DNA of 63,934 nucleotides, counting the filler, from Aduncisulcus paluster (Eukaryota), in assembly GCA_024181965.1 (NCBI GenBank). It is 7 parts of 7 records of this genome, joined end to end, with 100 filler letters (N's around TTAATTAATTAA, not from the genome) between each part and the next. Parts side by side here need not be neighbours in the genome. Positions count along the whole stretch, not along the records: positions 38,243 to 51,447 come from BQXS01010015.1; 6 more parts are not named here. One strand, written 5' to 3'. The position numbers and the translations under genes are program-made. The stretch's first letter is position 1. The number at the start of each line of letters is the position of its first letter. Below the pieces are notes generated by a model that was given only the letters and a program-made list of their open reading frames with translations, searched no databases and was not told the DNA's origin. This document shows, one piece after another, positions 1 to 63,934 of the stretch.

Positions 1-3000
1 GGTAGAAGTGATGCTGGTGCAGAGTATGACAGGCTTGTCGTTCAGATCCTTGCAAAGACCGTTGAGTTCACTGGACTATCCGGCTCTCCGTCCACAGGTC
101 TCACTGACCTTTCTGTGAGTGGCTGTGGGTTGCGTAGGATCGAGGATGTGCTTGATCTCACCCCCATCTTTGAAGATAACAAGGATGATCTGACCAGACC
201 TTTCCGTCTCGAATCATTGAATCTCTCCTACAATTTCATCTCTGATGTCTCTGTTCTCATCACGGAGGCCATTTTCCCCCGTGACAATTTGCGATTCCTT
301 GATCTCCGTGGTAACAATATCTGTGATGTTGACAATGTCCGCCGTGAGTTGCTTGCCCATTTCACCCATCTCACCGATTCTTCGCTTCTGCTCTCGTCTG
401 CTGATCAAAGGTGTGAGTGTGACGATCCCGTCTCTTTCTCGTCACATCAAGTGTGTCGAGAAGTGGATTCTGGCTTTTGGGATGTTGAGTGCTGGAAAGG
501 ATATTACTTTGACATGCCGACTGGAGAGTGTAAAGAAGCTCTGATTGATGAAAACAAGGTGAAATATACGACATGTGAGGGAAGGCAAAAAATTAGCTCT
601 GATATAGAGGATTCTATTTTTAATTCAGTAGTTTTTGATGAGTGTAATAAGGGTTTTATATTCGATCCATATGAAAAATTGTGTAAAAAAATTCCAACAA
701 CTACAATTCAGAATCAAATTCCACAATCTAATTCCCATGACAATCTTTTTCCGATATTTACTGCTATTCTCATTTTGTGTGGCATAATCTATTCCATCTA
801 TCGCTGTTTCCACGGCAATATCTTAATTTTCTACTTCAAGATGCAACAAAAGTTGTTTTTGACCACAGATGCTGTTATTCAAACTGTAGAACCTGTGTTT
901 GTTCATGAAGGAGAATACGATTGCTCCACAATTCCTGGAGATTCCCCCAATATTAAGAGTGTAGAGTTTCCAACTATCAAAGCAATAGATGGAACCAAGG
1001 ATGAAGATGGATATCCCTACGATCAGAGTTCTAATGCGCAAAGGATGATGAAAGGAGAGTTTCATTATGGATATTTTACCCATATCTCCATTCCTTTCTC
1101 TTCGTCTTCCCCAATGAAAGGGGCTTATATCTGTCTATATGATGAATTTTTACTCCCATCACATCTTATCTTCACTCTAACATCTTCAAAGGGTGATAAA
1201 ACATCCAAGAAATATGAATTTCCTGAATTTGAAGATTATCATTGGTATTTCCTTCCTGTTGATCTCCCTGATGTTGTTCTGTGTGAAATTACAGGGAAAG
1301 CAAGAAAGAAAGAGAATTTTGGAATCTTCTCCCTTGTTTCCATTAGTAGAGAAGAAACTCCTGAAGAAATTAAATCTCGTGAAGCCAGAGAGAAACTATG
1401 GTCTGAAACTCCAGTTGTGAAACCAGAGTTTGTTAAGAAAGGATATAGAGATTCTATTCCCATTGCGCGTGATGATCCAAAGCTTGTAGATCCTTCATTC
1501 TCAATGGTTAAGTGCAAGAATGATGTGTATAGTAAGCAATCTGAGGAGTATGATAAGAGTTCAAGAGCACAAAAAATGTTGAAAGGGGAACGTGGTGTTT
1601 GCTTATCCCATCTTTCCATCCCTTTCCCCTCACCTAGTCCAATGAAAGGTGCTTATATCTGTGTGGATAAGAATTACAGTTCACCCTCTCTTCTCTTCAC
1701 TTTCACTGATTGTGATGGCAAGAAGACATACAAGAAGTATGAATTCACACAACCTGAACATGTTTTTGAATGGCACTTCTTTTCTATTGATTTGGATAGC
1801 GTTGTATTGTGTGAGATTGAGGGGAAAGGAACGTGGAAAGAGAAGGATAATCGTCATTTCAACATTCACTCCCTTGTTTTTCTTCGAGGTGATGATATTC
1901 CCACTTCTCCTCCTCTTCTTACTCCTGTTCCTGTTTCTTCCAGTTCCTCCAAGACAGCCACATCAACTTTGTCTTTGTCATCAAAAACCGTGAAAGAAAG
2001 ACAAGAAGAAGAACAAGAAGAAATTGTTATTAAAGGAAATGATAAGGATTCAACACCAAAAGACACCAAACAGAAGAAACCCAAAGATGGCAAGCCCAAG
2101 GATAAACCCAAGCACGACTCTTTCACTCTAACTTCCGCAGACCTCATCACTCTTCAGTGTAAAATTGGCACTGGTGGATTTGGAGAGGTTCTTCTTGTCA
2201 AGGTTGACGGCATTGATTCTCCATGTGTTCTGAAGAAGATGCTTAAAATCGCGGATAAAAGGGTTGTGAAAGATTGTCGAAAGGAGTTCAAGATGCAACA
2301 GAAATTGTTTATGAATGGCAAATGTTTCAATCGTATCCCACGTCCTTTGTACATTCTTGACCTACTTGATGCAGATATGAAAGGGGAATATGGATTTATC
2401 ATGGAATATTGTGCTGGAGGTAGTGTTAAAGATTTTGCTAGAAGTTGGTGTATTCAAGGAGATGGAGAAGAAGGTGAAGAGGATGAAGAAGAATGCTCTT
2501 CAGAAGAAGATAGTGGTTATTACAAATCTTTTGATCCCATGGCACTGAACCCTGTGAAAGTGTGTTCTCTCTGTGTTGGCATGATTGAATGTCTTGATAA
2601 TGTGTTTTGAGCAAAGAAGAGTCTTGTCCATCGAGATATCAAACCTGACAACTTCCTTGTTCGTGTTGATCCCGATTCTAAGAAATGCACTGTTGTCCTT
2701 GCTGATCTTGGTCTTGCCCAGATCCAAGACTCCATCTCCTCTTCCATGTCTTCAAGGAGCTTTGTTGATTTCTCCTCTAAGTCTGAAGATGATACTGAAG
2801 CCAAACACAAACTCAAACGCCCCTTCTGTGGAACACTTGTGTACAACTCTTTTGAAGCTCTCAAAGGAGATCAAAGCCAAGAGAGTGATGCTTACTCACT
2901 CGGTCTGACTATCTTTGCCTTGTTCAAGTGTAAGGATCCTTTCCTTCACCACCCCGTGTTACAATGTATTGATTCCCCGACAGAATATGCTAAGGAGCTT

Positions 3001-3639
3001 AGTAATCTCATTTCAAATGGAATGGGCCCAAAACTCTGTGAATCCCGTCTTTTCAAAACCCTGAATACCATTGAAGGTGGTAAGTTCAAGACTGTTTATT
3101 CCTGTCTGAATGAAATATTCGAAGGTTTGACAAAGGTTGACATTGATGAACGTATGAGTGTTCATGAAGCCTGTGAGAAAGTTCAATCCATTAAGGATCT
3201 CCTTCCAAAGATTGGAGAAGGATGGGAATATCCATCAATTGATAAAATTGTCGAGAAAAAGGAAAAAATGGTTCCAATATCAAAATCGATGAAAGATTTG
3301 TTTAGAAATAGAACTGATAGAATGTATGGACAACCAAACACCTTGGAAAATTCCTTGATTGATGCTGCAGTATGTATAATTGGGAAGAACTGGCCCTCTT
3401 CTTCCGAGTCAATAGAGTTATCAAGCTCTAGTGCACCGATTTCAGCTTCCGTTTCGACCCATCAAAGCAAATTGTCTCTTTCTTCTCGTCATCCCCCAAC
3501 ACCGAAATTATCGTTACATGTTGCATCAAATGAACATATATTCAAGGAGGATGCATCCGAGTCATTCTCTAGTGACGATACTGAATCTTCTGAGATGAAA
3601 TGTAGAATTGCAAAACTGCCAGACGATGAAGTGGAATAG
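1..3639 (+). pseudogene. Receptor-like kinase (5'-partial): LRR, Cys-rich modules, TM helix, two tandem ~170-aa lineage-specific repeats, Ser/Thr kinase; interrupted by one in-frame TGA at 2608-2610
   Basis: Frame is open from base 1. LRR motifs: LESLNLSYNFISDV, LRFLDLRGNNICDV. TM: LFPIFTAILILCGIIYSIY. Kinase: IGTGGFGEV, CVLKKM, then VF*AKKSLVHRDIKPDNF, DLG, GTLVYNSFEAL. ORFs 115..2610 and 2746..3639 are in the same frame, separated only by the TGA. Confidence 0.8.
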
Positions 3640-3792
3640 GTGATTAATGGTGTCATGATGTCTTGAATCCTGCAGCTCTCGCCACTCTTGTTATTCCTGA
3701 GATTTATTCCAATTCATGTTCCATCCACACACAAATGTATGCTTGACACGTTCTGGTGTGATAATTAGCAGTTGGATTAACCATCACACTGG

Positions 3793-4428
3793 TCAAATAA
3801 CGAACTGATTCACAACCTCTGCGGCAAGATCATATGCATCACAGTCCTGATATATCGAACTCAAGTTGATGGCCGCACACCATCTTAGGTCGCAAGCAAA
3901 CCCTTCCCTGAAGTCAACCATGAATGGCATGTCCTGTGTCGAGTGGATGTTGACGGATGCACTTTGGCTTGTTCTCGGTGGAGTCCTTCGTCTCCTCCGC
4001 CTTTCTTGGTTAAATAAAGCGTCCTTCAACATGAGTGCACCCGTCATATCGGTACCAACTTTTCGCATCCCTTTCTGTTTCAAACCACTCCTTTTCTTCT
4101 TCTTACGCCCCTTTCCAACATCGGAAGAGGTGTCAATATCCACACCATCTCCAGACCCTGGTGTGTCATCGATCATACGCACTTGCACATTAAACCACTC
4201 ATACGATGGACCCCTCGAATTAGACAGTGGTACCATCATCCCGCGAGCATCGTGCTGTTCGGTGATCGTCAATTCACTTCCAACACTCTCTTCGCCACGA
4301 AGGGCATCATACACACAATACAGCGAGACAGATGCTGATGGGGAGTGAAGAACAGCCCGATACAGGGGAATCGCAAGCGAAACCATTCCAATCTGCTGGA
4401 GAGCGCGTGCTAGATTATGAAAAATCAA
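3793..4428 (-). CDS. GTF3C3: C-terminal TPR fragment of RNA polymerase III factor TFIIIC subunit Tfc4/GTF3C3 (5'-truncated)
   Basis: FHNLARALQQIGMVSLAIPLYRAVL and DLRWCAAINLSSIYQ...LAAEVVNQFVI* match the C-terminal pattern of Tfc4 (YNLGR..HQLGL..LA..YY..AL; DLR...AYNL.LIY). An in-frame TGA lies 4 codons upstream of the ORF, followed by AT-rich non-coding DNA. Confidence 0.65.
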   Translation of the reverse strand: MIFHNLARALQQIGMVSLAIPLYRAVLHSPSASVSLYCVYDALRGEESVGSELTITEQHDARGMMVPLSNSRGPSYEWFNVQVRMIDDTPGSGDGVDIDTSSDVGKGRKKKKRSGLKQKGMRKVGTDMTGALMLKDALFNQERRRRRRTPPRTSQSASVNIHSTQDMPFMVDFREGFACDLRWCAAINLSSIYQDCDAYDLAAEVVNQFVI

Positions 4429-5058
4429 GATACTTACAAATCACAATTTTAAAAGGATAATCAAATAACTAAATTTTTTTTTCCGAAAAATAATAATTTA
4501 ACTAATGAATAGAGACAAATAATCCTTCTAAACAGATTTTCCAAAATAATGAGTTGAATTGATAGCCATTGTTCAAAAGAAATTTAAATTTTTCGAAAAT
4601 AAAATTATGTCGGTGCAGAATTCATGATTTTTTTTTCAATTAACCAACAAATTCAAACAAACCCAAACGAGGCAAAATACCAAAATTAAGGATAACAAGA
4701 TCAATAAGGATAATTAAGAATATTCAGCCTCATAATTTTTTTCAGTTCTTATATGTGATCTTATTTTGTTGATGCTAACAAAGAAAATCGCTTTGAAAAC
4801 CACCCTGATTTCTTTAAAATAATATTTTCATGGTATGAAGATTTGATTGATTTTTTGTTACGTTTGCTGACCTGATATTTGAATTTATTAATATTTATGT
4901 TGCAAACAAGAAAAAATATGATTGATCATGTTGATCATCTTCTGGACTGTCGATGGAATCTGTCAATAATTTTTATGTTTCTCTATATAATATTGCCAAA
5001 TTATATCATTCTTGCCCATACTTTTACAGAAATTGATCACCCGAACGAAGATCCAAAT

Positions 5059-6198
5059 ATGGCAGAATCACTCGCCAATGATGATTTCAGCGAATCAAGA
5101 GTAATTTTGGATATTGATCTTGCGAAGATTCGAGCCAATTATGAAGCTATACGGGAAACAGTAGAGCCATTGACAACAATGGCCGTTCTCAAAGCTGATG
5201 GATATGGCCTTGGAGCTCAAAGAATCGCAGAGTGTTTGAAGGATGCGGGTGTGACATGGTTTGGAGTCGCTGAAATGCACGAGGCAATGTCAATTCGTCA
5301 TTTAAATCTTCCAATCCAGATTCTTGGTGGAGTGATTGCAGAAGAAATTCCTGATGGAGTCAGAAATGATATTATTCTTCCAATCACAGACATGAAGACA
5401 GCCGAAGAGATCAGTACTGAATCCATACGTCAAGGAAAAGTAACTCAATGCCATTTTCTAATAGATTCTGGAATGGGACGCCTTGGAATCCGTATTTCAG
5501 AGGCCGAAGAGCTAATAATGGAGATAATGAAGCTTCCAAATATTGAGTGTAATGGAATATACTCACATTTCCCATATGCCTATGGGGATTATGATTTTTC
5601 TACCAATCAAGTGAGATCAATGATTCAGCTCATCCAAGATCTCGAGAGAAAAGGAATTTCATTCAAATATAAACACATTGCAAACAGTGATGGTATTCAT
5701 AATGTACCATCAGCGATCCAAGCTCCTTTTAACATGGTCCGCACTGGAATCAATCTGTATGGTTGTTTTGATCTTGAGGGACGCAAAACCATCTCTCTTG
5801 ATGAGGTGATCACTCTCAGATCACGTCTTGTAGGTATTCGAGACATGCCATGGGGGGCTTCAATAGGGTATGGTCGAACTTATAAACTGGACGAAGCAAC
5901 TCGTGTAGGAACTGTGGCAATTGGATACGCAGACGGTCTTCCAATTGGATTATCAAACAACGGATATGTTATAATTCATGGAAAACGATGCCCGATCATT
6001 GGCCGGGTCTCAATGGACTATATAACCGTTTCCCTTGATGAAGTTCCGGAAGCTCAAGTAGGTGATGAGGTTGTATGTCTTGGCGATGGAATATCTGTTG
6101 CTGATTGGGCCGAGGCCAAAAGAACAATAACCTACGAAATTATATGTTCATTTGGTAATAGAGTGGAGCGAAACTACATAAACGGTGATGGTAATTGA
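5059..6198 (+). CDS. alr: Alanine racemase, bacterial fold-type III PLP enzyme
   Basis: AVLKADGYG (PLP lysine), IDSGMGRLG, YSHF, HIANS, VRTGINLYG, SIGYGRTY (catalytic Tyr region), GYADG, GRVSMDY, TITYEIICSFGNRVER. ATG 5059 preferred because homology starts at RVILDIDLAKIRANY. Confidence 0.95.
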   Translation: MAESLANDDFSESRVILDIDLAKIRANYEAIRETVEPLTTMAVLKADGYGLGAQRIAECLKDAGVTWFGVAEMHEAMSIRHLNLPIQILGGVIAEEIPDGVRNDIILPITDMKTAEEISTESIRQGKVTQCHFLIDSGMGRLGIRISEAEELIMEIMKLPNIECNGIYSHFPYAYGDYDFSTNQVRSMIQLIQDLERKGISFKYKHIANSDGIHNVPSAIQAPFNMVRTGINLYGCFDLEGRKTISLDEVITLRSRLVGIRDMPWGASIGYGRTYKLDEATRVGTVAIGYADGLPIGLSNNGYVIIHGKRCPIIGRVSMDYITVSLDEVPEAQVGDEVVCLGDGISVADWAEAKRTITYEIICSFGNRVERNYINGDGN

Positions 6199-6459
6199 AT
6201 TAGACAAATTTGCGGGTGTAATAATTTTATATATTTATAATATGTTGAAAAATAAGGTGGTGTTCATTTGTCAATAAAGCAATAGTATAACAAAAAAGAC
6301 TGAAAAATAAAATCCCCTATAATAGCGATGGTGAATTGATTTAAATAGGTATTCTAAATATACATTGATATTATATCAAGTTTTGGAATAGATTATAGAC
6401 AAACGTTGATTTTTTGGAATCATGATTATAATATACCATTATCCACATAAGATATATGT

Positions 6460-6532
6460 GGGGGTGTAGCTCAGCTGGTAGAGCGCTTCCTTAGCATGGA
6501 AGAGGCCTTGGGTTCGAGTCCCAACATCTCCA
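6460..6532 (+). tRNA. tRNA-Ala (AGC), intronless, no encoded CCA
   Basis: Full cloverleaf: acceptor GGGGGTG/CATCTCC+A with the G3:U70 alanine identity pair, D-arm GCTCAGCTGGTAGAGC, anticodon arm CTTCC-TTAGCAT-GGAAG, T-arm TTGGG-TTCGAGT-CCCAA. Confidence 0.97.
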
Positions 6533-6833
6533 AATTTATTTAAGAATTGATCCTGTGAAGGAACGAAAGAACCCAGGTCAAACCACATCACATGCCATGC
6601 GTGAAATTTTAGGGCAAATACAATGGTTTCCTCCAAATTTCCTTACTATTGACAAAATTAGCTTGATTAATCAAATTCTATTCTAAAAATAGAAAATCTA
6701 AAAATAGAACTTGTCAATTATTTAGATGAATTTATTGGGAAGAACATAACTTTCTCAGTCATTAATCATCAAATATTCGTCTAAAAATGTTCAAAAGAGA
6801 CATTTCAAATGGAATTATTTGAACTTTGAAAAT

Positions 6834-8280
6834 CTAAAACTCAATACATTCAATTTTGCCACAACTTGAGGCACAATAAACTCGATACCCATCAATACAA
6901 GCACCTAGAATTTGTCCCTCAGATAATTGAAGCTTTAAAGCACAAACTGGTTTGGAACCATCTCCAGCAATACCACGAATATCCCACAAGCGCACAAATC
7001 CATCATAAGATGTTGAAATTATCTTGGCGCCATCAACATGAAGAAAAGAGATATCTTTCTTGTGCCCAGATAGATATAGAGTCTTTGATTTAGGCTGCCT
7101 TTTATCTGCAAAAAAGATCTTCTTCTCCGCCCCACCAGATGCGATAACACGCCCATCATGAACAGTATCCACACATCTCACTCGGGCCTTATGTTTCTGG
7201 ACAGTTCCAATCAATTTTTGTCTCTCAATATCCCATGATTTCACAGTGTGGTCAGCAGATCCCGTGATCAAATTATTTCCAGAACGAGAGCAACAATATA
7301 CACCCTTCGAATGACCCTCAAATTTTGTTAGCAACTCCCCTGTTGACGTATTCCACATGTAGGCAAAAGTATCCTTGCAGCATCCAATGATACAATCATC
7401 ATATAAGCCAACTTCATACACAGCTTTTGGATGTTTTATGATTCGCAATTCTTTCAAATCTTCTTCTTTCCATAACCTCACAATGCCTTCAGTATCAGAT
7501 GAGGCAAGAATACCATGGTTTGTGGATAACGAGAGAAGTTCAGAACCATGCATCGTCGTATTTAGCAGAGGAGTATTATATGAGCGATATTCATGGAGAG
7601 GATACACATCTGGCTCAAAAGAAACAACAGTACCATCATCATTTCCACAGAACATTAAGGAACCTCGCCCACCAACCGCAACACATCGAGAGGTTACGTT
7701 GCTTGTTCCTATCGAAAAAGTGGCTCGACGAATACCATCATGTTTTGCAGTTTCAAAGAATCCATTAGGATCCATTCTCTTCGACATTTCTGAGTGTGAT
7801 TCGCGATCAGAATCAGATTCATCAAGAGCAATCTCATATTTTGCTCCCTTCAAATGTTTTGAACCATGGATTTGGGAAGATTGTTTAGAATGCTGAATAA
7901 GGTCTGGATGTGAGTCCAATTCAGAAGCATTCGATCCCATCACACGATCCTTTCTAGATCTCATTCTAATTTTATCCTCACATACCAACGGTCGAAACCA
8001 TTTCAACATCAATATTTGTGCGGCAGAAGGACGATTCTCGGGTCTTTCGTCCATACATTGTTTGCATATTCCTTCCACTTCAGCTGGCATGCATCCTCCT
8101 TCCCACTCACAGAATACACATTGCAGCAACACTCCGAACGAGAACACATCGCTGGAAGGTGTTGGATGAGGTGAGACTCGATCTTTGATGGCCTGATCGA
8201 TCTCTGGAGCCATGTACATTTGAGTTCCTATCTTCATCGTTGGACTGATCAAACGCATTGTACGTTCACTACAATCGACG
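6834..8280 (-). CDS. Protein kinase C-lobe fused to a C-terminal WD40 propeller (5'-partial)
   Basis: GTQMYMAPE, SDVFSFGVLL, CMDERPENRPSA; then WD repeats (FEGHSKGVYC...GSADHTVKSWD, GHKKDISFL...SYDGFVRLWD). Frame is open to the contig edge. Confidence 0.85.
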
Positions 8281-8380
8281 NNNNNNNNNNNNNNNNNNNN
8301 NNNNNNNNNNNNNNNNNNNNNNNNTTAATTAATTAANNNNNNNNNNNNNNNNNNNNNNNNNNNNNNNNNNNNNNNNNNNN
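8281..8380. other. Artificial contig linker (N44-TTAATTAATTAA-N44)
   Basis: 100-bp spacer with a six-frame stop core; identical at six places in the window. Confidence 0.99.
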
Positions 8381-8618
8381 TTCGGAATTTGCTGAAATCA
8401 AATTGTTTTTGTCAACAATTACTCCAATTCATCGCGTTAAATGTCTGTAATTTTTAAATTTTTTGGGTAACGACTTCGATATAATCATGGATATAATTGT
8501 GCTTGCTTGATTTTTCAGAAGGTTATGAACGAAATCAAAAATGGCTATTTTTGGACCTCGATGAATTGATGATCTTCTCCATTTTCTTTCGTTCTTTCGG
8601 AGAAATACACATTTTATT

Positions 8619-9605
8619 ATGGTTAAGATAGGAATTAACGGATTTGGTCGTATCGGCCGTATGACTCTCAGATCTGCTGTCAAGGATGAGACTATTGAAG
8701 TTGTCGCTCTTAACGACCCCTTCATTCCCCCTGAGTACATGGTTTACCAACTCAAGTATGATTCTGCTCAAGGTGCTTTCCCTGGTGAAGTGACTCACAC
8801 TGAGAATTCTCTCATTGTTAATGGCAGATCTATGCGTGTCTTCTCTGAGCGTGACCCTTCAGATATTGACTGGGCTGGTTGTGGTGCTGAAATTGTTATT
8901 GAATGCACTGGTATCTTCACCAAAACTGACCTTGCCAAGAAACATCTTGGTGGATCTGTCAAGAAGGTTCTCATCTCTGCTCCTTCCCCCGATGCCCCAA
9001 TGTTCGTTTATGGTGTAAATCATGAAACTCTTCGTGCTGATCAGGACGTTATCTCCAACGCTTCTTGCACCACCAATGCTACTGCTGGTGTTGTGAAGGT
9101 TCTCCACGATTCATTTGGCCTCGAGTCTGGTATCCTCACCACTGTTCACGCTGTTACTGCCACCCAGAAAACCGTTGATGGACCTTCCAAGAGCTGGAGA
9201 TCTGGTCGTGCCGCTTTGAACAACATCATCCCCGCCTCCACTGGTGCTGCCAAGGCTGTTGGAAAGGTTCTCCCTGCTGTTGATGGAATCCTTACAGGTA
9301 TGGCTTTCCGTGTCCCCACTATCACTGGTTCCGTTGTTGATCTTACTGTTAACCTCAAAAAGGCTGCTACTTACGACGAGGTCTGTGCCGCTGTTAAGGC
9401 TGCCTCTGGTGTCCACATGGGTTACACTGAGGATGAAATGGTCAGTTCTGATATCATTGGTGACTCTCATGGTGGTGTCTTTGATGCTAAGGCTGGTATT
9501 GCTCTCACTGATAAGTTCATGAAGCTCATCATTTTCTACGATAACGAGATGGGTTACACCTCTCAGTTGATGAGAATGCTTCACGAACTCGCCAAGAAGC
9601 TCTAA
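8619..9605 (+). CDS. GAPDH: Glyceraldehyde-3-phosphate dehydrogenase
   Basis: [24 protein letters not shown] (catalytic Cys), [49 protein letters not shown]; strong codon bias. Confidence 0.98.
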
Positions 9606-9971
9606 ATTTGATATTATCAATAAATCTTACAATTTAGTTATTTCGAATTTCGAAATTATTCCCGGATGATGGATTTTGCCGCGTAAGATGCCAATACAAA
9701 ATAGAATGAAATGAATCTAAGTTATGAGATATAATTTATATTGTGTTTTGGTCCAAATGATACCAGAATGATTAGTTTCGACCATCTCCTTATCCTGTCG
9801 AGTTTTTGGCTAAAACAACGTATTTGAGATGATCTTATTCATATTTATATAATATATATCATATTTTTGTTTCATTAGTGTTTATTTTTTCCTTCGAAGA
9901 GTGTTTATTTCATCCCACTTTAAATGTCTTTTTTGGGGTGTTACTGAAGAAAAATACCTTGATAAATTCGG

Positions 9972-12900
9972 TCACAATCCCATGTTTGCAGCAAAGAAAG
10001 ATTTTTGATACTTTGACAGACAATCATTGCACATAATATGATGAATTCCCACTTCACAGATATAACTGGAATCGACTTCTTTCTGACATTCTTTACAGAT
10101 CCAATTCAAACACCCAACACATTGAGAGGATGCCTTGTGAATCCCACAAACTTCACATCTCTTTGATTCTTTTGGTTCCTTTTCTGTTAGTGGCTCTCTT
10201 TTCGGAATTTTGAACTGAATATCATATCCAGACTCATCTATTGCAAAAATAATATCTGAATCACTTCTATACTGCCTAATATCAACAATTGAAGACTCAT
10301 GGAGTTGAATTACCTTGATCAATTTCAATTTTCCTCTCCATTGTTCTTTTTGAGATGCATCACCTCGAGGTGTCAAAATCTCTTCAACAGATGTCTTCGT
10401 TGATGATTCTGTGGACAATGGAACAGACAAAGAAGGAGATATACATACATCTTTCTCATGGATATTTTCTTGACCTGGATTCTTTCTCTGGAAAGAGTCG
10501 GACCCAATCTCAATAATATCCCCAATAAAATGAATAGAAAAAAAGCGGATTTCTCCATTATTATACCCAACGACAATAACTCCAGTTTCAAACCAGTCAG
10601 GAGCAGATAAAACACACGCACAAGTTGCCAAGATTGATGAATCATCAATATTTTGCAACAAATCACCTTCCATAACAATTTTCTGTCCCACATCACAAGT
10701 CAGAGAGAACATTTTAAGCTTTGACTGGGAAACAATGATGCAATCAGTGGAGTGGATATCGCATAGAGCAACAGGATTGGTCAAACCAGCTGAAAAAGAT
10801 CCAATAAAAGATATAAATCTTGAAGAATTTAGACCATGAAATCCATTCAATTTGCAAGCTGAAAGATAACCGAATTCGCTTGCAAACCATACAATTCCAC
10901 ATTCAGTTGAAACAATTTTCGTGACAGAACCAAACATCAAAGGTAGAGAAGCATGTATGGAAGACAGAGAAAAAATCTCATCCGAACACGAATCATCATC
11001 TAATTTAACCTCAATAATTCGACGAAGATGGCCAATACAATCGTAATATATATGTTTTGACCGTGATCTCTTTTTAGTGAAATTCAATTGAAATATAGAT
11101 ATGGAACCATCAACAAATCCAACAAATAAGATTGTATTCCCACAGTAAGAAGTAATATGAAGTGAAGTAGCCACAGAAGAAAAAGGAAGATGAAACAATG
11201 AAATGATATTAAACTTTGGATTTGCTTCAAAAGTTTCTGAAGCTGATTTCACACTTTCATACCGATCATGAATAAATGAAACCTCTTTTCCAGAAATAAC
11301 GACAATAACACTATTATTCCATTCACACCAAACATTTTCCCTACTTCTCCATACCTTCTCACGTCTATTTTTATCGATTGGAGCGATCATTCCACAGTTA
11401 TTTTCGAGAATATTTTGTAAGGATTCAGCAGGATACATGACTTTTCTCGGAAGAGAACTTACAGAATCTTCAAGTTGTGAGGGTATTACCCCAAATAAAT
11501 TGGCTTGTCTGGAGGCATCGGATCGAGGTTTCATTGAAGGAATATTCCAGAACATATGTGTATCAATATATCCAACCGGATGGAAAACATTATTTCGACG
11601 AATTGAGTCTATTCCTCGTTGTGCTTTTCCATACATCAATTCAACCCAATGATGAAGGCGTTTGGAGACAGGGGGTGACTCAAGGAGAATCCGCATTAAT
11701 CTGCACATCAAATATGGATTGTTGTGGCTCCAACGAGGCAATATCACATCCCAAACAGTACGTAAAGAATCCCCAGTTCGAAAATCAGTACATGTTCCAA
11801 TATTAAGCAACATCGATGAGTTGGAATATATTGAAGGAGAAGAAACATTGTCAATAACCATTTCCTTCACATCAGCAACATTATCTCTTGAAGCACCATT
11901 CCAAGCAGTAAAAATACTCTTAAATACACGATCTGCCTTATCAAATTGACCACTTTGAAGACAGATATGTTGCTCTAAGAATGGATATGTCCTAAGATTG
12001 TAAAACAATACAATTGCACTATTGGAACAGTGTGAAGAATATAAAAATGGAACATGAGGAATATTGGGCGTTAACACACTGTGAACACTGACAACCGATC
12101 GATCAATCAGCGATTTCATTCGTTTATCACTTAACATTCCCATGGGCATTGACAATGAACGGAAGGGGGTCACACTATCCAAAGAAGTAGGTTTCGGCGT
12201 ATGAAGAGTAGAATTCACGGAAGTTACAGATTTGGATGCAAAAGAAGAATCCGACGAAGGAGAATGGAAAGATGGTAATTCAGAAACTCCTTGCCCATCC
12301 TTTTCATAACTTGACGAATCTTGAAACCGGTGAGCCTGATTGTTAACATACCAATCCTTTCCGATATATATCTTATCATCCCGTGAATTAGGACATGAAC
12401 CATATCCACCCCAGACCCAAGGAATTGAGGGATATTGACTCAGTTCGCACACCCAACGTTGAGCAAGGAAAGAAAGCGAGGTCAAATATGAGAGTGATGA
12501 AATCATTGCTGTCGAATAGAGTAATTCTAAAGGTCGCAACAAGAATTGTATGCATGGATGTGGATTCGAGCGAGGAATACATTGTGAAGACGATATTGAA
12601 GAATCTTGAGAGGATGCCAGTGAGGAACTAGATGAAAGAATTGAATCGGACACATCAGAGCCATGAATATCAGCTTCAATAATTGATTTGGGATTGGAGT
12701 ACGGACTAGTCGGAAGGAGATGAGACGAAAAAATTTGGTTAAATGAGGTTGAAGATTCCTTGAATATCCTTGGCTTTCCATGTTTTGCGTGATTTATACT
12801 CCAATCCGACCACAAACTCAAAAGATCGAGAAAATGCGAATTGAGTGCTTTCACATTGAATTGACTATCTTTTAGTTGCTCACCTGGCGGTAACACAGCA

Positions 12901-15900
12901 AAATGAAGTGCATGTCGATCAAGTTCTACATGAAGAGGGAAAGGAACTGTTAAAATATCATATAAAAGTTGAGAATATGTCATTTTAGATGAAGAAAAGA
13001 AAAGATTTGACTTCGATGAAGTTTGAACGGTCATCTTAACCCCAGTAGAATCTGAAGATGAGGACAAGAAAGGGAATTTTTTCGATCGCTTTCTTCCTCG
13101 ATTCTCTCCTTTCCATCTTTGAGTGGCAAGAACAAAGATATCAGACCAAATACGAACAACAAGTGAAGGTATGAACTTTGAGAAAGAAGAACTAGGTGAT
13201 ATTTGGGAACAATGTGTGAAAAATTCTTCGTTGGTGCCCATATTATCAGTAATTTTCTCAAATATGGGGTGAGATAAATCATGACCTAAAATTTGAAAAG
13301 CTCGACCAATGTAAAGAGTAGCCATACTGACTGTTCCAGGAACGGGAAGGTGGTCTTGTCGACCTGATATCACGGAGATGTATTGGAGAATTGGAGACAC
13401 AATGGTTGGGGAGATAGAAAGCAAAGAAAGCGATGGAAGGGGAGAAAATACTTCTTTCTTTTGAATGATCGAAAGAAAAGAATCTGTATTGTGTCGAATT
13501 GTCATATTCTGGCGACATATAAGACAAAATAACATACATGCTCGTTCGGCCACTCCCTCAGGATAAGACCATGTGTTTGAAGAATTCAATTCATCGATAA
13601 AAACGAATGAATCGCAAACTGATAGTGCAGGATGGGGTGGAATATAATTATTATTATCCTTATCCATGGAAATATTGGTTTCATCTCCAAATCCCATTAA
13701 ATCAAGGTGAACTTCTTGGATATCTTGGCGTTCAACAGAAACTCCAACTCGTCGCAAACCATGAACAGTATTTCGTAGGGATATCAATGCATCATATGGA
13801 TAGAATCTTGGAATACAAGGTGGATCAGGAGGGATGAGGGTCTGTTGATCAGTTTCCCGAGTTGCACGTTCGAGCATGACTCTGTCTTGACACAGATTGA
13901 CGAGAAAGAGATCCTCATATTCTTGATCATATGATAAAACACGTTGAATATCGGATAATTCTGAGTCTTTTGAGGGGATTTGTGGCGAAGGACATAAACA
14001 AAGACTCTCTAATAACTCACCAAGAAAAGAGGATTCTCTATTTTCATTGGAAAGATGTCCATCAAGAGAAAATTCATATTTCTTCTTTTTCCAGTTAGAA
14101 ATATTTTCATCGGAGTTCGAGTTGACTTCAAAATCTTTTCCGGTTCTTTTTTCGATCGCCACTCCAGGAAGGATCCAAAATCCAACATCCGACATGACAC
14201 AAACACAAATCATTGGGCTCAAAAGATCAGTGCTAAGTGCCATTTCGCATACGAGAAGAGGTTTAACTGAGAATAAAGACAATAAGGGGATGGATTTATA
14301 CCGTTTTACACGTGGAAACAAAACATGTTTTGACAATTCCGAGGTTTGACTTGAGGAATCTTTGTATTGGACAAGTTGGTGGCTTGCATTCGGGAATAAA
14401 GAACAACTCCATGCATTAAAACAAGGATATAAATAACAAAAAGATGACATACAATTATCACCCGCTTCAAAATCGGAGTCAAACTTTAGGATGGTATTTG
14501 TTCTCTCGTAAACTCCAACATTCATGTTAAATGCTCTTGAAAGTTCTTCAATATCAATTTCAATGAGAGATGAAAATGAATCCGAGTCCAATTCATATGA
14601 TTGATCTACGATCGGCAATATGTTTTCATTTTCTTCTTCTCCTCTTCTTCTTCTTCGACGAATCCATGAATATAATAATGCAAAATAGGAAGATGCCTGT
14701 TTTTCTGCTTTTGGGCATTTTGTTCCCGATTTAATCCATTCACTGCCAAAATTCTTAACAAACATGCCAGACTTTGGAATATTAAGAGATGAAATCGATG
14801 AAAGTGATAGAAAAGAGGATAAATGAAGAGACAAAGAGAGTCTAGAATCAGAAATAGGTGCTTTGGAATCAGTTGTTCGCTTTGTCAGAGTAGATATTAT
14901 TGAACTTTCACCATTACTTTTTGAAATGAGACTTTGATAATATCCTTCTGTAAACATTGGCACCAATATATTTCTTTGTAAAAAACCCTGTGAGGATGAT
15001 AAACATGCAGGACTAAGAGAATAGAGATTCGGATGAAGAGATGATGAAAGAATAGCAGAGGATTTGGATAAAAATAGATTAGATGAGAAGAATCTCTATA
15101 GATGTTGAGAATACAAAGAATGTGATGAGATTTGAGGATGTTTTGTCATCTTAATAATTATGGGAATAGCTGAAATGGGAGGAATTGTTGAAGATATTAT
15201 TGTTTGTAAATCACTTAAAGGCTTTGCTTCATCTTCGCCCATTCGAATAACATTAATTTTTGATTCAAGATCAGAACAANNNNNNNNNNNNNNNNNNNNT
15301 ATCCTTCTGTAAACATTGGCACCAATATATTTCTTTGTAAAAAACCCTGTGAGGATGATAAACATGCAGGACTAAGAGAATAGAGATTCGGATGAAGAGA
15401 TGATGAAAGAATAGCAGAGGATTTGGATAAAAATAGATTAGATGAGAAGAATCTCTCTAGATGTTGAGAATACAAAGAATGTGATGAGATTTGAGGATGT
15501 TTTGTCATCTTAATAATTATGGGAATAGCTGAAATGGGAGGAATTGTTGAAGATATTATTGTTTGTAAATCACTTAAAGGCTTTGCTTCATCTTCGCCCA
15601 TTCGAATAACATTAATTTTTGATTCAAGATCAGAACAAAGCATTGCAAGACATTTTGCATTCAAATGCATACGATTCACCACTGTACATAAAGAAAGATA
15701 GGAGTTTGACAATGATAGAGCAAAAAATGATGGAGAATCATCATCGAGACAGACATCTCCTTCCTTTGGTTCCTTCTCACTTTGACTGATCGTTTCTCCT
15801 TCTTTCTCTCGACGTGTTCCACTTGGAATGTCAGTTTTAAATGAATATTTCCATTCAACTTCAAGCCAATCCTTCATTTCCAGGTCAGAATTGTCAAGAA

Positions 15901-18026
15901 TTCTAGATAGGGTGTCAGAATTTGCAGAAATAGTTGAAGGAGGTAGAGGATATATTGGGGTTGAAGCAGATTTTGGAGAGAGAAAATTCAAACAACACTG
16001 ACCACAACAATTATCAACAAATTGTTTCACAAGATCGAGTTCAGATATTTCATATTGATCAAAAGACTTTTGTGAAATTGGAGAATTAAACAAGGAAGGA
16101 ACCTGAGAAACAATTACCATGACAAGAGACATTGCAACAGAAGAAGACTGAATTTTTGATGAGGGATGAATTCTATCGATGCACATCGGAAGAAGGAAAT
16201 ATAACAAAGCGGAGATGAATATCCGATCAATACAAACGGAAGAGAAAGGATCGAAAAAGGGCATTGAAGACACACTTGAATATTTGTGTTTCTTTTGTTC
16301 AATATCTCGTTTCTTTTTTGAGGGATCTCTAAAAATAGACAATTGAGTTGTTGCTGGACCACAGAGCCATAAAGTGATGTTTTCAATAAGAGATTCAAAC
16401 ACATCATTCTCCGAGAGTGAAAAAGATTCCTCCAATAAAGCAATTTCTAATTCCTTTTCAATCACAATCCTCTCTCTTCTCCGTTGAATCCACATAAGAA
16501 CCCAAATACAACAAGAAACATAGACTTCTCTGACGATTATGGAAATATCGCAGCAACACAGTATCTCGGAAAGAACAGAGGTTTGGATATCCTTCGAGCC
16601 ACCTGTAACTCCGATAAATGAAGCCTTGAGAAGGGCACGAAGTGATCTAAGAAATCCAGAAATGAATAAGAAAGTCGAGGAAATTGCCCTTGGAACAGTT
16701 GAGGAAAGAAGGGAGAAAAGAGTCGACAATGGACAAAATTTATCAGCCTTCTTCTTTTGAATCTCTTTTTTCCACTCAGCTTCTTCAATAGTGCATAACC
16801 AAACACAAATATCAAGGAACCATTGACACATTTTAGCGATTGTGGCAACCGAAGTATCGAGGATTTTGCTTCTATCTTTCCATTCTTTCTCCTCGATCAT
16901 TGCTTCCTTGCGTTTCGATCTTAAAAATATGGAGGAAAACAAGCTCGATTCCTTCTCCTTTCCCTCGCCCATCGCTTGGCTTGAGTTCACATCTGGGTGG
17001 AAAATATTGTTTATGTAATCAAATAAGAACCATTTCGTTGTCATATCAATATTCTGATACATAGAAGTCCTAGCACATTGAGACGAGATTCTAAATTTTT
17101 CTCTCAACTCATTTTCATTACTTCCATTCTTTCCTTTGAGAATTTTGAGCAAAGTTTTACGTCGACAGCTGGAAGAGTTCAATTTCTTCAATTTCGTGAG
17201 AGATATTGATATTGCTTCTTCAAATTCACCAATTAAGAAATGACAATTCTGAAATTTAGTTACAAACTTCTGTTGGAGCAAGCGATTGCAACAAGGAGAA
17301 ATTGATGAAGCAAATAAGCAAATGGATGAGATAGAAAGCAAAATAGAGGTCATTTCAGAATCTTGATCGAGAGAATAATCGTCAATGTTCCAAAGTTCAC
17401 GCTGAATTAATATTAGATTTGCAAATAAAAGTGACGAATTCGAGAGAGAAGAGGGAAGGAGAGATATCAATGAAGGCGAAGAAGAAATAGGTTTGGAATT
17501 TGTTGTTCTTTCAAAAGTTGGCACCATATTTGAGGAAGAAATCGACGATGTGGCAATTATTTCAGGTTCAATCTCATTCTTTTTCTTCTCCCGCTCTTTT
17601 TCTCTCTGAACCCACTGATCAAATATTTGAGACATCAGAACTCCATATTGAGAAACTGATTTTGAAAATATATTCATGTATTCATCAGATATGGCTTCAA
17701 TTCCAAGTTGGATTATTGAATTCGATGAAGATATCGCAATGAGATGAGAATTCAATGCATGCATCCAATTATCTATTTTTAAATCTTCAGATATCAGAAT
17801 TCGTCCAAGATAATAGAAAACGAAGCAATTTCGCATGAAAACACTTGTTGAGAAGTATGAAAAGGGGGAGTATGAAATCAAAGGAAGGGAAGAAGAACAA
17901 GAAAAGAGTAAAGAAGCCAAGGGAAAGGAAGAATGCACAAGAGAAGTTGAGGAGATATATTCTTCGGATCCAGTCGAAACAGAAAGAGTACTTGTAGATG
18001 ATTCAGAGGACAAAGGCGAAGAGCAT
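9972..18026 (-). CDS. Large BEACH-WD40 protein with C-terminal FYVE-like Zn finger (WDFY3/Lvs/Bph1-like); 5'-partial, >=~2,560 aa after collapsing the gap duplication
   Basis: BEACH: ISSLSYLTSLSFLAQRWVCELSQYPSIPWV, FLYSSHCSNSAIV, LQSGQFDKADRVFKSI, DVKEM, DVILPRWS, LESPPVSKRLHHWVELMYG, NVFHP. C-terminal Cys pairs CEVC, CVGC, CKEC, CNDC. ORFs 15215..18013 and 9972..14966 join through the duplicated 14941-15279/15300-15638 segment. Confidence 0.85.
14941..15638. repeat. Assembly duplication (339 bp) across the 20-N gap at 15280-15299
   Basis: Both flanks begin TATCCTTCTGTAAACATTGG. One mismatch near 15098 makes TAG in the left copy versus GAG in the right copy (minus strand). Confidence 0.9.
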
Positions 18027-18126
18027 NNNNNNNNNNNNNNNNNNNNNNNNNNNNNNNNNNNNNNNNNNNNTTAATTAATTAANNNNNNNNNNNNNNNNNN
18101 NNNNNNNNNNNNNNNNNNNNNNNNNN
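18027..18126. other. Artificial contig linker
   Basis: N44-TTAATTAATTAA-N44. Confidence 0.99.
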
Positions 18127-18963
18127 GAGGTTATCGATGAAGTCTAGGTTATAAAGTATCGTTCCAAGAGTAAGCTCTGTTACAGTGGATGGGATTGAAC
18201 TCAGATCACGGGGATTAAGAGACAAGTACAAAGTAATATCTTCATCTATATCCATATCTAAGTCATCAATTAAATGCTCCATCACATTCAACGACGTCAC
18301 CGTCGCTGGCACAGGAGACAAATCATACACGCTCGTGCCACTCAGATCCAACGTCGTCAGCGCGGGGAGGGCTGACCCATCGGACAGGGCAAGACTCGAA
18401 AAGAACCCGGGGAACGTGACGTTCGTGCGCCCAGAGATGGAAAGCGTGGTCAGGGACGATGGGAACATGCCTTGCACAGTCACATCATAGTGATTGTCAG
18501 AGTCGAACAGAGGACTCAGGGACGACAGCTGAGTCGCCCAGTAGTCGCCAGAAGAAACGACTCCAACAGTCAAGTACAATGCACGCAGAGACGTCAGACG
18601 CGAGAAATCAGTGTTCGGCGCAATGTCAATGTTATTCAGCGTAAGCGTCTCCAGGCTCGTGGGAAGATCCTCGATGTCACTGGTGCTCAGTTGTTTGGAT
18701 ACAGAGTCCGTGTTGCTCACATACAGCGTCGTAAGGTTCGTCGCAGCACTCAGGCCTGCGAAGGAGTCAACGAAGTACGTGTTCAACGAGGTCAGGTGTT
18801 GGAGGTCATCTACAGTCAAGTCATCACAATAGGCTGTATGATCAAGGGCAAGGCAGATGTCGTTCCGAAGGTTGGCATCAACAACGTCATCAGTTGTGGT
18901 TAATGATGCACAAAATGGCATGACAAAAGCAATTACAAGCAGAAAAAAAAGAATTTGCTGCAT
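18127..18963 (-). CDS. Secreted/surface leucine-rich-repeat protein (3'-partial)
   Basis: Signal-peptide-like MQQILFFLLVIAFVMPFCAS; N-cap DANLRNDICLAL; LRRs LQHLTSLN, LETLTLNNIDI, LTSLRALYL, LTTLDLSGTSVYDLSPVP. Runs into the linker. Confidence 0.8.
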
Positions 18964-20683
18964 CCAGGCGAAGGATCCAAGGATGTTATGAATTCTTCCA
19001 GGAAATTTCATTTTAATTACAAATTGGCGGGTATGCCGAAAATTAATCATAAATTTCTCGATTGGCACTTTGTAGGTCGGAAAAATCGTCAAATCGGAGA
19101 GGATATTCTTCACCTCATGAATAATTCATCGTGAATCATTCACTCCATGATCATCATCAGCATGATACTCGTGTCGTATGTCCCCATCAATAGAACAGCA
19201 ATGCTCCCATTCTTTTGGTTATTATACTTCATTTCTGTTGTCATCCCGATGATCGGGACCCGATCGATTCGATAAATTATCGATAATGTTTTGAGTCCAA
19301 CCCTATACACAGAAATAAACTCAAGAATAAGGATATATTTCCTAGTATTTGCTGGAAACTGCAAAGAATATTTCGGGGATATGAATAGTTAACGATTTGT
19401 CATCAATCGCCTTTCTTGTCATCAATCACGGGTTATCTCGTTTTCATTGTTCATGTGATCATGATATCTTTGACCTTTTGGCGGAGTATTTCATGCTTAA
19501 TGGGATCAACTATAGTCTAAACAAAAGTTATTGATTTGAAAACATATCCTGAATGAGTTGGTGCATCTCTCAATGTTTTATGCCTGAGTAATGGTGGGTA
19601 TATTTAACTATATTTCATTGATATGATCAAATTGTATAAAATGATGATGAATCAACAACCTTTGTCTTGCTCTAGTGTTGAATACACTTGGGACGGAACA
19701 GGATACGCGGTCGAATTTGTCCCAACCCCCGACCTGATACCGAACAAGAACCCACAAACACAGAACCTACAATGTGAAAACCCTGGGACTCAGCAGGATA
19801 AAGTAGGAGATGCCAGTAGTCGAGAGGCAAAGTCAGAGGCGGTGAGTGAAGAACACAGGCATGAGACCGCCATAAGGGGAGAGGAAAGAGAAGAAGAAGA
19901 CCCTGGTGAGGCATTAGAAAGTGAAATGATGAAGTTTTCTTAATACAACAGTTGTGTGACGCCGCACAAACCTGATGAAAGGAGTACAGCCTCGGAAGCT
20001 GTTACAGGGGACCGAGAGAGGTCGAAGACTGAGAAGGAAGCGGAGGAAGAGGAGGTCTCAGTCGGTGCTGATCCTAAGAGGGAAAAAAAAATGAGAGAAA
20101 AGGAGAACCTGCAGCCCCAAAAAATCAGAATAAGCTGTTGGACGAATCCAATCTCCTACATCAACTGGGTGAAGACTCGGATGAGGACACAGACAGTTCG
20201 AGTCGTGCATGGAGTCAGGTGTTGTGGATATTTTAGAAGAGAAGGAGGATGAAGGAGTTCTCGCAAATAGAGTTTCTTCCAATACCAATGAATGGTGAAC
20301 CTAATCATTCAACCCAGGGGGAAGAAGAACAACAACCTTCCGGGGGGTAGCTCCTCAGCCAGAACCTTGAACCGAATCTCTTGCTCAATTCAAAAAATAA
20401 ATTAATAACCAAATAAAAATTAACATAAAGAGATGGTTTTAATAAGGAATTTTACCCTTATATAACATGTAACTTACAAATAATTTCCATAAAATCAAGT
20501 GAATTATCTTCACAATAGAAAGAAATTGAATAAATTTATTTGACTTTTTAAATTCGTCATTAATTTTTATGGAAATCAGTGGTGTATTTTGACAGTTCCA
20601 TATTGATGTTTTCTTTTTCTGATTCGGATTTTCGATTCACCTTTTTGCAACACAATACACCGACCAGAAAAAACAATTGTCCA

Positions 20684-21787
20684 ATGAATATTAGAGTTCA
20701 GTTTGCGACCCCTAATCGTATTAGATGTTACGCATTTTTAGTAGGTGGTGATGTGACTAAACAAACTCCTTCTCGAGAACTCCCTCAATTTAGTGACAAG
20801 GGAGTTCTTATGTTCTATTATGATGCCATAAATCAAGCATGTCTTCGAATCGTCGCCAATCCCCATGGTGGTGCTTATCAACCCGCCATTTATGATGTTG
20901 GCCATCCAACCCGTGTATTTTTCCTAGAAATGGGAAAATTAGTTGTTTATCCTAAAAGTAACCCTAATCCTTTAATGTTTCACTTTGCTTCATCCAAAGA
21001 ATTCGACGTGAGAGTGAAGAACTTCTTCGGTCCTATATTTATTAAACCTAAAAAACGGCCGGTGCCTACCCCTGGCCCCATTATTGGTCCTACCCCAAAG
21101 CGTGATGACCCTACACCCGTGGACCCTACTCGTCCAACTCCAAAACAACGTAAGAAGAATCCTTTCCCTCAATTCAGATATGACTCTCCCGATCAGATTC
21201 CTCTGACTAAATTACACCTTTACGCGACATTACAAGAGCCAGACTCATCAGATTCCGGTAAAACTGGATCTGCTGAGAAGAGATTGTCAGATTTGGCCAC
21301 GACCAAGGTGCCCCCAGAGATCGAGGTGACACCCGCTAGTTCTCTCCTTAAACAAATGATGATATGTCCCCTGAAAAAGGCAGGAATGTCCAACGAAGAT
21401 GTATATACTAACACGATTAAATCTATGGGTGCTGAAAGTTTAAAATCTGTAAGTGCTGTTGAATCTCGTGCCAAGAGTGATCCCTTGGCTAAGAAATATG
21501 GTATTATTATGGAGGCCTTGAAGACAGACTTTGAAGGGCCTCAATTTAAAAAGCCTGAGGAAAAGAAGAGGGCCCGTGACTCTGTGTCTAATCTGATGGA
21601 CAGTGGAGTCAGTGCTCAAGTTGCTGTGAGTGCCCTGAGAAGCACATTTTGGAATGTCAGAAGAGCTCATCAGGTGATTCAAGCCCAAAGAAGGAGTGGA
21701 GCTACCATGGGTTATGGAAGCGGTGGTTACAGTACAGGCGGATATGGAGTTGGTGGATATGGAGCTGGAGGTTTCACTGGATTCTAA
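20684..21787 (+). CDS. Hypothetical adaptor: globular (possibly PH-like) N-terminus, Pro-rich linker, C-terminal UBA-like domain, Gly/Tyr tail
   Basis: SVSNLMDSGVSAQVAVSALRSTFWNVRRAHQVI fits the UBA pattern (L..MG.....A..AL.....NV..A); tail GYGSGGYSTGGYGVGGYG. The PH-like call is inference only. Confidence 0.6.
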   Translation: MNIRVQFATPNRIRCYAFLVGGDVTKQTPSRELPQFSDKGVLMFYYDAINQACLRIVANPHGGAYQPAIYDVGHPTRVFFLEMGKLVVYPKSNPNPLMFHFASSKEFDVRVKNFFGPIFIKPKKRPVPTPGPIIGPTPKRDDPTPVDPTRPTPKQRKKNPFPQFRYDSPDQIPLTKLHLYATLQEPDSSDSGKTGSAEKRLSDLATTKVPPEIEVTPASSLLKQMMICPLKKAGMSNEDVYTNTIKSMGAESLKSVSAVESRAKSDPLAKKYGIIMEALKTDFEGPQFKKPEEKKRARDSVSNLMDSGVSAQVAVSALRSTFWNVRRAHQVIQAQRRSGATMGYGSGGYSTGGYGVGGYGAGGFTGF

Positions 21788-21868
21788 GAAAACACAAGGA
21801 AAAAAACATAAGTGTTGAATGGTTTTATGATTGTATCAATCCATTATTTAATCAATTATGAAAAGATC

Positions 21869-22398
21869 AATAAAAAAGCTCGAATTTTCAACTTGAAGTT
21901 TTCTAAATGGAAATGACGGGCTTGAGTCGGGATCGATTCTTATTTTTTGTTTATTTCCCCCTATATAAATAATATAACCAATATTTGAAATAAAAATAGA
22001 ATCTGAGAAATCCTATCAAAAAAAAGAACTAAAAAAAATCCTGTCAGGAATGATTTTGTAAATATTATACATTTTTATTAATGGATTTTTTTAATAAAAA
22101 TGAGAAATAAACAAAAATAAATCNNNNNNNNNNNNNNNNNNNNAATAAAAAAGCTCGAATTTTCAACTTGAAGTTTTCTAAATGGAAATGACGGGCTTGA
22201 GTCGGGATCGATTCTTATTTTTTGTTTATTTCCCCCTATATAAATAATATAACCAATATTTGAAATAAAAATAGAATCTGAGAAATCCTATCAAAAAAAA
22301 GAACTAAAAAAAATCCTGTCAGGAATGATTTTGTAAATATTATACATTTTTATTAATGGATTTTTTTAATAAAAATGAGAAATAAACAAAAATAAATC
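21869..22398. repeat. Assembly duplication (255 bp) across the 20-N gap at 22124-22143
   Basis: 21869-22123 repeated from 22144. Confidence 0.9.
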
Positions 22399-22464
22399 TT
22401 CTAAATGTTGTATATTTCTTCCTAACTTAACAGGAATTTGATTTGGCGTTTTTGATCCAAAACC

Positions 22465-25400
22465 ATGGATGAAAGGTTAATAGAAGAAAAAATCTATCGT
22501 TTATCCAGTGACACCGGAACTGGAAAGACACTAATTTGGCCCGCAATTATCTATTTTCGAGAATATGCTACTGGTCATCAAGTACGGGTAGTGTGTGTTC
22601 AAACAAGGAAAATTAGTGCTGATTCCCAATATAAATATATGAAAAAGATATTTGGAAGACATTTAGAGATTAGTTTAATGACATCTGAACATAGTACTTT
22701 CCATCCTGGTTCAAACATCATAATAATGACTGTAGGTATTGCACTCCGTGCTGCAATGACTGGAGAATTATGGAATTACCATTATATATTTATTGACGAG
22801 ATCCACGAGATGAATTCTGATCTTGAAGCCCTTGCTATCATTGCGTTGAACATGTTGCAGTTTAGAAGGGAATCCCGACAGCGGTCCATTCTATATTCAA
22901 TGTTAAAAGAGTGTAAATATGAAATTTCAATGCCCCATTCATTCTCTCTCTTTGACTTTGCAGATTTCCGTTGTTTGTTTTTTGCTTCAGCAAGTTCAGA
23001 CTTGGATTCTCTGTTGCCAGTCATCGAAAGTACTGGGTTTCAGTGGCAAGTTAACTGGCAAACCCTCCAAGCGAACAAAGTTCTTCTTGACTTATCGCTG
23101 GTACAATACGTCCAGAGGAGGAAAGAGCTCGGGTTTGAAGAATTCTCTATTCCTGATGAAATTTTGAAAGAAGCTGAAACCAAATATTCTGAATTGTTGA
23201 AGAAATCAAATGAAGGAAGATGGTTGCCTGATGCAAATTGTTTTGAGACACAATATAAACAATATATTGACAAAAAAATTCCCAAAATTTTTTCTGATAA
23301 ATCGCATTTCCTTAAGAATGGCAAGCTAAAAATAGCAAACCTTCTCAAAGACAAAGACCCGAATGTTCCTTTTCCTTATTCCGAATCGCCAATTGATATG
23401 CTCTCTGATCTCGGAAACACTTCAACTCACTTGGGCTCAAATCGACAGTACATTCTTCCGTATCTTGAGTTAATCGATGATATGGAATCGTGTTCTTCTG
23501 AACCTGGCAAGAGAGATCCTTTCGTTGAATTTCATGAGCATTGTGCCATTATTGGTCTTCCAATGCTCGCAAAGCGTCTTAAAGAGTTAGAAAGGATTAT
23601 TACTGTTCGGAACAAACAAATTTTAAAACAGTTACGCAAGAAGATTTCTGACGCAAGTCTTTTGGATTCAAGTGTTGTTATATTCTCGAAGGAAGAGGAA
23701 GAGAAGTTGTGTGATATCATTGCTTTCATTGCATGTGTTTCTTACAAATTCAATATTGATACAGTTCGCCAATGGAGGAATCATTATGGAACTGAAGGTA
23801 TCCCTTTTCCATCTGATATATTATTCAAGTTAGAACCTTTAAAATCTATTGTTGCTAAAATCGATTCTTTGCCTCGAGATGACATGAACTTGAAGGGAAT
23901 CGGTGGTGGATTGACATCCGAAAATAGTAGCGTGAGAAAGAGTTCTATAAATAGAATAACGTCTGAAACTAGGAAGAAATCATCACCATTTGATCATGGA
24001 TCTTCCTCTTCTTTATCGAAGTTAGATTCCTCCGAGTCTAAACTCCAATTGGAATACAAAAGAGATTTCATTGAATCCCGTGAAAAAGAAGGAAGTGACA
24101 TTCTTGTGTATCTACCGACTGTTGCTTCTCTTATGAAAGTTCAAAAACGTGTTGTGAAAGGATTCTCCGTTGAAATTGATAAGAAAATGCATCATTTCTC
24201 CATTCCTTTGTCTCAAGTATATAGATTACATGCTCTATCTTTCTCATCTTCCATATTTGAGAGAGTCATTGCTTGTCCCACTCCCCCAAAGTTACCTCGT
24301 GTGTTCTTATCCACGTCTGTGTCAGACAGTTCAATTACTTTTCCTCACTTAACGACAGTCATTGACAGTGGATTGATAAGGAAATTAAGACGTGGAGTAG
24401 CAGGAATGGAAGGAAGAGATGGAGGGGGAATTGAAATTAGTATTGCACCTTTTCTGAAAGGAAATCATGTAAAATCTTCAGAATTCAGTACAACATCTGA
24501 ACGATCTTCCTCCTCTTCTTCCTCTTCCTCCTCTTCTTCCTCAACTTCCACACATCAAAATCCAGTGATTGAAATTCATAGACCACCTTCAAAACCAACG
24601 AAACAGACAATTTCTCTACCAATATCTAAGAGTTCAAAGCCTCGATTGATTATCAAAAAACCTTCCCCTGTTGAACCCTTAACTATTAAGAAGAAGCTTG
24701 TGATACAAAGAGGAGGGAAATCCTTAATTATNNNNNNNNNNNNNNNNNNNNAAATTAGTATTGCACCTTTTCTGAAAGGAAATCATGTAAAATCTTCAGA
24801 ATTCAGTACAACATCTGAACGATCTTCCTCCTCTTCTTCCTCTTCCTCCTCTTCTTCCTCAACTTCCACACATCAAAATCCAGTGATTGAAATTCATAGA
24901 CCACCTTCAAAACCAACGAAACAGACAATTTCTCTACCAATATCTAAGAGTTCAAAGCCTCGATTGATTATCAAAAAACCTTCCCCTGTTGAACCCTTAA
25001 CTATTAAGAAGAAGCTTGTGATACAAAGAGGAGGGAAATCCTTAATTATTAACTCTGGCCTTACGGGGTCAAAATCTGAGAAGATTACCATTAAAAAGTC
25101 ACTATCTCTTGGCTCACGACCTGCGGGCAGAGCTTTCTCTTCAGCTAAGACTGAGATCTCTCATAAACTTCCAGGCTATAGAACTTCAACTTCAACTTTC
25201 ACTTCCAAACCAATCAATAAGCTCACACCACCTTTGACACTTGAAGTACGTTCCAAAATCTCTCCTCTTGGATCTCCACGATCACCTAGACAACAAACTG
25301 AACCTCTGCGTGCTACTAACTCTGATCTAGATTCTAATAGTACGAAACGTCCTTTGATCAATCCCATACAAGGCACTGGTAAGAAAACCATTACAATACC

Positions 25401-28400
25401 ATCTCATATTCCTCCAAACTCATCTACGAGTTTCTCAAGTTCTACGAGTTTCTCAAGTTCTATGAGTTCCTCACGATCTGCTGTGATAACCTATAAACAG
25501 AGAAATGACTTAATGCATCAATATTATAGGACTTTATTGATGGATGTCTTTAAGTTCCATACTAGTATAATTGATGGGTATTGTTTGAATCTCAAGAATG
25601 GAGTGAAATCAGATCCGCTTAAAATTCTAGGTTCTAGCTTATTTTCTCCAATTAATATGTCTTTTACTGATGAATCTTTCGCTCTTTATCATTCTCTTGA
25701 GAACGGATCTAATGAATTACAGCGAAAAGGAAGAATTAGGCGTGTAAAAGGACTGCCAGCAATGTATATTGGTCCAAATATCAAAGATCCAGATCCAAGA
25801 AAAGAAAAAGGGAAAAAAGATAAGGAAAAAAAGGCGGAATTAACACTAAATCATAGCAATTCTCTGCATTTCGTGTTGTGGTCCACCTTTTTGAATCTAG
25901 ATGGTAAAGCTAAAGCCAAAGAATGTTCAAAATATCTTGAAACCAAGCTTTCAGTTTCTTCGCGAAAAACATTAGCCGACAAGGGTTATCTTTCGCACGA
26001 TTACAACACTCCGACAGTTATGGGTTTCTTGACACGATCCATGTTCTCTACTCCAATTCACCATACAAAAACATGCATTATGCTGGCTTTGTGCGGTGTT
26101 CCTGTCTTTGGAAGTTGTTTATTGTCAGTATTGCAGACAGGATATGGGAAAGAAATACCCGTAAAGGGAAACACTGCTTGTGAGATTGTCTATGGAATAC
26201 ATGTACAGAAAATGTTTACTTCGAGTTCAAAGAAACATCGGCAAGAATATAATAGAGTTTCTGATCAGACGTCAATGCTTCCATTTGCTCCTTTATGCCA
26301 TGTTCTTGCACTTCTCGAGTGGAGAGTATTATTCCCCTTATCTATTGATGGAGCTGAGATTTCTTCTGAGGAAAATATGTGGTGTCAGAGAAGAGGAATA
26401 TCTATTTTTGGACTCAGAGACTGCCATCGAAGAGCTATGTCTATTCTTAGATCACTTATGGCTCTTGAAATATTTGGACTTCCTAGCGGTTTCACTGATT
26501 GTGAGAAGATCTGGCTTAATCAAGGCGTTTTGAATGCAGATGTGATTGATTCTATTTCTGGATATATCAAAGAATGTGAAAATGTTAGAAATAGCATTAA
26601 TCGAAGGCAACATCAAGTCATTTCTGATGCTATTGATACATTCCATGACCTATTATGGACTTTTAGAAAAGAGAAGAAGAAGGAAGAAGAAGAAGAGGAG
26701 GAGGAGCAGGAGGAAGAAGTGTTCAGAAAACATCCTATTAACTTGAAGAGCGAATCAATTCCAATCCAAGTTAAGTTTTCAAAGCTTTTCCTTGACTCTG
26801 TTGAGGATCAGATTGATGCTGATTCTGCATCTATCTCCATGAGTATGAAAGAACTTGTCAATTCGTGTGCTACTAATGTCTGGACAATCGCATATGCTCT
26901 GAAAGAGATCCATGAATGTCCATTTGATATCTTTTCAGTTACAGCTGTCTGTGATCAACTATGTGGTGAGTCTTATTGTATAAGAGGTATTAAATCTGTC
27001 CAAACCCAACTCTCTTCCTTTTCCTCTTCCTCCTCTTCCNNNNNNNNNNNNNNNNNNNNGGAGCAGGAGGAAGAAGTGTTCAGAAAACATCCTATTAACT
27101 TGAAGAGCGAATCAATTCCAATCCAAGTTAAGTTTTCAAAGCTTTTCCTTGACTCTGTTGAGGATCAGATTGATGCTGATTCTGCATCTATCTCCATGAG
27201 TATGAAAGAACTTGTCAATTCGTGTGCTACTAATGTCTGGACAATCGCATATGCTCTGAAAGAGATCCATGAATGTCCATTTGATATCTTTTCAGTTACA
27301 GCTGTCTGTGATCAACTATGTGGTGAGTCTTATTGTATAAGAGGTATTAAATCTGTCCAAACCCAACTCTCTTCCTTTTCCTCTTCCTCCTCTTCCTCCT
27401 CTTCCTCATCTTCATCTTCCTTTTCTCATCCAACACACCCAGCTCTGGATACAATAGAGGGGGGATTGTCTGCGGAGGAAAAGAAAGAACCTTTCCCGTC
27501 TCTCGTGTGCTCAGTGTTTGATGAATTGAATTCGTTTGAGACTAAAGCTAATATTGTGAAAAGAGAACGTACAGATAATGTTCTGATTAAAAAGAGGAAA
27601 GATATGAACGCAGACGTTGTTATTGAAAAGGTAGTCGACGTTAGAAGAAAGAAGAAATCCTTGAAGATTATGAAGAAGAAGCGAGGAATATTCCACTCGG
27701 ATGAAAGGATAGGACAATATAGTCAATCGCAAGAACTTCCGAAGAAAGATTTCCTTCATATCATTGGTAAAATTAAGACGAATCGCTCAATACAAAATGA
27801 CAAAGAGCTTGATGGAGATTTGGGGAGAGAAGACAGTGACATCAGTGAAGGTGAAGAAGAAGAAGAAGAGGAAGAAGAAGAAGAGGAAGAGGAAGAAGAG
27901 GAATCCAGTTCAAGTGACGAGTTGATAGATGAAAATGATCTTCAGTTCGATTCTCTTGCTCCTCCTGCTCCTCCTTCTCCTTCCAAGGGTATCAAAGATT
28001 TCTATTGTGATATCTCCAAGAAGATGACATCCATTCTCTCTAATATATGTAATGGTTTATTCGTTGTGGTATTACCCCATTCTGATTTTTCTTCTGAACA
28101 ACCTCTTGATAGCGAGTCTTCCAAGGTTCCTATGGAGCCATATCAAGGACACCAGCGAGTGAAAGGAGAAGAAAGGGTAAGGGAACAACCTAAACTCGAT
28201 GTTTTGTATGGATTCGTGTCATTAAACTGTGTCCAGTGTCGTTTGCATACATTCTCTCCCTTTTCTCTGTTATCCATACCCGTCATTTCTATGAATCAAG
28301 GTGTGTTCTTATCCTCAATTATCACCCATTCTCTTCAAAAATACTCAATAGCAATGCCTCTGCACCCTTTCTTAACGGGTGATGGGTCTGATAATGTTTC

Positions 28401-30201
28401 TCACTCTCTTTCTCTTTCTCTTTTGACTGATGATGCCAAAAAGAGATCTCTCGAGTTTGAACACTATCCATGTCAATATGTCCCTTTCTTCCCAATTCCT
28501 TTCCTAATTCGTCCGACAATACCATCTATTCGGACAGTCCACAAAAGCCCAATCGTCTTTGTTCAAAGCATGCTCGTACATGGCAAATCTGTTGATCTTC
28601 AGTACGAGGTTCCTATGGATTCCCAGGGGCATGATGGTGGCTTTGTTAACGAACTCCTTGATCCGGCTATATCCAAGACAATCGTGGGAACTTTCAGTCA
28701 AGTCTTTGCAGACACAAAAGATGGAGTTACAGAGTGTAGGATGATCAATCCTTCGATTGTTAGTTCAAAGGCTGCACTGCTTTCTGCGTTACTCTCTTCT
28801 CCGCTGTTAAAGATCCACGAGGGCAATGCCGATACTCATGATTCTCTTCGATGTGAGTATAAACTCATAACCGAAGCTGAGAGATCTGCAACGCTTTATC
28901 TTATGAAATGGCAGGATCAGGCAGTGAAAGAAAGAGCTCCTTTACCGACTCCTATTAACGAACATGTTGGTGAGTATTGTAATGGGAATGATATGAATGA
29001 ACCTTTGTCTGCCGATCCTTGCGAAAAAGAAGATGAGGCAGTGCCAAGAGATATCATCAAGAAAGAAAGTGAAAAAGAAATGGAGTCCGTTGACCCTGAA
29101 CCCATACAGAGATCAACGAGACAAGGTTTGGAAATTGATTTTGATAACGAAACTGTTCGCGCATATGATGATTCAAACTCAGAACAGTGTGAGGATGGCG
29201 ATTGGCGAGATCCAACAACACATGGCACTCAACTCGAGCAATTGAGTGAAGATGATAGCACTGAAAGTGATGATTTGGAGCAAAGTGATGATTTGGAGCA
29301 AAGTGAACTTGATGTGTTTGCCAAAAAATCGCAATTTGACACTTTCACTTGCTGTGCCAAGGATGCATTAACCATTTTTAAACTGTTTACCCGATTAACA
29401 GTGTCAGATTCTCCCGTATCTCAGCAATCCCTTGCTTCGATGGGTCTTGAACTTATGTATCCCAATCTCAGTGAATGGATTGAGAGAGGACAGGGCAAAG
29501 GTGATGATTTTGCATGGAAAATGTCCATTTATCCTGAAATATTGGAAACATATTGCCCATCAAATACTTGTCCATCTGATCGTAGTGGAGGTTTTAGCGG
29601 TAAGAGAATAAGTCCGGAGTTTTGTTTAGGTATTATTATTGACAAAGTCGTGCGTGATGAGAATGTAAAGCTATATAATCCTACAGGCACACCATGCATG
29701 GGTGAAGAAGATCCCTCGAAAAGTGGAGTATTTTCAAAGCTTGATAACTGGTCTTATACTTATAAACCTAGTCGTTTAGATAAGTTAAAGGGTGATTCTT
29801 CCTTCCCCGATGGTTTAGGAATTGTTGACACTGTCTCAATAGCTCCAATGGAAGAAGAGAGAGACATCAGTGGAGGAAGAAGAAAGGAGGAAGATATACA
29901 GGATAGCCCAGAGAAATATAGGCAAGAAGCAAGAGAAGCTGAGGATTTACTCGGGATATTTATAGATTTCGGTGATGAATTTGCACAAGAACACGTCACA
30001 TCTCAACAGCCACGCCTACACGTTGACATTACAGGCGAAGAAAAAGTATTGAAGGAGGGTGAAATTGTGTCTGCCGAAGAATCGTCATATTTACGTGAAG
30101 ATAGTGGGAATCATTCATTTATCAATGAATACTCAGAAGTTACAGATGAGAAGGATTATTCTGATGTTCAAAGCGTCATTCTATCAAGAGGAGAATTCTA
30201 A
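22465..30201 (+). CDS. Highly divergent DEAH/RHA-family (DExH) RNA helicase with large insertions; ~2,350 aa after removing two gap duplications
   Basis: Motif I DTGTGKT, Ia VCVQTRKISA, Ib MTVGIALR, II IDEIHE, IV DILVYLPT, V STSVSDSSITFPHLTTVIDSG, VI QRKGRIRR. Confidence 0.8.
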   Translation: MDERLIEEKIYRLSSDTGTGKTLIWPAIIYFREYATGHQVRVVCVQTRKISADSQYKYMKKIFGRHLEISLMTSEHSTFHPGSNIIIMTVGIALRAAMTGELWNYHYIFIDEIHEMNSDLEALAIIALNMLQFRRESRQRSILYSMLKECKYEISMPHSFSLFDFADFRCLFFASASSDLDSLLPVIESTGFQWQVNWQTLQANKVLLDLSLVQYVQRRKELGFEEFSIPDEILKEAETKYSELLKKSNEGRWLPDANCFETQYKQYIDKKIPKIFSDKSHFLKNGKLKIANLLKDKDPNVPFPYSESPIDMLSDLGNTSTHLGSNRQYILPYLELIDDMESCSSEPGKRDPFVEFHEHCAIIGLPMLAKRLKELERIITVRNKQILKQLRKKISDASLLDSSVVIFSKEEEEKLCDIIAFIACVSYKFNIDTVRQWRNHYGTEGIPFPSDILFKLEPLKSIVAKIDSLPRDDMNLKGIGGGLTSENSSVRKSSINRITSETRKKSSPFDHGSSSSLSKLDSSESKLQLEYKRDFIESREKEGSDILVYLPTVASLMKVQKRVVKGFSVEIDKKMHHFSIPLSQVYRLHALSFSSSIFERVIACPTPPKLPRVFLSTSVSDSSITFPHLTTVIDSGLIRKLRRGVAGMEGRDGGGIEISIAPFLKGNHVKSSEFSTTSERSSSSSSSSSSSSSTSTHQNPVIEIHRPPSKPTKQTISLPISKSSKPRLIIKKPSPVEPLTIKKKLVIQRGGKSLIXXXXXXXXISIAPFLKGNHVKSSEFSTTSERSSSSSSSSSSSSSTSTHQNPVIEIHRPPSKPTKQTISLPISKSSKPRLIIKKPSPVEPLTIKKKLVIQRGGKSLIINSGLTGSKSEKITIKKSLSLGSRPAGRAFSSAKTEISHKLPGYRTSTSTFTSKPINKLTPPLTLEVRSKISPLGSPRSPRQQTEPLRATNSDLDSNSTKRPLINPIQGTGKKTITIPSHIPPNSSTSFSSSTSFSSSMSSSRSAVITYKQRNDLMHQYYRTLLMDVFKFHTSIIDGYCLNLKNGVKSDPLKILGSSLFSPINMSFTDESFALYHSLENGSNELQRKGRIRRVKGLPAMYIGPNIKDPDPRKEKGKKDKEKKAELTLNHSNSLHFVLWSTFLNLDGKAKAKECSKYLETKLSVSSRKTLADKGYLSHDYNTPTVMGFLTRSMFSTPIHHTKTCIMLALCGVPVFGSCLLSVLQTGYGKEIPVKGNTACEIVYGIHVQKMFTSSSKKHRQEYNRVSDQTSMLPFAPLCHVLALLEWRVLFPLSIDGAEISSEENMWCQRRGISIFGLRDCHRRAMSILRSLMALEIFGLPSGFTDCEKIWLNQGVLNADVIDSISGYIKECENVRNSINRRQHQVISDAIDTFHDLLWTFRKEKKKEEEEEEEEQEEEVFRKHPINLKSESIPIQVKFSKLFLDSVEDQIDADSASISMSMKELVNSCATNVWTIAYALKEIHECPFDIFSVTAVCDQLCGESYCIRGIKSVQTQLSSFSSSSSSXXXXXXXEQEEEVFRKHPINLKSESIPIQVKFSKLFLDSVEDQIDADSASISMSMKELVNSCATNVWTIAYALKEIHECPFDIFSVTAVCDQLCGESYCIRGIKSVQTQLSSFSSSSSSSSSSSSSSFSHPTHPALDTIEGGLSAEEKKEPFPSLVCSVFDELNSFETKANIVKRERTDNVLIKKRKDMNADVVIEKVVDVRRKKKSLKIMKKKRGIFHSDERIGQYSQSQELPKKDFLHIIGKIKTNRSIQNDKELDGDLGREDSDISEGEEEEEEEEEEEEEEEEESSSSDELIDENDLQFDSLAPPAPPSPSKGIKDFYCDISKKMTSILSNICNGLFVVVLPHSDFSSEQPLDSESSKVPMEPYQGHQRVKGEERVREQPKLDVLYGFVSLNCVQCRLHTFSPFSLLSIPVISMNQGVFLSSIITHSLQKYSIAMPLHPFLTGDGSDNVSHSLSLSLLTDDAKKRSLEFEHYPCQYVPFFPIPFLIRPTIPSIRTVHKSPIVFVQSMLVHGKSVDLQYEVPMDSQGHDGGFVNELLDPAISKTIVGTFSQVFADTKDGVTECRMINPSIVSSKAALLSALLSSPLLKIHEGNADTHDSLRCEYKLITEAERSATLYLMKWQDQAVKERAPLPTPINEHVGEYCNGNDMNEPLSADPCEKEDEAVPRDIIKKESEKEMESVDPEPIQRSTRQGLEIDFDNETVRAYDDSNSEQCEDGDWRDPTTHGTQLEQLSEDDSTESDDLEQSDDLEQSELDVFAKKSQFDTFTCCAKDALTIFKLFTRLTVSDSPVSQQSLASMGLELMYPNLSEWIERGQGKGDDFAWKMSIYPEILETYCPSNTCPSDRSGGFSGKRISPEFCLGIIIDKVVRDENVKLYNPTGTPCMGEEDPSKSGVFSKLDNWSYTYKPSRLDKLKGDSSFPDGLGIVDTVSIAPMEEERDISGGRRKEEDIQDSPEKYRQEAREAEDLLGIFIDFGDEFAQEHVTSQQPRLHVDITGEEKVLKEGEIVSAEESSYLREDSGNHSFINEYSEVTDEKDYSDVQSVILSRGEF
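24434..25049. repeat. Assembly duplication (298 bp) across the 20-N gap at 24732-24751
   Basis: Offset 318 nt adds 106 spurious codons to the helicase ORF; the segment contains a poly-Ser (TCY)n tract. Confidence 0.9.
26703..27396. repeat. Assembly duplication (337 bp) across the 20-N gap at 27040-27059
   Basis: Offset 357 nt adds 119 spurious codons; bounded by poly-Glu and poly-Ser microsatellites. Confidence 0.9.
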
Positions 30202-30702
30202 TATGTGATCATAGTTCTTGAAAGAAGAACTCTGATATCTGTTCCAAAACGGTTGTTCCGAACCAATCCCGCCTCCTATTTTGATCCGAAGAGAAAGTCC
30301 AAAGTACTACTTTAAAGCCTCCTTATCCGAGAGAAAATCCAGAGTAAAAAGAAGATTTGATAATACACAAGGAAATTGATAATTATTTCATAGATTTAAT
30401 TAAAAAGCATTTATTTACATCCCAATAAATCCCCCCAATGTATGAAATTATACACTATACACGCCATTCCGGCATTCATTTTCCTATCTCTGGATGTCAA
30501 CAATATTATCAAATATAGATGTTTTTTAGTTCACAAATTTATACATTTATATCACTCTCATGACATGGACTTCCTTGGTTATATTGTCAATATCGATAGA
30601 ATTGGAGTTTGAAACGAACTGTCCATTTTCTCCGTATTATGAACAACACCCATTTTTTTGAGGTGATATTTTTATTTGTAAATTGTTGTGAAATATCATA
30701 AA

Positions 30703-30967
30703 ATGCCTCCAATCGATTCAAAAGAGGCGCCAACAACATCTAGAGTTTCAGAAGGCTCTCTTGTCCAAGTTGAGGGGAGAGAAGATACAAAATCTAACCA
30801 ACCGTTAATGACAACTTCAAAAGATTATGTTGTCAGCGATGAGATTAAAAAATGCGAAGCCATAAAAAGATTCAAGATTTTATTGGATCAACCTTCAATT
30901 TCGAGTATTATTCAATGTATAGATGATGAATCATACGATTCACTGACACTATCTGGATCTTTTAGAC
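30703..30967 (+). CDS. Hypothetical protein, N-terminal fragment (3'-partial)
   Basis: ATG follows an AT-rich leader; frame is open into the linker; no recognised motif. Confidence 0.5.
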
Positions 30968-31067
30968 NNNNNNNNNNNNNNNNNNNNNNNNNNNNNNNNN
31001 NNNNNNNNNNNTTAATTAATTAANNNNNNNNNNNNNNNNNNNNNNNNNNNNNNNNNNNNNNNNNNNN
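30968..31067. other. Artificial contig linker
   Basis: N44-TTAATTAATTAA-N44. Confidence 0.99.
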
Positions 31068-31880
31068 AAAGATAAATTGGACGAGTGGAAGTTGATATGT
31101 AGAGCCATTAAAGAAGCTACTCTTGCTCCACTTGAAAAGAGGGATCTTAAAATAAGGAGACGCGAATTAGTTGAAGAACTCTCGACATTGCGTAGAACCT
31201 TGAACGATTGCTTTCAAAATGCACAAACGAATGTGTTCAATATCATGTCCGATCCTCAACATCTTACTCAAATTCTTGAGAAGGTCCGAAAGGCTCAAGT
31301 CAGCCGCCGCCCCTCTGGAATGAAATTGCTGTCAGTTCCTGATAGAGTTATTAAAGAATGGGATCGCCAAGAGAAGATAAAAGATGAGAAAGCAAGGAAA
31401 CACCAGGAGAAGCTTCGTGAAAGGAGAGAGCAGCAGATGAAGAAGAAGCAAGAAGAGGAAGAAAGGGCTGCGATCGAAGAAGAAGAGCGGATCATCCAAG
31501 AGCAACAAGAACGAGCCAGGGAGAGCGAGAGGGAGAGAGAGAGGGAGCGAGAGAGTAGGTTTGTGGAGAATGAGATCTCACATTCATCATCTTCCCCAAG
31601 AACAGCTTCACCATCACCTGAAATAATGGCCATGATACCTTCATTTGAGGATATATACGTTCAGAGTGAAAGGATAACAACATTGCGAGGGAAGCTTTTA
31701 ACTTTGAAGAATAGATGTGATATGGGTAAGATCATTGATGGGACATTGTTGCCAGGGTCCGATCTTTTCAAACCTCCTCCAGTTCTTCCTTGTGGAAAGG
31801 TAAGCAAACTGCCGTGTCTTGTCCCGGAAAGTGTTTTCTTTTCTTTCTATAATGCAAAAAGGAAAGGTCTTAAGGTATAA
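31068..31880 (+). CDS. Hypothetical coiled-coil protein, C-terminal part (5'-partial)
   Basis: Frame is open from the contig edge; E/R/K-rich helix (ERERERERES). Confidence 0.65.
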   Translation, partial: KDKLDEWKLICRAIKEATLAPLEKRDLKIRRRELVEELSTLRRTLNDCFQNAQTNVFNIMSDPQHLTQILEKVRKAQVSRRPSGMKLLSVPDRVIKEWDRQEKIKDEKARKHQEKLRERREQQMKKKQEEEERAAIEEEERIIQEQQERARESERERERERESRFVENEISHSSSSPRTASPSPEIMAMIPSFEDIYVQSERITTLRGKLLTLKNRCDMGKIIDGTLLPGSDLFKPPPVLPCGKVSKLPCLVPESVFFSFYNAKRKGLKV

Positions 31881-32210
31881 TTCATAAAAAAACGTCACGT
31901 TTTTCAAAACTGTTAATATTCGATCGCCTGCCACGATCTTTTATTTTGAATTTCTTAATCCATGAAATTTGAAAGTTTTTTCAATTCTAAATTGTTTCAT
32001 TTCTTGAAAGAATGGTCAAATCGGTTTTGAGGCATGAGGCATGTATTGTGAATGGATTAAAAAAATAAACTCAATTAATCTTGATTCTTCATTCAATTTT
32101 TATTAATAATTTGAAATCCGGAACAAAAATAAATTGACAAATCCAGAATAGAACAATGAATGAGGTTTTCCTTCGAGTTCGATTTTGAGATATCATTATA
32201 ATTATTATAA

Positions 32211-33026
32211 ATGGCTAAACTAGCTCCCTTTAATATCGTCGTGGCCCTAGCTGGTGTTCTCTATCCAATTATTAAAAGTTTAAAATGTATTGTTGCTCAT
32301 GAGAAGGATACCAGTTGTGGAAGAGCTGAAAGAAGCAACATTCTCGTTTATTGGATAAGTTTTGCTCTTTTCCGTATTGCTGAATTCTTTTTAGATCGAA
32401 TATTATTTTTTCTCCCCTTTTATCGCTTAATTAAAATAGTCGGCTTTATTTGGATGCAGTCTCCGAAATATGGCGGGGCTCATTTGATTTATTCCTTTGT
32501 TATACACCCTATCATGGTCAAATTTGATATTATTGAAGAAGAAGAGGAGGAGGAGGAATCCGAGGAAGTGTCCGAAAAAACGAGAATAGCACAAGAAAAA
32601 GCGGCTGCAAAAGCGGCCAAAGAAAAAGAAAAGAAAGAAAAAGAAGAGGCCAAATTAAGAGAAAAGAAAGAAAAAGACGAGGCCAAGCGTTTAGCCAAAT
32701 TGGAAGAAAAGAGACAAAAAGAAGAAGCTAAACGTCTGAAAGATCTGAAAAAACAACGAGAAAAAAGAGAGAAGGAAGAAGCGAAGAGATTGATTGCTGA
32801 AAAGAAAAAGCCGGTTGAACCACCAAAAGTCAAAGAATCCAAGCCAAGTGACACCTCAAAAAGTCCCGAGCTTTCCTCCTCCAGTGAACCTGAGCCCAAA
32901 ACTCCCAAGCATCGTAGACATAGAAAACATAGAAGACACAGGAAAGATAGAATTGAACACCACACTCCTCAACAATATCCAGATATTGATATTGATATTG
33001 ACAATCCTTTCCCTTTTGCCATGTAA
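32211..33026 (+). CDS. TB2/DP1/HVA22 (REEP/Yop1) family ER-shaping protein with charged coiled-coil tail
   Basis: GVLYPIIKSLKCI, LVYWISFALF, FLPFYRLIKIVGFIWMQSPKYGGAHLIYSFVIHP match the family signature. Confidence 0.9.
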   Translation: MAKLAPFNIVVALAGVLYPIIKSLKCIVAHEKDTSCGRAERSNILVYWISFALFRIAEFFLDRILFFLPFYRLIKIVGFIWMQSPKYGGAHLIYSFVIHPIMVKFDIIEEEEEEEESEEVSEKTRIAQEKAAAKAAKEKEKKEKEEAKLREKKEKDEAKRLAKLEEKRQKEEAKRLKDLKKQREKREKEEAKRLIAEKKKPVEPPKVKESKPSDTSKSPELSSSSEPEPKTPKHRRHRKHRRHRKDRIEHHTPQQYPDIDIDIDNPFPFAM

Positions 33027-33555
33027 TTGGTGTTGTTTGAGGTCTTTATGTTGAGTATGCATTGGATTGAAGCAAATGGCATATGTTAGAGTATTTTTTG
33101 ATCAATTAATGATCATAAAATCTTGTTTATGCCCAATTTCAATCATTTTTTTTTTTCTGTCTCGTGATCTTTTTTTTATTTTTGAAGATCCACATTGTTT
33201 TTGTTTTTATACAAACCAATTTATTTACTTTTTGCTTCTTCCTTGTCACATGAACTTTTTTTTCTTTAACTCAGTTAAATGTCAGGCCGACATGGAAAAT
33301 AATTTTTAGGAGCAAAATCTTTCAGGTTTTTATTGTGAAACGCGGTTTCTTGTTCAAAATTGTAATTATATTGATGAAAATAAGGCTTTTTGGCAACATT
33401 TTTAAAGATTGCAACCAATAAATGAAGAGATTACAATTAAAATCCCCATTTTGTTTGAGCTCACATGAAATGAAACCCATTCCAAAAATAAATAAAGTCA
33501 GTTTCGTCAACTTGACGACTGTTTCTTAGAATTTGTCATAAGTAAGAAGTGCCTA

Positions 33556-36500
33556 TTATGAGATTTCGTCCAAAGAGAACCCAAATCTACTCACAATTAA
33601 TTTTCGCAACAACTTCATTGTTGCTTTCAATTCGGCTGAATTCATTAACTTTTGGGCCATGGATTGATTCATGGAATCATAAGAACCTTCATGTATGGAA
33701 GAACATCTTGATTCAGATGATGATTCTTCCTCCTCCTCAGAATCTGATCCCTCGCCATCTACACTTGTTGTCTTCCCCTCTTGACTGGAGTCAGAATGGT
33801 GAGAATCTTGCTCTAACTGATCTTGCTCTTGATGTACACACATCTCCCATCTTTCTTGCATCTGGGACATTCGTATTTGAACAAGAGAAAGGATGCCACA
33901 ATCAACAGCGTGACATGCAGAAAGAGAGAGAAGAGGAATCAGATATATTTCATTATTTTGGATCTGGGATACGTCTTTATCGATATCTCCACTTATTGTA
34001 GCCAACTTAGAGCCAAAACATGTTGAAATGGATGGAGAAAAACATTCAACCCCATAGGTAGATTGAGAAACATAGCCTTGGGCCTGAGAAGCTTCTTGAA
34101 TAAGATTTTCGACGTCCTTTAATCGTCTAACAGGCTCAGTTCGTGCCTTTTCAGCTCTAATCCTATCCTTTTGTTCACGATGACGACGTTTCTCCTGCTC
34201 TTTCATCATCTTTGACATTGGACTTGAGCACCTTCTTTTCCCTCTTCCATTTCTTCCATCTCCAATCATAATAACACTCTCAATTCCTTTTATAAACATG
34301 GAGGAGGAAGTGAGTAAATGGGCCCGAGGACACTCAAGAACACTCCATCTAACTGTGGGAGGAAGCTCAAGCAAATCAGGAGAAATCAGAGCCATATCTG
34401 CAGGGTGGAGAGTGGGAAAATCTGAGAGAGAGGCAAGGAAGGTCTTCTCAGAAGGGGGAAGATCAGAGAGCACTTCATCTTTCACACTTCCACTCTGACT
34501 CTGAGAGAGAATGGAGGAGGCAGTCCCTGGAATGATGGAGGGAGAATGTGGATAATGGGATTGCGATGAAGAGCTGGTTCGAGAGAGAGTGCGAAAATCA
34601 AATAAACCAATAGAACGAGAAAGTTTATGGAAATCCCTTTTGTTCTGCCTCACCTTTCGTTTATGTCGAGAAGATTCCTTCTTATCCTTTTGCAAAGCAC
34701 TGAGAGATATATCAATAGATCTCAAATCAGATAGTTGACACCCACCAATGCCAATGCATTCAATCACACACTCTACAATATGCCTCGCCATTCGAATCAG
34801 TTCTCTTCTTTTCCCCACAGAGGCAAACACTTTCTTTGATGAGGAATGGGTCACAGGCTCTTCATTAACATACACTTTGCTCATCATCCTTGACTTCCTT
34901 GGATTCATTGTGGCAGATACATCAAGCTTCGTTCCAGATACCATGGAGAGACGCATTCGTTCAAACAGTTCACAAGCCACTTCTTCTGCATACATACCAA
35001 GAGAGTTTTCATCGCTTAAACGAACCCGACGAGTTCGTACAACTATCTTATTCCGAGCTTTGTCCCAATCAGAAGAATCTTTCCACGAATAATTGAGCTG
35101 TGAGAAGGACACACCTTGACATTCTTCATAAATTCTAAACCCTCGAATAACTCCACAAACAGATTGAAGCGTGTTCATTGACATGACGGATCGAAGAAAA
35201 GATATCGAGAGATCACTGTGAACATAATCAAGATTATGATCAATGTCTGCGCCAACATGATGATCTTCCTCAATTTGAGATCTTCTCAAAAGAAATTTTT
35301 GGATCATACCAAGGGAGTGTGCATCAAGGGTCGAGAGAAAAGTGATTGGAAACTCGCTAATTGTTGTGGCTAGTGTGGGAACAGAAGATATAATAAAAGT
35401 TCCACAACTCTGACGTCGAGCAACCATAGAAGCAGCACGGGCACCAAGAATACTCGGTCCAATACCAATATTAATGGGACTTGACATAAAGATTTGCATG
35501 GAAGTATCGTGATAAAAACGAGTTAAGATTCGATTAGAAATAGATCTGGCATCTCCAATTCCAGAGATATCGAGATACGCTTCAATACATGATATGGGTT
35601 GAATATTGGATGAAATCGAGGCTAAAATACGATAAAATATCATGCATATTGATCGAAGTTGAAGAAACAATTGTCGACATTGAACAAATATCACTGTTTG
35701 AGCATCGTCGGTGCGATTATCATTCTTACTATTATTATTTGAAGTTGTGAAATCGTCAGATCGTATTTTTGGATGCTCTGAGCCTGTCGCTGGACTTGAA
35801 CTTGGGGCATCGGGAAATAATTTAGATATAATGGGAAATATTTCATGTCTATTATCTTCATTCAAGTAATGGGAACAAATGTTTCGCTTCTTACATAGTT
35901 GCTGGAGTTGAACAAGATCCAATATCCCATTTGGACAGTCAATACTATCTATAACATCCTTTCCATCTCCAAATATAAGATGATTTGCTGCATCTGACAT
36001 TGAAATGGCATAGGTCAAAGATAACGAATCTTGTTGTCCTTTTGATTCAATTTCTTTTCCCTCCTTTTCCTGCTCTTCTTCTTCCTCCTTTTTCTGCTCT
36101 CGTTGGTGATATTGTTTAGCTTGAGAAGACTTGCAATGTGATTGGTCAAGCAATACAACATATGGACATTTATATAGAAAAGGGAAGATATTCTCAATGG
36201 CACAATTAAAGATATTTACGATAGAACAGTGTAAAATGGCTCTTTCAGCAAGAGTATGTGTATGATATGATATTTGGGAGGGGGTTGCATGAGTTTCACT
36301 AACTTCAATTGTACCATTGGACAACCATTGACCAATCTCATGTTCCCAAAATGGATGTGTGAGAAACTTCTGAATATCAAATTTTCCAAAATCTAAAGTT
36401 GGGGTGTGGGATTTAGTTATAGAGATATCCTCTTCTATTACACCACTATTGTCACTTATTTCGTCTATTTCTTTGCTTTTATCATCTTTTATATCTATTA

Positions 36501-37251
36501 TGGAATTATTATCTGCTTTTTTATGGCGTATATCATTTTCTTCTTCAGCCTCAATTTCATGTTCTTCCTTTCTCCCTTCCTCCTCGTCTTCCTCGTCTTC
36601 CTCGTCTTCCTCATCCTCTTCCTCCTCTTCTTCTTCCATAAACACTCCCCAGTTAGATTCCCAATCGCCACCCTCTTCATCTTCAGCTAATTCTTCATCC
36701 ATATATTGATTGGGTAAATCCACATCAAGACCAAGATCAACACGACGAGTTTGAGTAAATTGAGAGTAATGAAATTCAGATTCGTGATCAATGGTTCCAT
36801 TTTGGGATAGTTTTAAACCTTCTGCTCGGATTGATGGCTTGGTTTGGGATTTCAATGCTTTACCGGAGATTGATTGAGATTGAGAAATAAAATATGGTAA
36901 TTCTTCATCATGAATGGATTCTTTTATATCTATACCTGAATTTAGATCCGGTTTCGATAATAAAATGCTTTCGGTTTCAAGAAGTGAATGAATCTTTGAT
37001 ATGGCTTGAGAATGTGGAGAAGATAAAATAGAAGAATTAAAATGAGTCAATAAGTGAGTTTCGTGAAAGACTGGTTTGTCAAAATCAATGGGTTTGGGTG
37101 GATTTGAAGGCGAAGAACTAGAAATACATTCCCAGTTACCAAGCTCACTTGGCAACAAAGAGGTTTTTTCTCCAGTGAATAAAGACAACATTTCCGTGAA
37201 ATTAGATGTTTTTGAGGACATATTGTTTCGTAATATGCAAGAAATAGACAT
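33556..37251 (-). CDS. REV1-like Y-family DNA polymerase homologue, catalytic motifs degenerate
   Basis: ILHCSIVNIFNCA (cf. IMHVDMDCFF), IQPISCIEAYLDISG (cf. IEAVSCDEA.VD), INIGIGPSILGARAASMVAR (cf. SVGIGSNILLARMATRKAK), little-finger-like region, UBM-like ISPDLLELPPTVRWSVL. Confidence 0.7.
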   Translation of the reverse strand: MSISCILRNNMSSKTSNFTEMLSLFTGEKTSLLPSELGNWECISSSSPSNPPKPIDFDKPVFHETHLLTHFNSSILSSPHSQAISKIHSLLETESILLSKPDLNSGIDIKESIHDEELPYFISQSQSISGKALKSQTKPSIRAEGLKLSQNGTIDHESEFHYSQFTQTRRVDLGLDVDLPNQYMDEELAEDEEGGDWESNWGVFMEEEEEEEDEEDEEDEEDEEEGRKEEHEIEAEEENDIRHKKADNNSIIDIKDDKSKEIDEISDNSGVIEEDISITKSHTPTLDFGKFDIQKFLTHPFWEHEIGQWLSNGTIEVSETHATPSQISYHTHTLAERAILHCSIVNIFNCAIENIFPFLYKCPYVVLLDQSHCKSSQAKQYHQREQKKEEEEEQEKEGKEIESKGQQDSLSLTYAISMSDAANHLIFGDGKDVIDSIDCPNGILDLVQLQQLCKKRNICSHYLNEDNRHEIFPIISKLFPDAPSSSPATGSEHPKIRSDDFTTSNNNSKNDNRTDDAQTVIFVQCRQLFLQLRSICMIFYRILASISSNIQPISCIEAYLDISGIGDARSISNRILTRFYHDTSMQIFMSSPINIGIGPSILGARAASMVARRQSCGTFIISSVPTLATTISEFPITFLSTLDAHSLGMIQKFLLRRSQIEEDHHVGADIDHNLDYVHSDLSISFLRSVMSMNTLQSVCGVIRGFRIYEECQGVSFSQLNYSWKDSSDWDKARNKIVVRTRRVRLSDENSLGMYAEEVACELFERMRLSMVSGTKLDVSATMNPRKSRMMSKVYVNEEPVTHSSSKKVFASVGKRRELIRMARHIVECVIECIGIGGCQLSDLRSIDISLSALQKDKKESSRHKRKVRQNKRDFHKLSRSIGLFDFRTLSRTSSSSQSHYPHSPSIIPGTASSILSQSQSGSVKDEVLSDLPPSEKTFLASLSDFPTLHPADMALISPDLLELPPTVRWSVLECPRAHLLTSSSMFIKGIESVIMIGDGRNGRGKRRCSSPMSKMMKEQEKRRHREQKDRIRAEKARTEPVRRLKDVENLIQEASQAQGYVSQSTYGVECFSPSISTCFGSKLATISGDIDKDVSQIQNNEIYLIPLLSLSACHAVDCGILSLVQIRMSQMQERWEMCVHQEQDQLEQDSHHSDSSQEGKTTSVDGEGSDSEEEEESSSESRCSSIHEGSYDSMNQSMAQKLMNSAELKATMKLLRKLIVSRFGFSLDEIS

Positions 37252-37414
37252 TTTCTATTCTTTTTTGATATGTAACATGATTAAGATAAAATTGTTTTCA
37301 CAAAAATTATAAATTTCTAACTAAATTTACTATTTCTTTCTTGTTGATTGTGGATAAGGGTTTTTTAGCCCTCCACACATCAAAACAAATCCAAGTTGAA
37401 CTTGACAGGAAATT

Positions 37415-37464
37415 TTTTTTTTCGTTTAGGAGGTATTACATTTTTTTTCGTTTAGGAGGTATTA
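37415..37464. repeat. 24-bp direct repeat (TTTTTTTTCGTTTAGGAGGTATTA x2, period 26) in a divergent promoter
   Basis: Copies at 37415-37438 and 37441-37464. Confidence 0.9.
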
Positions 37465-37507
37465 TCCTTTTATCTATCTATAGTTATTATTGAACCTTTA
37501 TTTCACC

Positions 37508-38142
37508 ATGCAGATCTTTTTACCACTTATCCGTCTTTCACATGCACAATTAGTTGAACTTAGTAAGGATAAAAAGAAACTTCATAGTGTGTTATCGGAA
37601 TTATTTCGTGAATCCTTATCAACTATTGATTCAAAACGGTTGGGCAAACAAAGAATAGAAGCTCGACAGATTCGAGATTGTGTTCTTAGAATGAATGAAA
37701 TTGAAACGAACCCCAGTCTTATATTGATATTCATCAAATCACAGATCTTAGATCTCTTAAAGAAAGTTGCCAAAATGAATCAATCTGTTTTTGAACCTTT
37801 TGTATTTAAATTTGAGTATTTTACGGAACATTTGAAACAAATTAAAGTGACTTTTTTTGGCAATATTGGCGAAAGTACCGAAAGACATTCTGGACGACCA
37901 TCGAAAAGGAGAGGAAAGGGAGTCACTGATCATGATACAACTGAGAAGAAGAAAATGACACAAACATTCATTAACAGTTTCTCAAATCTTGTTATTTCTG
38001 CCGATTTATATTGTAAAATAATGGAATGGAAATCAGGCCCGAAAACATCCAAATGTGAGTTTCTTCTGAACGAATGGAGAAAGTTGCCTTTCCCAATTAA
38101 GAAAGAATTTGGTATTTCATGGTGTGCACATCCTATTATTCA
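37508..38142 (+). CDS. Hypothetical protein (3'-partial)
   Basis: ATG in CACCATG context; frame is open into the linker; no recognised motif. Confidence 0.6.
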
Positions 38143-38242
38143 NNNNNNNNNNNNNNNNNNNNNNNNNNNNNNNNNNNNNNNNNNNNTTAATTAATTAANN
38201 NNNNNNNNNNNNNNNNNNNNNNNNNNNNNNNNNNNNNNNNNN
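38143..38242. other. Artificial contig linker
   Basis: N44-TTAATTAATTAA-N44. Confidence 0.99.
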
Positions 38243-39221
38243 CAAGTGCCACGACAGAATCCAGGCCTGGATTGCCCATATTGTGCAATTTATGGCAGTG
38301 GCTGAAATAGGCAGAAAAAGGTCTTCTGCCGTGAGTGTAACGATGCCATATTCACCTCTATTGGCGACCACATTCCATCAATTCCAGCAATCTTCACAAT
38401 CTCTCTCCTCTCTTCATCTCAACGCTAGAAGATCCCTCGTGCAAGTCTTGGGCACCCTGTTCAATATGTTCGGTGTATCCAAGTGTTTAGAAGGCTACAA
38501 GAAGAAGATTGAGATCCTTGAGTCATTGCATACTCCGACAACAATCGCCATTTCATCCCCTTCTCTCTCATCTTCCACTTCTTCTTCATCCTCTTCCCTT
38601 CATGCTCTCACAACATCCTCCTCTTCCGTCTCTTCCTCCTCTTCCTCCTCTTTTCCTGTTCCCTCCCATTCTTGTTCTCTATTCACATCTCTTGCAGACC
38701 TCTTGGAATGCCAGACACAACTCAGTGGTGCCGAAGAACATCAGGGCAGTGAAGGCGGTGGATCTGTATCATCCTCGGCTGAGCTTGTACGCCTTCTCAA
38801 GAAATTGTCAGGTGTTCTTCGTGTGTTCTTGTCCAATTTAACCTCTCATCTCGTGTGTGGATGCATAATGTCCGAGTGTGAGCGTTCATCGATTGATACT
38901 GTAAAAGTGGAGATTCAGTCGTCAGTAAGGAAAAGCTTCGTTCCTTCGATGATTTCTTTTGCTACAATGTGGAAAGATGAGATGAAACATGTGTCCATTG
39001 CTGAGGGGAGTGTGCAAAGATCAAGGGGAAAGCCAAGTGGGGGTTCTAGTGGTTCCGGTGGGAGACAAACTCTTGGAGATGGTGCCGGAGAAAAGAAAGA
39101 TGAACAAAGTGGAAGGACAACTCCGAAGAAAACACTGTCAAAAACTCTCCTTAAGGATAGACTTCGCCAGAAGTTGAAGAAGAAACCCTCTTCTATGGTT
39201 ATCCAAGAAGGAGGATCTTAA
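38243..39221 (+). CDS. Hypothetical Ser-rich protein, C-terminal part (5'-partial)
   Basis: Frame is open from the contig edge; helical segments with poly-Ser inserts. Confidence 0.65.
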
Positions 39222-39950
39222 ATTAGATTGGTGGAATATCTTGATTCATTTCAAATGATTTATTACATTAAAGAATAATATATTACAGTCATATATAAAC
39301 ACCATTGATTTCTGACCATGCGGAAAATGGAGCAGTGCAATGATTTACGACTCTATTTTTAGTTCTAGTGAGAAAGAATTATTTTTAGAAAATGGTGAAT
39401 ATTATTAAATCTAAAAGCTATTATAAAATAACAATTGCTTGAGCCAGAATTAATCCACCGAGAATTGCATTTTCTTTTGAAGCGTTTATTTTTATTTTTT
39501 AAACTTTTTTTATTATTATTATTTATCTCCTGTCTACCCGCTCACAACTATAATACTATCATAATTATTAATTATATATAAATAAGTTTAAAGTTACCTC
39601 ACGAACCTGACAGGAACACAACTTCCTTTGAATCGCTTTAGTAAAGTTTGACTTTGAGCTATAGATTCAAGGAACTGGAAAGGCTGTTAAATACCTAAAG
39701 AGAGAAGAAAGAACTTCAAATAAAATGAAAGAGACGATAATATTTGAGGAAATAGAAGCGAAATACATGATAACATGCTAACATGTGATATGAATTGATA
39801 CCGACAAATGAACTAGGACAACATATAACATCGATAATCGACAAAACGACAGATTAATGATACATAATATTATCAAAAAAAGATCAATCAGAAAAGCGTT
39901 AATGGAAACGAGAAGGAAACGAGAGGTTGACCGACAAAATGCCATCATTT

Positions 39951-41489
39951 TCACACCTTAACCTCCTGTTTGGTCTCAACCATCTCAATAGGATCCGTAT
40001 CCTCATCGTTGATGATGACAGTCTCACGGATCTTCTTTTTAATGTCACGAACCATAACGAACAGCACAGGAATACTGAGAAGAGTGGTGCAAATAAAGGC
40101 AGCAGGACCGACATAGAAGACTCCTTCCACACCAAGGGAGGATTTGGGGAATAAAATGGCAAAAGCAACGGAGAAAATAGGCTGAGAAATCCCAAGAGCA
40201 AGAGAAACGGCAATCTTATGCTGAACTTGGTAGTAACCCATAATGAGAGCTGGGAAAGCATACAACCACACACCAGACACACTTATACGAAGACATTTAG
40301 GAGCAACTTCAAGGAAATCAGGTTCGGTTCCAAAGGCTTTGCTTATGGGAACACCCAATATTTCGACGGCAATAATGAGACCACCACCAATAAGAATCAT
40401 GGCAGCAAAAGCATACTTCAGAGCTTTGTATACTCTATCATACCGGTTTCTACCGATATTGTAACCGATCAATGGAATAAAACCAAGGTTAATACCCATG
40501 GCAGGCATGACAACCAGAGAAGACAAACGGGCCATGGCACCCATCACAGCTTGATAGGTAACAATCCCCTGAAAGTCAAGGAATTTCTTGAAAGATCTGT
40601 TAAAAATAACGACAGCAACTTGGTTTCCAATGGAAGCAAAGAATTGTCCAAGACCAAGAGAGCAAATCTTACCAATCATGGGCCAATCAATGGAACTGAA
40701 TGCCTCTTTCCAAGCCAAGTTAACAGTAGCTCCACTCCTCTTTGGGAAGAAATAGAACCATATCATATAAATACCAACGACCATCTGGGAGGACACAGTG
40801 GAAATGGCCGCACCCTGAGTTCCAAGATTAAGAGCAAAGATAAGAATAGGGTCGAAGATAATGTTTAAGACCGAGGAGAAAATTTGGCGCCACATACTCA
40901 AGGTAGCCTTGTTTTCAACACGGAGCATAGGCCCCATGGCAGCAGTCAAACCATAACCAATTGGACCGGCACTCATGATTAACCCATATTGCTTTGCTCT
41001 TTCCATCGTATATTCATTGGCACCCAAGAATTCCAAGATCGGCTCCAATAGAGGAATGAAAATGGCAGGGAGGAGACAGTTTAATAATACTAGGAGAGAA
41101 ATGAAGTAAGTCAAGGCCTTATTGGCAGAGACAAAATCTCCTTTTCCAAGGGCAGGAGATATCACTGAACTTGCGCCAAATCCAAGAGATACATTCAAAG
41201 ACATGAAAACACCAATTTCCACAACCATAAATAGACTTACAGCAGCAAGATCAAGACTTGAAGACCGACCCAAATACATGGAATCCACAACGTTATAAAT
41301 GGCATTTAATCCCATGGAAATGATTGAAGGAATTGAAAGAGTCATCAATGTTTTAAAGATCTCATCTGAAGCAAGCATATAATGCCTTTTGGATTCAGCC
41401 TCAATCTTTGCCTTCTTTTTTGAAGAGTCTTTCCGACAACAAGTTTGAGGAGCTATTTCAGCTTCAACAACGTCGATGTTACCTCCCAT
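39951..41489 (-). CDS. MATE-family efflux transporter (MepA-like)
   Basis: LSIPSIISMGLNAIYNVVDSMYLG, LNIIFDPILIFALNLGTQGAAISTVSSQ, PLIGYNIGRNRYDRV; about 12 hydrophobic helices. Confidence 0.92.
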   Translation of the reverse strand: MGGNIDVVEAEIAPQTCCRKDSSKKKAKIEAESKRHYMLASDEIFKTLMTLSIPSIISMGLNAIYNVVDSMYLGRSSSLDLAAVSLFMVVEIGVFMSLNVSLGFGASSVISPALGKGDFVSANKALTYFISLLVLLNCLLPAIFIPLLEPILEFLGANEYTMERAKQYGLIMSAGPIGYGLTAAMGPMLRVENKATLSMWRQIFSSVLNIIFDPILIFALNLGTQGAAISTVSSQMVVGIYMIWFYFFPKRSGATVNLAWKEAFSSIDWPMIGKICSLGLGQFFASIGNQVAVVIFNRSFKKFLDFQGIVTYQAVMGAMARLSSLVVMPAMGINLGFIPLIGYNIGRNRYDRVYKALKYAFAAMILIGGGLIIAVEILGVPISKAFGTEPDFLEVAPKCLRISVSGVWLYAFPALIMGYYQVQHKIAVSLALGISQPIFSVAFAILFPKSSLGVEGVFYVGPAAFICTTLLSIPVLFVMVRDIKKKIRETVIINDEDTDPIEMVETKQEVKV

Positions 41490-41623
41490 TGCAACCAAAA
41501 TTCGAAGATATCGATTGATTGATATCACTGAGTTCGAGCGACTCTTTCGGTTTTTACCGGCGGAATGTTAACGAAACCTGTAGATATCAATCTCAACCTG
41601 ACTTTTGATTCCAAACAACACAT

Positions 41624-42490
41624 ATGGACACTCCATCTATCGTTTCACTTATTTTTTCCATTATTGGAACGATTGGGATGCTTCTTTTCACATATTGTTT
41701 CAAGTTCATCCAATTCACTCCCCTAAAGGTGTTTCTCATAGTCTCTTATATATACTTACTTGGTCCTAGTTATGTCTGGGCCTTTCATAATAATCTCGCC
41801 GAAGTCACAACGTCCGATCACGCATGGATTTCTTGGATGATTTGTGGGAGTTGGTTAGCAGCCACAGTATCCTTGAGTGAAATCTCATTTTACATTTTAA
41901 AGAACTCAATTTTTGAAATTCTATCGCCAACTAAAAATTTTGCTGTCGATCTCTTGTATTCCCCTCTAATCACCGTCCCTGGAGATATCCTCTGGTTTTC
42001 AGCCATTCTTTTCTCACTCATCCCAATTTGTTTTGCATTATTAGGTGATTGGATTGGCACACAAAAAATCTATTACGGATTTACAATTGTTAAAGATGCA
42101 TGCAACGCCTCCTTGTTTACTGCTGTAATCTCAGGTATTCTTGGATTATTTAGTATTATGGATGTTGGTTCTTTCATTTTTAAATTGAAAAAAGGAAAGC
42201 CCACCCATCCTGATCGAGTAACTTCACGATTCAAAGTATCCGTATGGTTCTTCCTTATTTTCAATTTTATTTATAATATTATCATTTGCATTGCCAGTAG
42301 TTTTCGATATGCGGCTGGTGATGATGCTGATAGTCCCGATTTGAATGTGGAACACGTCTCTTTCATCATTTTATCGATATTACCAATAGTTTATATGTTT
42401 GTCTTTACATTCCTTAGTGTTAATGCTTCTTCTTATCACACTAATTCGCAATCATCGCCCTCAACTCATTTGTTGTCACAAGAATCCTAG
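41624..42490 (+). CDS. Hypothetical multi-pass membrane protein (~7 TM)
   Basis: About seven hydrophobic stretches in 288 aa; no family motif recognised. Confidence 0.7.
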   Translation: MDTPSIVSLIFSIIGTIGMLLFTYCFKFIQFTPLKVFLIVSYIYLLGPSYVWAFHNNLAEVTTSDHAWISWMICGSWLAATVSLSEISFYILKNSIFEILSPTKNFAVDLLYSPLITVPGDILWFSAILFSLIPICFALLGDWIGTQKIYYGFTIVKDACNASLFTAVISGILGLFSIMDVGSFIFKLKKGKPTHPDRVTSRFKVSVWFFLIFNFIYNIIICIASSFRYAAGDDADSPDLNVEHVSFIILSILPIVYMFVFTFLSVNASSYHTNSQSSPSTHLLSQES

Positions 42491-43265
42491 AATCTGATTT
42501 CTTGGAATCTCTACTGAAACACTGTTTTAAATAAATCGAGGTTCATAATTTATTACTACAAGCGTATTTTTATTTGTTTGTTTTGATTTCAATTACAGTC
42601 GGCACCGCTGGTTGGAAGTTCCACTTCACCATTCAAAAAAAGGTTTTTTCTGGTTGAATGATAGCATAATAATATTGTGGGTATTCAAATGATGTGTAAA
42701 TTATAAGTGTCATCTGTATTTGGGAGTGATTTAGATTGTATCATCAAATAATATATTCAACTAATAATATAAGACAATGTTCTGATTCGGTTCTATCCAT
42801 CAATGTAGATTCAATTGAATCTAGTTCAATGGATCCATAGATAAATTCTCTTTATATGATTTATTTTGATATTCTTATTATTATTTTCTCTTCCATATCC
42901 ATGTTTCTAAAGTCTAAACGGTAGAACTGCTGGAGAGTAATTATTGGTGTCTAGGAAGACAAAACAGTTATACTTTGGATAAAAGAAGAGAATTCATCAA
43001 ATAATGATGAAAGAAGGAAATAGATGCAAAAAAAAAAAAAAAGTTGAAAAAAAACAAGGCAAAAGAAAAAAGAGAGAGCAATTTCCAGCAATCTAAAGAA
43101 TGAGGATAAAAATTGACAAGGAATAGTTATAGTAACTATTATGAGATCGAACTAGTAAATGAAATTGTTAAGAATTAAGAAATATAATAAAATTTTTTTA
43201 AAGGAACGTGAAAAATTTCTTCATGATTTTGATTTTAAATCTTAGATTTTCTTCCTTGTTATTTT

Positions 43266-44921
43266 TCAATCGTCTTCCTGACTTGAGTCCAAAAGTCTTG
43301 ATTTTTCAGTCAATAATCTCTTTTTGTCGGCGAAGTATTTCCTTGCATTGATCTCAAGGAACTTTGTGCCGATTCTAGGCTTATTCCCAGGCTTGTACTC
43401 GGGATGTCCCTTTAAATGAACTTCGTGAGGTGAGTGTGGACTCATCAATAGACACAAGAGAGAGAGGAGAGCAATGATACCCATAACAATGTAAGTAACC
43501 ATACTCGCCTGCTCAAAGTCAGCCGCGGGGATCTTGTCAAGATCAGAGGGATCATCGCCCATGGCTTCAAGAGCGAGATCTTGAACACAAATGGCAATAC
43601 TGGTACCAGCTGCATATCCCATCTCTCTGAATGTGCTCACGAGACCACTGGCAACACCTCTTAGATTGACAGGAGCGGATCCAAGGACGTACCCAGTGTT
43701 AACGGTCTGGAATGATCCCAAGAACATGGCAACGAAGCACAGCATCGCTGCAATCAACCAAGCATTGATCTTTGTCACAGCCGCCATCAAGAAGAGGAAC
43801 AGCCCTTGTCCAAGCACACTTACTAGCTTTTCATAGAAAGCAATGTACTTCTTCATGAAGATTCCACACACAACACTGCCCAGAATGAGGAATATACTCA
43901 TGGGGATGTAGCAGAGACCAATCTCAGTGGTTGTGAAGTTATACGAGTGCTGCATGAGCTGTGGAACCTGGTATATACAACAGGCTTGTGCAGCAAAAGT
44001 AATAAAGGCACCTACGAGAGAAGACATACAGGGCTTGAAGAGTAAAAGTGGAATGGGCAAGATAGGGAATTCTTGATAGTATTCCCAGACAATAGTCCCG
44101 GCCAGAGAAGCACACCCAATGAGGAAAATCAGAATACCAAGCCAAATAGAGTTTTCAAGCCAACTGATACCAAAAACAACAATGACAAGAGACACAAAAA
44201 GGAAAACCGCACCAACAATATCAAATTTTGCCTCTTTTATCTTCTTAACAGGAGGCAAATAGACCCATCCAAGGATGAGCCATATGATACCAAGTGGCAG
44301 GTTTATAAAGAAACACCACTCCCAACCAATGTATTGTGCAAATATTCCTCCTAATACAGGTCCAATAGCAGTGGCAATAGACATAAAAAGAGTCGCTAAT
44401 ACTTGGCAAGAGGGCAAGGAATCATGGCGAGAAAAATGGATCATCAAAGACATATTATTCGTGATTAACAAAGATGCAGCAAGACCTTGAAAAGCTCTCA
44501 TTGCAGCCATGAATGGAATTCCATAAGGACTCGGCACCCAACGCCCAATTCCACAAAAGGCACTAAATATGATAAAAAAGAACATTCCAATACGGTGAAC
44601 AATCACTGTACCATATCTATCTCCAATTTTACCAGCAATTGTGCTTCCTGCACTCAAAGCTAAGTTATAAGTGAGAGTAATCCATTCAGTTGAGCTTTCA
44701 TCAACACCAAATGTCTTTCCAATATCATAAAGGCAAACCGAAATAATACTGAGATCCATTGCAGAAAGGATTAAAGACCCTGCAAGCACAGTCATGAGTA
44801 ATCCAGCTTGCATATGATTTTTCAAATATACGATTCCTGTTTCGGGATCAATTTCCTTATCACCAATGAATTCTTCTTCTTCACCCAAGCGTGGATCTAA
44901 ATCATCAGCTAATTTTACCAT
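43266..44921 (-). CDS. MFS drug:H+ antiporter, DHA2 (EmrB/QacA-like, 14 TM)
   Basis: LSAMDLSIISVCL (motif D1), GKIGDRYG (motif A), RAFQG (motif B), AIGPVLGGIF (motif C), WEWCFFINLPLG (motif H), FDIVGAVFL. Confidence 0.92.
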   Translation of the reverse strand: MVKLADDLDPRLGEEEEFIGDKEIDPETGIVYLKNHMQAGLLMTVLAGSLILSAMDLSIISVCLYDIGKTFGVDESSTEWITLTYNLALSAGSTIAGKIGDRYGTVIVHRIGMFFFIIFSAFCGIGRWVPSPYGIPFMAAMRAFQGLAASLLITNNMSLMIHFSRHDSLPSCQVLATLFMSIATAIGPVLGGIFAQYIGWEWCFFINLPLGIIWLILGWVYLPPVKKIKEAKFDIVGAVFLFVSLVIVVFGISWLENSIWLGILIFLIGCASLAGTIVWEYYQEFPILPIPLLLFKPCMSSLVGAFITFAAQACCIYQVPQLMQHSYNFTTTEIGLCYIPMSIFLILGSVVCGIFMKKYIAFYEKLVSVLGQGLFLFLMAAVTKINAWLIAAMLCFVAMFLGSFQTVNTGYVLGSAPVNLRGVASGLVSTFREMGYAAGTSIAICVQDLALEAMGDDPSDLDKIPAADFEQASMVTYIVMGIIALLSLLCLLMSPHSPHEVHLKGHPEYKPGNKPRIGTKFLEINARKYFADKKRLLTEKSRLLDSSQEDD

Positions 44922-45296
44922 TATTATGGATTTTCTGCCCAATTGACCTTTTCCAAAATAATCGTGGAAAACTTTGTTATTCTTTCCACTTTTAGATCAG
45001 AAATAATAAAATCTGTAATGATCATATCAAATTACCTTTTTATTTTTTCGTATATGCAGATTTTTTGGGAGAATATGTTCCATAATAGAACACCTTCGAA
45101 ACGAAAAAGGGGATCATTAAAAGTGCCAGTGACTGGGTGGAAGCCAATTGAATTCATCGCCAAGTGTGTGTAAATAACACGATTAGTGCTACAATCGAAT
45201 TTATCGAATAATTGTACAACAGAGTTGGACGAAGAGCATCAACCATCATTTTTGAAACTTAACCACACATGGCAACGCCAAAAGAATCGAATTATA

Positions 45297-48200
45297 TTAA
45301 TCTGTTACACTGTCTAAAGTAAATGATGCGTAGTAAATAGTACTGATACCCAGTTCAAGCCCTATATATCCTTGTGGGGAGGTTTTGACACACAAACATA
45401 GAGCAACGTCTGTAAACACATTTTCTCTTGCAAGATAAAAAAGTTTCCCTGGAGTATCACATCCCACAGCGCAAGTGGTACCAGCTGCCTGTATGTTTGA
45501 TGAGAATGGAGAAATAATAATTCCCTCATCGCTCGCCACATATTTGGTAGAAATAAGAGCATCATCAGTGACTGTCAAAGAGGTTGAAGCACTAGCGTCA
45601 ACCAAGGTCAGCGATTTTGCTTTCAAATCGGTGTAACCTGCGGTACCTTGGAAGGATAAAAGAGAACTTGTCCAGGTCAGTTTCAAATAATATCCACCAC
45701 TATTATACAAATAAAGATTTGTATTAGCGGTATATAGTCTGGAACTGACATATAACTCATCAAACAGAACTTTATCAGCAAAAGTAACTAGATCGCCAGA
45801 CACTGTAATTCCATTAGAACCATTAGGATCGAAATAAACATCGTTCACTTCAAAGGATTCTAATACCGCATTCGTGGAAATCGTCACATTGCCTGAATCA
45901 TCGTAAATTTGTGATGTTCCAAGGTACAGATAATTTCCCGAAGTAATATACAAATTAGAAGCATCGAGAGTAAGATCATCAGAAACTATCAAGCTATCAT
46001 CAATCTCAATTCCATTAACAGTTTTGGACATTGTTGAAGTTGAGCTACTCCCATTACCCCACGTTATTGATGTCACGTTTTGAATATTCAAACCATATCC
46101 TCCATTTGTAATGGTGTTTGTTCCAAAGGTCAGAGATCCAATCTCCATAGCAACATCACTGGCATCAACACTACTAAGATTTGAAAGATCAAGGGAGGTA
46201 CCATACAAAGAGAGATCATTCCCAGAAATAGAAAAATAGAGACTCGAAGAACCCAAGTACATGTATGAACCATTAAATGTAACATTATCGTTGAACACAG
46301 AAACATCACTAACAGTAAAATCTCCACTAACAGAGACATTTTGATAAAATGTAAAGCTGTCTCCAGAAGCATTCATCTTGTAACTATTCAAAAACATTCC
46401 ATTGGCAGAGTTAATATAAAGACCACTACTTGTTCCAGTCAACTCAACATTTGAACCCAACTCAAGTGTCTCATTATTGCCCATTGTAATTCCTCCATTG
46501 AATGTTGTATTCCCAGAAATATTGAAGCCCCCATTAATGTTATCTGCCGATAAAGTGTAGGATCCTAATTTCAGATTTGTGGCATTGATTATGAGGGTAT
46601 TTCCATATTCTTGGCTAATGGAAACACTTGAACCAATATAATATCTTTGGTCGGAGTCAATCTTAACATGGGCACTAGCAATTTCAAGAGATGTTGAAGG
46701 AGCAGTAATTACAATATCATTTACAGAGAGGTTATCCGTTTCCAATGACAACGCACTGATTCCACCAGAGAAATTAGCAACATTCGAAGAATCAACAGTG
46801 ATTGTATTAGATCCACTATCTGACAAAACAAAAGTTGGAGCAGTAATCGAGTATGAACCTTGAATTTCGATACTACCATAAACATCAAGCGTTGTACTGC
46901 CTCCCCCAGATAATAACACTCCATTAACTTTGATATCTGTATCAAAATCTAGGTAAGAGCCTGAAGTCTTTGTAATCGTTGCGGATCCTAGTTTAAAATA
47001 ATCTTCACTTCCACCTGAGGAAACGGTCAAAGTATTGGCGTCTATCTTCACATTGTGAGAAATTTGAAGATAATTTGGAGCTGATGCAATTCTTTCCAAC
47101 GTAATATCATTAATCGTCAGTGTGCTACCAGTTATAGTAAGTTCATCGGTATAGAAATAGTCAGTTGTTAGGGACGTATCTACAATAAGATTATCATAAA
47201 CAGTGATTGTGTTAGAAGCGGTACGTTTGAATAAAGCATCTTGATCTTGCCCAAGATATAGAGAATCAAAAACAGTAATCGAATCAGAAGCAACAATATT
47301 AGACCCATAAATACCAGAATCGAATGAAAGATAGCCACTGTATGTTCCAGAATCCAATTTAGCCATGGTGATTCCTTCAACAGAGAAACTAGTGTTCAGA
47401 GATAGAAGATCTGAAGAATAGGAGAGAGTGGCACCACTAGACCCGCCAATCTTAAGGGAGGAGCTCTCCAAACGGACACCAGCACTATTATCGATAACAA
47501 AGACGCCTGACTCATCTCCANNNNNNNNNNNNNNNNNNNNTACCAGAATCGAATGAAAGATAGCCACTGTATGTTCCAGAATCCAATTTAGCCATGGTGA
47601 TTCCTTCAACAGAGAAACTAGTGTTCAGAGATAGAAGATCTGAAGAATAGGAGAGAGTGGCACCACTAGACCCGCCAATCTTAAGGGAGGAGCTCTCCAA
47701 ACGGACACCAGCACTATTATCGATAACAAAGACGCCTGACTCATCTCCAAGTTCAATTGAACCAATTGTGACAGTTCCTCCAACGACATTGATTGATCCG
47801 GTGGGCCATTTGGCTGAATGAGAGAAACTAATTGTTTCGTCTCCACCATCAAACGATAGTTGTGCCTCGTCAATTTCAACATAACCAGCGACAGAGACAT
47901 TCGCAGCGAAGGAAGCATTTGAATTGACCGATAGGGTTGCTGAAGATCCATCAAGAATAATGTTTGAGCCTAATTTCAGAGAGTTATTAACGTACAAATC
48001 CGAATTTATATACATATAATCATCACTACCATCATTGTACTTCTGGAAGGATATTCCATCGACTGAGAGACTCCCATCAAGAGTAATATCTCCACTCAAG
48101 GAGATATCCCCAGTGATCGTTGCATCTCCACCAACACTCAGATCGTTAGTGATATTCAAATTAGAGGCATTGAAATCACCAGACAAGGTCAAAGAATCAG

Positions 48201-51200
48201 TTCCGGCACCTCCATCGACTCCAGTAAGAACAGCTCCATTGATAGTCACCGTTCCAGTTGTAACAAATGAAGACACTGTTGATGCACCGGCATTCAAAGT
48301 TCCGCTCACAACTAGGTTATCGGAGATCGTCAATTGATAGGAGGTTGAATCAGAAGTCCCAGTTAAAGTGACATCGTTAATATAGATTTCACCGTCTACA
48401 TCCAGGTTCCCATCGACACTAACATCGGAAGCAATAGCAAAATACCCTCCAGATACCTCTCCGATCGAGACACCGTTCACAATCATCGTGCGATCAACAG
48501 TCAAAACGTCATCAGTCGTGTCGTAACGAATGGTAGCATTTTCCAATATAAGACCGGCATTCTCAACAGTGAGATTAATATCACTAGAAATATTGAGTTG
48601 AGAGGGTCCATTGTATTCCAGATCAATAGAATTAGCGACAGGTCCTAGACTAAATAGGGTTCCAGTTGCAGCAATACTTCCAGAGATCGTGGTGTTTCCA
48701 CCTACACTAAGGGGAGCAGAAACAGTGAAGATCCCACCATAATCATAGAGTTGTAAATTATTCGAGCCAAGCAAGATATGCCCGGCCAGATCAAGATCAT
48801 CATCTACAGTCAATTGTCCTGAAACAGTCGTATCATTGGACATAGTCACATTTCCAGAGATAGTGGTGGGAGCTGCTATTTCGAGAGTTCCACTATTATC
48901 GGTGAAGACAACACTAGCTAAAGTAAAGGTAGACCCAGTAATAGTGAGGGAATTATCAATCGATAGTGAAGATGCAGAATAAACTAATTCTGTGCTTCCA
49001 AGCGTGAATGATCCAGTAACCGAGAGATTTGAGTTATCACTAATGAACACGTCATTGTTAATGTCAAGACCATTGATAGTGGGAACGAGAACAGTGCTGG
49101 CAATGGAATCATCAGTTGAAGTCAAAGTAATGGAAGGTGTAAGGCTATTCACAGTGATAGGAACATTAAGTCCAAGATAAGCCATCGAGGCATCAAGGTG
49201 GGCATTTCCAAGATCTAAAACGCCATCAATGACCACATCTCCAGAAATATTCAAATTTCTTCTGATATAAGCATCTTGATCAACAGAGAGATCATCAGAT
49301 ATGATCAGAGTCTTTTGGTTTGTGGTTCCATCGAGTTCTCCTGAAATAATGGCGGTTGATCCAAGAGTAATGGAATCGGTAACGTTAAGTGAAGTGAGAG
49401 TCGCATTTGTAGCTATCAAATCATCATTGATATCAACATTACCCGCTATTGATAATACAAAAGAGGAATCATTAGATGCGCTCATCACAATATCATACAT
49501 GGTTATGGAGCCTGCAATGTCAATGGAGCCTCCCAAGATAAGTGGAGAACCAATGTTAAGAGAACTGTCATCCAAGGAGACATCAATGGTGTTAATTCTA
49601 ATGTCAGAATCAATGGCGAGAACNNNNNNNNNNNNNNNNNNNNATTTGTAGCTATCAAATCATCATTGATATCAACATTACCCGCTATTGATAATACAAA
49701 AGAGGAATCATTAGATGCGCTCATCACAATATCATACATGGTTATGGAGCCTGCAATGTCAATGGAGCCTCCCAAGATAAGTGGAGAACCAATGTTAAGA
49801 GAACTGTCATCCAAGGAGACATCAATGGTGTTAATTCTAATGTCAGAATCAATGGCGAGAACACCACTGTCATCAGTTAACGAAATGCCACTGACGGATC
49901 CAATTTGAACATAATCACCATCCACCACAAGAGAATGGCTAAGTTCGAGATAATTGACAGATCCATCATTTCCAGCAGTCATAGTAAGGGGTCCAAGAGA
50001 GAGAGCGTTGGCATCAATATCAAGAGATCCGGTAACAGATAGAGAGCCGGTGAACAACCCATCTCCATTCACAGTTAGATCACCACTTTGAACAGTGAGG
50101 GAGTCAGTAATGATAACATCATTGCCAATCGTTAGGTCCGAGAGATTACTTGTAATGACTGTCGTGTTCAACTTCAAATCGGTATTGAGGGTTGCGTAAC
50201 CATCGGTGGCTGAATAAGATAGAGAAGCGGAGTTCGTGAGGTATAATGTTCCTTCTGTGGATGTTAAAGATCCTGAAGCTACGTAATTCCCAGAGAGTTG
50301 TAACACATATGAAGAATCATTAGATCCAGAAAGAACAACTTCATTGAGAGAGATCGTTCCGGTCGTGCTCAGATTTCCAGTAATATCAGTGCTCTCTGCG
50401 ATATGGAAATTGTTACTCACGAGCTTCTCAAGTTTAATCCCATTGATCATCAAGTCTGTTGACAGATCAAGATAATCGGAGGTAGAATCAACATGGGTGA
50501 GCACAGATTCTCCAATTGTAACGATCCCAGTGTCAAAAACTGTATCATTGCCAACATGGAGAATGTTGGAACTGTGTTGAAGGGTGACGAATGATGCCCC
50601 AGATGATAACCCAAGGTAGAGTGTTCCATTGGCAACTGTCAGAGCTCCATTGTTAACAACAGTAGCTGTGCTTACAGAGAGTTCGGAATCATCGCTCGAA
50701 TATGCAAGAACAGAACTTCCTACGGTGACTTGACCAGTAACAGTAAGATCGCCGGAAATAGAAGTTGAGTTCCCAATTGAAAGGACAGATGCATTATCAG
50801 TGAGTGTAACGGTACCTATTTGAACATAGGAATTGTTAACATACAGTGGTTTGTTGATGGTGAGGAGTGAAGAAGACCCAAGAATAGAAACGCCATTCAA
50901 ATTGAGAGTTCCGTTGTTGAAAGTGACCACTCCATCAGTGACAAGGGTCCCCTCAAGAGAGGTGTTGCCCTCCACAGTGAGGGAATCAGTGGATACAATA
51001 TCAATGGCAGTGAATGTGCCATTCAATCCAAGTCCACCTGATCCAGTGGCAGACAGCTCAGCAGTTTTAATGTGGAGATCGTTATCCATATAAAAAAAGG
51101 AGTCGGAAGAATCATGGGAAATTGTGGCACCAGCAAGAGTAATAACCCCGCCAACAACTTTAATATCATCTGTAACCTTGAGATTCCCATTAACAGTCAA

Positions 51201-51447
51201 TAAGTTTGTCCCGAGATCATTGGCATCCTCACCGCCTCCCAAAATAGTTCCATTGAGAACAATAGAACCAGAATCTACAACATTCAAATTCCCATGCACG
51301 TCAGTTGATGCAGCAATGGAGAAGTTTGAGGATTGATTTGAAATTTCAATGCCATTCATATAGATATCCTTATTGACTTCGAGGCGATCACTAACTGCGT
51401 TGTATTCAATCGAGGAGGAGGATGTGAGATAAAGAAGACCAGTGTCA
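45297..51447 (-). CDS. Giant repetitive beta-strand fibre/adhesin-like protein (5'-partial, >=~1,890 aa)
   Basis: ORFs 49503..51359, 47512..49575 and 45297..47609 join into one frame once two gap duplications are collapsed. S/T/G/D/N/L/I/V-rich with recurring short units (LSVGGDATITGDISLSGDITLDGSLSVDG); Cys is confined to the last ~60 aa. Confidence 0.8.
47312..47749. repeat. Assembly duplication (209 bp) across the 20-N gap at 47521-47540
   Basis: 47312-47520 repeated from 47541. Confidence 0.9.
49405..49862. repeat. Assembly duplication (219 bp) across the 20-N gap at 49624-49643
   Basis: 49405-49623 repeated from 49644. Confidence 0.9.
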
Positions 51448-51547
51448 NNNNNNNNNNNNNNNNNNNNNNNNNNNNNNNNNNNNNNNNNNNNTTAATTAAT
51501 TAANNNNNNNNNNNNNNNNNNNNNNNNNNNNNNNNNNNNNNNNNNNN
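51448..51547. other. Artificial contig linker
   Basis: N44-TTAATTAATTAA-N44. Confidence 0.99.
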
Positions 51548-52174
51548 TAGAGAATAATTATGGGTATAAAATAGTTTTAATGTGAACAAAAACACGAAAT
51601 GTAAACAACATTCAACCATTCTCGATCCTGTATCAATTTTCGAATCAAAGTGCAAAAGAAACGAAGTTTGTAGCCACGACATTTACAGCTTGAAGGACAC
51701 ATGCTGACGGGAAACGATTGGATAAAATAAAATAAAAAATGGCATTAAAAGGAATTGAATGATATATATACCCATCAACATGATCAGAATGGCGAGATAG
51801 AAACATTTTCGCTCAATCGTGGGATTAGCGACGATAAAATGCAAAACTGTGCCGAAAAAACCATAAAGTTATAAGGATGAAAAGAGACATTGAATGTCCT
51901 GGAAATCGTGAAAGGGGAAACAAAAGACAGCAAGAAGCAGAATGTTCGATTTGCTGAGTCGCTCGTTGGACGAGAGAACTTCTGATTTTATTCATTTACA
52001 TGTGAAGACAACACGGGATGATAGAAGTTACGATAACTGAAGTATAGGCGTGGCAGATGAGAAAAGACACGATACGAATGATGGTGGTAGGATTCGGTAG
52101 GGTAGGAACGCGTCGACCATTGATGTCGTTCTTATTATCCTGCCTTCACTCACGATGATATCATTGGCTTCTCC

Positions 52175-53269
52175 CTATTTCCATGGAAGAAGGGATAATC
52201 GTTCAATAATTTCACTTTCCTCTTGCATTGTAAAAACAAGGGAGTAAATACTGTAACTTCGACCATTCTTCTCCTTACGAATTCCTCCTTTCCCTTCAAT
52301 CTCACACAACACAACATTATCTAAATCAATAGGAAGGAAGTACCATGCGTATCTACGTTTGAAGTCTGGTCTAGCGATTTCATACTTCTTGGATACCTTC
52401 TTTCCATCAGAATCGGTGAAAGTGAAGAGGAGACAAGGTGAACAAGAATTCTTATGAACACGGATATAAGCTCCTTTCATAGGACTAGGCGATGGGAAAG
52501 GGATGGAAAGATGGGATAAATCAACATAATATTCCCCTTTTAACATCTTTTGTGCTGCTGAACTCCGATCATAATACTCCTTATATTCCCGACAAAATGC
52601 GTCATCCTTAGACTTAACCATTGAGAATAAAGGTTTCATAATCTTTGGATCATCACGTGGATTGGGAAAAGAATATCTACTTCCTCTCATAATAAACTGA
52701 GAGTTCACAACAGGCGATTCAGACCAGAGTTTCTCTTTGGCTTCACGAACTATGGTTTCTTCAGTCATTTCGTCCCGAAAGAAAAAAAGCGATTGGATAA
52801 TAAAATACTCTTCTCCTCTTCCTTTCCCTGTGATCTCACACAAAACAATATCGGGGAGTTCAACGGGAAGACAATACCAATGATTCTCTTCAAATTCAGG
52901 AAATTCATATTTCTTGGATGTTTTATCGCCCCTTGAAGACGTAAATGTGAAGATAAGGTGTGAGGGGGCCGGACTCCAAGACTGACCATATAGACAGATA
53001 TAAGCACCTTTAATTGGAGAAGATGAAGAAAAAGGAATGCAGATATGGGTTAAATCTTGATAACAAAGATCTCCTATTAACATTGCTTGTACATCAGAAC
53101 TTTGATCGTATCCTTCTGCACCTTCCTCTTTGGTCTCATTTCTTGCTTTGATACTCGGATAGTCTAGGCTCTTGATATTGGGGAAGTCTCGGGGAATTGG
53201 ACAGTTATGTATATCTCCAATATGAATAAACTTTGGTTGCACGATTTGAACACTAGTGGATAAACTCAT
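52175..53269 (-). CDS. Stand-alone protein of two tandem lineage-specific repeats, paralogous to the middle module of the gene at 1..3639
   Basis: Shared blocks: THICIPFSSSSPIKGAYICLY, PSHLIFTFTSSRGDKTSKKYEFPEFE, AKEKLWSESPVV, LSHLSIPFPSPSPMKGAYI, LDNVVLCEIEGKG. Confidence 0.9.
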   Translation of the reverse strand: MSLSTSVQIVQPKFIHIGDIHNCPIPRDFPNIKSLDYPSIKARNETKEEGAEGYDQSSDVQAMLIGDLCYQDLTHICIPFSSSSPIKGAYICLYGQSWSPAPSHLIFTFTSSRGDKTSKKYEFPEFEENHWYCLPVELPDIVLCEITGKGRGEEYFIIQSLFFFRDEMTEETIVREAKEKLWSESPVVNSQFIMRGSRYSFPNPRDDPKIMKPLFSMVKSKDDAFCREYKEYYDRSSAAQKMLKGEYYVDLSHLSIPFPSPSPMKGAYIRVHKNSCSPCLLFTFTDSDGKKVSKKYEIARPDFKRRYAWYFLPIDLDNVVLCEIEGKGGIRKEKNGRSYSIYSLVFTMQEESEIIERLSLLPWK

Positions 53270-54291
53270 TTGATTAGAGATTTGATGAGAGACGACAGGA
53301 GATTATCTAAAATTAAACATGCACAAATAAATGAATATTTGAAAATAAATAATTAATAATATGATAATAAACAATCAATAATGTGGATTTCAACAAGGAA
53401 ATCCCGAGAAATCGATGAGAACACCCAACCAGTACAACCAGTGGATATAATTGGATGACATCACATAAAATATGTCTTAATGCACATTTAATGGGATATA
53501 AGACATACAGTAGATTTTGGATTTCGTTCGATACAAGAAAAGATGACAAACATACACCCAAACCCCGATTGACACGGTTGGAAAGTAATACCATATAATA
53601 TATACATATAAGTATATGGACATTTTCTTTATACCATATATTACATGCCACCATTGTGAGTCCACTCCTAACACAAAATCGTCTCCTAACTCCAAGTTTT
53701 GACGACATATCGAATTATAAAGTTCCCTTCTATGATGTTAAGTTGTAGTTATAATTCGTGAATATCATCGACTTCTTGAGAAATATCCATTCTTTCCGGG
53801 GGGTTTCTGTTGATTTTTTGAAAACAGAACAGAGGTTCTCGACACACACGAAATCGTTGTTCATTTTGCCATTGTTGTCTATCTTTTGTATTCTTCCCAA
53901 AGCATGATAACACAATGTCACTTGATTTCATATTAATATCGTTCCATATTCAAGAATCAACATTGTTGATGGCTGTGTTTATTGAACACAATTCTAACAT
54001 AAAAACATATTTATTATTGACAAAACATTCGATGTCATCATGAATCATGATCAAGCGATTGAGGGAACTTTCCCCAAGAATATCAGCAACCCTCTGGTTT
54101 CTGGAACGAAACCATTCTTCAAGGATTATTAAGAATCGGCAAGAAACAAACGGATCTAAAAATATGATCGGAATCAGGAAAGTAAAAATGACATCAGTAG
54201 AAGAAGAAAGAGATTCAACCAAAGGGACATTTCTGATCGAGATGATTGAACAAGGCAGACAGATCTCAAGTTATGTTATTTTAAACAAGAG

Positions 54292-57200
54292 TCACTTCAC
54301 AGGTCTCTCCATACATTCGGGAAGCTCCGTGTCACCAAGGTCAACCCAGGGCTGAAGAGTTTTGATGTGATCTCCGACGGCATACGCAAGACGAAGATCT
54401 TCACGCTTCTCAGCACGACTCCTCAATTGCATGAGGGACAGATAAAAAATATTGAGGAACTGCTGAGCCTCAGGAGTGACAGAAGAAGGAGAGGAAGGAG
54501 ACACAGGTGGCAAAAAGGGAGAAGAAACGGGGACAGATTCATCGAGAACACCTTGTTGCTGCATCGAAGCTTGATGTTGGGCTTCACTACGCTTCTTTTC
54601 AGACCTCAGAAAAGCTTGGATCTCCTTGTCCATCTGGTAATTAATCCGGATTTGACGCTTCAACTCACCAAGGGGAGCCTTCAACACTTTTGACTTGAGG
54701 TTGGCCAAAACCCGACCCATAGGTCCTGCGAACATTCTTCCGATAATAATTTCACTGCTCGCAATCTGTACTTCCATGCAGCATTGGCACACATGTTCCT
54801 TGGCAATTTTGAGACACACATCAGCTAGCTCCTTGTTTGAACTTTCTAATTGCAGACGACCATCGAAGGGAAGAGATTTGCATGTATTCCTCCAATGTTG
54901 CACGAGCATCGGTGTCAGTATGGATACATCTAGCTCAGGATCGGTGACACCGGGTGATGATAAAGTGGGTTGAGGAATCTGCTGTTGTTCCATATCAATG
55001 GATGTACTACTTGGAATCAGGCTTGGAGAGGTGTGAGGAGATGTTGTTTGGATATCAATGCTTTGCTCTTTCTCCCCAAGGTTGCCCATAGAGAGCTCTG
55101 GGGAAGGGGAAGCAGTGTGCGGGGATGGTTCTATCGAAGCGGCTAGAGGTTCAGCAGATTCAAGAGGATTGTCAAGAACAGTATCTTTCTCTTCTTCTTC
55201 TCCTTCTTCTTCTCCTTCTTCTTCACCTTTCTCTTCTCTCTTCTCTTCCACTTCTTGAGTTATCGTTGTCTTGTCAATCTGAATAGATTCCTTCGGTCGA
55301 ACAGGAGCCACGTCATCCACCTCAACATGAGAATCATCGTCAACATCGATTCCCAGTAGTTTTACAATTATTTTGTTGTCCACATACTCGTTGAGGGCGG
55401 CATAGTATCTATCTTGCTTGATTGTACGAAGGATCTTTATGCCTTCAATCACATTGTGAACAGACTGGCCAGAGATACCTTCGGTTTGACCCACAATACT
55501 CTTGGACGTCTTGTACAGCTCGTTCTGACGACTCATGAAGATGTAACGGACATCAACAGGTGTGTACAACAGTGGGGAGAATACTCCTCCGATGCAACGC
55601 AGAATGTCATCCTTCATGCCGGAGAGAGCAGCCAAACACAATGTCAGACTCACTTCGGAGGCACTGGGTGGACGCTCAGAACAGGAGACAGACGAGAGAA
55701 TATCTGAGACGGACAGGGAAGGAACAGAGGCTTCTTGCTGTTTTGACGGCTGATCCCTAGATATTGAATGGTCAAGATCTGGGCTGCCAGATGTAAGATA
55801 AGGATCCTCGTGCATACTCATTATTGGTACACTGGCATCATGCACGCTTGTGGATGTGGGTTGAAGACTTGGATTACCAGTCAATTCCATCTGAACAGGG
55901 GGAGAACCACCTCCCCTCATCTCTCCACCTTGTCTCCTGATTGAACTATGACTAGGGGATGTCATTGGAACAGTTGATGATGCGTATGGAGCTGGCCCTG
56001 AAGCTGAGTTGGAAGCAGATCCACCAACAGGAGCCTGCATCATATAGGCAATAAAGTTATCAAAACCATTGAGATCAACATCATTCGAGTCCTTGGGAAT
56101 TGGGAGAGGGAGAGGGACAGCGGGAAGAGAGGGATCAGAGAGTAAATCATCAATAAAACGAGGGGATTGACGACCATTGGGAGAAACGAAACCCCGGAGA
56201 GATGCTATCCGTTTTAAATTATCATAGACATACCGTGACCATGATGCGAGCTTGATCAGAGCGATGACAGAGGGTTTGAAGCAGTGAGTGAGTGGGAGAG
56301 AGGGTAGAATTGTCGGATTGCTCTCGATACGAGCTTTGTCCATTCCACGCGGTGGTACACGATTCTGAATGAGTGTGACGGCACCATTCTTAAACAACCT
56401 CAAGATAAATGGGAAATTATTGGCATTCTCCATATTTTTCTCACTGATTCCGACAATACCACGAGCGAATGACAAGTATCTGGTACGATGCTGGAGATAC
56501 TCGTATGAAAATCCATGCAAAAGACAAGGACCTGTGAACGAGGGTGTGACGTCAGAGATGGTTGCATCTCCGGGAGACTTGTCAAGCTGAGAAGAACTGG
56601 GTGCGACTGGGGTGCCACTCATTTCTATGGTCTTTTGACTCACAAACTGTTCTTTCGGGGCACTCTTCCTTGCACGACCGTCAAGACCAACAACACGACG
56701 TCGCATGTGAAGGTTGCGGATCCTCTTCTCTTCCCCAGACTCACACCAGAACAAGGAAAGGTAATCAGGGTCAGTAATACTCACACAGGGTCGGACGGCA
56801 GTGGCAATGGGGAGTGGTGACCCAAGACAAGAAATACCAAGCGCAATGCGACCGGCCACAACCGAATCCTTGGCGACAACACATAACGGCTGAGCCGTGA
56901 GGACGATTTGGAGTAGTCTGGAGAGCGTTTCACCACGACAGTTAGCACCACATCCTTCGATAATACCTGGGAATAAAGGTGCCAAGTAAGTCTTTTGCAT
57001 GTCCTCAGACAGTAAAAGGGAGGGGATAGATTGATAGGATGAGAACAGGGCACTTCTGACTGATGCTGGAGTGGGTGCGAGTTTCATGGGTAAAGGACAG
57101 GATAAAGGAGAGTAAGAGAAGGAGAAAGAAGACGATTTGTTGCGTTCATAATCATTGGAATGTTGATGATGGTGTTGGTCTCTGTCTGTAACTACAATAC

Positions 57201-58476
57201 TTTCATCACCTGGGAAAGTCTTTCCAATTGGTGCTCTAATACTACCCAATCTGACTTCTCCTGACCGTAAACTGACTGAAACCTCCTCGGGTGAAGCTGC
57301 ATGAAGGAAATCAATGGATTTGGCCGCAGAGGGGAAATGGAATTGGGAGGTCTCGTCCGTCATTGGATACATGGGCATTGGAGTTGCAGAAGAGCCGTGT
57401 TGCGAGAATGAGGAAGAGGAAGAGGAGGAAGGATTGGATATCTTTTTAGCCGGCACAGGAGAATCTCCAACAATGACAGTTGGCTGCTCAGTACTCTTGA
57501 ATTGTTGTTCAGCATAGGGGCTTGTTTTCATCTCACCGTATATTACACGCTTCTGGGAGTCTTCATTATGACTGCTATAACCACTCGAGGCAATGTCGAT
57601 TACTGGCAATGACATAGCCACTCTCTCATCTCCGATTGTAATATCAATATCAAGGGCTTTACCAGACTCAAGCCAGGCAGAAATATCAACTTTTTCCATC
57701 GTTTCCTTGATTTTGGAAACGAAGGGAATCACAACGGTTCCAATCATGTCTTCAATCTCATCGGCAGGAGATTTTTCGGGTTCTTCTTTGTGAGAGTCAC
57801 GTCTGGATGGAAGGGGGGCATCAGAAATATCTCCTTGATCCGGTGAAGATTCATCAAGTCGAGGCACCTTTGCGTAAAGAGTTTCTCCATTCTCTGCAAC
57901 TCCTGTAGGCACTATCCTGATAGAATCTCTCCGAAGAGGAGTGGATGGACTGGTTGGATCAACCCTACTACCAGAATCAACAGGCCCACTAACCTTACGG
58001 GCTAAATAACCTAATGACTTGGCTAAATGAATAACTAGAGGACGAGCAAATTCCGTTAAAGGTTTTGTAAGAATAATTACACACGATTGTCTGTGAAACT
58101 TGCGAGTTTTTTCATCACGATTCACTTTACAAACGCTATACAAATACAACGTTTCGGCCCAGTTTTTACCATTTTTATGAAGGATAACATTATTAAGAAT
58201 GTTAATTAGGAAAATTGTAAGAGGTTTATCAGAAGATTCTCCATGCTGGGTCGAAAGAATAGCAATATGAAGTTGTTCATCATTTGAAAGATTCAGAGGA
58301 TTATCACAATGTTGGACATCTTTGAAAATGGCAAATACATTTCAAAATAAAAACAAAACGAAATAAGTATTTCAGAAACAAAAGATTGGACAACAGGTAG
58401 GAAACGTACAAAGACCCAACTCACTACTTGAATTAACCAAAATTGTTCCACCATAATACTTCAACAGTGAATTCAT
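54292..58476 (-). CDS. DENN-domain protein (DENND6/AVL9-like Rab GEF), two exons: 58476-58410 and 58319-54292, ~1,364 aa
   Basis: Spliced N-terminus MNSLLKYYGGTILVNSSSELGLYVQHCDNPLNLSNDEQLHIAILS resembles uDENN (FDLELGQ..E..YP...L...E..NI..LS). Also LYLYSVCKVNRDEKTRKFHRQSCVIILTKP and LLQIVLTAQPLCVVAKD...SPLPIATAVRPCVSITDPDY (cf. WELVLLGEPLVV...PL....DFRPYFTIHD). Confidence 0.75.
58320..58409 (-). other. Spliceosomal GT-AG intron (90 nt, phase 1)
   Basis: GTACGT...TTTTCAAAG; T-rich; contains two in-frame TGA stops. Removal links an ATG-initiated exon to an otherwise start-less frame. Confidence 0.8.
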
Positions 58477-59032
58477 ATTGGATATTGAAACGAATTAATG
58501 GTGAAAATGGTGTGCTTGTCGACAAAATGTCTGACTATTTCACACAACATTATCAAACATATCAGAGCACCACTAGCGGCGAAAAGGCATTACAAAGAAT
58601 GCTAAAAATAGTTTTGAGTTTTAAAATGTCCAATTTATTTTCTGTTACTATGTCAGTGTCATCACCCGATTCTATAGCAGTGGAGAAAAGATGATCAATT
58701 ATTTTATGATTAAATATTCAGAGGATAAAGCTTTTTAATAGGATTTTCAGCAATATATCATTCATAAAAGTAGCAACAGACATGTTACAATTGCCAGTTG
58801 ATATTTATTGTAAATAAACAAAAAATCAGAAATAGGATACTAAAAACGAAAAGGAATATGACATAATTATGATGGAAAAGCTAATTTGGGCGTCCAAGGG
58901 ATTCCCTTGAAGGGAAACAATGAAAAAAAGAGATTGAATATGTTCTAAAAATAAACACATTCAAGATATGGGAGAGAAAGAGTGAGGATTTAGATGTGAA
59001 TAAAATGCAAAAGAAAACGATTCGATCTCCTT

Positions 59033-59503
59033 CTACCCACCCAGTGCATGCTTGGTCACATGGTCTCGGACAGCCTTATCATATGCATCTTTACCTTTTT
59101 TCATCAAAGCCGCAGCATCACTATTTAAGGGAGAATCAGGATTTCCATCCATGAGAAGGGATGAAAGACTCAATAAGACCTTTTCAACGGTCATACAAGA
59201 TTGCCATTTGCCATCGAGAATATCAAGGCAAATGGAACCACTAGTACTAATATTGGGGTGAAACATGGGTGTTTTGAATACAATCTTGGGGGGATTGAAT
59301 GGATAAGTCTTCGGAAATTCAATAGAACATCGGAAGAGTCCACCTTCATATGGAGTGTCAATGGGCCCATAAATAATACCATCCCACTTCTGAATACACT
59401 CCTCATGAGGAGATATCGAATATATTAGGGCATCCTTGGACTTAATACCACGCTGATAAGCTCCAAGTTCAGCAATTATACGTTTGTAACATAGACCACT
59501 CAT
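59033..59503 (-). CDS. Ubiquitin-conjugating enzyme E2 (Ubc4/5-like)
   Basis: KRIIAEL, GPIDTPYEGGLF, FPKTYPFNPPKIVFKTPMFHPNISTSGSICLDIL (HPN motif and active-site Cys), NPDSPLNSDAA. Confidence 0.96.
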   Translation of the reverse strand: MSGLCYKRIIAELGAYQRGIKSKDALIYSISPHEECIQKWDGIIYGPIDTPYEGGLFRCSIEFPKTYPFNPPKIVFKTPMFHPNISTSGSICLDILDGKWQSCMTVEKVLLSLSSLLMDGNPDSPLNSDAAALMKKGKDAYDKAVRDHVTKHALGG

Positions 59504-59525
59504 CCAGATCAATGGTGTGATGTAA

Positions 59526-59710
59526 CTTATATCAAAAAAAAAATTATAAATAATATATCGTCAGAAAAAAACGAAAAGAATATCCCGACTCCCTTATTCC
59601 TGTCCTATTCGGAAGTGTCGGTTTTGAGAAGACTGAGGAATAACAGAATAAATAAGATTTGGAATACTCCATCATGTGATTATTCAGGGAAAAAAAAATC
59701 TCTTACTTAC
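59526..59710 (-). other. Candidate 5'-UTR intron of the E2 gene (185 nt)
   Basis: Donor CAG|GTAAGT, branch-like TTCTGAC (A at 59561), long T tract, ATAAG| acceptor 22 nt before the ATG. Confidence 0.45.
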
Positions 59711-60184
59711 CTGCTGCTTGGTCAAAGATATAAAGGAGAAAGAATTAAATTTGTGGTTGAAGAGAAAAATAAACATAATCTATACAGTTTCAAATGTATT
59801 TTATAAAATGGGATTATTTTTGAAATGTTCTCCTTGTTTATATGGGGCAATCAGCCGCATTCAAGGATCTACTGTTTTACTTCTCGAAGAAAACGTTTTA
59901 TAAAATATGAATAAGCTTTTGGGAATATTTAAGATTATATATTAAACTTTTTTAAATAGAAAATGAGCTTATCTTTCTAGTCAAGCCTCCAACATTTCCG
60001 CCTTGTATCTCTCTTAATTTAAAATAAAATAAAATTATTTCATTAGATTATTAATTTATATGTTTAATTATTTTATTTTATCGCTAGTAAATTGTTATGA
60101 CATGCTCCGAATTGATTTTAGAAGTTTTGCTCTGGATTGGAGGGATTAGAACATAATTAAGTTCTATTTCTATTATATTTCCAA

Positions 60185-62295
60185 ATGTCAGATAAATTCT
60201 CATCTTCTTCTGGATCTCAATTGGACAAAGATATCTTAACTAGTCTTGTGTCTGCAATCAATTCTATATCATCACAACAAGAAGATTCCATTTCGTCTTT
60301 GCATACAAAAGTCGATTTTCTTTCAACAACATTTTTTATCCATGCGCGTAAGATTGAAAAAATTGAATTTATGATTGAGAAAATGTATTCAATGTTCTCA
60401 CATCTTGCTCAATCAGATATCTCATCCCATATTGCATCCCATGACTCTAAAACAAGTTTAGATGGTCATTCTTTCGCTTCCGATGAGTTTTGTAAGAAAG
60501 CTCCTATGCCCAGTGATATTTCTGGTTATGGCGATCCTGGTTATTCTATTGTTGGTTTAGATGCAGATAATGATGATATAAATCCCTCTGATAAGCAAAC
60601 CATCGATGATACTAAAGATATTTCTGATAATTACGATGTTACTTTGAACTATTATTCTTCAGTCTCAGATACTAATCCATTACATCCAAGCCATCATCAA
60701 CACGATATTTCTTCTCAAAAACCTAAAAATAGACAGTCCACTTCCTCCTATTCATATCATTCAATGGGAGGGGAAGATAGTGAAGAGGTATCATCTTCAA
60801 CTACTTCTTCCTCCCATTGTTCTCGAAATTCTTCTCAAGATCCTAAAAATAGCCACATTCATCGTCACCAAATAGATCAAATTGAGATATTGTTCTCTGA
60901 AGATCACCAAAAAGATAATACTAAAGATTCTAAAATAGAAGATGAACTTTCGAAAAAGCTACAAGAACAATCTACGGCTGTCGTATATGGTCCCAGTTCT
61001 GATCCTCAGACCGATAATGAGTCAAATAATAACGAATTAGGACAAAAAGAAGAAAGGGAAAAAGAAAGTGAAGGTAGTAAGGGTGATCGACAAAGTCCTA
61101 TTTCCGATCAGAAGCATTGTTGCCAAAGAGAGAGTGCTGTTCTTTGCCATTCAAACAAACAAGAAGAAAGAGGAGGAGAAAGAGGAGGAGAAGAAGACAA
61201 ATATGAATATGAACTATCCTTACCCTCACAACAGAGACCTATTGAAGAAGAGAAAGAAGGAGAAGATCGCTATACGGCAGCTTCAACTTCTAAAGATTCT
61301 CAAGATCTAAAAATAGATAATACAACTGATAAAGAAACTATTAGTAATAGCTCCATCATTCTTATTCAGGAGGGTGAGAAAGTGATAAAAATAGAACCAT
61401 GTTCTTCTCAAGATGGTGATTATGATCATTCTGAAGGTGTTAAAATCTGTGTAAAGGAAGAACAACAAAAAGAAATAGAAAATGTCAAAGCCAGCTCCCA
61501 AGTCCAAGTCAGTTCCAAGTCAACCAAGCCTATAGAAGATAAAGATGAATCACAAGATTCATCGATATTTATATTAACAAATAGCAGAAATGATAATGAT
61601 AAAACTAATATAGATAATGATATAGATATTGATATGATAGATATCAAACATGGGAAAACAAACAGTGAAGAATGTCCTGTTCTATCTGAGCTTGGTCTAG
61701 CTTCGATTCACATACATCCGCCGTTTAACAATACATTTTCCTCTTCCTCCTCTTCCTCCTCTTCCTCCGCTTTCTCCTCTTCCTCCTCTTCTTCCTCTTC
61801 CTCCTCTTCTCATTCGAAATCCATCAATCATACTGATTCTAAGTCAATTCTCCCACAACGTATATTGGATTGTCCAATTCCAATGACTGTTCCGACTCCT
61901 CCCTATGCATCCATGTTCTCTCTCCAAGCATTTCCAGATAACTCCACTACTACTGATCGAGTCGCTGGAACTCAGTCAATGGATGAACCAAGAACTCCTC
62001 TCTCCACTGCATCCAGACACTCAGGAATCTATGAAGGAACAACCCCCAAAGGAGGAAGTTTCTCCAGGTATCATTCTCTTGATGCACAGTTCCCTCAGCT
62101 CTCTTCTCCTTCCTCTTCATCTCCTTCCTCCCGCTTCTCTCCCATGCAGACTATATGGACCATGTGTTGCACTGATAATCTCTTCACTAATCTCTCTCAG
62201 GAATCTATACAAAGCACTCATTCTGAAGGACAAGAACATAGAGATGGTGCTGAGCATGGAGATGGACAAGAACATGGGCAGCATGGATGTGAACA
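60185..62295 (+). CDS. Hypothetical low-complexity S/D/E-rich protein with short N-terminal coiled coil (3'-partial)
   Basis: About 700 open codons running into the linker; mostly disordered composition. Confidence 0.7.
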
Positions 62296-62395
62296 NNNNN
62301 NNNNNNNNNNNNNNNNNNNNNNNNNNNNNNNNNNNNNNNTTAATTAATTAANNNNNNNNNNNNNNNNNNNNNNNNNNNNNNNNNNNNNNNNNNNN
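62296..62395. other. Artificial contig linker
   Basis: N44-TTAATTAATTAA-N44. Confidence 0.99.
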
Positions 62396-63934
62396 GATCT
62401 CGGAATTCTCCTTTGATATTAAACACGTGTCAGGGAAAGACAACCGAATGGCTGATTTCCTGTCGCGATTAAATGAGAAGGAGGAAATTAGAATGAATAT
62501 AAAATCATTGGTCAGACCTGAGATAAAAAGTACATTAAAAGACAGAATTATCAGGGCTCAGAGCTCTCTAACCGATACTTTCCCGCAAGAACTCAACAAA
62601 TTCGATGAATTTTGGAGAGATGAAGATGGAAAAATATTCATTCCTGACAAAGCAGATGAATTAAAAAATGAATTAGTTGATCTGTTCCACGCCCACGTGC
62701 TTGGTGGACATTTTGGAAAAAAATATACCGCCGAGAGAATTCGTGAAGCTGGCTTCTTTTGGAAGGGTCTAAATAATTTCGTTAAGTCTAGAGTCGATAA
62801 ATGCCTTATTTGTATGAAAAATAAGCCGTTATTGGCTCCCTCAGTGATGGGGACAATCATGAAAAAGGAAGTATTTGAGGAGATCAGTATTGACTCCCTT
62901 GGACCGATTACAAAGGAAGAAGAGAACCCGGTAAAGTATATTATCGTTATAATTGATAATTTCTCAAGATTCGTTGAATTATACCCCACAGAATCAACCA
63001 CTGGAAAAGAAGCAGCTGATGCGGTCTTGAACTGTATTGTCGCAAGACATGGTCTTCCGAAATGTATTCGAACGGATGCAGGACCACAGTACAAGAATGA
63101 GTTGATTCACTCCCTCTGTGAGGCTCTCAATGTAGAACATATCATCACCACTCCACTACACCATCAAGAGAATGGTGATTGTGGAGCGAGTGAATCGGGA
63201 AATTTGGAAACACCTGAAAACTGGATTCACAAGAGGCCTCAGGAGACAGGATTGGCCCGATATGCTTCCCCTTATTATGAATATCTTAAATAACAGGAAG
63301 AGCGAAAACTGGAAGTACAGTCCACACGAGCTGATGTATGGATCTTCTAAAAAGAGAAACCAACTCATAACGGCCTTAGTTGAAAGAGATGATAGCAGAC
63401 CTTTCAGTTCCTTCACCGAGGAAGAGCAGGCTACCGTTTTTGATAAACATATCGAAATTCTCGACAAAAGACTGAAGAAAAGAAGAAAAACAGTAGAAGA
63501 AGAACAAGAAAAAGCGCTAGATGCTCGTGAGAAACGCTTGGACGATGCAGATGGCCCGAAGGAATTCGGAGAGGGCGATTTGGTCTTGCTGACTAGACAA
63601 AAGCAAGCTAGAAAAGGGCAATCTTTGAACTTAGGTCCATACAAAGTGATAAAAAAGACCTCTAAGTTCTATTACAGAGTCGAAGGATTGAACGGAGAAA
63701 AACCTTTCAAAGTACACATCTCTAGAATGAGAGAATGTGATGTGGACGAGGACGAAGAAACGCTAAAGAGCTTACAAGCAACAGATGAGGAAGAATTTGA
63801 GCTCGATAGAATTATTAGCCACACCGGTCGTGGTAAACGTACCATCAAATTCGTAGTTAGATGGAAAGGCTATGAAGAGGATCAGGACTCCGAATTAGCC
63901 TTTAAAGAACTCAAGGATTGCGAAGTCCTAGATG
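62396..63934 (+). mobile_element. Ty3/Gypsy LTR retrotransposon pol fragment: RNase H end, integrase, GPY/F, chromodomain; +1 frameshift near 63177
   Basis: IKHVSGKDNRMADFLSR; HHCC finger (FHAHVLGGHFG...CLIC); ISIDSLG, IDNFSRF, IRTDAG, HHQENG then frameshifted IVERVNREI; SPHELMYG, GDLVLL, GPYKV; EEFELDRIISH...FVVRWKGYEEDQDS. Confidence 0.93.

Follow-up and report, generated by a model that had tools for sequence, protein, structure and literature searches.

The window examined here is a 63,934-nucleotide stretch of DNA from Aduncisulcus paluster, a free-living fornicate (a metamonad) related to Giardia. Seven contigs are chained in it with spacers of the form N44-TTAATTAATTAA-N44, and an earlier sequence-only reading was right to place the loci compared below on different contigs. 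A bacterial origin of the window is ruled out by the BEACH, WD40 and TB2/DP1 proteins that it encodes (Pfam). The titles and abstracts that we examined on A. paluster do not treat kinases or the repeat family described here, and our literature searches returned no paper on leucine-rich repeat (LRR) kinases of metamonads. The genome assembly is Illumina-only, with 25,863 contigs and an N50 of 4.6 kb, and the main text of the genome note does not describe gene families (PMC9933649).

A truncated gene with leucine-rich repeats, paired repeats and a kinase

Positions 1–3639 hold the 3′ part (~3.6 kb) of a gene whose 5′ end is lost at the contig end. Frame 1 encodes, in order, LRRs, a Cys-rich part, a hydrophobic helix, two repeats of ~170 residues (G1 and G2) and a protein kinase (Table 1). 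The sequence-only reading had proposed this order, and reading of the frame, Pfam and HMM searches confirmed it. That reading had also implied an unbroken frame, overlooking an in-frame TGA and the missing 5′ end. Contigs from two sequencing runs, X1 and X2 (the latter only guessed to be RNA), were compared with this region, and an X2 contig reaches 1016 nt upstream of the truncated end.

Table 1. Positions of the features discussed, counted along the window.
Feature	Position	Strand	Remarks
Leucine-rich repeats, outer part	1..390	+	aa 1–130; 5′ side cut by contig end
Cys-rich, EGF-like part	391..720	+	aa 131–240; read from sequence
Single predicted membrane helix LFPIFTAILILCGIIYSIY	745..801	+	aa 249–267; Kyte-Doolittle 19-residue window >=2.0
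28-nt kinase-derived fragment (FKMQQKLFL)	835..862	+	At helix-G1 joint
G1, first galactose-binding-domain-like jelly roll (predicted)	862..1365	+	aa 288–455; unit HMM E 1.8e-87
G2, second jelly roll (predicted)	1408..1890	+	aa 470–630; unit HMM E 2.1e-89
Disordered Pro/Ser/Lys-rich linker (predicted)	1891..2115	+	aa 631–705
Divergent eukaryotic-type protein kinase	2116..3225	+	aa 706–1075; Pfam Pkinase E 1.5e-16
28-nt element, native copy (FKMQQKLFM), family D5	2287..2314	+	Kinase alphaC-beta4
In-frame TGA	2608..2610	+	aa 870; between helix alphaE and HRD catalytic loop
C-terminal Ser-rich tail and stop codon	3226..3639	+	Matched in P0266 only among 348 proteins
Partial ORF, signal peptide and LRRs	18127..18963	-	3′ side cut by contig end
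Free G1-G2 gene, 364 aa	52175..53269	-	Complete ORF

Within the outer part, residues 69–112 score 25.7 bits (E 1.4e-5) against Pfam LRR_4, short of its cut-off of 27, and 22.1 bits against LRR_1, which exceeds the cut-off of 20.6. Homologues of residues 1–285 show strong LRR matches (P0337, LRR_4 E 2e-33; P0333, E 2e-21), and the gene probably carries the extracellular LRRs of the LRR receptor-like kinase class. The LRR and Cys-rich parts form one unit, LRR-Cys, which is repeated two to seven times in large paralogues; one relative, P0348, shows a weak Teneurin-like EGF match. The helix is the sole segment of the product that reaches a hydropathy of 2.0, is followed by Arg and Lys with neither before it, and would be the single membrane crossing between LRRs and kinase expected of the class. 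Hydrophobic segments are found at the N-termini of the relatives P0344 and P0323; the N-terminus of the gene itself lies beyond the contig end.

The linker between G2 and the kinase, of a type common to 23 paralogues, has an AF2 pLDDT of 27–36 (model residues 348–420) in the model of residues 287–1075 (G1-G2-linker-kinase; pTM 0.49), in which no confident docking of G1-G2 on the kinase was seen.

The repeat pair recurs, as the sequence-only reading had stated, as a complete stand-alone gene at 52175–53269, which lies on the minus strand; the two pairs are 60% identical over 347 residues, and the free product contains no signal peptide or hydrophobic segment. The LRR gene at 18127–18963, offered by the same reading as a free module, turned out to be a contig-end fragment. 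Its LRRs are recognized by Pfam (LRR_4, 29.3 bits), its best BLASTP match to the LRR-Cys part has an E of 0.13, and it has no match among 348 proteins. By these comparisons it appears unrelated to the LRR-Cys unit.

A family of paired repeats named only from A. paluster

Each unit HMM matches both loci with E 1e-78 to 1e-89, and the two-repeat structure lies far beyond chance. AF2 modeled G1 with a pLDDT above 90, and the free pair with a pLDDT of 89.5 and a pTM of 0.84. In VIA comparisons, G1 resembles IFT25 (2yc2, Z 11.2) and 4jx0 (Z 12.2), while G2 resembles CBM32 7d2a (Z 11.3), APC10 8a3t (Z 11.1) and the HECTD3 DOC domain (Z 10.9). Set against CBM32, IFT25, APC10, DOC, muskelin and PITH, each unit gave Z 10–12 with an rmsd of 2.6–3.2 over 117–145 residues, and the best Foldseek match of the free-pair model was the tandem CBM32 7jnd (E 1.6e-9). 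The models thus point to a galactose-binding-domain-like (GBD-like) beta-sandwich jelly-roll fold in both units, and the jelly-roll description of the sequence-only reading is supported by AF2, Foldseek and VIA alike. Structure rows in the ESM Atlas are likewise of the F5/8-type C kind, with a best feature score of 0.85, which we treat as a lead only. A double-jelly-roll capsid of a mobile element was considered and rejected, since a viral fold library gave F5/8-type C, galactose-binding and tail-fibre folds at TM <0.3; the one capsid among the best 50 rows, a Picornavirales capsid protein, stood at rank 42.

At the level of sequence the pair appears to be an orphan and is a candidate new Pfam family. 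None of 50 G1-G2 members has a significant Pfam match, no family of the clan appears even at E up to 10, and PDB sequences give nothing below E 1 against the G1-G2 profile. A metagenome scan with the G1-G2 alignment, which needs exact motifs, confirmed 0 relatives among 120 pattern matches. All 119 listed near-length matches bear the name of A. paluster, as do 83 of 84 longer matches and 28 of 29 N-terminal matches, the one exception in each of these two latter sets being the window's own model. Because every named homologue is from A. paluster and the repeat has no Pfam or PDB match, the earlier suggestion of a lineage-specific family is supported, as judged on named matches; other representatives could be from other organisms.

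At least 240 proteins carry G1-G2, a share of no less than 1.6% among the 15,316 predicted proteins. In our census of 346 retrieved proteins, about 98 combine G with a kinase, and only 2 of these 98 also have the LRR-Cys part, P0266 being the sole protein of this kind besides the gene at 1–3639. LRR-Cys-TM-kinase proteins without G account for another 2 of the 346; P0346 and P0347 are canonical relatives of that form. The architectures seen range from 1–14 repeat units before a kinase to free pairs, LRR-Cys without kinase and LRR-Cys-TM-kinase without repeats. This variety, together with nearest neighbors that differ from module to module, bears out the module shuffling that had been proposed. 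A G1 start most often continues as G1-G2-kinase (31 of the listed domain orders), and two paralogues, P0061 and P0093, are G1-G2-thioredoxin fusions. Some annotated fusions among the paralogues may be gene-model artefacts, because internal G1-G2 modules in many of them keep their own Met (MSSSTDAVIQ) after a translated leader (...SISIQ).

Because the pair lies C-terminal to the membrane helix, and both a signal peptide and a hydrophobic segment are lacking in its free copies, G1-G2 appears to be cytoplasmic. The family as a whole is predicted to be mostly soluble, dominated by free G1-G2 proteins and (G1-G2)n-kinases. The sequence-only reading had seen in these genes a receptor or sensor repertoire for prey or parasites. 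The lineage-specific, modular family stands, but prey or parasite receptors do not describe it, because only 2 of 98 repeat-kinase proteins carry LRR-Cys and most members are soluble; the pair itself is apparently cytoplasmic, and the gene at 1–3639 has a premature stop.

Intracellular GBD-like folds offer the closest parallel to such a location, namely APC10/DOC (8a3t, 5a31, HERC2 7rgw, HECTD3 9r6v), IFT25 (2yc2), the muskelin discoidin domain (4oyu) and PITH (1xpw; TXNL1 9e8o). G1 and G2 share this fold with Z 9.9–11.2 and rmsd 2.5–3.5 over 117–145 residues, and the shared intracellular location points to protein-protein binding. The G1-G2-thioredoxin proteins recall thioredoxin-PITH in TXNL1, with the order reversed and G1-G2 first. 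In contrast to these domains, G1-G2 has no sequence-profile match to them and always occurs as a fixed tandem pair or in arrays reaching 14 units. A tandem of two GBD-like domains is also found in CBM32 of Clostridium perfringens ZmpB (7jnd, 7jnb), neuropilin b1b2 and factor VIII C1C2, which are the best matches to the whole model (Foldseek, as above; VIA Z 13.4 over 281 residues). However, their domain orientation differs (rmsd 12–13, TM 0.3), identity is 6–10%, and they are extracellular binders of sugars, lipids or peptides, unlike the apparently cytoplasmic G1-G2.

The kinase domain and its in-frame TGA

The kinase scores 61 bits against Pkinase (PF00069; cut-off 31.7) and contains GTGGFGEV, VLKK, HRDIKPDN, DLG (in ADLGLAQ) and YNSFE (in LVYNSFEAL); the sequence-only reading had picked out the last two, and both are present. 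By profile and by catalytic residues it belongs to the eukaryotic protein kinases. HRD is kept in 63 of 64 paralogue catalytic segments and DLG in 60 of 64. A phmmer search against all PDB sequences returned 17 matches (E 5.7e-7 to 8e-6). Neither plant RLKs nor IRAK figure among these 17, which are to an unnamed Ser/Thr kinase, PASK, CDPKs and RIPK1, and the domain does not appear to belong to the Pelle/RLK (IRAK-like) family.

The gene does not encode the uninterrupted kinase domain of the LRR receptor-like kinase class, being broken by the TGA at codon 870. Aligned paralogue kinases keep the surrounding CVGMIECLD-VF-x-AKK-LVHRD, where x, the equivalent of residue 870, is mostly R, T or K. 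The TGA is present with 0 differences in X1 record 5 (2489–2637) and X2 record 13 (2399–2638). These contigs are at the depth of unique, single-copy flanks, and no joint and no other letter is listed there. Another 343 codons follow the TGA without a stop, so that read-through and a very recent change are indistinguishable.

Three ways around the stop were examined and rejected. Reading TGA as Trp (code 4) fails, this being the lone in-frame TGA in the gene; elsewhere in the window TGA acts as a stop, and a Trp reading lengthens real ORFs little. A 15-nt intron at 2601–2615 would delete residues that are present in all aligned paralogues. The record's own gene model skips the TGA through a 39-nt 'intron' at 2573–2611, which removes 13 residues of helix alphaE that are likewise present in all of them. 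No joint at 2573–2611 is listed in the X1 or X2 contigs, which show presence and not absence. Since the TGA cuts the protein off ahead of the catalytic loop, this copy is most likely a pseudogene of very recent origin, or at best a membrane protein whose kinase is dead.

Probable mosaic origin and interpretation of the membrane form

The gene at 1–3639 appears to be a mosaic, with different nearest paralogues for the outer part and tail, for G1-G2 and for the two halves of the kinase. Its outer part is 95% identical to P0266 and the last ~70 residues of its tail 100%; residues 1081–1212 match P0266 only. This paralogue is encoded on a different contig, where LRR-Cys is likewise followed by a G unit, a kinase and the tail. 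It ranks 258th of 310 for G1 and 240th of 314 for G2, and its hydrophobic segment is weak (below 1.6 on our scale). Kinase residues 706–900 are closest to P0128 (77–100% per 30-residue window), and residues 901–1065 to P0347 (up to 97%). The nearest neighbor changes near residues 900–915 rather than at the FKMQQKLF motif, which had been considered as the breakpoint of the kinase mosaic.

A copy of that motif sits at the membrane-to-G1 joint, where the 28-nt fragment is identical to the native kinase element at 25 of 28 positions; by our own estimate, such a match is expected about 1e-5 times by chance in the region. The peptide FKMQQKLFL is exactly the rare variant of the P0266 kinase and is found elsewhere only there. 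X1 record 3 (689–870) and X2 record 10 (689–895) span the joint with 0 differences. The sequence-only reading had made its fusion depend on reads across the junction of LRR-TM and repeats; contigs of two runs supply that bridge, but not long-range continuity. From about 870 to 2050 the aligned contigs are short and multi-copy, and no record connects the LRR-TM end to this kinase. Summed contig depth over 869–1984 is 100–600 times that of the flanks and therefore reflects many near-identical copies.

On balance, we think it probable that 1–3639 represents a type-I LRR-TM-G1-G2-kinase that arose by recombination among paralogues and acquired a premature stop, within a family whose dominant form is soluble. 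Such a protein would expose one or more LRR and EGF-like Cys-rich units outside, cross the membrane by one helix, and carry inside a rigid G1-G2 pair, a floppy linker of ~75 residues and a kinase from a highly divergent, lineage-specific family in which the catalytic residues (HRD, Asn, the DLG Asp, the Gly loop and Lys) are retained. The membrane form would be rare and recent, made when a G1-G2-kinase cassette was grafted onto an LRR-Cys-TM-kinase gene, with the 28-nt kinase fragment as the scar of the graft. In this copy the usual Arg codon would then have become TGA, ending the protein before the catalytic loop. By analogy of fold, which is what any binding mechanism for G1-G2 is drawn from, the pair may be a cytoplasmic binding module like DOC/APC10, IFT25, PITH and the muskelin discoidin domain. 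The linker would tether it, so that it could recruit partners or substrates for the kinase; free G1-G2 proteins might share these partners or compete for them. Where the membrane form is intact, binding of a ligand to the LRR part could act on the cytoplasmic G1-G2-kinase unit.

An assembly chimera, in which the contig joins several paralogues and no single molecule encodes LRR-TM-G1-G2-kinase-tail, seems unlikely to us. The draft is built from short reads only, the nearest paralogue varies by segment, windows 100% identical to other paralogues are sites where the assembler could switch copies, and none of the listed contigs spans the whole stretch, on top of the excess depth over 869–1984. 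However, both runs bridge the TM-to-G1 joint without a difference, the outer part and tail, at opposite ends of the gene, are common only to P0266 with its similar order on another contig, and G1-G2-kinase is the commonest continuation of a G1 start in the family. The separate proposal that 1–3639 holds two genes in one frame, with G1-G2-kinase starting at the ATG at 841–843 (MQQKLFLTTDAV...) and the LRR-TM ORF running into it, strikes us as very unlikely. That ATG lies 7 codons ahead of the homology to free genes, paralogue G1-G2 modules keep their own Met, and ORFs and gene models often cross module starts. Yet no stop separates the parts, so a transcript begun upstream would give the fusion; the ATG falls within the kinase-copied fragment and outside the usual leader, and in P0266 the LRR-Cys part is likewise continuous with a G unit.

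We also hold it improbable that the gene encodes a working receptor kinase, with LRRs signaling to an active kinase and the TGA read through, specific to the culture or a sequencing artefact. All catalytic motifs and the 343 codons past the TGA are intact, the LRR-Cys-TM-kinase relatives P0346 and P0347 exist, and residue 870 varies so widely among paralogues (R, T, K, Q, L, I, V, E, C) that any residue should be tolerated. Against this, contigs of both runs carry the TGA at single-copy depth and list no other letter there, TGA acts as a stop in the rest of the window, and the record's model evades it only by the 39-nt 'intron' that costs 13 conserved alphaE residues.

The proposed recombined, prematurely stopped LRR-TM-G1-G2-kinase can be set beside known receptors. 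Discoidin domain receptors (DDR1 and DDR2) have an extracellular discoidin domain that binds collagen, a membrane helix and a kinase. They share with the A. paluster gene a GBD-like (discoidin) fold, membrane helix and kinase in one chain. In DDRs, however, the discoidin domain is outside, whereas the A. paluster pair is predicted to be cytoplasmic with the LRRs outside, and the sequences are unrelated (of 50 members, 0 match Pfam F5_F8_type_C). The plant (Pelle/RLK) and oomycete LRR kinases have the same outside LRR, one helix and inside Ser/Thr-type kinase. Unlike them, the A. paluster gene adds a Cys-rich EGF-like part after the LRRs and a jelly-roll pair between membrane and kinase; its kinase is apparently not Pelle/RLK-like, the best PDB sequence matches (only E 6e-7 to 8e-6) being to mixed kinases, and membrane forms make up just a small share of the family. 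As far as the consulted parts of a transmembrane-kinase survey go, LRR-type transmembrane kinases were assembled independently in oomycetes and plants, with a lineage-specific kinase, and metamonads have 0 mentions (PMC10463195). The A. paluster gene would represent a third independent LRR-TM-kinase assembly, in a metamonad and with its own kinase family, and so a data point on how easily such receptors originate.

The weightier result lies at the level of the family, an unnamed pair with a predicted lectin-like fold that is present in over 1.6% of predicted proteins and is joined to about a hundred divergent kinases. Named only from A. paluster, G1-G2 gives a handle on signaling in a lineage with next to no experimental data. 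One may speculate, as a rather improbable extension, that it forms a private intracellular signaling or recognition system built on an orphan tandem jelly roll. G arrays would sense, within the cytoplasm, molecules that are foreign or come from prey, free pairs would serve as decoys or adaptors, and occasional LRR-TM grafts would link the system to the surface, with recombination among copies keeping the units diverse in the manner of an immune repertoire. Finally, the locus shows that Braker-type gene models in this draft mask premature stops by artificial introns and merge modules into apparent fusions.

Architecture of the receptor-like gene and its in-frame stop

As the sequence-only reading had proposed, frame 1 of 1–3639 joins leucine-rich repeats (LRRs), a Cys-rich EGF-like part, a membrane helix (TM), two repeats (G1 and G2) and a kinase that carries both the DLG and YNSFE motifs. 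Truncation of its 5′ side by the contig end was absent from that reading. We compared the window with independently built contigs from two public runs of one sample (X1 and X2), and a 1734-nt X2 contig spans 1–718 and reaches 1016 nt further upstream, so the gene's missing 5′ part exists in public data. The two repeats are 29–41% identical to each other, and the stand-alone copy of the pair is indeed a complete 364-aa ORF (52175–53269, minus strand; 60% identity over 347 aa). The LRR gene at 18127–18963 fared less well as a free module, being cut on its 3′ side by a contig end and unrelated to the LRR-Cys part of the receptor-like gene.

Features of the window and of the gene at 1–3639
Feature	Position	Strand	Remark
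Contigs	1–8280, 8381–18026, 18127–30967, 31068–38142, 38243–51447, 51548–62295, 62396–63934
Spacers	8281–8380, 18027–18126, 30968–31067, 38143–38242, 51448–51547, 62296–62395
LRRs	aa 1–130	+	frame 1 of 1–3639
Cys-rich part	aa 131–240	+
Single hydrophobic helix	aa 249–267	+
Two repeats	aa 288–455 and 470–630	+
Linker	between second repeat and kinase	+
Kinase	aa 706–1075	+	Pkinase E 1.5e-16
Ser-rich tail	after kinase	+

The kinase had been called atypical. Its unusual motifs are real, but they recur across matched paralogue segments (HRD in 63/64, DLG in 60/64; Y-NSYE in 34/44, NSFE in 3/44) which makes them a conserved feature of this kinase family; its members retain every catalytic residue. 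Solved kinases are distant matches, the best at E 5.7e-7.

An in-frame TGA at 2608–2610, missed previously, splits the kinase between helix αE and the HRD loop. Reading with code 4 changes little else across the window, so TGA is a stop in Aduncisulcus paluster. Roughly 50 paralogue kinase segments align over the site, nearly all keeping '...CVGMIECLD(D/N)VF-x-AKK.LVHRD' with x mostly R, T or K; the TGA thus stands in for an ordinary codon and probably arose when one base of an Arg codon changed. The public model of the gene (P0180, 1199 aa) hides the stop by omitting 39 nt, 2573–2611, as a GT..AG 'intron'. We rejected an intronic TGA because this deletion removes 13 αE residues that all paralogues retain; the 39-nt intron is an artefact of stop avoidance, and such artefacts may be common in the A. 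paluster annotation. The TGA recurs without any difference in X1 record 5 (2489–2637) and X2 record 13 (2399–2638), contigs as deep as the unique flanks, with no joint listed at the site. Since 343 codons remain open downstream, either the change is young or the stop is read through. Given that the stop precedes the catalytic loop, this copy has most likely become a pseudogene recently, or else encodes a membrane protein with a dead kinase.

Mosaic structure and trust in the assembly

The closest relative of the gene's outer part is not that of its core. P0266, an LRR-Cys, G and kinase paralogue on another contig, is 95% identical over the outer part and 100% over the last ~70 tail residues, a tail absent from all others among 348 proteins; despite this match it ranks only 258/310 for G1 and 240/314 for G2. 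Within the kinase, aa 706–900 are closest to P0128 (77–100% per window) and aa 901–1065 to P0347, an LRR-TM-kinase (up to 97%), and from aa 1081 onward P0266 alone matches. Precisely where TM meets G1, 28 nt repeat part of the αC–β4 segment of this gene's kinase (835–862 versus 2287–2314, 25/28 identical), and the joint peptide, FKMQQKLFL, is a rare variant found elsewhere only in the P0266 kinase. The 28-nt copy is probably a scar left when illegitimate recombination added a cassette of G1-G2 and kinase to a gene of the LRR-Cys-TM-kinase type, an order of events that we infer.

The LRR-TM-to-repeat junction, flagged in the sequence-only reading as a possible misassembly, is bridged with zero differences by X1 record 3 (689–870) and X2 record 10 (689–895), so an LRR-TM ORF does indeed continue into G1. 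Further in, ~870–2050 is covered only by short contigs whose summed depth is 100–600 times that of the flank, and none of the X1/X2 records joins the gene's two ends. A chimeric assembly path through this multi-copy core is therefore an alternative, though an unlikely one: both ends of the gene are specific to the P0266 lineage. A. paluster has a single genome assembly, a MaSuRCA draft from Illumina data alone with genes modelled by Braker2 (29.4 Mb, 25,863 contigs, N50 4.6 kb, 15,316 predicted proteins, BUSCO 40%; PMC9933649). Module ancestry, expected to be discordant if shuffling occurred, was compared in 37 proteins whose kinase is complete and has a G2 next to it: the nearest neighbour was common to both modules in only 3, and in 8 when the top three were allowed. 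Such discordance fits frequent exchange, but near-equidistant paralogues would give the same pattern. The locus as such is mosaic and broken, and the assembly behind it is weak, but the orphan G1-G2 family, with its kinases, merits a full census.

Make-up and predicted fold of the G1-G2 family

The free G1-G2 protein as query returned 156 matches of 200–637 aa and 84 of 638–2000 aa, 44 of the latter with a precomputed kinase domain. Searching 1.84 billion representatives with a profile yielded 165 clusters, of which 109 reached E 1e-30 or better. Purpose-built HMMs, the per-module check suggested earlier, were run on 346 retrieved proteins, a set biased by retrieval and with many partial entries. 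By module content these were G units only (221), G units with kinase (98; up to 14 units, most commonly G1-G2-kinase), LRR-Cys only (25) and LRR-Cys-TM-kinase without G (2; P0346 and P0347). LRR-Cys with G and kinase occurred in only two of the 98, the window's gene and P0266. Other G-unit partners include a fidgetin-like AAA ATPase, MSP, nitroreductase, an ABC-type protein, LRRs and thioredoxin. In P0061 and P0093 the thioredoxin follows G1-G2, recalling the thioredoxin-PITH protein TXNL1, whose PITH is among the fold matches.

In many G1-G2 genes (P0008, P0054, P0074, P0091, P0102, P0167 and others) a stretch just upstream of the start codon is conserved, translated in models as '...(N/S)SISIQ' ahead of 'MSSSTD', so the amplified unit includes a 5′ leader or promoter. 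Internal modules of tandem arrays keep their own Met, and many paralogue 'fusions' read '...SISIQ|MSSSTD'; part of the annotated modularity may therefore reflect over-extended gene models. In P0176 a retrotransposon integrase end (Integrase_p58_C plus chromodomain) directly precedes G1-G2-kinase; either an element has landed upstream, or this hints at the route of copy spread. The LRR-Cys unit is itself repeated in P0322–P0345, large, mostly partial proteins with 2–7 units, and several LRR-Cys proteins carry the misleading GenBank label 'Acidic leucine-rich nuclear phosphoprotein 32 like'.

By sequence the family is an orphan: 0/50 members match any Pfam family, and the G1-G2 profile finds nothing below E 1 among PDB sequences. 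The AF2 model of the free pair, built from an alignment of 50 free proteins (pLDDT 89.5, pTM 0.84), has two beta-sandwiches with a helix between. Its best Foldseek matches in the PDB are tandem CBM32 (7jnd, E 1.6e-9), neuropilin b1b2 and factor VIII C1C2. In a Foldseek-independent search each unit alone matched CBM32 modules, IFT25, APC10 and other DOC domains, the muskelin discoidin domain and PITH (Z 10–12, rmsd 2.6–3.2, ~120 residues). Each repeat thus has the galactose-binding-domain-like jelly-roll fold in the model, and the earlier jelly-roll guess was correct. A viral-capsid (double jelly-roll) origin was unsupported in the viral fold library.

Topology, putative role and genomic setting

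The G pair comes after the membrane helix in the window's gene. Free G1-G2 proteins begin 'MSSSTD.VIQTVEPEF', and neither they nor two scanned soluble G-kinases (P0183, P0190) have a hydrophobic segment; LRR-Cys relatives have N-terminal ones. The simplest topology places LRR-Cys outside and G1-G2-kinase inside. In an AF2 model of aa 287–1075 the pair is rigid (pLDDT above 90) and the 75-aa linker disordered, as are an acidic insert and the activation segment of the kinase; the model gives no confident pair-kinase contact (pTM 0.49). Judged by the cytoplasmic proteins that share its fold (DOC/APC10, IFT25, PITH, muskelin), G1-G2 would most likely serve the kinase as a tethered binding module. 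Free G1-G2 proteins might bind the same partners or compete for them, and membrane forms that are intact could couple an LRR ligand to the cytoplasmic G1-G2-kinase unit.

LRR-TM-kinases have separate origins in plants and oomycetes, according to a survey (PMC10463195), in which metamonads go unmentioned. The A. paluster form, which differs by its new intracellular insert, would be a further independent assembly. Our literature search and the genome note (PMC9933649) yielded no description of the G1-G2 family. A. paluster, a free-living fornicate, is the source of every named relative of the proteins studied.

The window (63,934 bases) is not a single molecule: N44-TTAATTAATTAA-N44 spacers separate its seven contigs, six N20 blocks mark scaffold gaps, and synteny read across such points means nothing. 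ORFs are dense and long under the standard code, and BEACH, WD40 and TB2/DP1 proteins lie beside GAPDH and alanine racemase in Pfam searches, pointing to an intron-poor eukaryote. The bacterial-type alanine racemase (4879–6198, plus strand; both Pfam domains, E 1e-54 and 8e-43) shares its contig with the kinase gene and a WD40 gene, and is a candidate for lateral transfer into A. paluster. The N-terminal part of a WD40 beta-propeller protein (6834–8258, minus strand) includes what resembles a short kinase remnant (E 1e-5, covering only positions 155–192 of the Pkinase profile), and the protein may be another truncated kinase fusion.

What the first reader, a model, noticed from the sequence alone, without database searches (positions are those of the whole stretch)
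45297..51447. Giant phage-tail-fibre/adhesin-like beta-repeat protein in a eukaryote
Seen: >=~1,890 aa of acidic, K/R-poor short beta units (L.V.G.L.V.G), with a higher-order repeat recurring at least four times (NGIEISNQSSNFSIAASTDVHGNLNV / NGIKLEKLVSNNFHIAESTDITGNLST / NTIDVSLDDSSLNIGSPLILGGSIDI / NGVSIGEVSGGYFAIASDVSVDGNLDV, often followed by S.DSS..L..SGN). There is no C-terminal TM, and the protein ends in a Cys-containing cap (GTTCAVGCDTPGKLFYL...LCLCVK). Known: such units typify trimeric beta-helix fibres of phages, giant viruses and predatory/CPR bacteria. Inference: a co-opted fibre for prey capture, adhesion or an extrusome-like filament; a strong candidate for an undescribed structure.
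Basis: partly seen in the sequence, partly recalled or inferred. Interest (0 to 1): 0.7.

Follow-up and report, generated by a model that had tools for sequence, protein, structure and literature searches.

The report
Giant trimeric beta-helix fibre gene, protist
A free-living anaerobic flagellate carries one very long, orphan gene whose repetitive product is predicted to wind three chains together into a fibre of the kind so far known mainly from phages and giant viruses.

Summary
Window 45297-51447 (minus strand) is one gene. It looks split into three frames only because two 20-N scaffold gaps are flanked by exact duplicated overlaps of 209 and 219 nt. Collapsing them gives one open frame of 1893 codons plus a stop, still open at the 5' end. 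Independent read-contigs of two runs show the same collapsed form. They also join the gene to the MFS gene and run 360 nt further upstream.

The protein is acidic (pI 4.05), with K+R at 2.2%. It holds 22 copies of a ~67-residue unit, then a ~270-residue non-repeat C-terminus carrying all four cysteines.

A source names the record Aduncisulcus paluster, a fornicate metamonad. The flanking DNA and codon usage look host-like.

No protein in 1.84 billion representatives matches the C-terminal 740 residues except the gene's own annotated model. A profile of the repeats reaches only giant-virus MAG proteins and phage-fibre-like proteins with bactofilin-type repeats.

Three copies of a 173-residue segment fold as an intertwined trimer: score 0.87, best control 0.00.

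Most likely this is a homotrimeric beta-helical fibre longer than 100 nm. The function (surface adhesion or prey capture) is inferred. The N-terminus is missing.

The parts
45297..51447 (-). Whole visible gene: one ORF of 1893 codons plus stop after the two duplicated scaffold overlaps are collapsed. It is open at the 5' end (contig end).
45297..45299 (-). Stop codon
45300..46100 (-). C-terminal non-repeat region (residues 1627-1893). It has no unit of the repeat HMM and no Pfam or PHROG match. Proposed distal tip or assembly domain (inference).
45390..45473 (-). Cluster holding the protein's only four cysteines (residues 1836, 1840, 1861, 1863)
   Evidence: coordinates derived from the mapping
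46101..51365 (-). Repeat array (residues 28-1626): 22 copies, about 9 near full length, of a ~67-residue unit. The units are grouped in super-units of roughly 90-200 residues, and hydrophobic residues recur every 6 positions.
47968..48486 (-). Super-unit at residues 908-1080. It holds the best bactofilin-like stretch (26.7 bits, below the cut-off of 27.9). This is the segment predicted as an intertwined homotrimer.
47312..47540 (.). Assembly artefact: a 209-nt duplicate of 47541-47749 plus a 20-N gap. It shifts the apparent frame because 209 is not a multiple of 3.
49405..49643 (.). Assembly artefact: a 219-nt duplicate of 49644-49862 plus a 20-N gap
51448..51547 (.). Contig-joining linker (44 N + TTAATTAATTAA + 44 N). 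The DNA beyond it belongs to another contig and is not the gene's upstream region.
43266..44942 (-). Neighbouring MFS_1 transporter gene on the same strand, 355 nt downstream of the fibre gene's stop. It serves as the marker for host context.

Best explanation
This is a real, intron-free gene of at least 1893 codons in the nuclear DNA of the fornicate flagellate Aduncisulcus paluster.

**Structure.** Its product is built from about 22 degenerate ~67-residue units made of six-residue beta-strand/turn steps. Most likely it does not fold on its own. Three chains wind around one another into a triple beta-helix-like fibre, as in phage and giant-virus fibres.

**Length (inference).** With one 4.8 A layer per ~6 residues of each chain, the ~1600-residue array would be roughly 100-130 nm long. 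It would end in a ~270-residue non-repeat C-terminal tip that holds the only four cysteines.

**Function (inference).** The fibre is exported and displayed or released at the cell surface. There the acidic, Lys/Arg-poor shaft would resist proteases, and the tip would bind bacteria or substrate.

**Shown:** gene continuity, composition, the repeat architecture, orphan status, and linkage to a host-type gene.
**Predicted only:** the trimer.
**Inferred:** length, export and function.
For: - **One ORF.** The collapsed ORF has 1893 codons. Contigs of runs X1 and X2 cover 43058-51447 with joints that skip exactly the duplicate plus gap, and with 0 other letters.
- **Repeats.** 22 units from the HMM. 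38 self-matches against 0 in 20 shuffles, and a lag-6 periodicity above all 1000 shuffles.
- **Trimer.** Score 0.87 in runs of 0.87, 0.88 and 0.87; best of 3 controls 0.00. The mark was reached by 21 of 30 proteins solved as pairs of one chain and 0 of 23 solved as single chains. For eukaryotes it was 17 of 29, but only 1 of 7 without an older solved relative, and 0 of 30 single chains. The runs agree in at least 95% of contacts and the partner pLDDT is at least 87.
- **Intertwining.** About 900 inter-chain contacts touch nearly every residue from 13 to 173. The lowest-error copy 2-copy 3 pairs are offset by about 3-7 residues, most often 5-7.
- **Trimer-specific confidence.** In the controls, two copies with an unrelated third chain had pLDDT 63-73, against 88-89 in the trimer.
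- **Monomer does not fold.** AF2 on the same segment gave pLDDT 57 and almost no strands before residue 139.
- **Relatives.** The repeat profile hit 14 other proteins at E <= 0.01. Of the 13 scanned, 10 carry Bactofilin at E <= 0.01 and 3 score above the cut-off. Some carry Collar + Gp10_C, or weak Peptidase_G2 or Phage_spike.
- **Viral sources.** The two top families lie in giant-virus MAG contigs (5 loci, 1 locus). L001 sits beside PCNA, mRNA_triPase, DUF5832 and DUF5767.
- **Order-dependent likeness.** Scores of 41-69 bits, against -37 to 21 for reversed and at most 0.9 for shuffled sequences. hhalign against family A4 gave probability 93%, E 2.7e-7.
- **Host context.** The MFS neighbour's best hits are two A. 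paluster paralogues (45% and 33% identity), then bacteria at <= 29%. RSCU correlation with BEACH, WD40 and LRR-kinase genes is 0.43-0.79, against 0.56-0.86 among the host genes of the window. The contig's other half correlates 0.92-0.94 in tetranucleotides with five of the six other contigs, and 0.82 with the 1.5-kb c7.
Against: - **No experiment.** The trimer is one model's confidence. The tool was calibrated on two copies, did not use my alignment, and may pass 'from memory' of solved viral fibres.
- **No usable monomer model.** AF2 gave pLDDT 41 and 57. Fold searches found nothing significant: Foldseek best E 0.39, VIA best Z 2.6.
- **Weak sequence likeness.** Likeness to viral proteins exists only at the repeat level, with large bias terms of 88-170 bits. 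The full-length giant-virus family HMM scores -54 on this protein, the same as shuffles.
- **Other beta-helix types.** The repeat profile also touches LpxD left-handed beta-helices at E about 1e-3, so a hexapeptide-type single-chain helix is not excluded.
- **Export unsupported.** The N-terminus is missing, so no signal peptide or anchor is known. NxS/T sequons are not enriched: 47 against 38.5 +/- 5.1.
- **Assembly quality.** The culture held food bacteria and decontamination removed only >95% identical matches (whole text read). Tetranucleotides do not separate host from giant-virus loci well (0.81-0.90 with a host contig).
Confidence: 0.55

Rival explanations
1. Captured or endogenous viral structural gene. 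On this reading the ORF is the capsid or tail fibre of a giant virus, or another large DNA virus, of fornicates. It would be integrated next to host genes and either still serve a virus or decay neutrally, with no host function. This rival concerns origin and use; the fold would be the same.
For: - Every profile relative with a known source is viral or phage-fibre-like.
- One giant-virus family has a similar size, 1814-1833 aa against at least 1893 aa here.
- Language-model neighbours of the whole C-terminal piece and of the last 183 residues are all viral clusters (scores 0.88-0.91, low shared-feature counts, a lead only).
- A paper passage reports bactofilin-annotated genes in Imitevirales (one passage read).
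Against: - No viral hallmark gene lies on the 13.2-kb contig. The neighbours are MFS_1 and MatE, and two ORFs have no family. The 312-aa ORF has no viral relative.
- The MFS has host paralogues, and codon usage is host-like.
- The giant-virus family HMM does not match collinearly, and the C-termini are unlike.
- No close relative turned up in IMG/VR.
- The frame is intact over 1893 codons.
Confidence: 0.25
2. Single-chain beta-solenoid. Each chain would fold alone as a very long bactofilin-like or hexapeptide-type beta-helix. It would act as an intracellular cytoskeletal polymer or a monomeric surface rod. The predicted trimer would then be a model artefact.
For: - Bactofilin is the only Pfam family near threshold: 27.1 and 26.7 bits against a cut-off of 27.9, with 3 of 10 super-units at E <= 1.
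- There are weak profile hits to LpxD beta-helices (E about 1e-3).
- The six-residue periodicity fits 18-residue coils as well.
Against: - The monomer prediction gave no solenoid (pLDDT 57).
- The trimer has pLDDT 88-89, a score of 0.87 against controls at 0.00, and contacts along nearly all residues. That is not what side-by-side helices would give.
- The protein is ten times longer than bactofilins, and it lacks the family score.
Confidence: 0.1
3. Contaminant contig. The 13.2-kb contig would come from an unknown food bacterium of the culture, and the ORF would be a bacterial surface adhesin.
For: - The culture was non-axenic and only sequences >95% identical to non-metamonad records were removed.
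- MFS, MatE and a giant repeat protein without introns would suit a bacterium.
Against: - The MFS is at most 29% identical to any bacterial protein listed, but 45% and 33% identical to two proteins of other A. paluster contigs.
- No relative of the C-terminal 740 residues exists in 1.84 billion representatives, nor in one genome for each of 185,579 prokaryote species.
- No Pfam adhesin, secretion or sorting domain was found.
- Composition matches contigs that carry BEACH, WD40 and kinase genes.
Confidence: 0.07

Closest known systems
Triple beta-helix shafts of phage fibres and spikes (for example T4 gp5 C-terminal needle, gp12, gp34). The examples and their geometry are recalled, not tested, except that gp34 filled the top ten non-significant Foldseek rows.
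   Same: Three chains are predicted to intertwine with a short register shift along a long repetitive shaft. The composition is acidic and rich in Ser, Thr, Gly and Asn. A non-repeat C-terminal end follows the shaft.
   Different: There is no sequence or fold match of significance (Foldseek best E 0.39). No phage terminal domain, chaperone domain or phage gene context was found. The gene lies in a eukaryotic assembly and is far longer than most phage shafts.
Giant-virus MAG proteins of 1814-1833 aa (P0126-P0132; loci L001-L005) and the 596-919 aa family (P0125, P0136-P0138; locus L006), function untested
   Same: They have bactofilin-type 'LSVxG'-like strand repeats, which the profile of this protein's repeats hits at E 1.8e-13 to 3.7e-3. 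hhalign gives 93%. One family is of similar overall size.
   Different: There is no collinear similarity: the family HMM scores -54, like shuffles. The termini differ. Their genomic context is viral (PCNA, capping enzyme), whereas here the neighbours are transporters.
Bactofilin (Pfam PF04519), bacterial polymer-forming cytoskeletal protein
   Same: It is the only Pfam family that comes near. The repeat has the same six-residue strand rhythm.
   Different: Scores stay below the gathering cut-off (27.1 and 26.7 against 27.9). Bactofilins are small single-domain cytoplasmic proteins whose chain forms its own helix (recalled). This protein has at least 1893 residues and is predicted to need three chains.
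Phage-tail-collar fibre-like proteins with bactofilin repeats (P0133: Bactofilin + Collar + Gp10_C)
   Same: A repeat shaft of the same type, hit by the profile at E 2.5e-6.
   Different: The Collar and Gp10_C tip domains are absent here.

Membership tests
Bactofilin (PF04519) | Pfam domain score at or above the gathering cut-off (27.9 bits) | tested here: not met
   27.1 bits on the 694-aa middle piece and 26.7 bits on the 173-aa super-unit. 3 of 10 super-units match at E <= 1.
Bactofilin (PF04519) | Small protein whose single chain forms its own beta-helix core (recalled definition) | tested here: inconclusive
   The length of at least 1893 aa with 22 units does not fit. The monomer model was too poor to judge (pLDDT 57). 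The trimer model argues against a self-contained helix.
Viral triple beta-helix fibres (structural class) | Homotrimer with intertwined chains and inter-chain sheets | tested here: met
   In silico only. Score 0.87, best control 0.00, pLDDT at least 87, at least 95% contact agreement, and about 900 contacts over residues 13-173. No experiment was done.
Viral triple beta-helix fibres (structural class) | Structural match to a solved fibre | tested here: inconclusive
   Only low-confidence monomer models could be searched. Foldseek's best E was 0.39 (T4 gp34 rows) and VIA's best Z was 2.6.
Phage tail fibre / tailspike families (Collar, Gp10_C, Peptidase_G2/S74, Phage_spike, PTL_trimer, PHROGs) | A recognised terminal, collar or chaperone domain | tested here: not met
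   No such Pfam family at E <= 5 on any piece. The best PHROG E was 0.076, of unknown function.
Phage tail fibre / tailspike families | Viral or prophage gene neighbourhood | tested here: not met
   The neighbours on the contig are MFS_1 and MatE, plus two ORFs without a family. The 312-aa ORF has no relative in viral contigs. The upstream side is unknown.
Giant-virus MAG 1814-1833 aa family (A3) | Collinear full-length similarity | tested here: not met
   The family HMM scores -54.2 on this protein, against a shuffled mean of -52.4. Only local domains of -3 to 11 bits were found.
Giant-virus MAG 1814-1833 aa family (A3) | Conserved C-terminal end | tested here: not met
   BLASTP of the last 183 residues against P0130 gave a best E of 0.077, in the repeat part and not at the end. 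The termini were inspected.
Hexapeptide-repeat left-handed beta-helix (Hexapep, LpxD-like) | Hexapep Pfam match or a significant match to a solved member | tested here: inconclusive
   No Hexapep hit on this protein. The repeat profile hits LpxD chains at E 0.0011-0.0054, 20-22 bits.
Bacterial repeat adhesins (trimeric autotransporters, two-partner-secretion haemagglutinins, T9SS cargo) | Family repeat, anchor or sorting domain in Pfam | tested here: not met
   None at E <= 5. No hydrophobic C-terminal segment.

The most novel reading that the evidence does not exclude
A cellular eukaryote makes, for its own use, a viral-type intertwined triple beta-helix fibre more than 100 nm long. It would be a surface or extruded appendage of a bacterivorous metamonad, used to catch bacteria or to attach. 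The gene has no detectable sequence relative in any sequenced organism, and its repeat chemistry is shared only with giant-virus and phage fibres. That would make it either an ancient capture from a virus of fornicates or an independent invention of the fold.
Probability: 0.3. Interest if true: 0.75.

Novelty: new variant of a known kind. Interest (0 to 1): 0.55.

Why it matters
Intertwined trimeric beta-helix fibres are a hallmark of virus attachment organelles. A host-encoded, intact, orphan example in a free-living relative of Giardia would have several consequences.

- It would show that this architecture is used, or was captured, by a cellular eukaryote.
- It would give a candidate for a surface structure in a lineage whose cell-surface proteins are almost unknown.
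- It would point to unsampled large DNA viruses of metamonads.

There are also practical lessons. The deposited gene model is 1982 aa and partial, and it contains two spurious partial duplications caused by unmerged scaffold overlaps. 'Bactofilin' hits in giant viruses, read in print as cytoskeletal, may in fact mark fibre shafts.

Tried and rejected
**Searches on the DNA and the genome**
- Tandem Repeats Finder on 45000-51500 returned 0 rows. The repeats are old and visible only at protein level.
- No whole genome is held for the window, so paralogues and the missing 5' contig could not be sought.
- Earlier findings by place and by sequence returned nothing.

**Searches for relatives**
- phmmer of the C-terminal 740 aa against 1.84 billion representatives found only the gene's own annotated model.
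- Word-indexed search of the middle piece among longer proteins found only the same model.
- Close relatives in IMG/VR, in 185,579 prokaryote genomes and in JGI metagenome contigs: none.
- PHROGs: nothing below E 0.07.
- PDB by sequence, single piece: best E 0.021.

**Structure**
- AF2 of the C-terminal 740 aa alone gave pLDDT 41 and was unusable.
- AF2 of a super-unit, with the other super-units as alignment rows, gave pLDDT 57.
- Foldseek and VIA searches with that model gave nothing significant.
- A first internal alignment with overlapping rows (A1) was dropped in favour of the non-overlapping A2.

**Expression**
- No RNA holder is listed on record. Run X2 is only guessed to be RNA, and contigs cannot show transcription, so I make no claim on expression.
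- Contig word depths were not used, because the tool says they are no copy number.

**Other ideas dropped**
- I considered that the Cys-containing tail resembles the conserved Cys/Trp tail of the giant-virus family. BLAST does not support it.
- N-glycosylation sequon enrichment is not significant: 47 against 38.5 +/- 5.1.
- Tetranucleotide composition as a host-versus-virus test is weakly discriminating.

**Literature**
- No paper holds 'ADUPG1' or both 'triple beta-helix' and 'bactofilin'.
- The searches gave nothing on such a protein in fornicates. I saw listings only, apart from one passage of PMC12192438 and the whole text of PMC9933649.
- No supplements were opened.

Full report
**1. What the window is**

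The 63,934-base window is not one molecule. Seven stretches are joined by a 100-base linker: 44 N, TTAATTAATTAA, 44 N. The linkers lie at 8281-8380, 18027-18126, 30968-31067, 38143-38242, 51448-51547 and 62296-62395. The finding lies on the stretch 38243-51447, which is 13,205 bases. That equals the 'longest contig' recorded for the deposited protein. DNA beyond 51447 therefore says nothing about the gene's upstream region.

Six further gaps of 20 N occur in the window. Five are flanked by exact duplicates of 209-337 nt. The sixth is flanked by a 339-nt near-duplicate. These are unmerged contig overlaps left by the scaffolder.

**2. The observation**

The frame changes fall exactly at the 20-N gaps 47521-47540 and 49624-49643. 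There, 47312-47520 repeats 47541-47749 (209 nt), and 49405-49623 repeats 49644-49862 (219 nt).

Removing one copy and the Ns yields one ORF of 1893 codons plus a stop at 45297-45299, open at the contig end. Independent assemblies agree. One contig from each of two public runs of the same sample (X1, X2) covers 43058-51447 without a single differing letter. Both have joints that skip exactly 229 and 239 nt, and both run 360 nt past 51447.

So the gene is continuous and has no intron over the visible part. It is physically linked to the MFS gene at 43266-44942. At most about 120 more codons are present in those contigs, but I could not read them.

The deposited model (P0004, 1982 aa, 'hypothetical protein ADUPG1_006719, partial [Aduncisulcus paluster]') keeps part of both duplications.

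**3. Composition and repeats**

- S, T, L, G, D, V, N and I make up 79% of the residues.
- K+R are 42 of 1893 residues, and the pI is 4.05.
- The four cysteines are at residues 1836, 1840, 1861 and 1863.
- No segment is hydrophobic enough for a membrane span: the best 19-residue mean is 1.38.
- NxS/T sequons are not enriched: 47 against 38.5 +/- 5.1.

At DNA level there is no tandem repeat. At protein level, chunk-against-chunk BLAST gives 38 distinct self-matches, the best at 47.8 bits and E 1.5e-11. Each of 20 shuffles gives none.

An HMM iterated from one copy converges on 22 units of about 67 residues between residues 28 and 1626, about nine of them near full length. The units group into super-units of roughly 90-200 residues that align with each other at 18-36% identity (A2).

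Hydrophobic residues recur every six positions. The autocorrelation is 0.108, above all 1000 shuffles. The first 27 visible residues look like the end of a super-unit, so the array probably continues upstream (reading).

Residues 1627-1893 hold no unit and match nothing in Pfam or PHROGs.

**4. Whose gene is it?**

A source names the record Aduncisulcus paluster. The genome note, which I read in full, says the culture held food bacteria. It used MaSuRCA, and only sequences >95% identical to non-metamonad records were removed. The assembly has 25,863 contigs at 39.1% GC. Contamination therefore had to be tested.

- **The MFS neighbour.** Its best matches are two proteins of other A. paluster contigs (45% and 33% identity; contigs of 10,345 and 41,491 bases). 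After those come bacterial DHA2-type transporters at no more than 29%.
- **Codon usage.** The three pieces of the gene correlate 0.43-0.79 with the window's BEACH, WD40 and LRR-kinase genes. Host genes correlate 0.56-0.86 among themselves.
- **Tetranucleotides.** The rest of the contig correlates 0.92-0.94 with five of the six other contigs and 0.82 with the 1.5-kb c7. This test barely separates giant-virus loci, which reach 0.81-0.90.
- **Bacterial relatives.** None of the C-terminal 740 residues was found in 1.84 billion representatives or in the prokaryote genome collection.

I take the contig as nuclear DNA of the flagellate with about 0.85 confidence. Read depth and expression could not be judged. 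The tool's depths are no copy number, and no run is on record as RNA.

**5. Relatives**

Single-sequence searches find only the gene's own model. Scans of viral, prokaryotic and metagenome contigs find no close relative.

A profile of the ten super-units finds 14 other proteins at E <= 0.01 among 8000 scored candidates.

- A family of 1814-1833 aa (E 3.0e-13 to 2.0e-6).
- A family of 596-919 aa (E 1.8e-13 to 3.7e-3).
- Three singletons: Bactofilin + Collar + Gp10_C; weak Peptidase_G2; Bactofilin + weak Phage_spike.

Of the 13 scanned, ten show Bactofilin at E <= 0.01, three of them above the cut-off.

Both families lie on giant-virus MAG contigs of IMG/VR (five loci, one). L001 has PCNA, an mRNA capping triphosphatase, DUF5832 and DUF5767 beside the gene.

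The likeness depends on residue order and not only on composition. Scores are 41-69 bits, against -37 to 21 for reversed and at most 0.9 for shuffled sequences, though with bias terms of 88-170 bits. hhalign gives 93% probability and E 2.7e-7 over 70 columns at 16% identity.

The likeness is confined to the repeat. The full-length HMM of the 1.8-kaa family scores -54 on this protein, like shuffles, and the C-termini are unlike.

Pfam's Bactofilin model just misses its cut-off here: 27.1 and 26.7 against 27.9 bits. Language-model neighbours are all phage clusters at 0.88-0.91 with low shared-feature counts, which is a lead only.

One paper passage reports 'bactofilin' genes in Imitevirales and reads them as cytoskeletal.

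**6. Fold**

Monomer predictions failed. The C-terminal 740 residues gave pLDDT 41. Residues 908-1080 with internal repeats as alignment gave pLDDT 57, with hardly any strand before residue 139. Fold searches with the second model gave nothing significant. The top ten Foldseek rows were all T4 gp34 fibre chains, at E 0.39-1.5.

Three copies of residues 908-1080 behaved differently.

- The score was 0.87 (runs 0.87, 0.88, 0.87), and the best of three controls was 0.00.
- The mark was reached by 21 of 30 proteins solved as pairs of one chain and 0 of 23 solved as single chains.
- On eukaryotes it was reached by 17 of 29, but by only 1 of 7 without an older solved relative, and by 0 of 30 single chains.
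- The runs agree in at least 95% of contacts, and the partner pLDDT is at least 87.
- The calibration held two copies, my alignment was not used, and a pass may reflect memory of solved fibres.

About 900 residue pairs touch across chains, and they involve nearly every residue from 13 to 173. The best-defined copy 2-copy 3 pairs are offset by about 3-7 residues, most often 5-7 (for example 58 with 64, and 116 with 123). In the controls, where two copies met an unrelated chain, the two copies reached only pLDDT 63-73.

An interface that uses almost all residues with a one-strand register shift is what an intertwined triple beta-helix gives. It is not what three self-contained helices packed side by side give. 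This last step is my inference from the contact list; I had no coordinates.

**7. Mechanism**

The best-supported reading has three parts.

- Three chains co-fold into a long, rigid, acidic, protease-resistant shaft.
- Taking 4.8 A per strand layer and about six residues per layer and chain, the 1600-residue array would measure about 100-130 nm. This geometry is recalled from T4 gp5, and the estimate is an inference.
- The cysteine-bearing, non-repeat C-terminus forms the far end. In viral fibres that position serves binding or assembly.

I rank the possible roles in a bacterivorous flagellate as follows.

1. A surface or released fibre for attachment or prey capture.
2. A fibre gene of viral origin that still serves a virus, or serves nothing.
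3. A single-chain intracellular polymer.

Nothing here tests localisation.

**8. Novelty**

I found no paper on the locus or on such a protein in fornicates. The kind of protein, a trimeric beta-helical fibre with bactofilin-type repeats, is known from viruses. Its presence as an intact orphan gene beside host transporter genes in a metamonad is new. I file it as a new variant of a known kind, and as a member of none of the named families.

Noticed in passing
window 8281-8380, 18027-18126, 30968-31067, 38143-38242, 51448-51547, 62296-62395: The window is a chain of seven separate contigs joined by a 100-base linker (44 N + TTAATTAATTAA + 44 N). Gene order across these points is arbitrary, so any first-stage note that relies on adjacency across them is unsafe.
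   Followed up: yes
window 15280-15299, 22124-22143, 24732-24751, 27040-27059, 47521-47540, 49624-49643: All six 20-N gaps are flanked by duplicated overlaps of 209-339 nt. Five are exact and the one at 15280 is a near-duplicate. They create false frame shifts and false internal duplications in deposited gene models. One example is the 1982-aa model of this gene; the 2578-aa ORF at 22465-30201 is probably affected too.
   Followed up: partly
window 4879-6198 (+), with tRNA-Ala(AGC) at 6459-6533 and a WD40 gene at 6834-8258 on the same contig: A complete alanine racemase (Ala_racemase_N + Ala_racemase_C, E 1e-54 and 8e-43) sits on a contig with clearly eukaryotic genes. It is a candidate lateral transfer from bacteria.
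   Followed up: no
window 43266-44942 (-): The MFS transporter belongs to a small A. paluster family of three members (45% and 33% identity). Its nearest outside relatives are bacterial DHA2/EmrB-type efflux pumps at no more than 29%. This looks like an old bacterial acquisition that later expanded.
   Followed up: partly
L001 10001-15463; L002-L005; L006 1581-4736: Two conserved giant-virus MAG protein families (1814-1833 aa and 596-919 aa) consist largely of bactofilin-type repeats, and both end in the same three residues. Their function is untested. They may be fibre shafts and not cytoskeletal proteins as read in print.
   Followed up: partly
window 22465-30201 (+): A very long ORF of 2578 codons (counting gap X's) has only an N-terminal DEAD/ResIII helicase match. 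The rest has no Pfam family.
   Followed up: no
window 38283-39221 (+) and 41624-42490 (+): Two ORFs on the fibre gene's contig (312 and 288 aa) have no Pfam family. The second has codon usage unlike all other genes of the window (correlation 0.06-0.58) and may not be a gene.
   Followed up: partly
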